DNA of 64,000 nt, from positions 74,648,001 through 74,712,000 of the forward strand of contig OZ296650.1 in NCBI GenBank assembly GCA_965655095.1. The letters are read 5' to 3'. The translations under genes were made by a program, and so were the position numbers. Source of the DNA: Haplodiscus bocki (Eukaryota). This document shows, piece by piece, positions 1 to 64,000 of the stretch (within the stretch, counting starts at the first letter, position 1; the number at the start of each line of letters is the position of its first letter). The notes beneath the pieces are model-generated. The model saw nothing but the letters and a program-made list of their open reading frames with translations, had not been told where the DNA came from and made no database searches.

Positions 1-729
1 TGCTATTGGGTTTTGCGTTCTTTTCTTAAGAAGCCTGAATATTAACTTGTGTATTTTTCCACATGATTTAAATGAGAGAAATAATGCTAAACAGTATATT
101 ACATCAGGGGTTTAAAACTTGAATTTAATAATGGCAGAGTTTGGCGCAAAGTATTTGCAGTACTTTATCAATCGATTTTCACAAGTTCTAATGAACTGCG
201 TGTTTTGTGGTGAGTGATCAATTATGGCTAGATGTTAGCGTAATTTTTCTTCCAGTTTCGTTTACTTCTTTCCGAACACCTCAATCACAACCGGAATGAT
301 ATTTCTAATCAGGTCTAGTTCAGCACCATAGTAGCTGCTGTTTGTTTTACACACTTTTGATGTGTGCCTGCTACTGGTGTTAATCACTAAAAAACACATG
401 CCACACAAACTAACACTGTGAAGCTAAGGATGGTTTTTTCATGTTCTTGCATATGCTTCCCACTGTTCGCTAATTTCTGTTTACCGAATTGTAATGTCAG
501 TGTCTGGCACAATTGAAGCGTCGTCTATTTCACTGATTATTGAAGGAGTTTGTATTGGATGTATTCAGAATAATGTTTCAGAGGAGAGTGTTGGTGGCTA
601 ACTTCGAATGTGTTTTTTTCTGGTTCCGTAATTAAATGGCTTTCTGTTGACTGATAAAAATTTTTTGAAAGAGTTCATGCAAAAAGCACAAACTGGAGTG
701 TTTTGAGGCAGAGTAGGGTTGACATGTGT

Positions 730-1156
730 TTTAAATATTTTGTAGTACATACTCAACTATTCATGAAGCAGTTGAAATTGATGCATCGTTTTCAAAGTTG
801 TATGAAAAACCAGTGGGATTGGTGATGCTGAACAAATTTCAGGCTTCAAAAATTGACGAAGAAAAATGCATCATCATCTCAATCACTTAAATTTGCCATT
901 ATGGCGGCAGCCGAAACTTAGACAAAACTTGATATGTTCTTTAAGTTTTCTTGCCTTGCGTGCACAAAAGACTCTTGTCAAAGGTCTTCTTTCCGTCAGA
1001 TGTTAACTTCAGACAATTGTTATACTTGATTGAAAACCTTAAAATTTGTCTCTGAAGCAGTTTACTCACAGCGTCTGTTCCAGGGGCAAGACAGTTCAAA
1101 ATTGTTTTGCTCAGTTGGAAATTGTTTCGCCTTTTCAATATTTGAACTTTATGCAT
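730..1156 (-). pseudogene. Macrodomain (OARD1/TARG1/Poa1p-like) relic
   Basis: ORF 941-1156 NNFQLSKTILNCLAPGTDAVSKLLQRQI resembles the G-D-(L/I)-F..(S/A)-L-A-H-C-(V/I)-S-x-D-x-x-M-x-x-G-I-A-x-x-F start of this family. Broken downstream frames (SITNPTGFS...IVEYVLQN) fit the P-x-I-G-x-G-L-D..W..V...I C-terminus. Confidence 0.45.
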
Positions 1157-4100
1157 CTAGCGTTCATTTTGTGTTGAACTGAGCCTTTTTCTATACAGCG
1201 CCTGGAAAAGTGTTATTTTTTGGGGAGTTCATTCCGAAGTCCAAGGTCAAAAACCGTTTTTCTTATTTGTTTTCCTTCGCTAGTTCCTCTAGTTCGTAAT
1301 GCCTACAGCTTCAAACGTGGCAATTGTTCGCTGAATTGGGGAAAGGCAGGCAGGTCACGGAAGGTACACCTCATTGCCTACCGGTTCCGTCGTTTGTGGT
1401 TTTCTATTTTTCTCATTCGTCTGAAACTTTCTTTATACTTGTCATCAGCTCACTGATTTGAAACTGAGACACCACCAACCCGACAGCATCATCTCTCCCG
1501 TTGAGCAAGGGTTTGTAGGAGTTTTGTTATTGGTTGTCATTCAACACAAACGTAGAAGATATTTGAAAGTTCATGTTACCACCCATCATCCTGAACGCTA
1601 TGATTGTACGATGTGAGACACCACGTCATCTGATTGGCCGCTGTTAAAGTTTGCGCTTCATTTTTTTTCAAGCTGTTTTTTACCTAATTCATTGATAACC
1701 ACTAATCTTGGCCTCAGTATGAGCCAACGAAGCTTTTGAGTAAGTAGTCAGTCAGCACGTTGGTTCCTGTTTCTGCATCGATTTTGTAATTTTTGCCCTC
1801 GCTCATTTCGTTCTGTGAAACGTATTTTAAAGCGCATTAGGAACACTACAATAGGGTCGGAGAAAAACATTCAACATTGGAATAGGGTCTCATTGGAATT
1901 CCTTTGGAAAATTGTTCGGACTTTTTTTTCGTTTAAGTGAGGTTTGTTTTTGTGTCTTGAGTAAGTGACTAGCTCGTAGTTTTTGAAACTTCTTGTGACC
2001 GACAATAATTTCAATGATTTGACCACTCTAGCAGCGTTGCGTTCGCTTAGTTGATTTGATATACCTTTAATTTTGTTCTCTGCTCTGATGACCTTGTTGC
2101 AATTGATACAAGTATTTGGATCTGTTTGCAAACAATTGCTTTCACTGAAAGCGATGTTTGTTATACCAGGGTCTTTGAAAAGATGGATAGGCTGTTTAGC
2201 ACTTTCTTTCGAACTCTATTAAAATTAAGCAAAGAAAGAAGTTTGTGGAGGAATTTTTTAGTCGTGTCTGTTGAGACTGTTGTGATTGCTACACAAGTGG
2301 AGTGCAATAGTGTTTTCATTGCTTTTCAGCGGGTTAGAAGGTTCAATTCAGGCTTCTAGTTCTGGAGCCTTTGGTTTCTTCCATTGAATTCAATCTCTTT
2401 TCTTCATTTCATTTTACTATGCCAACAGATAGCAACCTTCGGCCGATTGATTGCCTGACTCTGCAAGATCAGTATTGTTGTGAAATTTTTGGTGCCAGTA
2501 GCACTCTGGGTCAATGGCTCCAATAGACAGTCAATGGATCTTTCGGTTACTTTTTCAATTTTTTATATTTTAGGTGTGCTCTCTGTCGCCTCGCCAGTTT
2601 CCTTTCTTCGTTCTATTCTGATACGTTTGACACTACTTTAGCTTCATCATCATTCCATCTTGTTTACCGCACAGTGATGGCAGCCCACCAATGGCTGGAC
2701 TTAGTGTGACAAGCATTGAAGGTTTGGTCGTTAGTTGTCTTATCTACGGTCACACTTTTTCCACCTGCCGGGGTAGCCGTCGCTTTTCATATCCCTGCAT
2801 CTTCCAATATGCCATCCTTGTCTCAGAGTTGTGCTATCTCCCAGAATATTATTCGTAACCGATGGCTCCACCGTCGTTGGTGAGAAACAGCTGCTTTACT
2901 AGAAGAAATCCTTATCGCAGGTCTATCGTCATTGCTTGAAACGACTGCTGTTGGTTCTGTCACTCCTCACTCAGTTACCTGGCCTCTTCCCCCTCTGCAA
3001 GATTTTTGTGTCAGATCCGGCATAAAACCAGGCAAATCAGAATAGATTGATTTTCAAATTGGGACAAGGTTGTGTTGTGTTGACGCTTCGCTCACCATGA
3101 AGAACTTGATTTTTTTGTGATGTTCTTGAATTGGACTGAGTGAAAAACCTAAAAAAGTGATGCGTTAGGCTAGTGTAGAGTATTAAGATTTCTGACTGGT
3201 TCGCTATCTTTCAGAACAACGGTCACAGTTGCTTAGGCGGCGCTACTTATTGGACGGAAAAGTGTCAGTCTGGGTGGGCATATCATGCTCATACCTCGTT
3301 GGGGTCGCTTCTACACAGTCCAGGCTGTGCAAAATGGATCTGTCTAAACTGATGGGAGGGCCCATTGCACCTCAATAGCACTATTGAGGAAAGCAGCACC
3401 AGTTGAAGGAAATGACTCTCCGTTTCCATTTCCAGAAGCCCTTAGCAAACAGGGACTATTCGGAGCCACACAAGAGCATATTGGGCAGAGGATTGCAGTT
3501 GCTGAGTTCCATACGTTTACTTGTAATCGGTGTATCAATAAGTGGCAATCACTTGTTGGATGCATTAAATGAGATAGAGCAGAACATCAGACGACAGATA
3601 CAATCACGATGAGCTGTCAAGACATCTTTTTTATCCGCCAGTCTATCAAAGGTCTGGTCAGCAGAGTTGGGTTGCATACGCCCATGCGGTCAGTTGAAAA
3701 ATTGGAGGTAAAATTTTTGCTCTTTTAGCACTTTCGGTGTCGGATCCTTAACGTCCCAGCAAATCAAGCATGTACGGCCCAATGCATTTTCAGATAAGGC
3801 ATTTTCAAAAAATATGAACATTTTGTGTTGAGTTTCTGATGCGAAAAAAAAATCGTGGAAAACAAAACGAAACGCGAAAAGTTGGTTAGGAAAAACATGA
3901 AAAGTAGAAGAGGTTTACGACAAGTGCGATTAAATTGTTGCATGAAAGCTTGAAAAAACAATATTTATTGAGAATGATTTAGCGAGAAGTCATGTAACTG
4001 CATTGAAGGTTTAGTGTTGCCTGTGTCTTTTTAGCATCATCATCACACGGTAATTCCTGCTGTTGGGGAGAACGTTTAATGTGTTTAGTTAGCAGGAATG

Positions 4101-4793
4101 TCTCTTCTTTTCACGTTGCTAGACTTGGCGCGTCAGGTACTTATCGATGGGCTGTATGGATGAAAGCACGTTGAAAATTTCGTTCTGTACACCATCGCAG
4201 TTGAATCGTCGTGTGAGGGAGACGTGCTGGAAGTTCAAACTTTTGGTTCATAACGTTGAAATGCGGTGAGTGACTTTCAAATATTGGTAGCCGAGAACGT
4301 GGGACACTTTTCCGAACTGGTCGCCCAGGTAGTTGAGTTGTTGGCAACTCTCTATTCTTGCCAAAAGAGACCTGAATTGGTGACTAATAGGATTCGCGGC
4401 ATCAGCTACGGCCATTTCATAGATGTTGATACTTACGGAAATGTGGACTATGTCAGCATAATTCTGTTGTCAGGCCGGAAGGCTAAGCTTCTGGTAAAAT
4501 TTCGGACAAGAAAACTGTTTTTATGATTTTTCTGCAAGATAAGGGTGATTTAAAGGTGGTGAACGTCAAAATATAGAAGGAGCCGCAAAAAAGCAGAGAA
4601 AAAACAAACAACGATTAGTGGCAGCCAGTAATTGAGATAAACTAAGTGTGATTGATCTAGAGCAAAAGACGGAAGTGGGGATCTTTGGGGTCCTTGAATA
4701 GGTTTAATTTTACTGATATTGTTCTAACACTCCTTGCGTTTATGCATACCGTTTCGCAAATAGGTTTTTTTCATGTAAGTGATAGTTGAAACA

Positions 4794-5260
4794 CTAGGAC
4801 CACTTGCTGGCAGATTGAAAGGACAATATAGGATCCTTTGAAACTCGTTGATAAAAAAGCTTGCGCATTCGATGCATGTTTGTTGTGAAAATTGCTCGGA
4901 AAATGACTCTTAGAGGATACGAATTTCTTTTTGCGAAAGTGTGGATGGAGTTTGTCAGCGAGTCAGAACGATGCGTGCCTCTTTTGCACTGTTGGTTTCC
5001 CTTGTCGAAATCAGTACTTAATTGAAGAGGTGAGAATAGCCAACTATAACTTTTGAAAAACGACATCCAAAAAGAAGAAACAACAGTGTTTAAAAACAAG
5101 TGATTTAAAGCGCAGTATAGGCTTCTATGAAATTCGGGAATAAATTGGTTTGCACAGTCTATGAAAAGTTGCTGTAAGGATTTGTTCCAGCCACAGAGAA
5201 TTGTCTGCGCAACGTGGAAGCAATGGACCACTGCATCTGTTCCTAGCTCAACAAGGCTTG
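4794..5260 (-). pseudogene. Macrodomain (OARD1/TARG1/Poa1p-like) relic
   Basis: LGTDAVVHCFHVAQTILCGWNKSLQQLF matches the AHC..D..M..GIA..F motif. An alternative frame gives LFN*V (IYNLVTK-like), and SLTNSIHTFAK matches HA..NNI..IAMP. Confidence 0.55.
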
Positions 5261-5729
5261 TGCATCCTTATATGGCATTGGTCATCACGCTTGAATCAAC
5301 GTCTGTCACAGAAAACTTTCAAGCACTGTTGTCTGAGTGAGGAAACGACACCCGTAGTACAGTTCAGGTTCTCTGCACAGTTTGCTCTTTTTCGTTGGTT
5401 GACGACGTGGAAAAAGCTCCGAGTTGTGATCAGGCCAGTTCGGATTGCTTCGGTTCGACGAGAAAAAAAGTAGTTGTCATTGATTCCACTTCATTGAAAT
5501 CTTTTTTGCAAAAGTAGTCGCGGGTTGTTACCAAAAAACGTCATCAATCTAAAAGGCTCGTTGTCAGTGATGGGAATACTGACAGCCAAAAAGATGGAGA
5601 GGCTGGGATCACAGCGAGTGAAAATGCAGAAGCAGTAATGGTAGACAGAAATCAGTTAGTACGTTGTTCCTGATGTAATATTCATTTTCTTTGCCTGAGA
5701 CAGTTGGATGAAGCCGTTGCGTTCAAGGA

Positions 5730-6191
5730 AGTGAAAAGTCTGACAGTGGCGAAAATTGGATTTTCAGTGACTCTCAGACAAGTTTATAAAACCTCGGTGA
5801 AAGTTTCGTTTTGGAACTTTTGGAGTTTTCGAAAAGTTCCAGCTGAATGACGAGGGGTTGGAATCATGCTAAGTTACATACTCAGGACCTAAGATTTTAA
5901 ATAATGCTGAAGCGAGAAATTTTGTTTCTTTAAGAATATAATAGTTGTTAATATTTGTTTGAAAACTCTTTTATGGCTTTCAGGCAGAGGCGTGTGGCTT
6001 CTGTCTATTGTCATGTCAAGAGGAGCGTTGTATGTATGTTGTGTTGAGGCGTACTGAAAAAGTATCTCAGCTGGATTTTGTTTTCCAAAGAAAGTATCAA
6101 TGCGCGGTTTTTCAAAAAAAATCGAGGATGATCTGTGCAGACTTATGCTACAACTGCAACGACCGGTAGATCCAATCGATTCGTGAGACAA
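5730..6191 (-). pseudogene. Possible third, more diverged macrodomain-like relic
   Basis: PLPESHKRVFKQILTTIIFLKKQNFSLQHYLKS weakly resembles the ..R(F/Y)IYNLVTK..F..KP....L..AL segment. Weak match. Confidence 0.25.
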
Positions 6192-6799
6192 ATAAGGAAC
6201 AGCATCTCCAAAACCTTGTGCAATCAGTTGAAACTGACAGTCTGTACGTCATGCAGCTTTGTTCATCATGAGTTTCGCCGGTGTGGTTTTTTTAAACTTG
6301 AGCATCACTTAATTTGGCAAGACACACGTTTCAGTATTTTGACCTGGTTCTCAAAAGGAGATAGGTGTTCGTGATGCTAGATTCGGGGATTTTGATGACT
6401 GGTTTTTGGTGAATGTAAATTAGGACTCATATCACGTACACTTGGGCTCACTTGGGGATGAAGTGACTTGAAGAAAAGGAGTGTAATGCTAAACATCCCC
6501 AACTAAAGAGATTGAAGAACGTGCTGAGAAAATTCATGGCTTCAAGCTATACAGTCATCGACATATTACGCAGGTTCGCGAATTATCTCCTGGTTGGAAC
6601 CGGGTGATGTCACAACTCAAAACGGTTTTGTTGACTAAAAACAGTTGATGTGCCAAACTCAAAGGAAAGGAGAACACCTGAAGGATTCTCATTGTCAAGT
6701 TCAACGGTGAGTGAAGCTTGTTTGTGATTTTTTGTGACTCGACCCGACATTTTAGCAATGAGTGATTTTTGTTTGTTAATCACATTGGAAGAAGTGTAC

Positions 6800-8000
6800 T
6801 ACTGGCAATCTTCACCTTCATTATCAGGGACTCTATCGTATGGAATGAATTTGCAGAGTTGCTTGCGTGCGCGCATTGTGTCTTGAGTGAGCAAAACTCC
6901 TAACAAGTTATATCGAGTGTGAAAATACTTGCTTCATATTGTACGTATCTTTCCAGAAGAGCGTCGTGAACTGCGTTCTACCGGAATGTGTGGTGTACTT
7001 AGGAACGTGTGGTTTCTTACTTTCAGAGGCTGAATCTTGGTTTTTCAGTCCTAATCGTTCACCAGGCTGTGGTCTATTCCAGACAACTTTGTTTTGGCTT
7101 CCTCGTTGCATTTGTTGAACTTTGTTGACCAATGTGGTGGGGTTGGTCGAGCTTCAAAAGCTTTTTATAAGTTTACTAAAATTTAGTTCGAGTGCGTTGC
7201 GTGGAAGTCGTTTTTTTGAAAATTTATATTGGTGTACAAGTAAAAGGATTTGTGGAAAGTGTTGTTCTGGGCCAAAACTGCTAAGTTAACATATTAATCC
7301 AAGTAACGTGTATCAGTTGAGACGATAACTTCCAGATTCTGTTCCAACTATTGATGATGACTTCAAAGCAGCAAAGTTTACTGACACAGTGAAATTTCTC
7401 GTTTCCGGTGCTTGCATCAAATTATTGATTACCTCTGAGAAAAAGGTACTGCCCTCCTCACTGAGAATGTGTCGAGGTACGTATGCAGGCTGTGAGATAA
7501 TCTTAGACAATCTGTGGACTAGGGAGCTAGCGTGTAGTTCTCGGGGTGTTTTTTTGAATTGGTAGTCGGAAAACGCAACAGAGGCAGTCACAACATTGCT
7601 AAAACCGTTTGAGGTTTGTAGATTACTTACCAGATGAATCCGCATGATACATTCAAAGCCATCACAAGCGTCAAAAATTCGTGCTGTAAAGGAACGAAAA
7701 CTAGTGTTTTTACAGGGCTGAGTCTCGACACGCAGTCGACAGTTGTTGATGTAGGTTTGGTTGGCAAGAGCTAAGTTTGTTGCGAGAAAACGCTTTAAGA
7801 TTATAGTTGTCCAAACAATCTTCGTGTGCACGAATGTCCTTGCATTGGGTTTTTTGGCAGTGTCCGGGATATGTCATCAACCATGGGGTCGGAGACTGAA
7901 ATTCTCGAATAAAAGACATTACTTGTGTTTTCAAACACTTGCTGTAGATAACGTCATCAACTACTTGATTCTTGGTTTTTGTTATGGTTCTCGATAGTTA
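6800..8000 (-). pseudogene. Gypsy integrase (rve core + GPY/F C-terminus), degenerate
   Basis: ORF 7313-7831 MRIHLVSNLQTSNGFSNVVTASVAFSDYQF..P...ASSLVHRL..I..Q.AYVPRHILSEEGSTFFSEVI matches the IDLVG.LP.SNG...ILT..D.FS.Y.FA.P / P..I.SD.G..F.S rve pattern. FWKDTYNMKQVFS near 6950 matches W.GPY.V..V.S. Confidence 0.85.
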
Positions 8001-8399
8001 CTGTAAAAACCTGCCTCTGAAGCTGACGTGGATAATTGGGACTCCGCTGTCGGAGATGACGTGGATAATCGTTTGACTGTCAGGTTCTGTGAGCTGTGCT
8101 ATAAACACATGGGCTTTGGTTTGAGGTTAACCTGGTTCACTACGTGATGGTAAGGCGATGTTTCGGCATCAGACTAATTGAACCAGTCAGTGTCACAAAA
8201 GGTGCCCGTTGCTGATTTTTGAGCAGCTGTTGGATGAATTTTTCTTTGCCTCGCTGTGCTTTGTCACATTTTCATCCTGGTTTGGAGACTGTCGCCATAA
8301 TCGCGTGGTATTGCGTTTGAAACAAACTCGAAGGCAAGACCTGCTCTGGTGAGATCACTTCGTAGTTTTTGAACTATCCTGTTTCCTCAGCCTCCTTCG

Positions 8400-9520
8400 G
8401 TGTTTCTTAAGCCCTGTCTTTTTCAATGTTGTGAAATTTGATTTGTTGCAGAGTTATCTCTTAGTACATTGAGGTTCTCTCAACACTGGACGATTCGCTG
8501 CCAAACTTATCAAATGCAAGACGTACCGTATACAATCCCGTTTCCGCAAGGTGTGAAGGAGAGACAGAGAAAGAGAAACTTTTGTCCGGTGATGAATCGC
8601 CTAGGACCGAAACATCAGAGGCATCGACCTCAACCTGCTATCTGTTGGTTTCAGTTGCAATTTCGATCGGCAAAACATTGACTGCCGTGCGTTTGGTAGC
8701 GTCAAGAATGACGACTTGCTATTTGTTTTTTGGATGCAGACATCAAGGAGGAGAAGTTGTTGGCAGGTTGGGGGGCTACGTTTTTTTGAAGGTCAAAAAT
8801 GGTGCTTTATTGTATTGCAATAACTGAAATTTGACGCGTTTTCGGCCAAATTGAATCAAAGGTTTCAGTTTATTGGTGCCGCGGGTTCCTTTTGCTTTTG
8901 AGTTTTTACAAAATTTGTTCACATTCGCATGGACTTCACAGTTGAAGCAAGATGAGGTTTGTTTATTTTCTGTTATTGCTTCGGAAAGAAGTAATTACTG
9001 CTTGTTGATGGTTTGTCAAACCTTTCAGTTTTGTCTTCGACAAACGTATTTTTGATCGTTGATAGTTTCCTCCGCCTAATAACAGATTCAATGTTTTACA
9101 GTTATTGTTCTGTAATCTGAGCAGCTTTGCATAATTGCTCATGATACGGTTTTCATCTATCAACTTGAAATACGAAGTCAAGAGACTCGCCAACGACACT
9201 CCTAGACGCTGACAATCTCCTGTTCAAGCATTGTGCAGGCCACAGACTTGCAGGATTTCACGCGCTGAAACTGAAAAACAATGACGACTATGGTTGCCCG
9301 TCTTCAATCTGGATGCATTCGAAGGCTTCAGAACTATCAACAAACGAAAGTTTTGTACGGCTTCACATACGGAAAAAAACTTACATATGGCGTCTTCCAT
9401 GTTCGTCGCAACGGATATACTTCGAAGTTCAAAAGATAAGCTTACGGCTGGAAAATTTCGGTGATAATTTACCAACAACCGTTCTTTGACAATTCGTTCT
9501 TCGGGTGTCGGTTAAAATTC
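8400..9520 (-). pseudogene. Gypsy reverse transcriptase / RNase H, degenerate
   Basis: 8719-8662 (-) reads QVVILDATKRTAVNVLPIE, matching the Gypsy RNase H start (F.I.CDAS..AAG.VL.IE). Upstream fragments resemble the RT thumb and the LLVEYHDIF-type N-terminus. Confidence 0.7.
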
Positions 9521-10169
9521 GCCTTGAGTTTTTTGATCAAAAATGCCTTCTTCTGGTGACTATTCACGCTGAGATCCAGTTTCTCGAGCTCGCTTAGTTC
9601 GTGTATCTTTTTTTACACGCGTCTTTCAATCAAAGGGGTTGAAGTGGGTGGAACCACAAACGTCTCAGACGAGGGTGACAACCTTGTCCAATGTCAGTGC
9701 TTCCAATGAAAATATTAGTTGGTTGATGACATTCGAAGCTAAATCTGGGTATGGAGGTAGCAGAGTTTTTAAGTGCCGTTACAACAACTCGACATGGATA
9801 GCTTGTCCGGGCGTCAGATTCGTAAGGTTTGTAACTACTATCCTTTAGCTGTAGGTGAAAGATTATTTTTCGAAGAATGAATTTTCGATCAGATTGCTGC
9901 TCATAGTTTTCTCTGAAACTTTATCATCACGGAACAACCGGAAAAATTTTTTGGGACTGTTACTATGCTGGCAATCAGAATATGTTTCGTGGGGCAGGTA
10001 CTTTATCCATCAAGTTCAGGGGGTTCAAGACTTCAGCGTAGTTCTTCTTGTGACAGCTTTATTTGGAAAGTGTTATTCAACATGCGAACTTTTTTACCAA
10101 GTCTCAGTAGCAGTTAGTTTTCGTATTTTAGTGTCTAGTTCCTTGTTGTGACTCAGATGTTTCTGCTTT

Positions 10170-11300
10170 ATGCTAGTGCTGTAACCACAACACAAATTTG
10201 GACGCTTTCTTGAAAGTGAGGTTTTCTTTTTCTTGGACTGTCGTTAGTTGTTTCTTCGAATTGTTGTCGTCTTGTTTCAATGGCCTCATTTCCGGCAAAA
10301 TTTTTTCTTTTGTTGAAGTGATAAACGTTTTTAGGTACTTGAACCACTTCAAAGCTTTTGTTCTAGGTACAGATCTCCTTAGGATGCTGAGGACATCCTT
10401 CGGTTTTACTGATTTCATTTTTTGGTTTTTATGACTGTTTGATTGTATGTTTTGGACCACGTGCACATTTTACGTCAGGGTTTTTGGTTTTTTTAGTTGT
10501 TTGCTGGGATTAGCTTGGGAGCAATATCTAAAGTCTGATCGTGTGCTTATTTGACAAGTTTCGCGTGGTGGGCTGTTCAGAATCTTCTTAGATTTGCAGT
10601 TTCTTGAACTATTATCTGAAACTTCTTTTAATTTTGTGCTGCCTTTTGTTCTTTTGTTTGCTGTAGAAAAGGCTGCGTTAGATTGAACCTCCTCTCGAAG
10701 GTTGTATGCAGCTGCCTAATGAATATCCATTGCAATCCCAGTTTTAGCAGATAAGCTCTGAATCGTATTTCGGTTTTTTGTTTAGGGATAGTCTTTTTCC
10801 CATGGTCCATTTTTCTGGAGTTGGTCACGTTTCTCGGATGCGCATTGGTTCTCACGTTTGCCTCATCTGCTGCAGTAATGATACCGTCAAACATGGATTT
10901 GTCCTCAGCTTTAGTGCCATAGGATCAGCGTGTTCGTTGGTTGCTGAACAGTTCTCCGAAAGGTTGCTGCTTTGTTGTCTACGAGAAGAGTTGCTGATAC
11001 AGGATTCTTTGATGGATGAAAGTTGTTGAGCTGCACGCTTGCGTTTAAGTTCCTCACTGTTGAGAGTTCGTGTTCGTTTTGGACGTGGAGTTTTCCATTG
11101 TTCTCCAAATATAAAGATTCTGTCGTGAAAGACTTGTTTGAATGTTTTTGCCAGGTCTTCAAGACTCCAGAGAAAGTTACTCCGGCGGTGTTGTCAACCA
11201 GTTGGTTCCATTTTAGTTTGGAGAGCTGATTGAATTGACCGTTGTAGAATTCTTAACGATACCTGTTGAGAACACTTTCTGATTTCAGAGGAACTGCGCA
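10170..11300 (-). pseudogene. Gypsy gag-like region, degenerate
   Basis: Lies upstream of pol, with broken basic and helical ORF fragments (10173-10466, 10628-10894, 10911-11162). Assignment is mainly positional. Confidence 0.45.
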
Positions 11301-12829
11301 GTAGTTATCAGAAGTCGGTAACCTCTTCTCTCAGAAGTCACGAGTTAATAGCACTTAGTCTCTTCGAAGATGCCATGCTGATGGGGGACGTTATTGATTG
11401 GAAAGAACAGGGTCAAAGTCGTGAAACTTGTCTTTTGAGGTTGTGAAAATGGAGATCTGAGTGTTCAACATGCAATTTGGAGTAGTAGAACTTTGATTTA
11501 TGTATGGCAAGTTGTTGTGATGTCTGACCCATAGCTGACTGAGTCATTCTCGTCATCCAAGATGAGTTGTCTCTGTTTGCTGGGGTTGTTGACTAAAGAT
11601 GTCATCCTTTGTCCTATGCTGTGAGTTGGTTCAGTGGTCCTGTCATCTTATCAGACTGACTGCCGGAGTTTTTTGAAGGTCTTTGCCCCAGTTTCTTATC
11701 TTTTTTGTTACGTCTTGAATATATGTATCTCACGTCTTATATGAGACCGCAGAGAGGTTTTAGTTGTTTCATCGGGGGTTAATTGCAGCCGTAGTCTATC
11801 TGGACGTATTCTCAGACGTCGCAAAATATCTTGTTTGTTCTTTTCATTGCTTACATCCAGCTTGTCCTTTCCATATAAACTATAGTTCTCTTCGTCATCA
11901 TCATTTGAATACGCTGCATGGGGATGAGTTGGGCACAACTGATTTTTTCAGAAATTTTTTGGTTCAGGAATATGACTCAGAAGTGCAAAGAGCACAGTTT
12001 TCGTAACACTTTTTTTACACAGTGTTATGTAAGGATTAAGGATAGCAAAAGTTCAGGTTACGTTGGGTTTCAACCTTACAGTGAGTTCCTTTGAGCCCTA
12101 TCAAGTAGCGTAATCTATGCTTTGTGACCAACTTTTGTTAGTTCATAGCCTGATTTTATGCTCAACAATTTTTGGTTATCTGCTCTGGAACTTCGTTCAA
12201 CACCTTGGTGGTAGCGCTAATCAGAACTGATTTGTGACACGAGGACGGCAGATTCAAAATGCACTCTGACTGGACGATTAAGGAAGTCCATTGTAGCCAA
12301 AGGTCTGAAAATTGGCCAAAAGGTTTGTCTCTTGTGGCTGAAAAAGCTTTTAGAGCACTGGCACATGACTGTCACCTCGTCAGCTCTTTTTCTGGTTGAC
12401 AAAATATTGATGTCTAGCACGTTTGACAAACCTCGTTAAATTTTTTCAGTACTATTGTTTGTTTTTGAAGCGTGCCAATTCACAACTAGCACGGGAGTCA
12501 AGGGTTAATTTGCAGTCGATCATTATTGCTTCATTATGTGGTGTTTCCACGTGGGCTGTTCATGGTGTTAAACGATTTTTTAGGCCAGGAACGCAAAATA
12601 AACTAAAGTAGTGCTTGGTGGCGCTATATAGTGCATCATCGCGTTCTTATCAGTAGGTAAAAAGTCAGTAGTGGCGTTTCTTTCGAGATTTGTTTATGAA
12701 GCTGTTTAAAATGCTTATGTTTTTTTGATGATAGTTAATAAATAAAGGGCTTGATAATAAGAGATAGACTAATTGCCTGTTATCTTACAAAGTTTATGTT
12801 TCAAACAGCGTTCAACTTCTCCGAAAATT

Positions 12830-13374
12830 TTGAATTTTCGGGCTTGAATTCGGTTTCTTCAATTTGCTGGTAGGAAGCCCGAATGCCTAAATTTCGTGGT
12901 AGGAGTCCCAGAATCCTGAATTTTTGGTGGGAATCCTGTGTTTTCTGGCTTCTTGGTTGGATCTAGGTTCAAGATCTCAATGCGTGAAATTCGGAAACAA
13001 TTGCGCTAAATGCAATAAAGATTTTATATAATGTCCCATCCCTAATAATATCCTCTACGACTGCGCTATATTTGCCCTTGACAATAAAACTTCCATGTTG
13101 ATAAAATTGCAACGTGTTATTTGATATTTAATCAGCTAGGAAGTTTTATTGTCAAAGAGAGCTTAGCGCAGTGGTAAAGCATTTAGATACTGTCAGACGC
13201 AACTGCCTCGAACCCGTGTGTCATCCTTTTTTTTTAGTTTTTTTGCAAGTGTTCATCCTGGATAATCTTCCATGATCTTGCATGATCCTGGAAAGATTAC
13301 TGGATGTTTCTTTTAGGAATCTTAATGAATCCTGGATTGATCCTGGCAAGAAATCCAGGAAATCAAGCGCTGGG
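12830..13374. mobile_element. Non-autonomous DNA-transposon-like element with short (GA/AA)TCCTG/GATCTT subterminal repeats, central palindrome and ...GCGCTGGG end
   Basis: Many ATCCTG/ATCTT motifs occur at 12880-12980 and 13250-13365. The sequence ends CAAGCGCTGGG at 13374 (a CCCAG-type terminus as in animal CMC/EnSpm elements). Internal inverted repeat at 13053-13094 / 13139-13179. Confidence 0.45.
13053..13179. repeat. Imperfect inverted repeat with 17-bp perfect core, each arm ending in a tRNA A-box-like motif
   Basis: TTGACAATAAAACTTCC (13078-13094) pairs with GGAAGTTTTATTGTCAA (13139-13155). The outer parts read TAGCGCAGTCGTAGAG (-) and TAGCGCAGTGGTAAAG (+). Confidence 0.85.
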
Positions 13375-13959
13375 CGTCACGCTGGCATGACACAAGTAGC
13401 CGCCTGCAACAAGTATAGCCGGAGAGTTATTACGAGAAGTCGTCCGTAATTTGTTGGTCCTATAAAAACAGAAAACGTTTTAACACGGTTGAACTGCTTT
13501 TTTGGGTGTCTTGTGATTCCAAGAGCATCCATCTCTATTAAAAACAGCACCTAGACGCTCTCATTGCTCGAAGATATTCAAAATTCACAAAATACAGCTA
13601 TGACACGTACACAATTATTTGTGGGGAAAAAGGCTATTTAATAATCGTGGAAAATATTCCATTAAATGGCGTGCCTAAAATGATAAGAATGGAGTCACCA
13701 ACTCTAGTGCCGTCACTATTTCTGTCCAGTTGTTTAAGAGCCATAAAGCTAACCAAAAAGCAATAAAGTTTTTAAACGTCTTTCTTTGGAACTAAAAAGC
13801 AGAAAAAATTGACCTAAATTACATATTGATGGAAGAAAGTGTGTGCAAAATGCGAATGAGATACAAATTTTGTAGACTTTAAAATTGATGAACAGACTGT
13901 TCCGCTTTCTTCAATATTAATGAAATTTATAATTGCTCCCGTGAGTCATTCCTCCTCAG

Positions 13960-14829
13960 ATGTACACAATTTATTCACGTGACCCAGCAAAACCCAGGAA
14001 AGCCTATCTGAAGCGAGGGATTCTGTACGCAAAAGGATTCAATAGTAGTAGCAGTACATTATCAGATGAAACTCACTTCTCAAATGGGTATCAATTTCCG
14101 ATACCTGGCTTTAGCTCTTTTGACAATGCGATCACTGAATCAAAACCCGATTTCTTCAGACCTAGCAGAGACGCATTTAGCAACAAAATTTACAAAAGAC
14201 AAAACTCAGTTCCCAACACGTTGCATTTTCAGGTGTTCGAAACGCATTCTTCCACCAACAGAGCCCAACAAAGTGCGTCTGAGTTGGGTAACCTGAATGA
14301 TAATAAATATTGCCTAAAAGCCTCGACGATCGACGTGTTGCACAGAACAGAATTCTTTACCAACTCTTCCTTAGGTAGCTTACAGAGGCAATGGAAGCAT
14401 GGCACTTTCGGAGACAAGAATTATCAAAAATCAAGCGTCTCTTCTCGACAAGAAAGACTTGAACAGCTTCGACAACAGAAGCTGCAGCGATTGCTAAATC
14501 GAGAGGCGTTAGTGAAGAGACAGAAACATTTGAAATATGTGGGACTTTGGAGAAAGGCGATAAAGAAGATCACGAGACAGCAACAAGAACGAAAACTTCG
14601 ATTGCACATGTATTGGGTCAATGCATCCAAAGAGCTGATGAAGAAACATTTCAAAAGGAAATCCGATAAAATTCAGGATCAATATGCGTTGTTATGTTCT
14701 GAGATGGGTCGCCTCCTAGTGGACGAATGGCACGATTTCAAGCAGAAAGATTTCAGTCTAGGTGACGTCATGCAAGAGATTGACAACGACCACCAACGGA
14801 AACTTGTGGATGAGATGAAAGCAAAAATT
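13960..14829 (+). CDS. Probable first coding exon of a host gene of unknown function (coiled-coil-rich C-terminal half)
   Basis: Longest ORF in the window (309 aa), with an ATG start and no TE motifs. A consensus donor ATT|GTGAGT at 14829/14830 precedes the T-rich ORF tail. Confidence 0.7.
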
Positions 14830-15588
14830 GTGAGTGTTTTACTGTTTTACTTATTTTCCAAACTTGTAATTTCCAAAATATTTGTATAGCTGTGTCTATC
14901 CCTTGCAACAGACCTCAAACTGTGCCCCAAAAAACCTGCATGTGAATTTCCGCACAATTCACCAGAGTACATGGTTGGTACTGCTATGCTTGTGAATTAT
15001 ATTTCGTATATTAGCATAATTTTGTAACCTACAGATAATGATACCAGACGGTTCTTGTGTCAATTTTGTTACTCCTGGGCCATGGACAACCCAGAAAATC
15101 CTATTAGGCTATCAATAAGTCCTGTTAATCCTGATCCCACCATTTCAAACCTAAATTCCTTTGATCTCAATTAACGAGGTGTTTATGGAATTTGATCAAG
15201 AGCAACCTTTAAATTTTCATAAGCTTTGCACCTTAATTTTTTTCTGAAGAATAACAAACTTGCAACCCCCCTGACATAACCCTCATATCAAATCACAAAT
15301 TTTCCATTTCTCTATGGGACCAAAATGAAAAAAGAACTGATAGCAACGAAAGATTTCGAAGTTTGATGCGAGACAGCATTTTAAAACTCGAAGAATAATA
15401 TTGGGAAAAGTTTGATGATAGACTATTAATTCAAATGTTTCTTGCATTCCAGGAAGGGTTTTTTTGCAAGCATCAGTGCTCATTACCCGCCATATGACGA
15501 ATGTCTCTGACTACGGCTCTCCATGGAGTACAATTACCAGCATCTTGTTTTGCAATTGTAAACCAGTTTTCTTCCCATTTTTTCTTAG

Positions 15589-15597
15589 AGGTTCCAG
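15589..15597 (+). CDS. Candidate 9-nt micro-exon (R-F-Q)
   Basis: A polypyrimidine tract TTTTCTTCCCATTTTTTCTTAG is followed by AGGTTCCAG and then GTAAGG. Phase 0 on both sides. Confidence 0.35.
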
Positions 15598-17425
15598 GTA
15601 AGGCTTGAAGTCCTTTCAGCTCAACTTTTCTCCAGCTGGTTTTCACACCTCCACAAGGGAGTTACCATGAATCAGCCTTGACAAATGCGAGGCAAGCATT
15701 AGGGTGTTATGCCCACATGAGGGAAATAAGGAATATCTACATATCCTTAAACTTACGCTATGTTACATACGTTTGAAGCCATTATTATCACTAATATCCT
15801 AATGCAAGTTCTGTAGGCACCAACTGCTTAAAGGGATAAATGCAAATATGCACTATTACTGCCCTTTCCCCGTTACGAACAAGACTATGTAATATGAAAA
15901 CAATTATATGTATTAATTAGAAAAGTGTTGCTGAGCCTATAAAGGTATAACTCGGTTCAAAAAAATGAGCCACCAGACGTTCTTAATTTCTCTTCAAAGA
16001 GTAAACGCAAAACAACGAAGAATAAATGGATGCCTATTTTAGGGAATTGTTCTGAGATTGGAGAAAGTCATTCAATAATTTGTCCATATGTATCGATGCA
16101 ACGTTGGAATCGCCCAAGTATATAATCTATCAGCGAAAGATAGATAGTTCAGTAGAAACTAGAACGTGATTTTTTGTTCCGCTTCTCTCGATGTCCGATA
16201 TACTGTAGATTTTACACTATAACGTTTCTTGATGTTTGAACTTCTCGGGTTATTTGCAAAGTTGATTTTAAGGGGCTATGAGGGCTTTTTGGCAAACTGA
16301 TTTTTCACCATTTTGATTGAGAGCTCGGGGTCTTCCACGTCTCTGCCTTCTCTTGATTGTATCCTGTTGGGTTAGTTTTTCCAAGTATCGGTAGAAGGTA
16401 GCTTTGGGCATTATCGATAGAATTTGTTACTCAGCAGTATCGTTCGTAACATGAGATAATAGAATGAAAGGCGTGCTTCCACGAAAATGTTTTGAATACC
16501 TGTTTCGCGTTCTATTCGACACACGCGTCTGATTTGTCTGATCGGTGACGCCAGACCGCCAACATTATGTATCAACATGAGGGAAATCTTGATGACTTCC
16601 ATTTTTGCAAAAAAAAGTTTTTGTTGACAACGACAATTCTCAAAATTTCTGAACCAAGCTATATATTCATCCATCGAAGTGCCATATACTGACCAAAGCG
16701 CTAAAAAACATCCTGGAAAAAGACAAAATATCCAATGAAGTATCGAATATATTGAGATAACATAGTTGAGACATGAAAAAAGCCGGTCAGTCAGCTCCAA
16801 CGGTAAGATTAAGAGCCACTACAAGTGCCCTCAGTGGCTGCCCGACTAACTAAAGTAAGACACTGCTTTAAAGGAGCCGGAATACATTTGTATCAGAAAA
16901 AATCTTTTCGATGTTTTGAACCTACAGTCCTTTCTGCTCAGCATAAAGAAGAATATCATTGAAAAAAGATACACATGAGACAGAAAACAATAACAAAGTA
17001 AATTAATGACCAATACGAGGTCCATCGAATTACATCCAAGTAGTGTGAGCTACTGACAGTGCTGTATCAAGTACTAGTCAGTAATCGGTTTTTTTTCCTA
17101 GTAAGGAAAGCGTCCCATAGTAACCGCTGCCATGTTTTACATTTTCGTTTGTTTCCATCGAAATAATGACCACTACCTAAACTGAACCTTTCATTCTTTT
17201 TGAAAACCCATTGTTTTTCATCAGTGATGAGGATCACAATATCTACCTTGAAACGTTAAGTTAGACTTCAACAGTTTCCTTCAAGAAAATAGAAAAGTTT
17301 GTAACTTCTGATCGTAATTGCCTGACTGTATACCTATATTTTTTAAAATGAAGTAACGGAACTGGGTTATTGCGGACTACAACGGAATTCAGCTAAATTA
17401 GGAACCAAACACAGACTTTCTACAG

Positions 17426-17542
17426 AATACCGCTAACAGTATGTCAAAGGAGCATGAGTACCGAAAAGATGATTTCCAGTGGACAATAGCAAAGCCTCGT
17501 ATTGATACAGTGCGACGCAATTACCACTTGGAGAAACTGTAA
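17426..17542 (+). CDS. Candidate terminal exon of the 13960 gene (NTANSMSKEHEYRKDDFQWTIAKPRIDTVRRNYHLEKL*)
   Basis: Acceptor CTTTCTACAG is followed by a phase-0 open frame to TAA at 17540-17542, compatible with the exon 1 phase. Confidence 0.4.
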   Translation, partial: NTANSMSKEHEYRKDDFQWTIAKPRIDTVRRNYHLEKL

Positions 17543-20500
17543 AGTAGCCAAACACCTTGTATTTTTATAATTGCGGATGAAATAAGTTTTTTGCTGAAGT
17601 TGTTACTTAGATACCGACGTTGATACGTACCGATCTTTTACCTATGCAACTTCATTCCACTGAATTTGCATGAATATGACGCTACATGATAATAGCCAAA
17701 CTGTCGTTGTGCATTCACACCTGAATTAATTAGTCAGTATAGCAATGATTGATCCAACTACTACTGGCAGATTGTAAGAATTGCGTTTTACAATTGGTCA
17801 CGTGATCACGCAAATCTACCAAGAGCCAGCTCAAATTTAGCGCAACCATGAGATGAGATCAGCTCACGCTGTGACATACGTAACTAGTCAACGTCGTAGT
17901 AGCTTTTAAACTCTTTGTAGCAGATACAGAAATGCATCTAAAGCCATGTAACAGTTTCAAGGCTTCATTACTTGAATGGCAGTTTTCGCCACACAGAGAA
18001 AATTCAGCAGCGGTATAAGATTCAACAATTCCACACAAAATAGAATGTGAAATCAATAACTCTGAAAAAAATGCCCTCCAAAATGCTCACGTGATCTGAA
18101 CCACAAATGTTGACACAAGAAGCGGTGGATGAGCATTTTAAAAATTGCATCACTTTTTTGACCGAACAGCCAGATGATTTGACTCGGCTGATACAAGAGA
18201 TGTCGCGTGATCATCAGAAAATAATTCCTCTAGTGGCGAGTACATTGCTAGTTTTGGCAGAGGCGGTACATCGTCCGACAGAGGGATACAGAGATTTTCT
18301 ATGCGAAGCACACGGCCAAGCAAGTTGAGACGTGTGTGTATAGTTCGAGCAGTGTCGGAGTTCTTCATACTGAGCTCATCTAGGTATCTTTTGTCGGAGG
18401 ATTCTAGAGGGTGATGTCAGCATTTTTCACCATTACTGAAAGTCGTTAAGGAGAACGTCATTACGTAAGCCCTGTAAATTTTTCACACGTGACGGAATGC
18501 ATTTTTTTAGCCATAAGGAGCAAAGTTGTTACAACTTTCCACAGGCCAGCCCGACTGGGTCTTGATTGGATGTGATAAGTCATCATTAAGTTGCGGGGTG
18601 GGTTGCTGCCGAGGTAACAGAAGTTCGGTACTTTTTCGACTGGCTGTTTGTTGCGTAAGATTTGATCAATAACAAGTTTATTTTTGGAGATGTTGACTTA
18701 GAGTCCACATTTTGAAGTCGATGTCGTCGTTGCTCCATCGAGAAGTTTCTGCGCGTCCTCTTCGTTGTCTTTTCTTAGGCAAAAGGCATCTGCAAAGTCC
18801 AGGTTAAAATTTTCTGTTCAAAGGCACTAATCTAAATGAATTTTCTCCAAAAGCAGCTCGATACGAGTTTTGCATGCCACTGAAACAAACCAGATAATTC
18901 AGGAATTTAAGCATTACCCTATTTAATAACCAAATGCAATTGTTTGATATTTGTCTAAACTTGTGAAATTATAAACTTATAAAATTTTGCTTCGCTTGCA
19001 GTTCTGCTCAACAATATGCATACTTTTTTTCCAGCTTTTTAATCGCAATATACCTCAGTTTGTAGTTCGAGTTTTGACAAATTTCGAAAGTGTTTCTTGC
19101 GCAGATTGTCCGCCGAGTTTCAATCATCGGCTCAAAAAGATTTTCCCAATTGAAAGATGCTTCGAGTAGCATGTATTCTTTTCAACCAAATTTATACTCT
19201 GCAAAAAATTTGAACTTTTATATGGAAAAAAAGTTTGACCTTCCTTCAAAAATGTTTCCTCAGAGAAGATTTATCGGATTGTAACTATTGAAGCTATTCT
19301 GTGCTATTGTTGTCTGGGAGGCAGTGTTGACGGAATTATTGACCATCGTGAATTTCCCAGCGCGCCGAGGATAGTCATTTCTGAATTGAGCAGATAATCT
19401 TTCGTCAATCGTTTTACTTATGGTCTCACTGTCGTCAGCTAAGATGCTAAACCGTTTATCTGCAGGCTCAACAGCCGGCGTATTTGGTACTTGGTTCGTT
19501 TTTAACGATTTACGTCTCTTGAACAGATCTTTTTCCGGTTTTGATTTCGAGAAGACCTCATATTGTTTAAAACATTTCTGCAAGAAGGCAAGAATTAATT
19601 TCAGAAAATTAACTGAAGAGATTGAAAATTTTGCGAATAAAGTCACGACCTTCAACTAATTAGAAGGCACGAAAATTATTCTCCTCTCCATGTTATTTTG
19701 GGGTACAAACAGATAGTTGTCATGGCGAGAAAGCTATATCTTTCCTCCGTAACCACATTATTCCCTCTTTCAGTGACGCGACCCAGTTGGGATTGAAACT
19801 TTCCGCCACTAAGCTGAGCATTCGTCAAGTCTCCTACGAAGAAGGACAAACATCCTCCAGAGGCTAAAAATTGTTTTGAATCGTAGCGGTACTTTGACCG
19901 CGCTAAAAGTTGAAGTTATCATGAACCCGCCGAAAATTGGGAAATGAAACACATCAAAATTGCACTAATTTTGAGAAATAATACTCATGAGTTAACTAAA
20001 AGCATCTTCCTTTAATATTGGACGTTTTTGATAATTCAAATTTTTCGAAGATACTTTCCTAATGACAATTCAACTCAGACGCAGGCTTGACACAAGCTCA
20101 AGTTTACACTCAGCTGACCTAACGGTGACACCGGCTCACTTGTATTAGGTGGAATAGTCAGAAGTGTCAACAGTCGACCCACTGTTGATGTCAGTTAAAA
20201 GAACAGAATCAAATCTGGAAATAATTGTGCGTAATATACACGCGTTTTCACACCTTTCAAATAGCGTTTCTCAACTCGATAGTTCGCAATCAGTTCTTCT
20301 GACTTCAGAAAGTATTTGCTCGATTATTGTTTTAAGTAGATACCTGAAAAATCCGTAAAGTCATCTCAACAAAACGAAGTTAAGTTATATATCAACAAAA
20401 GATACGTCTACGTGGCGTCAAACTACGCGAAATTGTAAAGGTTGGGTGAGTTTTGCGTGATGACAAAAACATACAACAAATTTCTTGTTCTGTTTTTTAG

Positions 20501-21206
20501 AATTAGTTACAAAAAATGTTTTAACAGCAAAAATAGCTTTTAATGACAAATTTGTGTAAATCTAGTTCCTGAATACGCTTTTCCCGTCAGTTCTTCATCC
20601 AAATCGATCTGGTAAATGTTCGAGGGCACTAGCAGGTAGTGCAGTGAGCACTCTGGCACAAACAGGCTTCTCAGTCGCCTGAGGAGTATCATGACAGTGA
20701 CTATCAAGTACAAATAAGAAAAATTAAGGTGACGACTACATAGGTAAAGTTTTGAGACCAGTTAAGCGCTATCATGTTTTTCCATGATTTATGCTAAGTT
20801 GTATCTAGAAAAGCGTAAGCTTTTGATTTTTTATTTCTTGCAGTTTACATTCCACACTCTGTTGGCATCATGGTAGGTCTGTAGAAGCCGGCTAGAACTG
20901 ATCGTAGTCAGCAGGTCCCCCGCATTGTTTAAAACTTTGCAGTGGTTAAAAGTTTCAGAACAACAACAGAAAAGTATTGCATAGGTTTATGATTGCATAA
21001 AAACTGTACAAATATCGTTGTTCTTTGATGAAATTAATCTCAGACACAAAAATTTGACTAATATTTTGCAAATGGAGCACTTCATTACTTTCAGTACATT
21101 ATGGCGTCACAAACTGCAGATTTGCAATTTTGAAAAACTGCCTTGGCTGAACTTTTTCCCTGAAGCACAGTTATTTTTCCAAGATCACGCATATTTCCGC
21201 CAATAC

Positions 21207-24200
21207 CGCTGCTGCCACCATTCTAAGATTCGCCGATGCGCCCTTATTGTATCACATTCTAGGACATAATTGAAGATTGGCGGCCTCCTGCCAAAAAGCA
21301 CCGGTAATGTTGCCTATATCTTAGAAAGAGAACGCAGCTAAATTATGATAACGTAGTTCAATATTTTGAAGATATTTTTTGGAGGACTCCAATAGATATC
21401 CTTCAGTTTTTGAGATAAAACATTATTGGACTTGACTTACTTTCACAAATCTGATACCACAATTTTGCGGATGATTTTTTTTGTCTCAAAACAAGCAAAA
21501 AGCAGCTTTTGCTTGGAAAACTGTGATCACTACGTTGTATATATGCTATCACTTTGTGAACTGATCAAAATTTTTAAACAGAAGATTGAATTTCAGTTAT
21601 TGCTAATAGCAACTTCTGTTCATCAACATCTGAAAAGAGGTAAAGTTTCTGGGTTCCGCCCAAAACTTAATACATAACACGGAAACATTTTTTGAGCTAC
21701 AATAAAATCAATGTAAGGTTGTCTGCTAACGGAGGAACTTTGCTAACATCGTCGCTCGGCGCTTTTTTGCCCGGAACGCCGGTATCCGCCGCTATTTTGC
21801 AACGAAGTACCGGGCACGGCGGCACTTTTCTCCTTCCGTTGTGAACAAAAGTTCGGCCCAGGTTTGGAAATAATCTCCAAAGATCTTGTACGGCTCCGAA
21901 ACCTGACGCAAAACTCTTTGAGGTGCATGAGATTTTATTTTGCAAAAAAGATCATTTTTTGTTTTACTTATTCAAACGCCGAATCAACTGTTTACTCAAT
22001 GACAAGGTAAGAGCTCAGAGCAACTGAATGAGCAAATCGAGTTTAGAGCTAGGTCTAATACATTGCATTCAAAAAGCTCGCAAGAAACAAATTCGTGAAC
22101 TAATTTGCATCTTAAATATTTAGAACGCTAAGAACAGCTCCTCAAACACAACTCAGCATTACCCATCAACCAAACACAAAAAATGGGGGAGCAAAAAAAT
22201 TCAACCGTTTTTGGCCCGGAATTTTGTCTCACAGTGCCAAAAACTCATAGGTTAGGCTCCCTTGGTACCTTTTATTCACAGTGGGACATTATATACCTTC
22301 TCTCTTGCACAGATAAACGTTTAAGCTGTAGACTAGATGCGCTAGTACTGGAGTAATTGTCAATCACGACGGCCAATCATGTATTCAAAATTGGATGTGC
22401 TACCAAAAACAAACGATGTCACCTCAAAAGTCGATTTTTTTTCGAAGTCCCGGCAAACAAATTCTATTTTTGTCGGCCTTGTAGTAATTTTACCAAGAAG
22501 CACAAGTATTACAATATTAACATTTTTTGCGTGCTGTGTTGGAACTTACAGGTAAGCATACTCTTGAAGTTTTCCCCAAAAACAAATGCTATAAATGTTT
22601 TTGGTATTCTTCGGTGGCATCTTTCAAATAATTTTCTGAAAAACAAACAGCAAAAAGTTCTATGATAATAGAATTTTTCGTTTTGCACATCCGAACTTGA
22701 AAAAAAAAACAGGTATGTGAAATCTTCGAGACACCGCCTGTTCTATTATTTTTTCGGAAAAATTCGGTCATCTGCTTGTAATTCCCTGTTTCTGGAAAAG
22801 CAAATTGTGATGAGTGTGTGTTTGCCGGTCAATGTTCCTTTCGTTGACCAACAAATCACCCTCCTCTACGGTAATATTGCCACGAGTCTCCTCGATCCTA
22901 TTTAGGTCTGTACGTGAGTTTATTCTGCTAGAAGCGGTCATTTGTAGGCCTTCAATATTACCCGAGAAATCCCTCTGATCAAGTTCCAATACATTACCGT
23001 CAACACTCCGTTTTGAAGACGCATTGGCTGACTTCATGGCCAATTCTACCCTTGCAATCGCCAAACTTTCATTGGCAGCCAGTACTGCATCTTGCACTCT
23101 AGTTTCGACCGTTGTCATCACACTATCCACTTCCCTTCGTACTTTACTAACAATGATTTTCTCAAGTGTGTACATATCCACTTGTGGATAATTAGCTTGA
23201 CTTGTATCGTTGGTATTGTTCAAAGAATTAGCTCTGTTTGCCATGTTTTTTATACCTTCAGCTTCAGCACTGTGATTGCTTTGTCCAATAATAAAATCAG
23301 CGTCGAATTCACTTAACTGGCTCAAGAGCATTTTATTTTGCTGTTTTTTGTTCTGAGTAGAAACCATATTGGAATTAACAAATGAATGAACCAATGGAGT
23401 CGAACAAGTTACTACAAATTGAACAGTAAAAGACTAACACAAGAAAATAGCGAGAAATCAGTTCTGAGAGTTCTGGAGCGACTTGTCGTTAGGTCTGCAA
23501 ATTTTTTATGAAGCATCTTTTTCAGGTCAACTCCCAGTCGTGTCTTTTTATTCGACTTGAAGTTTGTCCTCCAATCAGGGTACTTTGTTTCATGACGTCA
23601 CAACTGCAACTACAACTAGAACCATGGCTATAAATAACATAAAAGGGAAAATACCGCAAATACATGACATCATACTATAAAAAGCAACAAATTAAAATTA
23701 CCAAAATAGCATAATTATGGTTTTCCTAAAACATAATACTTTTTATGAGAACTCCATGTACTCAAATTTAAAAGCATCAGAGTGGTTATGTTAGCTGGTT
23801 GTAGGGCTAAGGATTGTGCTAAAACACCTTTAAAAGAGTTTTTGGACTATTTTTCGGTTTAGGTCAAAATTATGAAGCGTGAACGGTGTTTATCCAAATA
23901 GGTAGGTCAAACACCGCTCAATGAAGGTTAGCTTGACCGATATTTATAAAATACCTCCAAAAAGATAAATTATCAGTTAGTATGTGATTTATGAGCTCCG
24001 ACTGGTTCTCTTCATGGAATTTGACGTTGCTCAACATCAAGCACCCCCATAATTGAGTGAATATAGTTAGTTTTAGGCTATTAGCCAATGAGAATAGAGA
24101 ACCGCCACAATCAATTGTTTACGTCCTGGTACAGTATTTAGATTTTTGCTCGCTTTCAATTTGACGTTTCCGTCTATGGTATGGATTTACTTTATATGTA

Positions 24201-25465
24201 CTTTAATATAAGATAATATTTACATGAAACGTCTTATATAACAAAATCCAGAAGTTTTTAGTTGTTTCTTCCGTCTTGAAATAGGGGCAAATGTCTTCTA
24301 TGATTTCCGTTGTGGACATTTCCACACGTAATGTCGTATACTTGTCCGTCGCAAGCGGCAGCCTGCGACCCAAATATCAAATTTTTTTGTCCTAGTGAGT
24401 TTGTTGACGTGCGTAGACTCTGCCAAGGAGCACCCGTAATTTTCTTAGGTATTGAGACTTGAAAAAACTCACAGTAACCTTTTTGGTTGTACGAAAGTTT
24501 TGAGAGAAAAACATTTGAAAACACCAAAAGGTACGTCTTAAGAATATTTTGCACCCTACAGATGGCGCTGATTTTGGCCGTTCTCGGTTTAAACTTTCCT
24601 ATAAATTTCATACGTAAGTCTCTGAAATGCTCTTTTTACAAAGCTTTACCCTGTTATACTCCTCAACTATGAGACTTAATTTGATGCTTCATTGTGATTA
24701 AGCAGAGATATCTGTTGTAAAATTTCAATACCTTAGAGCTTATTTTTTCAGTCACTAGGTTCAATATCCTCAGTTCAAATACCCCCCCCCCCCACCAAGT
24801 AAGCAAAACTTTGGCTCGGAAGAACATAAAAGCGACTTTTTGTCGTTCCGGACTTTTCAAGCTGGATTTTTCAGGAGATACACAAATGCAGACGCGTCTC
24901 CATTCTCATAGATGGTAGTAAATCTTTGAAATCAGTTGAGTGAGAAATGAAGGCATTAAGAAGAAGAATACGAAGAAAGAAGAGGAAGAAGAAGAAGAAA
25001 AAGAGTCCATTTCTTTATATTGAATTATTTTTCCTTCGTAAATGGAAAGAAAATGAACGACACAAGGCATCTGTTTCTACTTCGTTTCAATTCTCAAAAA
25101 GCTGTATTTCTTGAAACGTTTTTCACAATCAATTCAGTTTTCACGTTCAACGTCAGCTTATTTTTTACTGGCAAAATATCTTTTTGTTTTTTGTTTAGAA
25201 GGAAGACGAGAGGGTGGAACACATGAAACAGTTACGTCGCAAGTACAAAACACCAGACAGATTTGATCTTTAAGAATCTGCGAAGAGCAGGTTTGATTCG
25301 CGGTCTATTCAAATGTGTGCAATAAATGAAATAAATTATGCATCCCATTAATTGTGTTGTTACTTGTACTTGTATCATGGATACCTCAGGGATCTCAAGG
25401 AAATAGCAGCTTGATCTCATTCCAGCACCATTTATTGTTTGATAAATTTTCACATGTGTCAACAA
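21207..25465 (-). CDS. Candidate multi-exon host gene; exons ~25465/25350-25236, 24362-24224, 21902-21811, 21287-21207, probably continuing to ~20870 and ~20700-20550
   Basis: Four successive GT-AG exons have mutually consistent phases (2,0,2,2) and give ...CFVLAT|LPLATDKY...LLYKTFH|VSEPYKIFGDYFQTWAELLF...RRAR|RPPIFNYVLECD...LEWWQQR. No family recognised. Confidence 0.4.
22768..23394 (-). CDS. ORF inside the solo LTR (MVSTQNKKQQNK...RQTHTHH), probable gag N-terminal extension
   Basis: The 208-aa open frame runs to the LTR edge (…THTHH ends at TCACA) and stops only in flanking DNA. Confidence 0.5.
   Translation of the reverse strand: MVHSFVNSNMVSTQNKKQQNKMLLSQLSEFDADFIIGQSNHSAEAEGIKNMANRANSLNNTNDTSQANYPQVDMYTLEKIIVSKVRREVDSVMTTVETRVQDAVLAANESLAIARVELAMKSANASSKRSVDGNVLELDQRDFSGNIEGLQMTASSRINSRTDLNRIEETRGNITVEEGDLLVNERNIDRQTHTHHNLLFQKQGITSR
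22806..23602 (-). mobile_element. Solo-LTR-like element (~800 bp) with TGTGA...TCACA termini
   Basis: 5-bp inverted TG..CA termini at 22806 and 23602, AATAAA on the - strand near 23550, and a long internal ORF. No target-site duplication was seen. Confidence 0.6.
24958..25005 (+). repeat. Imperfect (GAA)n microsatellite
   Basis: Directly visible. Confidence 0.85.
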
Positions 25466-25872
25466 CTCTTCAATTTGTGACGAAGTTCATTGTGTGAACC
25501 GAACACATTTTCAACCACGTAAATTTAGATACGAAGAGTTAGCAGGCTGCTGAACTTGAACGGGTCACGAAAGTTATGAAACAAACTGCCAGTTCTCAAG
25601 GTGAATGGAACTTTTTTCCATCTATCATAAACAAAAAGTAAATCATCAGTGTAGCAAGCCGAGAGAGGCTAAAGACAACGCCGACCGCAGGGCTAAAAAT
25701 ATCCACGGGGGACTCATTTTTTGGTAAAAATTTGGCTTTGTTGGCGGAAAATTGAGTCGATTTTTTAATGTTGTACGCGTTTTCGCTTATTATGGTTTTT
25801 CAGAGGGGGTATCGAGAACAAAGTTTGAACCAAAGGTCCCATTTTTTTCCAAAAACAAAATGCGTTCGAATT

Positions 25873-26098
25873 TTGGAAAAAGGTTGGTGTTTGACTTATC
25901 TGAGGCATTTTTTTTTGGTTTTTGCCAATACGAAAAATAAGTATGGGGGTGTCGGGAAAAAAATTTATGTTTAGTGGTCGATTTTTGGATTTTTCTTCTC
26001 GGTTTTTGCCTGTGCGAATTTTTTCGTCGGTACTGCTATATGCTATCTGGGAGGTTTTTTAGTACGTTCTACAACTTTAGGGGACGCCAGCAGTCAAG
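25873..26098 (+). repeat. Interspersed repeat segment, copy 1 (second copy at 29604-29828)
   Basis: Shared blocks TGAGGCATTT, GAAAAATAAGTATGGGGGTGTC, GGTACTGCTATATGCTATCTGGGAGGTTTTTT, TACGTTCTACAACTTTA. Confidence 0.85.
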
Positions 26099-26099
26099 A

Positions 26100-29000
26100 G
26101 CTCGCTTCAACAGCTGATCAAACTCGAAGAAATAGAAAAACTGAAACGCCAAATCATGAAAGAACATCAACAACAAATTAAAGGCTCACGACATGATGAA
26201 CATTTGAAAATGCTACTTGAATGTGAGCTCATTGAGAGCTATAACAGGCGAGACAATGGTAGAATAATTGGCCTGAAGGGAAAGACTAAAACTGATAACA
26301 AGAACCGAATCAAACATGAATCTCTGGACGAACCAATTGATAAATTTGTAAAACTCTCCAAGAAACATGAAAAAGTTCTATCATTGCTTTGTCTCAACGC
26401 ACGTTCTTTGAATAAACATCTACATGACCTTGAAGCACTAGTATTTTGCCTTGAGTCTCCGCCTCTCGTACTCCATCTTACCAAAATATGGCTCAAAAAA
26501 TGATAATGGTCGAAATCGCGCAGCCGGATACATGGAACTCGAAGTTAGCAAAAGATGAAATCGCTATGGAGGTGCTATGATCCAACTGCGAAAAAATAAC
26601 AACACTATACAGACATATGGAAGCCCGTTTGAGGAGAGCATATTTGTTCTAATCGATGACTTCAGGTTCCTGTTTAGACTGCCTTGCAATTTTATTCCGC
26701 CTCGAAACATAAAATTTGACTTTGTTCATGTTTTAGGTCAATTTCTGGAGAAAAAAACGTCAAAAAAATTCCCACCATAATATGCGGCGTTATTACTAAA
26801 GACGTTAGACCAAATAACCCCTTGATGTTCAAATATCCTACTGCTAAAGAGGCAAATGGCTTCAAGATGGTATCAAATGAAGCTACAAGAATGACGCATA
26901 TTGAACCAACTTTTATAGGTCACGTTATAACCCAACTTTTGGAAACTAATGTTAATGTTCTCAAACAGCAAAGTGTTTTCGACCATGAAGTTCTTTTAGT
27001 TACGTGGAATGCACGCACACCTGAAACTATTTTTACTTCCTATAAAGAATTTTTTCAAAGAGGATCAATATAATTAAACGGTACGCGCAACTGCTTTCAC
27101 AGAGCTATCCGAAGCAAGTGAGGAAATAAAAAATAGTGATTGCGTTACCTTGAATAATTTGATTGATTCCAACACTGATTTCTGAATTTAACTCATGACT
27201 TCGTCCATTGGAGAGAATTAATTCGAACTTCCAACTTACCGAAATGGTGTAATCATCGAATCGAAAATTGATCCAGTAAGAGAAACGTATTTCATAGGCA
27301 ATGGAAAAATAACCAGTCTAACGGAGCATTCCTTCAATACTTCAAGCACATTAGACGGAGAACAGAAACTGAAATTCAGAAAATCAACAAATATACTGTT
27401 TAAACAAACTTGAGAAGTCTATGGGAAACTCGAAGCATTTTCATATATTGCCTAATTAAATCAAAAGTCAAAAACGAACGAGCACTCAAATACGTATGCT
27501 AAAATCCTGCAAATCACATTTCGAAAACCCTACTATGAAAGATATTGCTAACCAGCTAAACGAATATTTCAATGATATCGGCAATTCGGTTTCACAGGAT
27601 TTGCCGAACGTAAATCTTATTTTGCAAGATATAGTGAATCGTAGCATGCTCCTAGAGAGAAAAAACTGTAGCGAAGTTTGTTAGATACTTGAATCTCTTG
27701 AAAAAAAATGGTCTGGTGGCGATGAATTACAAAAAGTTATAGTCAAGTGGACGCGTAATGTCACTGTTCCTTATGTAAGTGACCTTATCGATCAACCTTT
27801 TTCTTAGAAACTTTTTCCAGATATCCTCAGAAAGCTAAGATAAATCCTGCTGATAGAAGGTGCTTTGAAACAGACGAGGACCATTACCGGCCAATATCAC
27901 TGCTTAATGTTTGGAGTGAATATTTTGAAAGGGTGATGCACAACACACTTTAATCATAATTTTAAAAAATTGGGCTTCATCGTGACAAACAAATTGGTTT
28001 TAGGAAAAAACACTCTACTGTTGAGGCTATCGTTGAATTGACGGAACGAATACGCGAACAAAATACCAGAATTGGCAGGATTTTTTTTTCTTAATTTGCG
28101 GAAAGAATTTGATTTTATTGATCACTCTTCACTAATAAAAAAATTTTAAGTCCTACAGGTTGCATATTAACTGCTATAATTGGTTAGCGAGTTACCTATC
28201 TGATAGACAACAATGAGTCCAGCTGGTTGATGGCTCCTCAGATTGGACGATGATATCTCGTGGTGTTTCTCAGGGTTCAATCTTAGGGCCGCTTCTCTTT
28301 TCAATAAATAGAAAATACCTACCCAAAGTTTCAAAATACACTGAATTGTTTTTGTTCGCTGATGATACAAATGTAACTGCTCACAATCAAACAACTGAAA
28401 AGATAGCATTTGAATTAGGAGAAATCTTCAATTGGCTTATTGCGAATAAACTGGTGGCAAAGATAAGTAAAACTTTTGAGATTTCATTAGGTTCCAGTTC
28501 TTCGAGTTCTGTACAACACCCCTAATCCATTATTAACTCGATCATTAGTGCTACTACCAACTTTATGTAACTAGGAACAACAATTGATTTTAGGCTCTTT
28601 TTTCAGTCGCATTTTGTTTGATTTCTGGAGAGACTCGGAAAACAGAGTGGAATTATATGTACGCTAAGGCAATTTGTTCCAAGAAAACATTCGAAAGACT
28701 ATTACAAATTCAACATAAACCGTGTTAGCCAGTAGGATGTCCTGGTGTATGGATGTAGTAGTAGAACAAAATTGAATCCCATATTTACCTTGCAAAAGGA
28801 AACATTTCAAAAGATTTTTTACAGGACAAAACGTGACCACTTCTAAGACTTATTTGTTTTTAATGAAGTCCTAACTCTGAACGAATTCTATGTTTATGAA
28901 CTGCGTAACTTCGTACTGCGGTCTTTGACAAAAAGCCATGAAAAAGCTTTTCTAGTTGAACTTTTTTTGTTTTGAAACTTCAAACCAAACCACCCGTGGA

Positions 29001-29220
29001 TCTGCTCAAAATTTATTCAAAGTTCTTTTGCCAAAATCCAAAGAAATCAACCATTCCATTAGATACAGATGATCTGTACTGTTACAATGCAACGAGAACT
29101 GTTTCAATTTTACCCGAAGATGTAAGCGTTTCGAAGCTTCAACAAATTCAAGTTTTCTACCACAGGCTAAAAACAAGCTTTGTCCGGAATAATATTGAAC
29201 TGGTCGATTTTGTTTTTCAA
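26100..29220 (+). mobile_element. Degenerate CR1/L2-group LINE ORF2 (AP endonuclease + RT)
   Basis: LCLNARSL..LEALV...LTKIWL (APE start, ~26390), YRPISLLNVWS (~27890), QIGFRKKHSTVEAIVELTERIR (~27990), GVSQGSILGPLLF and LFADDT (28260-28370). Confidence 0.9.
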
Positions 29221-29515
29221 TAGGTACCGTATTTTTTTGAATACCTTTAAAAATTTTCGTCGCCACCTACTTCCTAGGTACTCAAAAAAAGCATCAGAAT
29301 GTCGAAATTCGAAATAGTTAGCAGTGTGGAAATTAGCACTTAAAAAATTCGTTCGATATTAGGAGATATCACTTGAGTTTGTGTACTCAAAGTAATGATG
29401 TTTTTGCCAGCGCTGGTTGAAAAGTAGATCGAAAGATCTTGATACCAGTCCTCTCCGAGTCTTTGCACTATATAAACACTCTTAAAATTAATAATACTAT
29501 ACTTGGAGAAATTAA

Positions 29516-29522
29516 CTCTCTC

Positions 29523-29601
<79 letters not shown>

Positions 29602-29603
29602 CT
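29516..29603 (+). repeat. (CT)n/(CTTT)n microsatellite
   Basis: Directly visible. Confidence 0.97.
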
Positions 29604-29828
29604 TGAAAAGGGTTAGCGGTTGATTTCTCTGAGGCATTTGTTTTGGTTTTTGCCAATGCGAAAAATAAGTATGGGGGTGTCAGGAAAAAACTTCATGTTT
29701 AGTAGTCGATTTTTTCATCATTTTTTTCGGTATTTGCCTTTGCGAATTTTTTTTGGTTGGTACTGCTATATGCTATCTGGGAGGTTTTTTGGTACGTTCT
29801 ACAACTTTAAGGGACGTCAGCAGGCAAG
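29604..29828 (+). repeat. Interspersed repeat segment, copy 2
   Basis: Diverged direct copy of 25873-26098. Confidence 0.85.
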
Positions 29829-31923
29829 CCATAAAAATTCGGTTACGAAGACACGTCGCACATAATGTGAGTTCTTCCGTCAAAAAAACTAGGTTGAGTC
29901 ATGGTCGGTCGGGCGTGCCATTAAAACTAAAGCGCAGACTTAAAAAGTAAAGTTGAATTGTTCACTTCCGAAAACATTTCGAACTTATGTAAAACTAATT
30001 GATATGGGGTCCAGCTCTATTTGAATGACCGATGGAATTTAAAGTGCTTCCAGCATTTGAAAGCCAAGAAAAATAAATCAATGTCATTTCTTGTTCTAAC
30101 ATTTAATATTTACCATTTTTCTTCTGCAAATTCAAGAGTTTTTATTGCATTTGACAAATCGATCCAAAAGTTGCCAACTCATTTTGAGAAACAATTTCGT
30201 AAGAACGGAACTGATTTTTATCCATACCAGAAGACTCATCAGACCAAAAGTCGAAACAACGCCAACAACTATACGAAGGGGGCGAAATTTGAAAACACCA
30301 AAGGGTACTGCGGACTCACGATTTTTTTTATTACGAGGCTAAAGTTGGGACAATCTTTCTTGGAAGTACCTCAGATATTTGCAAACTATAAATTTACAAA
30401 AGACCAGAAGTCTCGTTACGAGTATTTCGATCCAATTTGTGCCGCAGTTGGGCTTATAATTTTCCAACTACTTTTTGAAGTAGGCGTGAAACGCTTTCTT
30501 AAAACCATAGCTGTCATCTTTGTTTAACCTCATCCTTGATTTTGAAATTAATGTCTTTAGTCGAATCCAGCAGAAAATTATTCCGCATAATTAACTGAAA
30601 ACTATTTGCCGATATGAAGAAGCTGTTCTCGTGCAATTTCGAAAATCAGTTGGTATTAAACTCAATTTTCCTAGCAACCTGAAAAGTGACAATTTTGTCA
30701 AATCAGAGTTGAAAAGCGATCACTAAGTGTCCCAGTGTATAGCCTTATTTTTTTCAACAATTTATAGACGTGGAGCAAAATCCTGGGAATCATTGAAAAA
30801 TAAGACTTAGCAAGAGGCTATATTGATTTTTTTGGACACAACCAATTAGCTTGAGATTAGTATGATGCCACCTTTTCTGTAATTTATATTTTCTGGGAGA
30901 CAATGGAGGCAACAATTGGTTACATTAGATCGTTTTGAATCAAAATTATTTTTTTCGAATGAGTGGTTATTGAGTAACACTGTTTTGAAAACCAAATAAC
31001 GTCTTTCAATATTGTACATTTCTGCACGCTCAGACTCTTTTTCTGAACATTAATGCGACACATTAAAAGCTGATTACAGTTTGCATCTTCTTGCATTTAA
31101 GACACTAAGAAATCCAGAACTGCTGCTTTAGATTGTGTGGAAAAGTAGCTGCTAAAAGTTGAAGCTTTATTTTTACTTATTGTTTTTCGTTATAGAAACT
31201 ATTGTATTGGTTACATGTCAAAATCTCCTAAGTCAAAATCTCCTATGCCAAAATCTCCTAAAATATTTTTATGCCAAGACGCATGAACCTAATTAAGTTA
31301 ATTAATAAACTAACCGAAACTAATTAAGAAAATGGTTTAGAGAGCTTTTCTATATTATTGCAAGTTGCATCTCTAAAATGTTCATCTTTGGAAGTCAAAA
31401 TCTAAAAAACCACAACTTTATCAAAAAATTTGAACAATCAAAAAGTTCTCAAGTTCTTTTTCCGGTAAAGAAAACTTTCCGATAAGTTTTACAAATTGCT
31501 TACGAATGAATAGTCCCATGAACAGCTGGCAAAAATTGTGGTTATCAAGTTTTCTTTTAAATTTCATGAATTTTATTTCGCGATTTGACTTCCAAAATGT
31601 TTATATGAAACCCAATTGGCCCAATTTTTCAAATTTTTGAACTCAAAAAAATGCAAATAATAAATATTTTCGCAAAAAATTTTGCATAAATAAAAAACGA
31701 ATACTATCGCAAAAACTTGTGCATATACAAAAAACAAATATGAAAACAAAAAATTTTGTGATACCCCTTTGCTTATTTATGGAACAAGATGTGGAAATTT
31801 TTTTCGTATTTCAATCATAATTTTTAGAAACGCCAACACAACCTATTTTAATGAGCATAAGTTAATTGTATTTGCGAGGGTATTCTGAAAGTTTTTTTTG
31901 CCCAAAATAACCAATGCCATAAT

Positions 31924-33106
31924 GGTGTCAGGTCAAAATCTCCTAAGTTAAAATCTCCTAAGTCATAATCTCTTATGCCAAAATCTCCTAAGTCAAAATC
32001 TCCTATGTCAAAATCTCCTAAATCAAACTCTCCTAAATTACTGAATGAAGTTATCGGCTTAAGAAATTAAATAATTGAGCTTAAAGCTGAAGTAATTTAG
32101 GTTAATTACTTCTAAATAATAAATTAGGACTACCATTATATGTCACATTGAATATTATGGCATTGGTTATTTTGGCATTGGGTATTTTGGCATTGGGTAT
32201 TTTGGCATTGGGTATTTTGGCATTGGGTATTTTGGCATTGGGTATTATGTCCTGACACCCATTTCTTGATATTTTTATCATTTCAAAAACACTTCTGTAC
32301 TCGGGCTGGGGTTTTTTCAGTACCAGGGATTCCGCAAAAATACTTTCAGAATACCCTCCAAAATACACTTACGTTATGTTCATTAGAGTAGGTTGCGTTT
32401 GCATTTCTGAAAATTATGGCTGAAATACGAAAAAAATTTCCACATCTTGTTCCATAAATAAGCAAAGGGGTATCACAAAATTTTTTGTTTTCATATTTGT
32501 TTTTTGTATATGCACAAGTTTTTGCGCTAGTATTCGTTTTTTATTTATGCAATTTTTTTTGCGAAAATATTTATTATTTGCATTTTTTTGAGTTCAAAAA
32601 TTTGAAAAATTGGGCCAATTGGGTTTCATATAAACATTTTGGAAGTCAAATCGCGAAATAAAATTCATGAAATTTAAAAGAAAACTTGATAACCACAATT
32701 TTTGCCAGCTGTTCATGGGACCATTCGTAAGCAATTTGTAAAACTTATCGGAAAGTTTTCTTTACCGGAAAAAGAATTTGAGAACTTTTCGATGGTTCAA
32801 TTTTTTTGAAAAAAATGTTTTTTTTTTCAGATTTTGACTTCCAAAGATGAACATTTTAGAGATGCAACCTGCAATAATATAGAAAAGCTCTGATGGCAAA
32901 TTATCGGTGTAATTTCTAAACCATTTTCTTAATTAGTTGCGATTAGCTTAATAATTAACTTAATTAGGTTCATACGTCTTGGCATAAAAATAATTTAGGA
33001 GATTTTGGCATAGGAGATTTTGGCATAGGAGATTTTGAGTTAGGAGATTTTGACCTAGGAGATTATGACTTAGAGATTTTGACTTAGGAGATTTTGAAAT
33101 GTAACC
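31924..33106. mobile_element. Second copy of the same element (E2, 1183 bp) inserted in inverted orientation into E1
   Basis: Ends GGTGTCAGGTCAAAATCTCC... and ...GAGATTTTGAAATGTAACC. 8-bp TSD GCCATAAT at 31916-31923 and 33107-33114. 32334-33106 is the reverse complement of 31209-31900, and 31924-32141 of 34391-34578. Confidence 0.85.
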
Positions 33107-33134
33107 GCCATAATACCCAATATGACATATAATG

Positions 33135-34389
33135 GGTGTCAGGACAATTCATCCTTCGCCATTTCAACCGCTGCAATTTCAACCGTTCACACATTCAACC
33201 GCGTGCCATTTGAACCGCGTGCAATTTCAACCGCGAGCCATTTCAACCGCGAGCCATTTCGACCGCCGCAACTTCAACCGCTTTCATTATCTAGTAATCA
33301 ATTAATTACAGTAACTAAGTGTAATAAAGATTAATCCTTTTTAAACGTAATAATTGAAATAAGGTTTGAATATAAAAGCGTCGGAGTTACCGGATTCAGC
33401 AATTAACGCACCAATAATAGGAAATTAACACAGTTTGCACCTAATCGTAATCGAAATTGTGTAAAAATGTTGAGCCTTTCAGTATTCCCGTAGCAGCACC
33501 TATCAGACGTTCCAAAATGCAAGTTCAAATTATAGAATCAAACCGAAGCGGAAAAATTGCACTTCATGACGGCCACTCATACAACCAGAAACAATCAACT
33601 ATTAACTGTATCCACTGGCGTTGCACAAAAAATTATAAGCTTAAATGTCCCGCAATCTTAAAAACTAAAAACGAAACTGTCACCGAAACAAAAGGTTTCC
33701 ATAATCACGAATGCGAACCCGGCGAATGTAAAGCCAAAGAAGTTGTGAACCAAATTAAAAGAATAGCCCGATATTCAACACCAACTGTGGCAATTGCCAA
33801 TGAAATGTACGAGGTTTCGGATGATTATGCAGTTCAGCTAGCAATGCCGAGAAAAGACAACCTGTTGCGAGCAGTCTCTCGAAAACGACAAAAAGCGATA
33901 TGTCTTCAAATACCTGCCCCAACTGATCGACATTTTGACGTCCCTAATGAGTTCGCTCCCTTCCTCCTACAAGGAATGATTGAATTGCTGAGTGAAAAAA
34001 CGAACCCAAACCCTGGCAAAATACTGGCAGACTTCGAAAATAAATCAAAGTCCCTTCAAGTTTGTTGTCCTAGTGAGATGCTAATTGCATCTGATTTCTT
34101 CCTAATGATGTTCAGAAACATCATTTTCAAGTTTGGTACATATGGTAGTTTGTCCAATATGACCTTTGGAAGTTACGTAACACTGTCTTATTGATGACGT
34201 TTAATTGATTCTATAATTACTTTACTTATTTTCGAACGTCTTGAAAAAATTGCATAATCTTGAATTTAATTAAATAGGTCGATTTTGTGGCGGTTGAATT
34301 TGCAAGTGGTCGAAAAGGCAAATGGTTGAAAGCGTGAACGGTTGAAATTGCAGCGGTTGAAATGGCGTAGGACGAAATGACATGTAGCC
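33135..34389 (+). mobile_element. Internally deleted Mutator/MULE element (D) with FLYWCH transposase fragment
   Basis: TIRs carry TTCAACCG(C) repeats. 9-bp TSD CATATAATG at 33126-33134 and 34390-34398. Confidence 0.9.
33517..34194 (+). pseudogene. FLYWCH zinc finger + truncated MULE transposase
   Basis: LHDGHSY...IHWRCTK..KLKCPAILKT.......GFHNH is a FLYWCH finger. PGKILADFE is the second MULE catalytic Asp motif. The first DGTF block and the C-terminus are deleted. Confidence 0.85.
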
Positions 34390-34849
34390 CATATAATGGT
34401 AGTCCTGATTTAATATTTAGAAGTAATTAACCTAAATTACTTCAGCTTTAAGCTCAATTATTTAATTTCTTAAGCCGATAACTTCATTCAGTATTTTAGG
34501 AGATTTTGACTCAGGAGATTCTGACATAGGAGATTTTGACTTGGGAGATTTTGGCAAAGGAGATTTTGACCTGACACCATTGTATTAACCTAACTATTGT
34601 AGCAAAATTTGCATTCAAAGAGCAGATGAAAGGAGCTGCAAAACTTCGAGCTCTAGTCCGTGAACAAATTGCCTTTAGCAACAGATTCAACTCAGTATAT
34701 AGGGTGGTTGTTAGGAATACAAAAAATTCATCATTATTAATGCAGAAAGAGCCTTAATAAGTTAATATTCCCGTAGAGAAGAAACATTAAGTTACCTTCA
34801 GGGACTCAGATATGTACAGAGAAGAATTTGTTATGATGTTGAACATGTC

Positions 34850-37260
34850 ACTTAGTCGGTCAGAGTCCTTATGTTTTTGGGATAAGCTTGAGAGTCGTTA
34901 GCCAATTAAAACACTAAAGAACAGAGTTTTCAACAGATCTTTCTCGCAGTAAAGTCCTTCAGTGGTTTAATGAAAGGAGTCCTCATTGCACCTATTTGGT
35001 GTTTTGAAGACACGTGGTTCCAGCAAACTGCAATCAGTTAAATGGCGACTCGTTTCTTATTTGATTGATACCATTCTAATGAGCTCGATCGTTTTTAAAA
35101 CTTCACGAACTGTTAAGAATTGACTTGCACTATCTTGACGACTTTTGAGAAAAAAGTTGATCGCAAATTTCGCCATTTGCTCGGTTCAATTTTCTCTACA
35201 TTGTTTTTGCAGCATTTCTGTACACTAATAAACCATATCAGATTACAGATATGGTGTATTCATTTTAAAGCAAAAAAGCAAAGTCTTTTTGTAGAATACA
35301 AGCAACTCACTTTGTACAAGAGGCCGCAAACTTTCATCAACGATGCTGCTTTAGAAGATATATGTTCGGGGAAAAATAACTTGCTGTCTAAATAGACACG
35401 AACGAAGATGATGTTAATTACGGTTATTACGTCCGAATTGCCGCTGAAAATTATAACGATTATCACTTTGTTGGATCTGTTCCTCATTTATGAGATAATC
35501 AAATTGACTTTTGATTGATGTCTCTTTTGACCGTGAGTTGATTACGGTATTCTGTTTCAATCAAAGACCTATCATTTGCAAAAAAAGACCATTTCATTGT
35601 TCTGCTTAACATGAATGGGCAAATCAGTGACGTTTTTCATGAACAAAAAGGACCCGGTACCGATGTTAGAGGTACAACTGTGATTATTTTGATTGATCAT
35701 GTCAGTAGTTAGTCCCTTCTTACCAACATTTCACCATCGCTCTGAACAGTAGTCTCGTTTTATTTCAATCACATGACCTCTCAAAACATGGTTGAAAATC
35801 CATGCTAAAGCAGTTTGATTTTTTCAGGAATAGAATGCTTTTTTAACCATCGAAGAAGACCTGACTTGTCATATTGTGGTCAATTACGTTTTTCAAAAAA
35901 TCACTCATTTTGATAATTCCATGGAGGCTTGAATGTTTGACTCGATAATCATTTTTTTTCGTGAGGAAACTTTTGTTCCAACTAATTTAGGAGTTCATTC
36001 ATTTGAAAAACAGTTTTTCGTATACCTTGGTTAGAAATGACGGCTAAGTTATCGGTTTGTTTTTTTCAACAGGAGGTGGGGCTCCTTTTGATAAAGCGCT
36101 AAAGCCTCAATAATTTTTGAACACATGGGAAGTCCTGTTTTGCATTGACCTTTGCCGATACTAAAAATGATTGAATTAATAGTGAGCACTATTTAGAAAG
36201 TCATTTCTGATACATCATGACTACAATTTTTCCTTTTTAAGTTTTTTTAAAAAACTTCAGCAATTTCTTACTCAGCCACGGTGGCTAAAATTATACCGCT
36301 TGATGCATGTTACATTGGAAATTTTGATTTTTTTGCCAGAATTTGGAAGCTTATGTCGGCCTCATTAACGTGAAGTAATCGCTTAGTTTGTTGAAGTTAG
36401 GTGGCGTTGGTTATTGCTTACCTCTGTTAGTATATCCTTCTGTTGTTATATAAAATGATTTGATACAAGGATTGGTTTTTAGTTTCAGTTGATTAACCTC
36501 TCGTTTCCACAATCATACTAATGATGCAAAAAGACTTCTTTGATTTCGATAATTGACTTCGATTGATTCAGTTGGATTTTTAATCCATTCAAGACAGTTT
36601 AGTTCAATTTGCTTTCACTTCTGACGGTTATTTATCCAGTTGACTGAATTGGTCATGGATTTGACCTTTGGCTGTTGTGCAAATCTATCTACAGTATCAA
36701 TGATTGCTTTTGACTGGAACAGATTTTCCGATTATTGCGAAGTTAACAGTTCTTTAACGTTTGATCTAATATGAGCAGAACATTTAGCGCTCTGGCAACT
36801 TTTTAAAATTTAGTCTTTCAGAATAGTTTTGTCGGATAATTTTTGGGTCTGTTAGGTAGGAGATTTATTTCAGCCAACATCAAAGACTGGTCGCTAATGG
36901 CTGCTTTCATGGTTCTGGTTTGAACGGGGTAGCTATTTATCAAATTATGCTAGCATGTTGCCGAAGTAATTGTAAGTTTTGTAGGTTCAATCTTTTCTTG
37001 CTCGAAATTAAAGGAACAAGGGAGATTTTCCTTTTCTGATTTCAATTGTAATCCCGATTGCAGTAGATATTGATTGAAATCACCAAAAACAATGGTATTC
37101 GTTTGAAGCTCGTGAGAACCAAACAGTTTTTCAAGGGCTAAAAAAACTTCTTCAGTGAATTCGATCGCGATTTTCATGTCACACAGGGGTTTGGGGTTGT
37201 CAGAGACAATATAGCTGATTCAATTTGTGAATCAAATTCAATGATTGTGTACGGATGTTT
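34850..37260 (-). mobile_element. Degenerate CR1/L2-group LINE ORF2
   Basis: IVFGDFN and PTKLTITSATC (APE, 36950-37177), VPLTSVPGPF (GVPQGSVLGP-like, ~35660), FAND (FADD-like, ~35580), VYLDSKLFFPEHI (35260-35487). Confidence 0.85.
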
Positions 37261-38599
37261 TTCTCCGATGCAGAAAGCTACAACCCCCTTCTATCGTTTT
37301 TTGGACTTTGAACAAAAAATTTTCAGCAGGTTTGCACAGCTGCTTTCTCCGCGTCTCTAAGAACATTATGGGTTTAGACGAAATCGTAAGTATGTTCCTT
37401 CCAAATTGGCAAAGTCTGTAGAAAATTAAGTTTACATACTGAAGGAAAGATTTTCCTCGCGTAACATTTTACGACAGAAGAAAAACAAGAAGCGCAGGTG
37501 TTTTTCGATTTTGGTTCTCGGTGAGGCGCCGACGTTTTGAAGATACTTCAAATGGTTTTGACCAATGGACCCACTACTTTGGACGGAACGCAGCTTCGAA
37601 GGAACAAAAACACGAATTACAGTTTTTGGTCATTTCAGGTTATCGGGCTCTCAACTCTCAACACAAGTTTAATCAACTAGGTTGGTTTCACAAGCAACTA
37701 CCATTAGAGATCTGGATGGAGAAAACCCAACACAATAGCTGTGTTGAAAAATGGAACTGGATATGGCTGGTTATCATGACTAACTACATTTTTAGCATTG
37801 TGAACCCATTAAAAAATCGGTGTGAGGCTGACGGTTTCATTGTCATTTCTGTTTTGGATTCTGTTGAATGAGATCTTGATCGAAAAAACCAAGCCGTAAT
37901 TTTGAGTTGAAAAAGATTTTGATTAAATGAAAGTATCAATAGCAATTGCACTTCATGGTTTCTTCGCTGAAGCGGAATTCAAATGCCAGACAAAAACCTT
38001 GAAAATGCTCCAAATAGTCAAAAATTTTTGATTGGGCGTTTCATAGATGTACTCCAGCCGGTAATATTGGCATACTTTTAGCTTGAAAATGAAAAAAAAC
38101 GGCACTATAAAGAAATTGTGGCATATGTGTCCTATCAAAATTGAGAACTGAGAGCCAATATGTCTGACGGTTTAATATAAAGTGCTTCTACAAGTAGCAA
38201 ACTGATGGTTGGGAACTCGATGGATGTAATACAGCTAGTAGTTAGGGCGATAGTTGGGAATGACTAACAACGGTAATCAATGGAAGTGGAAGTTTGTGGA
38301 ATTTTGGGCCTTTCAAATCACAGATGCAAGACTAGAAATGGTAAAAACTTCATTGCAGAAACTCTGACAAGTGATTAATGGCTGACTGGCCTTCTGTGGA
38401 ATGAACTGGGCCGGCATTTAAGGCAACAGTTGAGCTTGATTTTCGCTGAAAGGCACAATTAACATCACTCGTCGGCACTTTGGGCTTTTTATGGTTCAGA
38501 CTCAAGAATTCACTGGGTGATGATTCACATAGAAATGCTTCAGTAATTACATAAGTTTTAATTGGGACATCCATTGATGTAACTTAGGCCAAAAAGGAG

Positions 38600-39450
38600 T
38601 TTGAATGACGCAGAAAAATTAGAGCTAATGGCAGTTTTTGCCATTATGGAACTTTTAAAATGCCGATTAAAAACAGAAACACGATAGGGAATTTCAGAGA
38701 ATTTTCAGAGAATTTCAAAAAGTAAAAAATTGCTATCCTTTACGGTCCTCAATTGCTAAACTCCAGCCTTCAGTTTTGGCAGAAATTGATGTTTGAAACA
38801 CCCTAAATACTAATTCTAATGTCAAATTTGCCTAATTTTGGTCAATCAGGTTTCTATTGGAAGACCACAGTTTGGTGATGGTGTTATTCAAAAAGCCTCT
38901 ACAAGGAGGAAAATGTTGATTGGAATAGGTTGATATAATCTAGCTGGTGATTCGATCAATCCAAAATTTGCAGACTTCTTTGCAGTTTTTGCCACTTTGG
39001 GCTTTCTCGATTCCAATGCATGAAACAAAAATGGTCAATGCTAATCTCAAAATGCTTTTCAACAAGAACATGACTGATTAAGGCCGTGATGGCTGTAATC
39101 CAGCCGGTAGTTACGGCGGAATTTGATTTCGAATATAGCGGGAAATCAAAACTTATGAAAAATTTCGGCTTTTTAGGCTGAGGAAACTCTGATGAATTGA
39201 TCAAAATCATAGAACATCTTGTTTGTTTCGTTTTCACGTCGGAGGGTGTCCCTTGAGGTCTTGTCGGAAAAAATCGTATAGTTGGTTTTGGAGAAATGGG
39301 TGTTTCAAAATCTATTACCGCTATGACTAATCTCACTTTTAACTTTGTCGAGCCTATCATTTTTCCAGCGCATTCTTCAAATCTGGCAGTCTCGTGTTGA
39401 ATTTCTTCTTATAAAGAAGAACAATATATGGCGGAGCTGCTGGACAAAAT
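38600..39450 (+). pseudogene. HECT-like E3 ligase domain relic
   Basis: NTIGNFREFS (~38680, D.GG..REFF-like). IIEHLVCFVFTSEGVP*GLVGKNRIVGF...ITAMTNLTFNFVEP resembles the C-lobe L.FVTG...VP..G....I.V.F.....P.A.TC...L.LP. Confidence 0.4.
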
Positions 39451-39839
39451 GAAGACGAAAGTTTGGGAGAAAAACCAGGTTTATTGTGGATGTAAACGAG
39501 ACTTCCGGTCAGTTGATTCATTAGCAGGGGGTGCAATTAGGGCCTTCTGAGTAATGTTTTCATCATTTAGAGTATCACAGAAAATTGTGAAACAGAGAAG
39601 CTGGGCTTCTCAACACTTGCGTCAACGGAACGATCACTAGTGAACAAATGCATTAATTATAACTACTTTTTTTAAAGGCGCCACGGTACCACATTTACCA
39701 ATAATATTAAGCGGTCTGAAAGTCAGTTGTTTCTTCTACAGTTGTATAAAAGTGAAAAACGCTGCATTGATTCACTACCTTGATATTTGGAGAAGAAATG
39801 CTGTTTAAAGAGCGGCAATGGCACTCAGTAAAGCATTTG

Positions 39840-40230
39840 ATTGCAGCGCGGAATTACAGGCGTACAAGTCCGGGGCACTTCGGCCTCTGATTGTCAAAAA
39901 TCTAAGAAATTATGTCAGTTGAGAATGGATCAAAATTCAGAAGCCTGTGATGTAACAACTGCTTGCAGCAATGAAACTTTAAGGACCCTCGAGTTTTCTC
40001 AGGGCGCCTTCAAATGCGTTATTGTACTTGCCAAGCGAGCGAAGCGGTTGACCTCAATTGTTTTGTGGTCGGCGAGTGTTGCTCATTGTCAAGAGACTGC
40101 ACTTTAGTTATTGTTTTTGGAAATTTTCTCACGGAATCTCTCTTTGTTGCAAATAATTGTTTACGCGGACAATTTTGCACTGTGCCTACAAAACAGGCCA
40201 GCATTTGTAGGCAATGCCGTAGCAAATAAA
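39840..40230 (+). pseudogene. RING-finger-like relic
   Basis: LEFSQGAFKCVI... is followed by frameshifted CC, C and FCTVP/ALC segments with RING-like spacing. Confidence 0.3.
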
Positions 40231-40329
40231 CTACCGCGCGCCCGCTAAAATACCTCAATGGATCGTTTTGAAAAAGCTGTTTTGTGGAAATTTTTCCATT
40301 CTTCGCCATATGCATCGAAACTAAATTTT

Positions 40330-41330
40330 CCGTTTATTGTCGCTACAATCGTAACTTTCTTGCCAAAGACACTAAGCTCCACGTGGTCGAAAAACTTGGG
40401 AGCATAAACTTGGGAAACAGATTCTCAGATTTTACATTTAACGAAATCAGTTTCGGACGTTGAGTTGTCAGAACACACACGCAAAATTTGTTCTAAGTCA
40501 ATTTGTAGATCATGCGCTTGTGAGTGAAGTTCAATTAGGGGTCTTCCCGCAACTTTGTTTCAAATATTCCACAAAAGTCAACGAAGCCATTCTTCGGGCA
40601 CTTTTATAGAACTATCGATATCTCAATTAATATATGTTGAAATGTTTCTGTGACAAAGTTGAGTGGGGATATTTGGAGGCACTGAGTCGACATCTGAAGT
40701 TGGGTTTTTTCAGTGTCCTAAATATTTTGAACTAACCTAGTGTAACATTGTCAATTTTTTCTTTTTTTCACATTGTTCCAATTACTAAATGATAGTAATA
40801 CAGGGACTCGCACGGTTTTTGCGGGTCAGTGCCCAGATTATGTCAATCTTGTAGCGGTTTAATCTCTAATTTAAAACAGTTATTTCACAGGTGAACATTA
40901 GTTTGTAAGAACTTTGTCCAGACGTCTGATATTTCAAGAGTTGGCTGCAAGGCGGAGGTTACTGCAAGCGCAGCAATAAAGCCAAGCTAACAGTAGCCTC
41001 AGCAGTGCAATTACTTTGTTGACAGTAAATGTATTTAGATTTTCAAGGGCCGTTCCATCAAACCGCCTCAAAAATTTTCATGCTTGTTTTTTTCCCTTCT
41101 CTTCGTGAAAACGCTGAGGATTTAAATCAAATTCATCGGCTGAAAATCAAAACTTTCTACATCATATGAAATTAACCATATCGTTAACCAGTTTTATGGA
41201 CATCATTATCGGAGAATTTTATTCCAATGCACTACAAAAAAGTATGTGTTTTCTATGGATTTTTTGGTTGGAAAGTGAGCTACCGGTTTAATTACATTTC
41301 ACACTTCTTTCATTTTTCTTTAGTCTATTC
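40330..41330 (-). pseudogene. IS3EU-like DDE transposase relic (5' part duplicated at ~42414-42835)
   Basis: The - strand fragments are collinear with the family pattern: FSDNDVH (ISD.ELD), FLRRFDGTALEN (LRRVDP.G.E), DVWTKFL..NN (DG.SR.I..L...NN), QCL...F..E...I, FVEYL..SCGKTPN (F...WN.H....KTP.QL). Confidence 0.5.
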
Positions 41331-41485
41331 ACATCATTTTTTTGATAGACGTGAGTTCAAGATTCCGAAGGAATTGTTTCTTGCGTGAGGGGGGAAGATG
41401 GGATGTTACCGGGGTTTGTTCTAGGTTAGCTTTTCGGTTGAAGTGATATAAACCAAAATACCAATGTTCATGTTATCGCGGAGAA

Positions 41486-41970
41486 TTGATTTTGCTATCT
41501 CACCTGAGGGATACGCGTCGAGACGGGGCACTTAGAACTCACTATCAAGCCGTAGTTGCAGTGGTTGACACCGAAAGAAAGTTTGGCTTGGGCCAAAAAG
41601 CAAAGAAGTCAGAGGGGTCTGCTATCGGTGGACTAACAGTAAACGCGTTCACCAAGATGTTTATTTTATAGTAGCCCGAGGTTGCTATGCCTATGGACGT
41701 TTAGAGACTGTCCCATTTCGTGTGGATGCTGGATGGGGACACATGAGGGTATTCGAAGGCCCAGCTCCCGCTGGTGCAGGGATCGATGACCATTTCGTTG
41801 CGAGGAAAGTCCTGAGGCTTTCGGGCAATAAAGATGGCATGTTTATGATAAATGGCGACACCCGAGGCAACACGAGGTAGAATTTAAATGTTACCTGCCC
41901 CACAATCAAGTTCCGAAGCAAACTTGATGTGAAAGATTTTGACTAGACTTGGTTTGTTCGTTTGCTTAAC
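41486..41970 (+). pseudogene. RPS2: Highly diverged ribosomal protein uS5 (RPS2/S5 family)-like sequence, copy 1
   Basis: DGALRTHYQAVVAVVD....GLGQKAKK...SAIGG....A, then after one frameshift near 41665, IVARGC...G..ETVPFRV....G.MRV...PAPAGAGI....VARKVLRLSG..D......GDT. This is collinear with uS5 (GQRTRFKAFVAIGD..GHVGLGVK.SKEVATAIRGA...A....V.RG...HTVP.KV.G..GSV.VRLIPAPRGTGIV...VPKKLL..AG..D). Confidence 0.7.
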
Positions 41971-42990
41971 TCCTGCTGACTGGTTAACTTTCTGAAGTTG
42001 TTTCAACGATACTACCATACGAAAATTTTTTTGATGATTGGGTAAGATGAGAGGAAACTGAAAAATGGTTCGAGTTGTTTCTTTAATACATTTAGGACAA
42101 TCATGGTGTCAAAAAAAAGTGAGGATGGAGAATAAACTCAAGAGGAAATTGTCTGCTTTTATTGGGTTGGAAACCCTTACAAAAGGTTTCTCAATCTCAA
42201 GGTTAACTTTGATAAACGGATGCAGAAAATCAGAATCAATACAAAAAATTCGGTAATTTTTTAGGCCGCTGGAAAAAATTTCCTCAATTCCTTTGAAACT
42301 CATTCAAAACGAGTTTTTTTTGCAGAGTCTTTCAGCCCATTTTCAACGACAAAATAATTAGGCGTGAGATCAAGATTTATCTGATGTGCTTTTGAACTAA
42401 TTTTTTTCCTACTGAACTTTGTCCAGACGTCTGATATTTCAAGAGTTGGCTGCAAGGCGGAGGTTACTGCAAGCGCAGCAATAAAGCCAAGCTAACAGTA
42501 GCCTCAGCAGTGCAATTACTTTGTTGACAGTAAATGTATTTAGATTTTCAAGGGCCGTTCCATCAAACCGCCTCAAAAATTTTCATGCTTGTTTTTTTCC
42601 CTTCTCTTCGTGAAAACGCTGAGGATTTAAATCAAATTCATCGGCTGAAAATCAAAACTTTCTACATCATATGAAATTAACCATATCGTTAACCAGTTTT
42701 ATGGACATCATTATCGGAGAATTTTATTCCAATGCACTACAAAAAAGTATGTGTTTTCTATGGATTTTTTGGTTGGAAAGTGAGCTACCGGTTTAATTAC
42801 ATTTCACACTTCTTTCATTTTTCTTTAGTCTATTCACATCATTTTTTTGATAGACGTGAGTTCAAGATTCCGAAGGAATTGTTTCTTGCGTGAGGGGGGA
42901 AGATGGGATGTTACCGGGGTTTGTTCTAGGTTAGCTTTTCGGTTGAAGTGATATAAACCAAAATACCAATGTTCATGTTATCGCGGAGAA

Positions 42991-43475
42991 TTGATTTTGC
43001 TATCTCACCTGAGGGATACGCGTCGAGACGGGGCACTTAGAACTCACTATCAAGCCGTAGTTGCAGTGGTTGACACCGAAAGAAAGTTTGGCTTGGGCCA
43101 AAAAGCAAAGAAGTCAGAGGGGTCTGCTATCGGTGGACTAACAGTAAACGCGTTCACCAAGATGTTTATTTTATAGTAGCCCGAGGTTGCTATGCCTATG
43201 GACGTTTAGAGACTGTCCCATTTCGTGTGGATGCTGGATGGGGACACATGAGGCTATTCGAAGGCCCAGCTCCCGCTGGTGCAGGGATCGATGACCATTT
43301 CGTTGCGAGGAAAGTCCTGAGGCTTTCGGGCAATAAAGATGGCATGTTTATGATAAATGGCGACACCCGAGGCAACACGAGGTAGAATTTAAATGTTACC
43401 TGCCCCACAATCAAGTTCCGAAGCAAACTTGATGTGAAAGATTTTGACTAGACTTGGTTTGTTCGTTTGCTTAAC
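42991..43475 (+). pseudogene. RPS2: Highly diverged uS5/RPS2-like sequence, copy 2
   Basis: Duplicate of 41486-41970. Confidence 0.7.
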
Positions 43476-44089
43476 TCCTGCTGACTGGTTAACTTTCTGA
43501 AGTTGTTTCAACGATACTACCATACGAAAATTTTTTTGATGATTGGGTAAGATGAGAGGAAACTGAAAAATGGTTCGAGTTGTTTCTTTAATACATTTAG
43601 GACAATCATGGTGTCAAAAAAAAGTGAGGATGGAGAATAAACTCAAGAGGAAATTGTCTGCTTTTATTGGGTTGGAAACCCTTACAAAAGGTTTCTCAAT
43701 CTCAAGGTTAACTTTGATAAACGGATGCAGAAAATCAGAATCAATACAAAAAATTCGGTAATTTTTTAGGCCGCTGGAAAAAATTTCCTCAATTCCTTTG
43801 AAACTCATTCAAAACGAGTTTTTTTTTGCAGAGTCTTTCAGCCCATTTTCAACGACAAAATAATTAGGCGTGAGATCAAGATTTATCTGATGTGCTTTTG
43901 AACTAATTTTTTTCCTACTGAACTTTTTGCGATGCGTTTCTCTGAAAAAAAAGTTGACGGGTTTATCTCCCAGGTCAAGTTGATGGTGTTTCCGGAACCG
44001 CCCAGCGACTAATATTGTCATCTTCAGGGCTCCTATTTCGGCTCTGACTCGATTGGTGTTGTGTATTGCTGGAAGCGTTTTTGGAAATA

Positions 44090-44830
44090 CTTTCCACAAG
44101 CGTCCGCGAGAGGCTTTCTCTGGATGCCATTTCGCGAAGTCGCGAAGTCTTTTTCCGTGCGTTCTTTCGTTTCGCCGGGGCTTTTTCCGTGCGCTAGTCC
44201 GCAGCGACTTTAGCCGTGCGCTATCTCGCAATGTTTTTTCCCGTGAGCTCTTCTTCCGCGTTAGACTTTCCCGAGCGTCCTTTCGCGGTGCATTTTCCTT
44301 ACACTCTTTCGCCGACTCTTTCTGGTTGCGATGTTCCGCAGGGGCTTTTGCAGTGCGCAATTTCGCAATTGTTTTGTCCGTGCGCGTATTCGCAGGAGCT
44401 GTTTCTGTGCATTTTGTCGCTCGGATTTTTCCGTGTGCTCTTCCACAAGGAATTCTCCGTGCGCTCTTTAACTGGACTTTTTCCAAGCGAATTTTTGCAA
44501 GAACTTCTTGCGTGCATTCGTTTGCAGGGGTCTTTTCCTTGTGCTCTTCCGCAACAGATTTTCCCGTCCGCTGTTCGACAGGAGCTTTTTCGGTGCGCTC
44601 TTTCTAAAGGTTTTTTCACCTGCCTTTCTCACCGGAGTTGTCCCATGCACTCTTTTGCAGGGATTTCTTGCGCGCGCTCTTTGACAAGGGAATTTTGCAT
44701 GCGCTCCTCTGGAAGTGCTTTTTCCATGTGTTCTTTCTCAGGGTCTTTTCGCTGCGCTCTTTCGCAAAAGGTTTTTCTGTGCGCTCTTTCCCAGGCGTAT
44801 TTTCCGCGCGTAATTTTGCAGAGGCGTTTT
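44090..44830. repeat. Degenerate GC-richer minisatellite (~24-bp unit, GTGCGCTCTTTCGCAGGGGnTTTTCC-like)
   Basis: Recurrent GTGCGCTCT/TTCGCAGG/TTTTCC motifs explain the cluster of overlapping stop-poor ORFs. Confidence 0.75.
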
Positions 44831-45374
44831 TGTACCCACTTCTAGGGTGTGGGTGCTGTCTACGTGAAAGCAAACACCTCAAGACTTTTTTCACTGTTCT
44901 GGGCGAGTGTTTTCATACGATTAAAATCTTTCGGTATCACTTAAAAATATCACAACTCCTTTTCTCTTGGGCAAGTAAAGGTTGAAAATCGAAAACCATC
45001 TGGGCTCTGAAAACTCAACTTAGGAAGTGTAAATGATTTTCACATCTTCGCATGTCAAATCACAGCCTGGGAATTAATTTTCCACGACTTCGTCGTGAAT
45101 TGAAGGGTTTCTTTGTTTAGATCTTGAATATGATGTCGTGTTCTCATTGAAGTCAAAGACTTCCTCAAGTTCACATTCCGAGTAAACACGTTGATGCATG
45201 CGGGGTAAAAACCTCGTCCGAGACTTTCATCTCAACTCGATGGCCGCTTCATTCATGGTCAGCGTCATACTTGTAAATCGATGGAACATTGCCACCAGGT
45301 TAAACTGTGAAGTTTGCCATGAGAGGAGACCATGTTGGACTAGCTTCTACGGTCTCCTGTTGCTCTTCTTCTCC

Positions 45375-48280
45375 TCAGTTGTCGTCTACCGGTATCTCTC
45401 TATGCACATGCCAGTCTCTTGTTTCGTTGTGGCCGGAAGGAACACAATGTCCGCTATCATCGTTTTGTAAGAAACGCGTATCATCGAAAGCACTTGAAGA
45501 TATTTTGTTGTTTCGAATCGTTTGCAGGAAATTTTTTATGGAGCCAATTCTCATTCTGTTTGAAGTCATGTGATGACCACTTTGTAGAACACGTTTGTAG
45601 ACAACACACTTCAGTGAATTTTGAGCAATTCGAGGAACGCATTCTGCTGAAAACTTTTGTTCCTTCTCATAAACTTCCGATTACATCCCGGGTTTGAGAC
45701 CACTGAGTCCTCGGTTGATTTTCCTTGCCATCTCCTCATCGAATTTGAATGTGATTATCTTGTTCGCGTCACAATGAAACGGTTTGTTGCTCGGATAGTT
45801 TGAAAAGTCAAAATGGTTGCGTAGCATGGGATCGTTAGTTGTTTTGTCATAAAAGTCCTGTCCTCTGATCTCATGTAATAGCGTGTCAGTGATGGAATAC
45901 AACAGTAGGCAGTCGAAGGGTTTCTTCACAACTTGAGATCAAAAAAGTTTTCATTTTATGGAATGAGACAGTTTCGAAAAAACCCTACCGTCGTCTTCCG
46001 AACGTTTTATCGTTGACTCTAGAACACTTCGCTTGGACTTCCCATGATTTGTTGATCGAAACTATTTCGGAGGAAAATACGCCGGTTCCTTTGTTTTAGT
46101 TTTAGGGGTAAAGTTACAAGTTTTGACGCTTTATGCTTTCCTGGAAATGGAGTTCTTACAGATGGAGCTTGGCAAGATTTCTATGCAAGCGCGCATGAGA
46201 GTTGGCGTCTCCCAATACCTTCGTCGACTGCGACTCGTCTTTGCTACCAAATTTTTGTCGATGACGTTGATTGTTTTCAACAAACATCTGTCAGAGCTTT
46301 CAAGGATGGCTTTTGTTGTCTTAAGTAGTTTCACGTTGACCTTGTTGTGTTTGGATTCAGGAGTTTTGCCGTAACAAGGTTTGTTCAACATCTTATAAAA
46401 CGACTCTTCCAACATGGTCTCTGACTGTTTCCGCATTCTGGTGTTCAAGCTGAAGTAGGAGTCCAACAACTTTTCTTCAATGAACTGAAGGCATCGATGT
46501 ACATGTGTAACTTTGCGACCGCGATTCGATTAAAACTTTAGGGTAAAGTTAAGAACGGTGTAATTTTTCGTCGCCAATATCGGCTGTAGAAGCTTTGGCT
46601 TCTCAACACGTCTTCTGCTTGCTTGACCGGATAGACGCATCTGATACTCGAACAACATGTTGCGAGGAAATTTTTCCCTTGTTGGAGCCACTGAAAGTCT
46701 CTCTGCATATTGTCGAGGGCATCACATTGAATTTTTATACGAAACCAATGTCCGAGTTGTTTGCAGTTTCAAGAATGGAGCTAAGTTCAAAATCCGCAAT
46801 CTAAAAATAGCTCAAATGAAAACGATCTGAACTAAAATTTTGAAGTCAAGTTCCGGAAGATTGTGCTCGATAACAACCAAGCATAATCCACAAGTTTCAT
46901 GTATTTTTATAATCTGGACTGAGTTTCTATCAGAAGTGTCAGATCATGTCGTTAACGGTGTGATGAGTGACTGAATATCGAATTGCAAAACATAAGTTGC
47001 GAACCATCTCGACTGGTACTTTTGGAACTCGAACTTTTTTTTCGTCTCGTAATTTTTTGGTAGCCTACTTCGTTTTGCATGCAAGTCTCAAGATGTCTTT
47101 CGTAACTTTGAGCTATGTTGCAAAAATGAAAAGAGTAACGACAATTTTTGATAAAGGATCGTGGAACCTGTTGTTTCAAATTACCGACTGAATTTTTCAG
47201 TTCTTCAATCAAAACAACGGTGAGCTTGGCCATCGCTAGGAAGAAAAAGAAGTTCTGAAATGGAAACAAGAAAATCTTCGCTTTTGTATTCACTATGCAT
47301 TGAGATCTTTTTTTTTGGTAACGGATGCATTGACTTCAACTTTTTCAGGTTTTCAAACCTTGGAATTTGGTTGAAAGCCATCGGCATTTTGACACTGGTT
47401 GATTTGTCAATGGATAAAAGGGATTAAATGTTTTTGCGTTTGTTCTTTTTCGGCAACCGATATCTTTATACAGATTCTGAGCATAAGCCAAATGCCACAA
47501 TACCACGTAACAAAAGAAGGAGCAAATGTTATCATCCAAGTTCCTTACGTTCAACAGGCAATTCATATTTTGAAGGTCACTTGGCAACGCAAGGTAGGAT
47601 GAACTTCGACTAAGGATGTAGAAAACTAGTTGGGATGTAGGAAGTAGAGACCATTTTTCTCTTTGAGCATCCACACACTTCCGCGGAAAGTGAAACTGAA
47701 CACACGCGATAACATTTGATCCAATACAGTGAAAAAACTTCCTCTGTGAGTCTCACATCCAGGTAGACTAATTTCATTTTGGGATTAACGTGAATTGTGA
47801 GATCAGTTGAGTCCTGATTTTCTAAGGTTGGCTTTTCCGAAATAATTTTTGCTGATACCTGCACTTATTTCAATTTCACTTGAACAACTTCCTCTTTAGA
47901 TCACCGTTTGCTTGTAAGAGCTCCGTCAGCACCACCAAAAGCAGATGCTCAAGGTAGTTTGCGTTCCGAGTTTTGAGTTTTTCCAAATGGTAGCCACGAA
48001 TGAACTTCTTGTATGTGCTATTTGAAAATCTTTGTATCAGAGAAGAGACTTTTGCAATAAATGCACAGCTTCTCTTTCCCTTTACTTTGTTTTTCCTCAA
48101 CAAGTTTTTTGCATTACTGCCAGAAAGTAGTTTTTGAAATCACATTCCAGACAATTTTTATGCTCCGGCGTCGACGTTTCAGTGTTTTGAATATTGCTGA
48201 GATGCCGATATAATTTCTGCTTGTTAGCAAATGTTTTGCTGCAAAAATCACAGTTTTTTTCCGCTGCTGAGCCACTTAAC
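45375..48280 (-). pseudogene. polB: Protein-primed DNA polymerase B with N-terminal C2H2 zinc fingers, degenerate
   Basis: CDFCSKTFANKQKLYRHL (C2H2, ~48250), SSSYLALPSDL..NCLLNVRN.DD (47345-47674), FYKMLNKPCYGKT (KL..NS.YGK), LLYSITDTL (Y.DTDS), FDFSNYP, NKISSSAFDDTR....GH (C-terminus). Confidence 0.9.
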
Positions 48281-49619
48281 TGAATTTGAAAACTTGAGAA
48301 AGAATTACTTTTTCCTTTTCTATTTATGGTCGTCTGTTTTGTTGACTAACGCTGCAGGCTGAAAAAAGGTCATCTTATCATATGCGTTACCATTGACAAA
48401 ATTCTGAGTGTTTATGATAGTGTCTTTAGTTTTTACTAAGAAACAAACAGCTCTCGTTCTTTCGTCTGTTTAAAAAAGAAATTTTGCTGCTGGCTTTTGT
48501 TCTCTGATCACCATTTTTACAACTCTTGAAATGAACTATGACTAGCTTCATAGGCCCGATTTCTTTGATGTTTGTTCATTCTGATTTTACTGCTACCCGC
48601 TGAGGGTAAGTTTTTCCATGGTGCTGGAATTTTTTTGTCTTAGGGGGAAACCTACAATAATTGTTTTCATAGTAAAATTCCTCATTTTGGATTTTTTATA
48701 CGCTGAGGTTTTCATGAAGATATAGACAAATTTTCACTGAATGTCGGAAATTGTAGAAAACAATCTTGAATGTGGTTATCAAAAAAATACAATTTATAGA
48801 TCGGAAAAATCTAGTGTTTTCACTTCTCGTGAAAAGGTTGGACGGTTTTCCGATTCCTTCTTTTCCTGGCGGCTGAAGACATCCAGGAGAGTAGCAAGGC
48901 GTTGACTTCACAAGCAGAAAAAAATTGTTACCGTCCTCATTACTATCTTGATCGAACGGCGTGTTGAAAATGGAGATGGCGTTTTTACTTCCTTCAGTTG
49001 TGGAGACTGAGGGTCGCTAACTGTCTCCGAACACCACTCTAACGTTTCTAGGTTGGACAAATAACCAGACTGGTTCTCGCATAGGGTTATGTCTTCACAA
49101 ACAAAACGGAAAGTTAGAGGTTTTTACGTCGAGCATTTCATGTCTGGTTTTGTTTCATCAGATTGTTTCATTGAACGTCTTACGTTTCCTAGAGAACAAT
49201 ATCATTCTCGCATTGGCCTAACTGCTCAGAAAATAAAAAATGAATCCACCATTCTATTCCTTTTCTGGAAAAGTTTTCAGAGATAGCTACATCGACACTT
49301 CTAGAAATTCACGGCTCCTAATTTGAATTACAGCTAAATTTTTTCTTAAAACTGGACTTTTTGTTCCCAGAACATTCCAAAAAAGGAAATGATGTTGTGT
49401 CTCATATGGAGCAACGACTTAAACTCGCTGCTTCCGAATTTGATCAGCTGGTTAAAACTAAAGGTATTTTTGGACTGCAACCAACGCCTGAAGCAGAGGA
49501 TGTAATGACAACTTTCAATCGAAAGAAGCCATGTAACAAACATTTTTCTGAAATCTGCAGATTGTGTGTTTGTGACAGTAACTCTATACATTTTTTATTG
49601 TTGCCTTTACTTGCTTTCG

Positions 49620-50230
49620 AACAAGAATATCATTTCATCAATTCATGTTTTCATGCCAAGAACACTCTCTCTTCGAATATGTAAGTTCGTTTTGTGAAAT
49701 TTACCAATTGTGACCTAAATTTTTCAGTATCCAAAAGTGGTTGAGGCTATATACGAACAAGCGCATATTTGTTTCACGATTTTTCGGAAAAACTTCCTGC
49801 AACATCTTTGTTTCGAACAATCACGTGTGGGGCAAGATTTTGAAAACATCATATGTTATAACTTTCTGAAGGAATCAAATACGGTGACATTGAGCAAAAG
49901 TATTGTCATCTTCTCTTGGAATCAAGCTTCAAAATTCAAGAACGAGGAAATGGGTACGCTGTGCAAGTGTTTTTTTTCAATTTTTTCGTCTATGATACAC
50001 AGTACGTGGTATTTAGAGTTGAACTGTGAAACGTTTGAAAAACCTACCGGAGAATTGACATAAAAATTGAATCTCGGCAACAGGAATCCGTTTTGCAAAA
50101 GCACGAAACGAAAATGCAAATGAGTCCAAGTAGTGAGAAACAAAAATGAAAGATCAGCGCAAACCAGCGCCTTTCCTCCAGTTTCTCTCAGTAGACTGCA
50201 CTGATACTTGTCGGTCAATATGCAGCTTTT
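49620..50230 (-). pseudogene. Polinton packaging ATPase relic
   Basis: LLQNGFLLPRF...IEKKHLHSV and downstream LLL..VFDS (LLIFDDS, Walker B-like). Located next to the protease. Confidence 0.5.
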
Positions 50231-50377
50231 CTTAGACTTTAGTTGATGTTTTTATCTCTAGCTTTGGTAATAAAAACATTTCATTTCTAGCTTTTTATTT
50301 TGATTCATCGTCTTTTGAAGAAAGCAAGGTTTTGAAGTTCTGTATATTTCAACGTACGCGAAGATAAGTATAAAGCT

Positions 50378-50811
50378 TCAACAATTTTTACAAAACTGTT
50401 TTACAATTTCGAATAAGCGTTCATCATGCTTTAGCGGTAATACAGTGTGGTAACTACTGAAATTATAATAAGCAATGTTTAAACAATAAAGTCCATTCTG
50501 TTTCGATATAGGCTGTTGACAAGGTTTTCGAGTTAGTTCTTCACAACAGAAATCAGCATAGATTGGGCGGTTATTAACTGTTCTGTAAGCATCCACACTG
50601 AAACCTATTGGGTCACCAAAAAGATACACTCTGTCTTTGTTACAGAGTATGAGCCAAGGTTTCTGTTCTTCATCAGATTTCCGGAGTTCACAAAAACGAA
50701 AGTGTTTTCGTTGAAAAATAAAGGAAATTTATCTGCAGTGAAGACCCTTACGAATCTATGTCTCAGGTCCTCACACTTCGTAAGCTATAATAAAAATTCA
50801 GTATTGTCCAT
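50378..50811 (-). pseudogene. Polinton adenain-like cysteine protease relic
   Basis: MDNTEFL..LTKC.DLRHRF.RVFTADKFP, (H>P)WLILCNKDRVYLFGDP.G, Q..S..NGLYCLNIA. Confidence 0.8.
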
Positions 50812-50829
50812 CAACGATTGGTTTCCAGC

Positions 50830-52130
50830 TTTGTGTTTTGGAAGATTTTCTTGGAAACATTCCGAGAAGAATCAATGTAAATAGTAGATTGTTCACATAA
50901 TAAAAACACTTCCTAACTGTTTGTTAGTTGTGCTGAAAATCTTGAACCAATGGAAATGGATCCCTTTGACAGTTTTTTGTGAAAACATTGAGGGGATGCT
51001 TGTTTTTTTCTGGTTACGTTGAACACTAAAATATAGTGATTAGGAAAGTCGTTATAAGAGACTCCATGACCATTTTGTTCGAAAGCTAGAGCTTCCAGCG
51101 AAAGTAGATTTTCTTATCATTCTCCGTTGGAAGTGGAGTTCCGGCAACAGGATAACGAATATGATAAATTGTAATGCTGTTCAGACGGACTTTCTGGAAC
51201 TACAAATGATATGCGCTCTCGGTTCCGAGAAAGGCCTCGTTTGTTGTCATAGCTATTGGAGAACTAGCAACGGCCTCCCTGAAGAATGCATCCGTGTGAC
51301 TCCAACTCTGCCCCTCTGGCTGAATGAGTATTATTTTTGGCATGATCTCAGTATAACGGTAAAGAGCAGAGGTTTAGGTTGTTGAGGTTTCAAAAGCTCA
51401 GTAAACGTTTTCACTTACTGTCATTTTTCCAACGTAAAAAGCGGCTTGCAAAATTTTGATTTTATAGTTTTTTGTTTCATCATCGTGAACCAATGCGTTT
51501 TTAGTTGGGGTTCAAAGAAACCAAACACTCCGTGTAACTCCAATTATGAGGTGTTTATCACGAAGAAAAGCCCATGCAACATTTTCAATGAAAGAGATTT
51601 CTCCGACCTGCTGTGTTTCAGCTGTCGTTGCAGTGAAAACTGTTTTTAGTAAAACCATCAGTTTGCTCTTCATTAGATTATCCCTGACATTTCAACCAAG
51701 TTTCTCTTGCCTTCATGTTGTATCAAAATTCTGTTTCAATGGAAGCTTTTTGAGCGTAATTGCCACTAGCAGAAAAAATTTTGATGCCCTCTGCAGTAAT
51801 ATTACACTTAGAGAAAACAAAATGTTGGGTGTTATTGGGAAAGAATGGTGAATCAGCTGCCGCAGCATCAGCTGCGTCGTATTCCACTTTGTCACCATTA
51901 GGTCTGGGAATCCTACATTCCACCTCGAGATAGTTGTTTTTGCGAAAATTATCATTGGTTTGATCTAGAACTACTTCAAACTCCAGTGTGGGGCCATTTG
52001 GAGCAAACACTGCACCAATTTTCTGCTCGAATGATGTATTGAAGGTAATCAGAAGAGGCAGACGCTCCAAAATATCCAATGATTTGTGTGATGCTTCAAC
52101 ATAGAAATGTAAGGTAACAGTTTTCAGTCG
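50830..52130 (-). pseudogene. Polinton major capsid protein relic
   Basis: SLDILERLPLLITFNTSFEQKIGAVFAPNGPTLEFEVV...YLEVECRI....GD...PFFPNN..H..FS is the typical Polinton MCP N-terminus. Confidence 0.85.
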
Positions 52131-52159
52131 CGAAAAAAAATTGACCGACTACTCCGGAG

Positions 52160-52450
52160 CTATTTTCGACGACTGTTTCTTTTCACAGGTTTACTCGTTG
52201 TGCCTGATGCACTTCCTCCAATTTGATTCTTCGTTGTTTTTTTTGTCAGAACTGATTTCACTGTTGGTTTGAGAGATTTTCTTTTTATGGCAACATCCAT
52301 CATTTCTGGTAAACTTTGAACAAACAATTCCGTCCCACTGATTTGACAGCTGGTAGTACTTTTTGCGGAAGATAACGCGACTCGTCCAACATTAGCGGCT
52401 AAAGACCTAAAACGCTTTCTCGTGGTTTTGTGTGTCAAGTGAGACATGAC
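52160..52450 (-). pseudogene. Small basic Polinton core/PZ-like ORF relic
   Basis: RFRSLAANVGRVAL..AK....G.ELFVQSLPE...V...RKSLK...K...K.Q.GG lies immediately upstream of the MCP. Confidence 0.55.
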
Positions 52451-52459
52451 AGCTTGCCG

Positions 52460-53330
52460 GGAATAATGTTGCAATTTTAGAACTTGCAAAACTTCAATAA
52501 TCTCGCAACAGGACCGGTTCCAAAAATGGGACGTAGTCTCCAGACAGTGCAACTAATTCAGTAAAAAATTCCGGGTTGGGGGTAAACCTGGCTTTTTACA
52601 CTGCAGCTCTAGAAAGGATTTATGTTCGGTTTTTTCGTTGCAGACGTGATTTGTAGGTTACCGTTTGTTAGGTGTCTTTCTGTATCAACGACACAATCAA
52701 CCGGTTCTTTTACACCAGCTGGTCTTCGTTTCTATCACAGTTAACAATGAAAATTATGCTTCTTGCTGCAGTATCTGCCGGACAATCACCCTTGATTGGT
52801 TGTGTTTGCCTCTTCATTCTGTATATGTTACCAAAAAAGACCACCTCAATTGAGATCCGTCACTCCATTGAGCCCTAATAAAACGAACAGACTTCTGTCA
52901 TGAGGTTTTACTGCGTAACCATCTGGAAAGTTGAGATCTACACTGTCTCTCACAGTGCTAAAAGTAACAATGGACCGCGTGCTTTAACCAACCGCAACAT
53001 GGGAACGCGTGACAACGTCCTTGACTTTCTGTCTTGACCCTAAGGAAAAGTTGCATTGTTTGACGAATTGTCACCTTCCAGCTTTACGCTTCCTGGGCTT
53101 GTATTGCTAGTTGATGGTAAACTTTCGAAGGCTTTTCGGTGCGTAGACAAGTACTTTTTGGTGGGAACGTTCATGTTACTTCTGGGGAAAAGAAGATCTG
53201 TCAGAGCCACTCTCCAATTTCATTCTAGTTTTAAAGGTTCCGCGAGAGCGTTGCGAAAGGATGCCACTGTGTTTTGTCGATAAATTTCCATTAGACTGGT
53301 TGACTTCTAATGAATGTCAAAATCATCCAA
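52460..53330 (-). pseudogene. Polinton minor capsid (penton) relic
   Basis: DDFDIH..STSLMEIY.QNTVASFRN.LAEPLKLE.NWRVALTDLLFP start, later P.D.AA.SIIF and HKSFLELQ.K. Confidence 0.75.
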
Positions 53331-53339
53331 AGCTACCGA

Positions 53340-54230
53340 GCTGTTGTCAACTCTAGCTCGTTAAAGTTCCCCTCAATGTCTTCTTTCAGAGTCAACCAGC
53401 AAATAAGAGGGTGGGTTGGATGTTTCATTTTTGGTTTTCTGGAACACTTTGTCACTAAAGGCATGTTTGTACCCTTTTTTAATCAGTATACGTTCTTTTG
53501 CTAATCGAGCTTTGTCTCCAGGTTTCAATTTGGGTTTTTTCACCAGTTCACCAGTTTACCCGATTGTTCTGCTATGTCTGAAACCAAATTTGTTACATGC
53601 TTCGCCGAGAGCTTGTGGGGTGCCAATTGTGTTGCGCGGTTGGTTTGAGAATTGATCGTGTTAACGAAAGGCTCACTGTTTTTGTAGCGAATGAGAGCAT
53701 TTGTTCTCCAATGTTACTGTTTTTCAGAGATGGAATAGTGGTCTATATAGAAGCCGATTTTGCTTCCACGTTTGTGCTGTGAGTTTCAGTGGCTTTGCTT
53801 CCCCTTTCAAATTCTCTTTTGGACTTTTTCAAAGCTCTTTTGAACTCGGTTCTTTTATCACGCCACGCTTTCAAAGGTTCAGTTTTGGTGATCATGCGAC
53901 CAAGAGTTTTAGCAGTTCCCTCTGCACCATTAGACGACTTCTGAGTTTTCCTGACAGACTATCAGCAGCGACAAAAAGGTATTTAACCCCCTCGTTGTGT
54001 CTAGCTAGTTTGTCCACATAGGCTAAATCAGTAGACCAGATCTCGTTGATATCGCAGGCCATGACTTCCAATTGGCGAAAATGTCTTCTGTGTTGTCTGT
54101 ATTTCCTATGTGAATTTTTACTGTGTAGGAAGGTTTCAATTTTCACCCGAAAAAGAAAACTGTGTATTTGGAGATTTCAAACTATTCCATTCGCTGCCGA
54201 TTCTGTCATATATAACTTCTCGAGTTTCAT
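53340..54230 (-). pseudogene. Polinton retroviral-like integrase relic
   Basis: MKLEKLY...FLHSKNSH.KYR..RRHF.QLEV...DINEIWSTDLAYVDKLARHNEGVKYLFVAADSLS. Confidence 0.9.
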
Positions 54231-56199
54231 TTTGTCAGAATGAGAACTTCCGTCGCTGGCGTTGAGATCTCTTCCGCTAGAGACTCTTTTGCAACCTGCT
54301 TGTCATCCAGTCGTTGTTTCTCAGATGCTTTGTTGGTTGTTTTTGTTATAGGACATTGTTTTGCTTCGAGTAGGTTGGGGTAGTTTCTTTGCGTCGGAGT
54401 TAAGGACCAAGGTCGAAAAAAAATTGATCTTGTCTAAAGTTTGTTTTGTAGCCAGGGTCATGTAGTCCGTTCTTTGTTGACAGTAAGTTGTAAAGGAATT
54501 TGGTTACCTCAATCGTGGTTACGCGATCATCTGCTGTGAGAAATCCGTCTTCGTTAACTACATCTGAAGCTTCGTAGTTTTTCAAAATTATTTTTTTTGA
54601 GCTGTCCGAGCTTCAACATTGATAATGGTTTTAAACCTTTTTCTCCACAAAATCCGGCTGATTCTCTCAAATTTTGGATACAGTTGAACATTTATCTTTT
54701 CCTACTGTAGGTTTTCGTCTCTAGCAACGTCATTGTTTGGCTTTCTAAGTGATTGTTGGATCGACCAAAACATCCCATGATTTAAATTGCTCTTCCAATA
54801 AAGTTTTTTTTTCGGATTTGGAGTAAAGTTTTTTGAGATGATTGTATTAGGTATGATTAGGCTGGACAACTGATCTCCATCAATTTGATTCCTTTGCTGG
54901 AGGTAAGAATGTGTTACGTTTTCATGTCTAATGTCTTAGGATTGCATAATGTTTCAGCTTTTTTCACAGGTGAGTAGGCGGTATTTTTCACATTGAATGA
55001 AACATTTCCTTTAAATATATAAAAGTCGCATTTACGGAGAAATTTCAATTCATCTGCGCCAAAATTGCATACAATTCCGTCGAAAACTTTCCTCTTCTTT
55101 GTTTTGGCAATAGTTCAGTAAATGCGCTTTTTCTTCTTTCATTCGTCAAAGCGGTCGCTTTCACAGGAAAAAGTAGCGCCTGGTCCAGTGATATTGGAAC
55201 AAAGCGGCAACGATTTACTTTTGAATGACCATGCGGAGACGAAATAGGTTTTTGATAACAATCTTGAACGAACTCCTATTTGTTTAATTGTCTACCAAAA
55301 CGATCTATTTGCTAAACGCCACACGGAGACTTGAATATAACAACGAGTATTGTTTTGAAAACAATTGTGCAAAACCACTTCCTGTGAGGAAACGAAGTTT
55401 TGTTGACAAAAATGCTGTATCATTTTGTCTTCCAGCAACGGCCATCTCAAAAAATACTCATTCCTGGTACATTTCTTCGCAAGAATCATCAAAAAAAGAG
55501 AAATTTCCAAGCCTCTCAATCATTTCTCAATGTTCACTTTTTTAAACAGTTTCTTTGAATAATGGCTAATAATCCATGTAAAAGTAAGTTTTTTGAAACT
55601 TGGGGTTAAAAGTTTTAGCTGATTCTAACCTTGTAAAGGAGGGTTTTGTCTTAACTCAGCGTCCAAGTGCCAGAAAACACATGAATATTCCATCGTTAGT
55701 GAGAATAATTTTGTTCATAGCTGTGGCTTGAGAAAAATGAAACCAAACGCAGCTTATTAGAGACTCATACTGCCGTTTTTTCGCAAGATATTTTGTGAAA
55801 AGCATTTTTCCTAGATTGCTAAATATGAGTATCAAAGAAATACAGCTTGGAGAAAAAGACAGCTTCCGATCTTGGTAACGTTGATTTAAAATACTTCCCT
55901 GACGAGCAATCGGTATTTTTTGCTTCGTAGACGAATTTTTCAACTCAGGTATTGTCAGGACAATCAACTGCTTGTTCTTTCATCTCTATGTAAAAAAAGT
56001 TCCGGGTTGGAAAAAAATACTTCTAGCCTGGTTAAATAAAGTTGTCTTTTCTTTTCAGCTCGTTCAAGATTTCTTCGGGCAACTGGGATCCTCTTTACCA
56101 GATAGAAATGTCGGTTTAAGAAGCGGCGAAAGTCTCAGAGGCTTGATAATGTTGTCTTGCATCAACTGCTTCAATCGGGTACTTAATATGATTACGTAT

Positions 56200-59100
56200 G
56201 AAGTTCAGAAAAGGGCGAGGAGAATCGAATAGACACAAGGATACGGAATTCAGTATGAGATAAAAGCATGACTACCTTTCGCAAAACTTTATGTAATCCA
56301 ACTGGTCGGTATTCTTCTTATCACCAGTTCAGTTGTTTTGTTTATAGAGATTTTCATGAATTTGACCTGGTTGGCTGCTGAGGCTGAGGAGGTTAAACTG
56401 GGGGACAGGGTGAGAAATAAATTACCTTCGTTTTTCTGTGTTGGGGAAGCTGTAGACATAAGCGTTCAGCTGACACTGACTTTGCGAGAGTTGAAACAAG
56501 TTTGATTTTGCCCGTGAGCAATGATCTCATGAGAAAATTGCTGAGTATTTGAAACAACTGGAACTGCAGTTCTGCTGGAATTCGGAAGCTGTGGGACAGA
56601 TAAGTTGATCCAAATGAATGACTTGGCAGTGAAAAATCCGGGGAATCAAACACTTTTCGTTACTTTTGGGGTAAACGATGATGTTTATGAAACGCATTTT
56701 TTCAGCTTAGATTGAAACAGTAGACAAAAGAAAAATCGGAAAATCCAGAGTCCCAGTTCAAACCGTGTTTGTTTTTCGTGCGCCAAGTAAAACTTTTTGT
56801 GCCATGACAGAGACTTGGTCACTCAGATAAGGTGGCTGCAGAAAAAATATCCTGTTCGATTCAAAACGCCGAACAGATAACTCTTCCATAGTGAGGTTGA
56901 TTCAAAAAACGAAAGCCTTCGAAATCAATCGCAACTGTTTGAGCTGTCAGCATGAAAGAAGTGCAGAGTTTTATCCGGAGGACTTCACTGTAATTGACTA
57001 CCGACTTTTCACGGTTTGCAAAACAGAATTGTCAATAGGTGTTAGAACCTTCGATCAACCTATCAGACTTCAGTGATTTAACTTTTGGACATGCCTCCTT
57101 TAATATAGCAATATCGAGCAATGGATGAATTGGCGTGCATAATCCAATAAGAAATATTCTTCCATGTTCCGAAGCGAATTCTGCTTTCCTACTTTCTGTT
57201 TGCAAGTCTCTGCGATCCCACGAAATCATCTCGGAACGTGACATCTCTGCCTTCCTAAGCTGTTTTTTTAGAGCGAACTAACGAAGAAATACGAAACCGG
57301 TTTATCAGGCACAAAATAACGAGTGTTCTGCGACAGTTCAGGCATATTTTACTTAATGAAAACATGGTTCTGAAATGGGTCTTCAGTGCTGCTCACCACA
57401 TTTACTTCTCAAACTTTCGACCTTCATGAGCATGGGCAATTGAAAGCAACCCCGTTTGTGTCTGCAGGGAAAAAACAAACACCGTCGTTCAGACAGAAAC
57501 CGTCACATTTGGGCGAACAGTTGCTATTACATAGTCGTGTTGGTCGTAATAAAACCAAAATTGTTAGAAGAGCGAGACTTATTGTCCTTATCTTGAAAAG
57601 CAGCTGTTTCCAATCCATTGACGAATTATTTTTCAAATACTTGCAACTTTACTGTACTAAGAAACTGAATTTAGTTTCTTCTGACGTTCCCTATTGCAAG
57701 TCCATATTGGAAAACAAACTATTTTCGGCTTTCGGATTCGAACCCTCAGCCTTCAGAAAGAGCAACTGTCTGTACCATCTGAGCTATTTGTTCATTATTG
57801 TGAACGTAGTCAAGTGATTTATATTCAAAAGATAAACTATGGAGCACTGAAAGGTATCAACCATCTTCTTAGATTTCACCGCGATTATTTTCACAGCCCT
57901 CATCTTTTCTTTTTACCAATGATCATTCACATTTTTTTCGCAGGTCAATCCCAAGATTGTCTCAATCTTTTCGCAGGTGAATCTTGTACAGATTCAACTG
58001 CCAAAAGATTGACACAATCTTGGTATTGACCCACGAAAAACTATGTGAATCCTTTTACTACTGACAATTCTACATGGATAACGCTTTCATCTTCACGAAT
58101 TTTACTCTGCACCTCGAAAATTCTAGCTACAGCGAGAATAAATGACAGAAAATTGAAGTTCCGCGCAAATTAACAGAAATGCGACGACTTGGTTAGATGT
58201 AACCAACAGTGCGTCTGTGGCGAGATGGGACAAGGACACAATCCATTTGTGAACATATTGCCGTTTGAAACGAATTTTTCTTCCAAAATTTGTTGAAATC
58301 TTCCTTGCAGGTTTTGCAGATATTTGAGTATGGCAAACTCATTGCACTGTTTCGGTTATTTAACACCCTAAACGCATCTTGAACATCAATACCCCAATTC
58401 CGCAGCAATTTGATTGTCGAAGACATTAAAGATGCCAGGCATTAAGCGCTACCTAAGTGAAAAACTGCATTGAGCGAATTCAGCTGAAAATCCAATCACG
58501 TCGAAAACTGGACACTATTCGAACAGTCGACAATTTCGTTTTCGATGGTCTACTGGTAAAATTTTTAACGCTTTAAATGGTTCGCAATTTCTCGACGCTT
58601 TGTGATTTGAAAGTGTTTTGACGCCATGAGTAGTCACCATTTTGAAAAAGCGCGAAATAAGATTCGAAATTGACAAAATTTGAATTAGGCACTTGGTATC
58701 GAAGAGCAATCAGTAGCTTTCACTCTCATTTGGGGACACGGAGGAGAGTAATTATGAACAAAGAAAGTAAAAGAACAATAAGTTGTAGAAATTATACGGT
58801 TCACTTTAGCGGCCTCAACCTCGCTTAATCGGTCAATTATGCTATCGTTTGCGAAAAACGTAGAACCTACAGGCATTAAGACAAGCTTAATGCCCAAAAT
58901 ACTTCTCAACAACCCAAATTATGATCTTTTCATTTTAGTGGCCTTAAAGGCCTCGCAGCTCCTTTAAATCTGCCGCCAAAATAAAATGATGAATTTGTTT
59001 TCATCCAATTGGCAATTTTTATTCGACAAAGTTCATTATCACGTAGTTATCCATCTTAAAAAATTACTGATCCAACATAACTCATGTTTGTTTGTCTTTT

Positions 59101-60033
59101 CTTGAAAATTTTAATTGGCTGTACTTTTGAATATCTTCCGCTTCCTGAAGTTTGGTTTGGTTTACAACATAAGCAATCTTCAATGTCCCTACATTTGGGG
59201 TACTCTGAATTGCCATTCCATCCGCCGACTTGCATTGCATCGTTCTGGGAATCAAACAGCCGGGATCCTGACTGATGAGACTAGAGAGGGTAGTCCAGGC
59301 ACGAATCACTCGGGGTGTTTCGAAGAATCCTGAAGCATTCACAAGTGTCGTTTCAACTTGAACTCAAGACACAGAAAGCATTTAATGCTTTCCCAGAATT
59401 TGAAATCATATTCCGTTCCCAGCAGGAATGAAGCAAAACATTGAATTAAACATAGGTACTGAAGAGGAGGCTCCCTTCAGCTCTTAGAAGGTAGCTTGTT
59501 AAAACGAAAACAACACCAAAAGCTAAATTTGAAACATAGGGAGGCGAAACTGTGCGTCGAGAACACTTGGGAGAACAGCATAACTTATTCAAGGAAAATA
59601 TTTCGAAAAATGGCTGAAGTCTGCATAAAAGGCAAATTTCTCGCATTTTGAACCGCCTAAATCCACCAAATGATTTCTTATTAAGTGGGCATTCTAATAA
59701 CAGTGCGATTAAAATTGAATTGTGGAAATTATTAGAGCTCGATGTTCCTGGAAATCTCAAGACTTTTTGATTATTGGTCAAATTGTCATCAAATAAAAAT
59801 CTTTGTAATCTCATGAAAATTCCAAGAAACTTAATACATGTAAATCGCATTTTAGGCGCCAAAAAAGTTAATTCTTCCAAATGGAATTTTTGTCACCCCA
59901 AGAGGAATACCATATCATCGGAGGCTTCATTAAAGATGTAACTAGTTAAAGAATTGAAGAGAATGTTATGGCTTAACTTCTTAGGAAATAGAAAAGGTGA
60001 AACAATGGTGGAAATTGTCAAAAAACGGAAGTT
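56200..60033 (+). mobile_element. Degenerate RLE-type non-LTR retrotransposon (R4/Dong-like); 5' boundary uncertain
   Basis: Collinear fragments: MGN*KQP (M.NWKAPG), RLIVLILK..(GRT.LI.K..NYRPITCL), GQSQDCLNLF (GI.QGD.LSPL.F, ~57945), FYMDN (L.YMDD, ~58070), KCRF...KHLML (CCHC knuckle, ~59345), KLLELDVP and ILGA (RLE domain, 59725-59860). Confidence 0.6.
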
Positions 60034-63000
60034 TCAAGACTTTGTGATTATTGGTCAAATTTTGATCAAATAAAAATCTTTGTAATCTCATGAAAATTCC
60101 AAGAAACTTAATACATGTAAATCGCATTTTAGGCGCCAAAAAAGTTAATTCTTCCAAATGGAATTTTTGTCACCCCAAGAGGAATACCATATCATCGGAG
60201 GCTTCATTAAAGATGTAACTAGTTAAAGAATTGAAGAGAATGTTATGGCTTAACTTCTTAGGAAATAGAAAAGGTGAAACAATGGTGGAAATTGTCAAAA
60301 AACGGAAGTTTCAAGACTTTGTGATTATTGGTCAAATTTTGATCAAATAAAAATCTTTGTAATCTCATGAAAATTCCAAGAAACTTAATACATGTAAATC
60401 GCATTTTAGGCGCCAAAAAAGTTAATTCTTCCAAATGGAATTTTTGTCACCCCAAGAGGAATACCATATCATCGGAGGCTTCATTAAAGATGTAACTAGT
60501 TAAAGAATTGAAGAGAATGTTATGGCTTAACTTCTTAGGAAATAGAAAAGGTGAAACAATGGTGGAAATTGTCAAAAAACGGAAGTTTCAAGACTTTTTG
60601 ATTATTGGTCAAAATTTGATCAAATAAAAATCTTTGTAATCTCATGAAAATTCCAAGAAACTTAATACATGTAAATCGCATTTTAGGCGCCAAAAAAGTT
60701 AATTCTTCCAAATGGAATTTTTGTCACCCCAAGAGGAATACCATATCATCGGAGGCTTCATTAAAGATGTAACTAGTTAAAGAATTGAAGAGAATGTTAT
60801 GGCTTAACTTCTTAGGAAATAGAAAAGGTGAAACAATGGTGGAAATTGTCAAAAAACGGAAGTTTCAAGACTTTGTGATTATTGGTCAAATTTTGATCAA
60901 ATAAAAATCTTTGTAATCTCATGAAAATTCTAAGAAACTTAATACATGTAAATCGCATTTTAGGCTCCAAAAAAGTTAATTCTTCCAAATGGAATTTTTG
61001 TCACCCCAAGAGGAATACCATATCATCGGAGGCTTCATTAAAGATGTAACTAGTTAAAGAATTGAAGAGAATGTTATGGCTTAACTTCTTAGGAAATAGA
61101 AAAGGTGAAACAATGGTGGAAATTGTCAAAAAACGGAAGTTTCAAGACTTTGTGATTATTGGTCAAATTTTGATCAAATAAAAATCTTTGTAATCTCATG
61201 AAAATTCCAAGAAACTTAATACATGTAAATCGCATTTTAGGCGCCAAAAAAGTTAATTCTTCCAAATGGAATTTTTGTCACCCCAAGAGGAATACCATAT
61301 CATCGGAGGCTTCATTAAAGATGTAACTAGTTAAAGAATTGAAGAGAATGTTATGGCTTAACTTCTTAGGAAATAGAAAAGGTGAAACAATGGTGGAAAT
61401 TGTCAAAAAACGGAAGTTTCAAGACTTTTTGATTATTGGTCAAAATTTGATCAAATAAAAATCTTTGTAATCTCATGAAAATTCCAAGAAACTTAATACA
61501 TGTAAATCGCATTTTAGGCGCCAAAAAAGTTAATTCTTCCAAATGGAATTTTTGTCACCCCAAGAGGAATACCATATCATCGGAGGCTTCATTAAAGATG
61601 TAACTAGTTAAAGAATTGAAGAGAATGTTATGGCTTAACTTCTTAGGAAATAGAAAAGGCGAAACAATGGTGGAAATTGTCAAAAAACGGAAGTTTCAAG
61701 ACTTTGTGATTATTGGTCAAATTTTGATCAAATAAAAATCTTTGTAATCTCATGAAAATTCCAAGAAACTTAATACATGTAAATCGCATTTTAGGCGCCA
61801 AAAAAGTTAATTCTTCCAAATGGAATTTTTGTCACCCCAAGAGGAATACCATATCATCGGAGGCTCCATTAAAGATGTAACTAGTTAAAGAATTGAAGAG
61901 AATGTTATGGCTTAACTTCTTAGGAAATAGAAAAGGTGAAACAATGGTGGAAATTGTCAAAAAACGGAAGTTTCAAGACTTTGTGATTATTGGTGAAATT
62001 TTGATCAAATAAAAATCTTTGTAATCTCATGAAAATTCCAAGAAACTTAATACATGTAAATCGCATTTTAGGCGCCAAAGAAGTTAATTCTTCCAAATGG
62101 AATTTTTGTTACCCCAAGAGGAATACCATATCATCGGAGGCTTCATTAAAGATGTAACTAGTTAAAGAATTGAAGAGAATGTTATGGCTTAACTTCTTAG
62201 GAAATAGAAAAGGTGAAACAATGGTGGAAATTGTCAAAAAACGGAAGTTTCAAGACTTTGTGATTATTGGTCAAATTTTGATCAAATAAAAATCTTTGTA
62301 ATCTCATGAAAATTCCAAGAAACTTAATACATGTAAATCGCATTTTAGGCGCCAAAAAAGTTAATTCTTCCAAATGGAATTTTTGTCACCCCAAGAGGAA
62401 TACCATATCATCGGAGGCTTCAATAAAGATGTAACTAGTTAAAGAATTGAAGAGAATGTTATGGCTTAACTTCTTAGGAAATAGAAAAGGTGAAACAATG
62501 GTGGAAATTGTCAAAAAACGGAAGTTTCAAGACTTTTTGATTATTGGTCAAATTTTGATCAAATAAAAATCTTTGTAATCTCATGAAAAGTCCAAGAAAC
62601 TTAATACATGTAAATCGCATTTTAGGCGCCAAAGAAGTTAATTCTTCCAAATGGAATTTTTGTCACCCCAAGAGGAATACCATATCATCGGAGGCTTCAT
62701 TAAAGATGTAACTAGTTAAAGAATTGAAGAGAATGTTATGGCTTAACTTCTTAGGAAATAGAAAAGGTGAAACAATGGTGGAAATTGTCAAAAAACGGAA
62801 GTTTCAAGACTTTTTGATTATTGGTCAAATTTTGATCAAATAAAAATCTTTGTAATCTCATGAAAATTCCAAGAAACTTAATACATGTAAATCGCATTTT
62901 AGGCGCCAAAGAAGTTAATTCTTCCAAATGGAATTTTTGTCACCCCAAGAGGAATACCATATCATCGGAGGCTTCATTAAAGATGTAACTAGTTAAAGAA

Positions 63001-64000
63001 TTGAAGAGAATGTTATGGCTTAACTTCTTAGGAAATAGAAAAGGTGAAACAATGGTGGAAATTGTCAAAAAACGGAAGTTTCAAGACTTTTTGATTATTG
63101 GTCAAATTTTGATCAAATAAAAATCTTTGTAATCTAATGAAAATTCCAAGAAACTTAATACATGTAAATCGCATTTTAGGCGCCAAAGAAGTTAATTCTT
63201 CCAAATGGAATTTTTGTTACCCCAAGAGGAATACCATATCATCGGAGGCTTCATTAAAGATGTAACTAGTTAAAGAATTGAAGAGAATGTTATGGCTTAA
63301 CTTCTTAGGAAATAGAAAAGGTGAAACAATGGTGGAAATTGTCAAAAAACGGAAGTTTCAAGACTTTGTGATTATTGGTCAAATTTTGATCAAATAAAAA
63401 TCTTCGTAATCTCATGAAAATTCCAAGAAACTTAATACATGTAAATCGCATTTTAGGCGCCAAAAAAGTTAATTCTTCCAAATGGAATTTTTGTCACCCC
63501 AAGAGGAATACCATATCATCGGAGGCTTCATTAAAGATGTAACTAGTTAAAGAATTGAAGAGAATGTTATGGCTTAACTTCTTAGGAAATAGAAAAGGTG
63601 AAACAATGGTGGAAATTGTCAAAAAACGGAAGTTTCAAGACTTTGTGATTATTGGTCAAATTTTGATCAAATAAAAATCTTTGTAATCTCATGAAAATTC
63701 CAAGAAACTTAATACATGTAAATCGCATTTTAGGCGCCAAAAAAGTTAATTCTTCCAAATGGAATTTTTGTCACCCCAAGAGGAATACCATATCATCGGA
63801 GGCTTCAATAAAGATGTAACTAGTTAAAGAATTGAAGAGAATGTTATGGCTTAACTTCTTAGGAAATAGAAAAGGTGAAACAATGGTGGAAATTGTCAAA
63901 AAACGGAAGTTTCAAGACTTTCTGATTATTGGTCAAATTTTGATCAAATAAAAATCTTTGTAATCTCATGAAAATTCCAAGAAACTTAATACATGTAAAT
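59757..64000. repeat. Satellite array, 277-bp monomer, 15 full copies + partial, continues off window
   Basis: TCAAGACTT recurs at 59757, 60034, 60311, 60588 ... 63912 with an exact 277-bp period. Monomers differ by 0-3 substitutions. Confidence 0.99.

Follow-up and report, generated by a model that had tools for sequence, protein, structure and literature searches.

An ordinary Gypsy fossil in Haplodiscus bocki with probable post-integrase cargo lacking a family match

Terminal repeats and pol traces

The window analysed, a 64-kb stretch of Haplodiscus bocki DNA (64,000 nucleotides), is crowded with nested decayed elements. At its beginning, the following features were distinguished.

162-697, minus strand: probable 3' LTR, heavily decayed
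720-6900, minus strand: post-integrase segment of approximately 6.2 kb between the integrase end and the probable 3' LTR, some part of it, at the minimum, old coding sequence
730-1156, minus strand: claimed macrodomain A, without support; adjoins the probable 3' LTR
4794-5260, minus strand: claimed macrodomain B, without support; a 157-codon open frame (4797-5267) occupies the same stretch
4813-4893, minus strand: duplicated Cys motif, copy 2, 289 nt downstream of copy 1 and one frame shifted
5102-5182, minus strand: duplicated Cys-containing motif, copy 1 (81 nt, 27 codons), resembling 4813-4893
5730-6191, minus strand: claimed macrodomain C, not supported
6904-7929, minus strand: decayed Gypsy-type integrase with zinc-binding, core and C-terminal parts, from profile scores and the ESM Atlas
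8369-8931, minus strand: weak RNase H trace
9008-9680, minus strand: weak reverse transcriptase (RT) trace
9700-12070, minus strand: presumed gag/protease position, from its place between LTR and RT trace
12073-12602, minus strand: probable 5' LTR, heavily decayed

The outermost features were found to align to each other as a direct repeat on a single diagonal of approximately 540 nt (offset 11905-11917), with a score of 46.6 bits that was reached by 0 of 150 nulls (under four scorings). This pair ranked first or second of 3660 tile pairs under four scorings, with an expected chance count of 0.014-0.027 wherever it ranked first, and its members were reciprocal best matches in the whole window (approximately 290 tiles, both strands). 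Only a core of approximately 150 nt (12079-12232 and 169-320) was significant by itself, the remaining two thirds having z near 0, and the K80 distance between the copies was 0.68-0.96. No TG...CA ends, TSD, PBS or PPT could be read by eye at the repeat ends, where the sequence is heavily decayed. The two stretches are a very old direct repeat and probably an LTR pair. They are separated by approximately 11.4 kb and delimit an element of approximately 12.4 kb on the minus strand. The keto skew had the same sign in 24 of the 26 500-nt bins across 1-13000 and reversed past 13.5 kb.

The integrase relic (7929-6904) reached 33.8 bits, where the highest null score was 23.8. Against shuffled profiles its z was 9.3, with 0 of 60 as high; in a look-elsewhere test over 14 kb, 0 of 30 were as high. 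Its best path needs two frameshifts and nine stops, and the first two catalytic aspartate positions were not conserved. The ESM Atlas identified it as rve/Integrase_H2C2 at 0.93 (recognition 3392). Upstream of it, the traces of RT (9680-9008; z 3.2-4.2 at the site alone) and RNase H (8931-8369; z 2.1-2.5 at the site) were collinear with the integrase, and both lost significance after look-elsewhere correction: the RT trace was the top RT site within 14 kb, yet 3-4 of 30 shuffled profiles equalled it, and the RNase H trace was the second-ranked local site, without significance alone. The codon periodicity of the pol region was z = 2.0-2.4, which is a weak test. Pfam scans and other searches of 9700-12070 gave no match to gag or aspartic protease; a weak RNase H-like score lies inside this region (11378-10827; 26.1 bits, 0/30 local, 1/30 glocal).

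The integrase relic and the probable LTR pair support the Gypsy-type architecture with a long post-integrase stretch that had been proposed in the original prediction, and the LTR pair encloses approximately 6.2 kb beyond the integrase. The description of the element as giant was not upheld, since 12.4 kb (approximately 11.4 kb internal) falls short of the bar for giant LTR retrotransposons given in the cited passage of PMC6431247, an internal region of over 20 kb.

The segment downstream of the integrase

Approximately 6.9 kb of the window lies beyond the integrase. It had been described as approximately 7 kb of same-strand coding-like sequence; the length and the single sign of keto skew were confirmed, whereas a coding signal was found only locally, at 4813-5182. 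For 1-6500 taken together, codon periodicity was z = 0.2 (a weak test), and stop-codon and periodicity tests are too weak to settle the coding status of the segment. The AT skew within it ranged from -0.28 to +0.10.

Scans with Pfam and other libraries gave no family match in the segment, and none to GDSL, DEDDy or env; the Pfam scan covered frames of full and of short length, in which stops were written as X, together with 150 of the 181 open stretches of at least 72 aa. Neither tblastn of 120 long proteins nor 268 chunk scans from 20 of those matched env or other cargo, and no tRNA or Rfam match was obtained. The segment showed no similarity to other elements in the window and contained no inner TIR or LTR pair that was stable across scorings. 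Two internal matches were set aside: the repeat 5015-4713 versus 2394-2085, which was no better than null when scored in two other ways, and the inverted match 4588-4284 versus 5258-5534, which three other scorings did not place among their top pairs.

The local coding signal contains the duplicated Cys motif. Its two copies are 68% identical as DNA and share 14 of 26 residues as protein, a similarity reached by 0 of 200 nulls, and 14 of the 26 mismatches between them fall at third positions (Fisher p = 0.008). A third copy at 663-710 was marginal. Because of this 27-codon internal duplication with third-position bias, locus B is coding without being a single macrodomain, and the residues common to the copies differ from those of the TARG1 profile.

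Search for macrodomains

The original prediction had placed relics of TARG1/OARD1 macrodomains at loci A, B and C. Scores used to evaluate this were composition-free, because composition-confounded scoring put unrelated open ORFs highest, and shuffled profiles served as nulls both window-wide and per site. A T4 Tk.4 profile (116 sequences, a neighbouring subclass) gave no match and was replaced by TARG1 profiles built from 115 bacterial sequences and from two sets of macrodomains (120 and 29) excised from long proteins. Profile A1 matches human TARG1/OARD1 (PDB 4J5R), the reference class, with E=1e-44; no window locus matches this class. When real TARG1 genes were decayed to the LTR-calibrated level, z exceeded 1.5 in 47 of 48 simulations; z was 3.0-19.5 at d=0.45 (32/32) and above 1.5 in 15 of 16 simulations at d=0.5 with 10 indels.

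While equally decayed controls were detected, frameshift-aware alignment of the three loci to TARG1-class profiles gave only background scores, with z of -1.0 to 1.4 overall, 0.2-1.4 for A and -0.6 to 0.5 for C, and 36-83% of minus-strand bins equalled or exceeded them. Window-wide, nothing scored by the TARG1 profiles exceeded shuffled profiles, and no match came from a profile built on 12 macro copies that are degenerate or partial. A Macro domain was not matched in the tested frames with Pfam, PHROGs or NCBIfam, of which Pfam Macro is weak for the TARG1 class (approximately 25 bits even on intact copies).

The ORF at 4797-5267 matched only itself among 1.84 billion representatives and in a 5.8-billion set; it had no match in a PDB sequence search and no usable match in the Atlas (recognition 1145), and phage tblastn with it returned noise only. 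With hhalign, the probability of locus B against the TARG1 alignment was 0.2%, and that of pieces of locus A was at most 0.3%. The single-sequence model of B was all-helical without a Foldseek match, at a confidence too low to inform (pLDDT 44). The catalytic pattern TKx(30,35)Px[IL]GxGxD, in which the catalytic residues of TARG1 are K84 and D125 according to the cited text of PMC6397177, and three sub-patterns were absent from all frames of 1-12700, a search of low power given that approximately 45% of residues survive at d~0.4. A second macrodomain starting near 4970 was rejected (z at most 1.7).

The loci did not behave as a multi-copy module either. Their mutual DNA similarity was within the null (27, 137 and 78 of 200 shuffles were as high over the three pairings), no cross-match was found at the protein level, and the internal duplication in B is out of frame. 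By eye, the frames at these loci have the correct length and a few suggestive residues, which explains the earlier reading; it was probably pattern-matching on noise. No canonical TARG1 domain is detectable in the element at the level of its sequence.

Comparison with known elements and interpretation

The premise that env is the most an ordinary Gypsy element has at this position does not hold. Non-env 3' ORFs have been published: in the cited passages, the ORF3s of rotifer elements are a GDSL esterase or a DEDDy exonuclease (PMC5408684), and bdelloid Vesta/Juno, plant Ogre and Cyclops have, like the present element, an LTR-gag-pol-extra segment-LTR order, a total of approximately 12 kb and non-env cargo downstream of pol (PMC5408684, PMC6431247). 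In contrast to theirs, the cargo in the window is fully decayed, has no GDSL, DEDDy or env match and is known from one copy. The planarian Burro is likewise a Gypsy lineage of invertebrates and is rich in accessory domains, but, as described in the cited part of PMC6431247, it exceeds 30 kb and carries its cargo in a huge ORF1 upstream of pol, whereas the element described here has its extra DNA after the integrase.

TARG1-class domains, too, occur in Gypsy polyproteins, in some of them downstream of the integrase. Among the matches listed, 12 of 120 long TARG1-domain proteins had retroelement domains together with an intact catalytic motif; the retroelement-borne domains scored 128-151 bits and kept the catalytic pattern in 12 of 12. 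An in-frame TARG1/OARD1-class domain was found in the Gypsy polyproteins P0149, P0158, P0177, P0182, P0212 and P0214, Littorina XP_070175640.1 and Athalia XP_048515544.1, and it lies downstream of the integrase in P0182, P0212, P0179 and P0159. This is the architecture that had been proposed for the window, where the loci are at background. Across retroelement polyproteins, domains with the intact Lys/Asp pattern occupy four different positions; the number of captures is not settled by the macrodomain tree, which was quick and poorly resolved. The literature precedent found for macro domains in retroelements was in fish retroviruses only. According to the passage in PMC4977317 that cites Basta et al. 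2009, fish epsilon-like endogenous retroviruses are likewise LTR retroelements with a macro domain accessory ORF; they are retroviruses, not Gypsy elements.

Taken together, the features are most readily read, with modest confidence, as a single long-dead Ty3/Gypsy-type element of approximately 12.4 kb on the minus strand, with LTRs, gag-pol and a 6.2-kb extra segment containing one or more accessory ORFs. Its 5' LTR would lie near 12.6-12.07 kb, followed by gag-pol to approximately 6.9 kb, the 6.2-kb segment and the 3' LTR at 0.7-0.16 kb. The active element would have been transcribed from LTR to LTR, so that the extra segment would have been carried inside the genomic RNA. This segment most likely comprised untranslated sequence and, where env or ORF3 would lie, at least one lineage-specific accessory ORF, in an arrangement that may resemble that of rotifer Vesta/Juno or plant Ogre, and one accessory ORF may have had the repeated Cys-containing motif. 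After insertion, each LTR would have gained approximately 0.35-0.45 substitutions per site and every ORF would have been broken; the present copy is probably inactive and decaying neutrally.

There is a smaller but real chance that the post-integrase stretch is a patchwork of ancient nested insertions or of host DNA that was captured, that the terminal match is a dispersed repeat, or both, with no family-level cargo. The LTR match is firm over approximately 150 nt only, the variation in AT skew is as expected of nested insertions, the segment has no overall coding signal, and the window is rich in such insertions. However, the repeat lies at the expected LTR positions on one diagonal, its copies are each other's best match window-wide, and the segment resembles no other element in the window and holds no stable inner TIR or LTR pair.

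An unlikely reading is that between one and three Poa1p/TARG1-like macrodomains were encoded in the segment, had already diverged far before insertion and are now below detection; they would have removed or bound ADP-ribose on proteins of the element or on nucleic acid. Because the element's own core (RT, RNase H) is barely visible, a diverged domain in the cargo might go unseen, and an ancestor at the distance of Tk.4 often reached only z 1-2 in simulated decay at d=0.3-0.4. Precedents are the post-integrase TARG1 domains listed above and degenerate second copies, which are present in P0149 and in further multidomain proteins, where they reach only 7-44 bits undecayed. Locus B has, by eye, a His-Cys and then Gly and Phe, spaced as in the TARG1 family, only 3 stops against approximately 11.5 expected (a weak test) and, with the Tk.4 profile, a glocal z of 2.4 at the site, without window-wide significance; the corresponding z for C was 1.3-2.0. 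Nevertheless, A, B and C did not rise above background with any of four profiles, TARG1-class or degenerate-copy, and lacked mutual similarity, the duplicated motif of B shares residues other than those of the profile, and the Atlas identifies the integrase, which is just as old, but not B. Even if present, such domains would give no eraser enzyme, because the degenerate copies lack the catalytic pattern (0/12).

Slightly more doubtful still is a dedicated cassette of approximately 6 kb, downstream of the integrase in an animal Gypsy lineage, in which two to three highly diverged macrodomains and the Cys motif would have acted as an ADP-ribose eraser or decoy against host PARP/sirtuin defence, as the multi-copy end of repeated TARG1 capture. 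A single macrodomain relic on the plus strand at approximately 5419-5860, as an antisense ORF or inverted insertion, is very improbable: it gives the highest local score of the TARG1 profiles in the window (22.4 bits; with the bacterial profile, z 4.0-5.2 for the site alone, in a single frame without a shift), but it was chosen after the fact and rejected, as shuffled profiles matched it window-wide (2/12 local and 8/12 glocal with the bacterial profile, at least 10/12 with the eukaryotic profile), its hhalign probability was 1-2%, and it had no library match.

The long-dead Gypsy-type element, as it stands, is of little import, another defunct LTR element whose extra segment can no longer be read. 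Should younger copies keep the 6-kb cassette, it would represent a new type of accessory gene for animal Gypsy elements. The retroelement-borne TARG1 domains point to a recurring link between retrotransposons and ADP-ribosylation, which is better studied on intact proteins than on this fossil; L1 is silenced by SIRT6-dependent ADP-ribosylation, as stated in the cited part of PMC4695847.

The Gypsy-type element and its surroundings

Because standard library scans gave no matches over positions 1-13000, custom profiles from retrieved Gypsy polyproteins (seven sequences each) were used with a frameshift-aware and decay-aware aligner. On the minus strand, an integrase relic was demonstrated at 7929-6904 (33.8 bits vs a null maximum of 23.8; z=9.3; 0/30 shuffled profiles as high across 14 kb), with an alignment path crossing 9 stops and 2 frameshifts. 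The ESM Atlas independently assigned it to rve/Integrase_H2C2 clusters at 0.93. The Gypsy-type element itself is real. Upstream of the integrase, two weak traces followed each other in Gypsy order:

9680-9008, minus strand: putative RT trace (z 3-4 at the site; not significant window-wide)
8931-8369, minus strand: putative RNase H trace (z 2-2.5 at the site; not significant window-wide)

An RNase H-like score of 26.1 bits (0/30 local) was also recorded at 10827-11378 (minus strand), upstream of the RT trace and in abnormal order; this was either chance or a piece of another element.

Ordinary repeat searches detected no LTRs, and no TSD, PBS or PPT was readable at the element ends. In a soft-matrix alignment, 162-697 matched 12073-12602 with 48% identity over 554 columns; under four scorings, 0/150 nulls were as good. 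The two segments were reciprocal best among ~290 tiles and ranked first or second among 3660 tile pairs, with offsets confined to 11905-11917. A 150-nt core alone was significant (z=9.0), the remaining two thirds having z of ~0; the LTRs may extend in full beyond this core. Judged from this alignment, the segments are a probable LTR pair, which gives an element of ~12.4 kb with ~6.2 kb from the integrase to the 3' LTR. Strand skew was consistent over the LTR-to-LTR span, and K80 between the copies was 0.68-0.96, i.e. about 0.35-0.45 per copy. The predicted architecture, a Gypsy-type element with a long stretch behind the integrase, was thus supported, and the label "giant" was not, since ~12.4 kb falls short of the 20-kb bar in passages of PMC6431247.

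Passages of PMC9911081 describe LTR elements as abundant in acoel-like animal genomes. The window is repeat-rich eukaryotic DNA (GC 30-48%) with satellite, nested inverted-repeat elements and numerous broken ORFs. Other features were as follows:

13050-13225: palindromic element directly beyond the 5' LTR, plus a tRNA-like stretch by eye (no ARAGORN call)
13945-14886, plus strand: open frame of 314 codons without a family match, possibly a host exon
22806-23602, minus strand: 797-bp segment with TG...CA ends, resembling a solo LTR that contains an ORF (most of the 221-codon frame 22771-23433); no clear kinship to the element at 162-12602
26081-28522, plus strand: LINE-type relic (RVT_1 match 28217-28522, E=2.7e-6)
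31200-34600: nested inverted repeats of 15-bp units surrounding a FLYWCH ORF at 33451-34191 (E=3e-9); their probable class is that of Mutator-like DNA transposons
40909-43926: ~1505 bp duplicated in tandem at 99.9% identity amid decayed DNA; a very recent event or an assembly artefact
43812-44982: degenerate 27-bp repeat, long open frames on both strands
45000-58000, minus strand: series of broken ORFs, which by eye we take to resemble a decayed Polinton/Maverick; sole clear Pfam match, a C2H2 finger at 48100-48345
59750-64000: satellite with a 277-bp unit (15.3 copies, 98% matches)

Macrodomain search at loci A, B and C

Several TARG1/OARD1-like macrodomain relics had been predicted behind the integrase:

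730-1156, minus strand: locus A
4794-5260, minus strand: locus B, coinciding with the 157-codon open frame ORF B (4797-5267)
5730-6191, minus strand: locus C

The references were 115 bacterial TARG1-class proteins, whose alignment matched human TARG1 (E=1e-44), and 120 such domains excised from long proteins. Scores were composition-free, with shuffled profiles as nulls. The three loci scored z of -1.0 to 1.4 (-0.6 to 1.3 at a lower frameshift cost); 36-83% of minus-strand bins equalled or exceeded them in raw glocal score, and across the window no site exceeded shuffled profiles. For locus B, hhalign against the TARG1 alignment gave 0.2%. ORF B had zero relatives among 1.84 billion representatives and was blank in the ESM Atlas, although the integrase was recognised there. 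With profile scores at background, the macrodomains were not borne out; nor were multiple copies of one module, as the loci had no mutual similarity.

Power was estimated with eight real bacterial TARG1 genes decayed at random, which are close to the profile and not lineage-specific. Up to a simulated decay level d of 0.6, z was 5.1 or more in 40/40 controls; at d=0.45 with 4-8 indels it was 3.0-19.5 in 32/32, and at d=0.5 with 10 indels it exceeded 1.5 in 15/16. Power dropped at d=0.8-1.0, and already at d=0.3-0.4 for an ancestor as distant as Tk.4, the T4 macrodomain of a neighbouring subclass. Natural degenerate second macrodomain copies scored 7-44 bits without any decay. A canonical TARG1 relic is absent from the three loci.

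Nature of the segment behind the integrase

A local coding signal was demonstrated in locus B, where an 81-nt segment is present twice (5182-5102 and 4893-4813; 68% identity; 0/200 nulls). In the ORF B frame, the first, second and third codon positions held 4, 8 and 14 mismatches, respectively (third-position excess: Fisher p=0.008, binomial p=0.025), and 14/26 residues, two cysteines among them, were common to both copies. This duplication is the sole direct evidence of past minus-strand protein coding in the extra segment (720-6900). Codon periodicity over 1-6500, a weak test, gave z=0.2 vs about 2-2.4 in pol.

The explanation that we hold somewhat more probable than all others together is a single dead Gypsy-type element with a lineage-specific accessory segment, which would have been carried at the ORF3 position inside the LTR-to-LTR transcript, the copy now presumably decaying neutrally. 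The cargo would then be a family trait and may have been expressed. LTR retrotransposons with non-env ORF3s and fish ERVs with macro domain ORFs are described in passages of PMC5408684 and PMC4977317, respectively. According to a passage of PMC4695847, L1 is silenced through SIRT6-dependent ADP-ribosylation. That the segment is instead nested or captured DNA has perhaps one chance in several. Diverged macrodomains are unlikely: because power was high for the controls and low for diverged ancestors and degenerate copies, only a canonical relic is rejected and room is left for a strongly diverged one; the second 81-nt copy, within the claimed locus B span and one frame shifted, argues against a single macrodomain there. 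A macrodomain relic on the plus strand is very improbable, the weak macrodomain-like patch at 5419-5860 lying within look-elsewhere noise.

TARG1-class domains in other retroelement proteins

When longer proteins were searched with the TARG1 alignment, 414 of the 8000 candidates scored were matches. Retroelement domains were found in at least 12 proteins (12/120 among the matches listed), with RVT_1 in 7; a Gypsy and macrodomain architecture, as predicted for the window element, is therefore not new and already present in retroelement polyproteins.

Macrodomain position in long TARG1-domain proteins from outside the window (P handles)
Before protease: P0178
Between protease and RT: P0177, P0190
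After RNase H: P0149, P0158, P0214, P0189
After integrase: P0182, P0212, P0179, P0191, P0159

The TARG1 catalytic pattern, as given in passages of PMC6397177, was kept in 12/12 of these macrodomains, the retrieval profile favouring that pattern. Named hosts were Littorina saxatilis and Athalia rosae. P0149 carried an additional, degenerate second copy. In a quick tree, the domains were scattered among eukaryote-side sequences without resolution.

Six multidomain proteins (P0160, P0170, P0219, P0153, P0154 and P0169; three named from insects) had a single intact TARG1 domain with one or two degenerate copies behind it. Many further long matches among those listed were DNA ligase III-type proteins with a fused macro domain.

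Among the matching passages listed from bioRxiv 10.1101/2021.11.30.470311, none dealt with macro-transposon fusions, and among the literature matches listed (few subscription journals, without Repbase or supplements), no title or abstract opening was dedicated to TARG1 in Gypsy pol. Retroelement polyproteins thus contain fused TARG1-class domains, their catalytic pattern intact, in four different positions, and these proteins are a better lead than this window.

Follow-up and report, generated by a model that had tools for sequence, protein, structure and literature searches.

Vertebrate Mavericks are described as elements of the 15-20 kb class with AGTAGT...ACTACT ends, terminal inverted repeats (TIRs) and 6-bp target duplications, and they encode a protein-primed DNA polymerase B (polB), an integrase, an ATPase, a capsid protein and an accessory gene near the end (PMC8097293). 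Their accessory regions are described without ribosomal proteins, the string "ribosom" being absent from the main text of that description, and the elements are reported to be intronless (PMC8097293). Ribosomal protein genes have been called a rarity in eukaryotic viruses. Described examples are eL40, which assembles late, in the giant virus FloV-SA2 (PMC11499249), eL40 and S27a in ChrysoHV (PMC13595923), and an antisense fau/S30 in FBR murine sarcoma virus (PMC13598248), and substitution into the host ribosome has been hypothesised for phage bS21 (PMC11499249).

The Polintons of Haplodiscus bocki presented here resemble vertebrate Mavericks in size class, ends and gene content, with a probable capsid protein, but their accessory gene encodes a ribosomal protein, uS5, its slot holds many exchangeable versions of this one gene, and polB carries a short intron-like interruption. 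As in FloV-SA2 and ChrysoHV, for which tuning of host translation has been proposed, a eukaryote-type ribosomal protein gene is found in a viral genome. Whereas those are small eukaryote-type proteins in giant viruses of protists, uS5 belongs to the universal core proteins and lies at the mRNA entry channel, and it is here carried by an integrating animal element of ~18 kb, and the Polinton protein is trimmed, hypervariable and 31-42% identical to the host protein. Phage bS21 shares the idea of substitution into the host ribosome, but is a late-assembling, different protein from another domain of life. The open papers searched contained no Polinton ribosomal protein, and a 2025 giant-virus preprint and Mizuno 2019 might include uS5.

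The window, that is the whole stretch of 64,000 nucleotides that was analysed, had been described in a sequence-only reading as holding a strongly diverged uS5-like gene, about a third identical to animal RPS2 and with a single frameshift and late stops in a largely preserved frame, adjoining a Polinton. The gene (copy 1, 41456..41943, + strand) is broken, with no in-frame ATG, a frameshift and a stop. In the six-frame translation of the + strand the frame of the N-half is open at 41447-41668 and that of the C-half at 41569-41877, the only frameshift lies near 41662-41668, and a TAG follows at 41878-41880. The overlapping frames (41456-41877, +) match PF00333 (E 0.029) and PF03719 (E 0.0067) in the correct order, each below the Pfam cut-off, and chain to an open Polinton copy in tblastn (E 4e-26) with 46% and 41% identity, compared with 31% and 33% to host RPS2. 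The description of the gene was thus borne out and its placement was not, since the gene lies inside the Polinton, whose TIRs begin at 40794 and end at 58062. An ATG is absent at the usual place in the window type and also in type c, and an upstream exon may be needed in these two types.

The gene is present twice, in a head-to-tail repeat in which 40909-42420 recurs at 42414-43926 with 99.87% identity (self-BLAST). The two units of 1505 bp (40909..42413 and 42414..43918) each contain the uS5 cassette, and copy 2 (42961..43448, +) has breaks identical to those of copy 1. Among four sequencing runs of one study, the 1505-bp unit formed a contig of its own in runs X1 and X2, which also gave a 53-nt junction contig below the bridging length of the tool, and a contig of X3 skips one unit. 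These contigs make an assembly artefact unlikely, and they suggest that the gene was already dead when it was duplicated, recently and with the duplication probably still polymorphic.

The Polinton of the window is a decayed element of 17.3 kb (40794-58062) that aligns lengthwise to a young full-length element at about 70-80%, with uS5 ~670 bp from the left terminal repeat. The left TIR (40794..40865, +) begins AGTAAT and is 75% identical to the 72-bp TIR of the intact element, and the right TIR (57991..58062, -) ends ACTACT. Between them are the remnants of the 27-bp-repeat region (43984..44845, -, the strand being taken from intact copies), the protein-primed polB (45098..48371, -, convergent with uS5, found by tblastn to the intact element), a 168-aa frame without a Pfam match (50393..50886, -), which is probably a maturation protease, the probable major capsid protein (50814..52100, -, 67% to the intact frame), the retroviral-type integrase (53336..54212, -) and the packaging ATPase (55093..55727, -). 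No recognisable 6-bp target duplication was seen around 40794-58062 in this copy. An additional inverted TIR copy lies just inside the right end (57925-58062). Elsewhere in the window, a 277-bp tandem array of at least 15.3 copies with 98% matches occupies 59750-64000, and nested inverted repeats with 15-bp minisatellites (31205-34572), probably a Mutator-like element, surround a FLYWCH zinc-finger frame (33451-34194, PF04500 E 3e-9).

By following uS5 copies with long open frames, eight elements were reached that could be examined end to end, namely seven full-length elements of 18.1-20.8 kb with an open uS5 copy and one derivative of 2.4 kb. All eight have 72-bp TIRs starting AGTAGT and matching 6-bp target duplications. 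The layout of the element is TIR, an inward-pointing uS5, the basic frame of 27-bp repeats and then the convergent polB. In the intact element polB matches PF03175 (E 3e-15), the integrase matches PF00665 (rve, E 3e-9), and the A32-like ATPase reaches PF04665 just below the cut-off (E 2.6e-4, 21.0 bits against 22.8) with a visible Walker A motif. The element thus has the marks of a Polinton, namely TIRs with AGT-AGT ends and a 6-bp target duplication, a protein-primed polB, an rve integrase and an A32-like ATPase. The capsid frame has no Pfam match and its single-sequence fold prediction gave a pLDDT of 32, while its ESM scores were 0.98 to clusters in which 30% of members carry PF21738 (DJR-like; recognition 2236 against a guide value of 2300) and 0.96 to a PF16903 cluster, so that the frame probably encodes a double jelly-roll major capsid protein. 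The frames put forward as candidates for the maturation protease and the minor capsid protein had no Pfam match. Close to its right end the young element has a 102-aa frame (L078:2822-3127, +) whose product, with a hydrophobic segment and a match below the cut-off to an EGF-like domain (PF07974 E 0.004), is a possible growth-factor mimic.

The 27-bp-repeat region forms a long basic-repeat open frame in young elements, and its end is the right edge of the swappable cassette. Its length is very variable and it is open in several frames (window 43984-44845; L058:7900-9190). The region could encode a Lys/Arg-rich repeat protein, which may be a DNA-condensing core protein. The polB frame is interrupted at a conserved place in the window (~45950-45990) and in all young elements. 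The interruption varies in length from copy to copy and ends in a polypyrimidine tract and AG, as a short intron likely would. An in-frame polB stop that would need readthrough by an error-prone uS5 was considered and rejected, because the interruption is intron-like.

A large number of uS5 matches was obtained from the host genome of 1.5 Gb. There were at least 93 matches with the PF03719 profile (150 of 164 candidates scored), 60 with PF00333 and at least 144 with one relative as query (150 of 235 candidates scored), and the window gene as a DNA query gave 36 matches, of which 33 were in one tandem array. These lists include the single canonical RPS2 of the host (L013/L235), L014, by eye probably the mitochondrial uS5, and the intron-bearing paralogue L234. 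The last (L234:6018-7450, C2:105.18 Mb) is a host paralogue that has diverged from RPS2 and has an insertion behind the conserved Trp. P0247 is its counterpart at 70% identity, and the 10 kb fetched around L234 contain neither a Polinton gene nor a TIR.

The left end of the element was also searched for with uS5 DNA excluded (40 of 445 candidates scored, loci returned for 30), and 28 of these 30 left ends have a uS5 gene in the same orientation no more than 1.8 kb away, one of the remaining two being broken off at the gene start and the other meeting an assembly gap. This count refers to the left-end DNA of this element, and an unrelated Polinton family beside one copy lies outside it. From the match lists, 73 uS5 loci were picked by hand with at least 9 kb of context each (arrays under-sampled; host RPS2, the paralogue L234 and the two left ends lacking uS5 excluded), of which 67 are accompanied by a Polinton gene or TIR, 57 by a convergent polB and 6 by neither. 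Families in which polB or the capsid shares only about 30-50% identity with the young element are arranged in this way too. The uS5 gene is a fixed, standing gene of these full-length Polintons, in line with the earlier proposal that it is cargo of a mobile, virus-like element: the search for intact copies and their flanks led to open copies inside full-length, TIR-bounded Polintons.

Tandem arrays of the uS5-bearing left end have also arisen on at least five independent occasions (C6:2.236-2.315 Mb, C1:78.23-78.30 Mb, C7:38.83-38.90 Mb, C2:36.55-36.58 Mb, and window 40909-43918), with genes that are mostly broken. The C6 array has about 33 units of 2.45 kb and the other arrays have periods of about 1.7 and 2.5-3.2 kb; such arrays might give rise to satellites or to small RNAs.

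To describe selection on uS5, changes were compared within and between types. Within three young pairs, 14 changes are synonymous and 11 are non-synonymous, where neutrality predicts a synonymous share of 0.237 (P 5e-4, w 0.24). Among 13 type representatives, codon position 2 is kept more than 15 points better than position 3 in all 78 between-type pairs, the mean identity by codon position is 54/59/30%, and the mean amino acid identity is 36% (range 19-55), with third codon positions saturated between the uS5 versions. Compared with type c, the window halves give 62/66/31 and 64/70/25. These comparisons indicate that Polinton uS5 has been under purifying selection, and they agree with the earlier suggestion that the gene evolved under selection as a separate lineage before inactivation, given the w of 0.24 in young copies and the separate clade described below. 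Old copies within one type have w values mostly of 0.5-1.7, as expected if copies decay neutrally once inserted.

The window copy taken by itself could pass for an ordinary processed pseudogene of host RPS2 that has grown old, or for DNA that hitch-hikes neutrally in the element: it is dead and shows neutral decay against its nearest relative L085 (w 0.48 and 1.66 for the two halves). A plain retrocopy had already been doubted in the sequence-only reading, and the family as a whole, with its many loci, fixed position in the element, open young copies and purifying selection within and between types, leaves this explanation a negligible probability.

Comparison of elements carrying different types places the diversity of uS5 in a discrete segment. 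The backbones of types a and b are 96-98% identical, with pS 0.06-0.07 in polB, capsid and ATPase, but their cassettes (nt about 280-1490, comprising uS5 and both non-coding flanks) give no blastn match to each other and their uS5 proteins are 42% identical with pS 0.79. Type c repeats the pattern seen between a and b, again with an unalignable cassette. Near-identical backbones with unalignable cassettes indicate that whole uS5 cassettes have been exchanged. Accelerated protein evolution was rejected as the cause of the cassette divergence, because synonymous sites and non-coding flanks are saturated too. The exchanged cassette is bounded on both sides by conserved arms, and the exchange would have proceeded by homologous recombination. 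An extra segment of ~950 bp with no clear open frame is common to L203, L208 and L211 (type a) at element position ~304.

On a polB tree built from a 2-kb segment (31 of 38 loci with matches, the remainder being too short or untyped), the 11 uS5 types need 17 changes where the minimum is 10, and well-supported branches force at least three changes each for types a, b and e and two for type c. The type labels are nevertheless more clustered than shuffled labels (a value as low in 1 of 200 shuffles). The repeated changes of type on this tree imply that old versions coexisted and moved repeatedly between backbones. Overall, uS5 is almost certainly a selected Polinton gene in an exchangeable cassette, which is common to the three functional readings considered here.

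In one of these readings, the uS5 versions are incompatibility or exclusion alleles that act between elements or host genotypes in a toxin-like, dominant-negative manner and aid spread or persistence. Nematode Mavericks with cargo genes reportedly cause incompatibilities, many old versions coexist through time on one backbone lineage, and a non-autonomous derivative of 2405 bp (L190, C6:88.60 Mb), with TIRs, a target duplication and an open uS5 identical to that of full-length type a, retains the gene. This reading is rather improbable, however, as the cassettes of types a, b, c and of the window type showed no second conserved open frame that might serve as an antidote, and the tandem-amplified copies are mostly broken.

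The origin of the gene was examined by phylogeny. The Polinton versions form one clade with an SH-aLRT support of 98 in a tree of 112 rows, 96/92 in a tree of 61 rows under a mixture model and 100/96 in another tree, and the clade is never nested in archaea in any tree (all trees omit near-duplicates and segments of fewer than 95 profile positions, and the 96/92 and 100/96 trees also omit long-branch or redundant outgroups). A single Polinton uS5 lineage that is not nested in archaea is thus indicated, and the sequence-only reading, which had proposed a phylogeny and named grouping with host RPS2 at a single locus with dN/dS near 1 as the contrary outcome, is answered by a separate clade. By maximum likelihood the clade lies beside the sampled eukaryotes, with a support of 99 in the 112-row tree and only 82/66 in the 61-row tree, and the monophyly of eukaryotes without the Polinton clade falls to 63/41 in the 100/96 tree. 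AU tests, with groups chosen in the light of the first tree, did not reject the nesting of the Polinton clade with the host clade (p 0.068) or its nesting with animals (p 0.135).

A resemblance to archaeal-type uS5 had been suggested from several motifs, and horizontal acquisition had been named as possible. The resemblance is present in part, as the window C-half alone has an archaeal uS5 as its best PDB match (E 3e-5), four family columns match the commonest archaeal letter in 43-62%, and the support of 82/66 for Polinton uS5 with eukaryotes was obtained with one bacterial outgroup. The family profile and the diagnostic columns, on the other hand, point towards eukaryotes. All of the top 60 PDB matches of the family profile are eukaryotic cytosolic uS5, fold matches are likewise eukaryotic first, and at 11 columns that separate eukaryotes from archaea 57 of the 217 Polinton cells agree with eukaryotes and 23 with archaea, the window copy being eukaryote-like at 5 and archaea-like at 0. 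Of the two archaeal cysteine columns, in the loop that follows the conserved Trp, the first is deleted in 21 of 21 types and the second is never cysteine. Sisterhood with one archaeal row, a crenarchaeal row bearing the motif noted earlier, was rejected in a sample that did not knowingly include Asgard archaea (p-AU 0.036). An archaeal origin was not supported, and horizontal capture of an archaeal uS5 is considered very improbable. Instead, we infer that Polinton uS5 was captured once, long ago, from a eukaryotic RPS2, possibly that of the host lineage.

Relatives of Polinton uS5 beyond the host genome were present as ENA proteins among the sequence-search matches. The best identity in whole-genome searches of the host was 39-53% for P0005 (which passes the PF03719 cut-off only), P0146 and P0154, and 25-47% for a long type with an N-terminal extension of 35-45 residues (P0246, P0165, P0303-P0311; whole genome for P0246 and fetched loci for the others). 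Given these low identities, the ENA proteins likely come from other genomes. Host-genome members of the long type sit in Polinton remnants. Searches of viral, phage and metagenome collections with single-protein queries, pattern searches that reach close relatives only, returned no match.

Both S5 profiles match, in order, in the three open types of the host genome, all of which pass the PF00333 and PF03719 cut-offs; the HMMER check proposed in the sequence-only reading thus found both domains, in the window as well, where they fall under the cut-off. For an open type a copy, AF2 gave a pLDDT of 88 and a pTM of 0.80, and the best Foldseek matches of this model are eukaryotic uS5 (TM 0.82, rmsd 1.5-1.7 A), so the protein is predicted to fold as the uS5 core, a dsRBD-like domain followed by the S5 C-terminal fold. 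It shares with eukaryotic cytosolic uS5/RPS2 both Pfam domains, the predicted fold, the basic charge (pI 9.0-10.7 across types) and the internal import arginines. Unlike RPS2, the open frames start at human residue ~102 and end near 250, and they have neither the N-terminal ~100 residues, with the first helices and the RG-rich extension that bears the chaperone site, nor the C-terminal tail; in addition, the loop after the conserved Trp is two residues shorter. PDCD2/Tsr4 binding and PRMT3 methylation map to the RG-rich N-terminus (PMC10216425).

A mammalian-like row served to number 32 columns conserved in both eukaryotes and archaea. At least 70% of the 21 Polinton types keep 17 of these columns, mostly Gly, Pro, Ala and core residues, and 15 are not kept, with V112, Q113, T116, H178, S190, T230 and T232 among the lost positions. 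Several type representatives are decayed copies, which lowers the apparent conservation. R121 is kept in 65% and R123 in 94% of types; with an offset of 26 these residues would correspond to R95 and R97 of yeast, which are part of the internal Pse1 import signal of uS5 (PMC10377357). In the uS5 that lines the mRNA entry site (PMC6298780), R152 contacts mRNA position +10 (PMC13517186), and Y143C of yeast, equivalent to Y169, is a reduced-accuracy allele (PMC5303280). R152 is kept in 2 and Y169 in 1 of the 21 types.

These features are open to a reading in which the same cassette encodes a protein that works off the ribosome, as a free RNA binder or as a decoy that draws off some host factor able to recognise the uS5 core, be it a chaperone, an import receptor or a factor of surveillance or silencing, with versions diversifying to escape. 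Loss of 15 of the 32 universal columns with the Gly/Pro fold core retained, absence of the chaperone-binding N-terminus, and an extreme diversity of versions with cassette exchange, as in an arms-race module, would fit it, and PDCD2/Zfrp8 is said to be linked to RpS2 and to the control of transposon RNA. On the other side, the best-described non-ribosomal sites, those of PDCD2/Tsr4 and PRMT3, sit in the missing N-terminus (PMC10216425), and the protein retains its two domains, the distance between them and its basic charge, all of which a role in the ribosome would require. An off-ribosome protein is therefore a real possibility that we rate below even.

The best explanation, to which we give about an even chance, is that a putative chaperone-independent, surface-variable uS5 would bind to the uS5 site of the host 40S or pre-40S subunit. 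The captured RPS2 would have been trimmed of its N- and C-terminal extensions, and the internal import motif that it retains would take it into the nucleus with no help from the PDCD2/Tsr4 chaperone. At the uS5 site it would expose a variable surface to the mRNA entry channel and bias translation in favour of the element. Frequency-dependent selection, by host recognition or by competition between elements, would keep many versions in coexistence. Against a fit to the ribosome, a mean identity of 36% is very low for a protein that has to fit a conserved rRNA pocket. The full form of this explanation, which seems to us unlikely as it stands, is that an integrating animal virus encodes a trimmed uS5 that takes the place of host uS5 in the 40S subunit or blocks it, and that rebuilds the entry channel and the accuracy of decoding. 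The virus would exchange a dozen or more ancient versions of the gene, as alleles of a specificity module, in an arms race fought over the host ribosome.

In genome annotation, pipelines would wrongly label Polinton uS5 copies as pseudogenes or paralogues of RPS2. On a near-constant backbone the exchangeable cassette offers uS5 variants with a mean identity of 36%, in effect a natural allelic series, and single-gene assays could address whether viral ribosomal proteins build specialised ribosomes and what role the accessory genes of Polintons play. If the explanation is true, a selected, universal and fidelity-setting core protein carried by a small integrating animal virus would be both a new place and a new protein for the viral control of translation.
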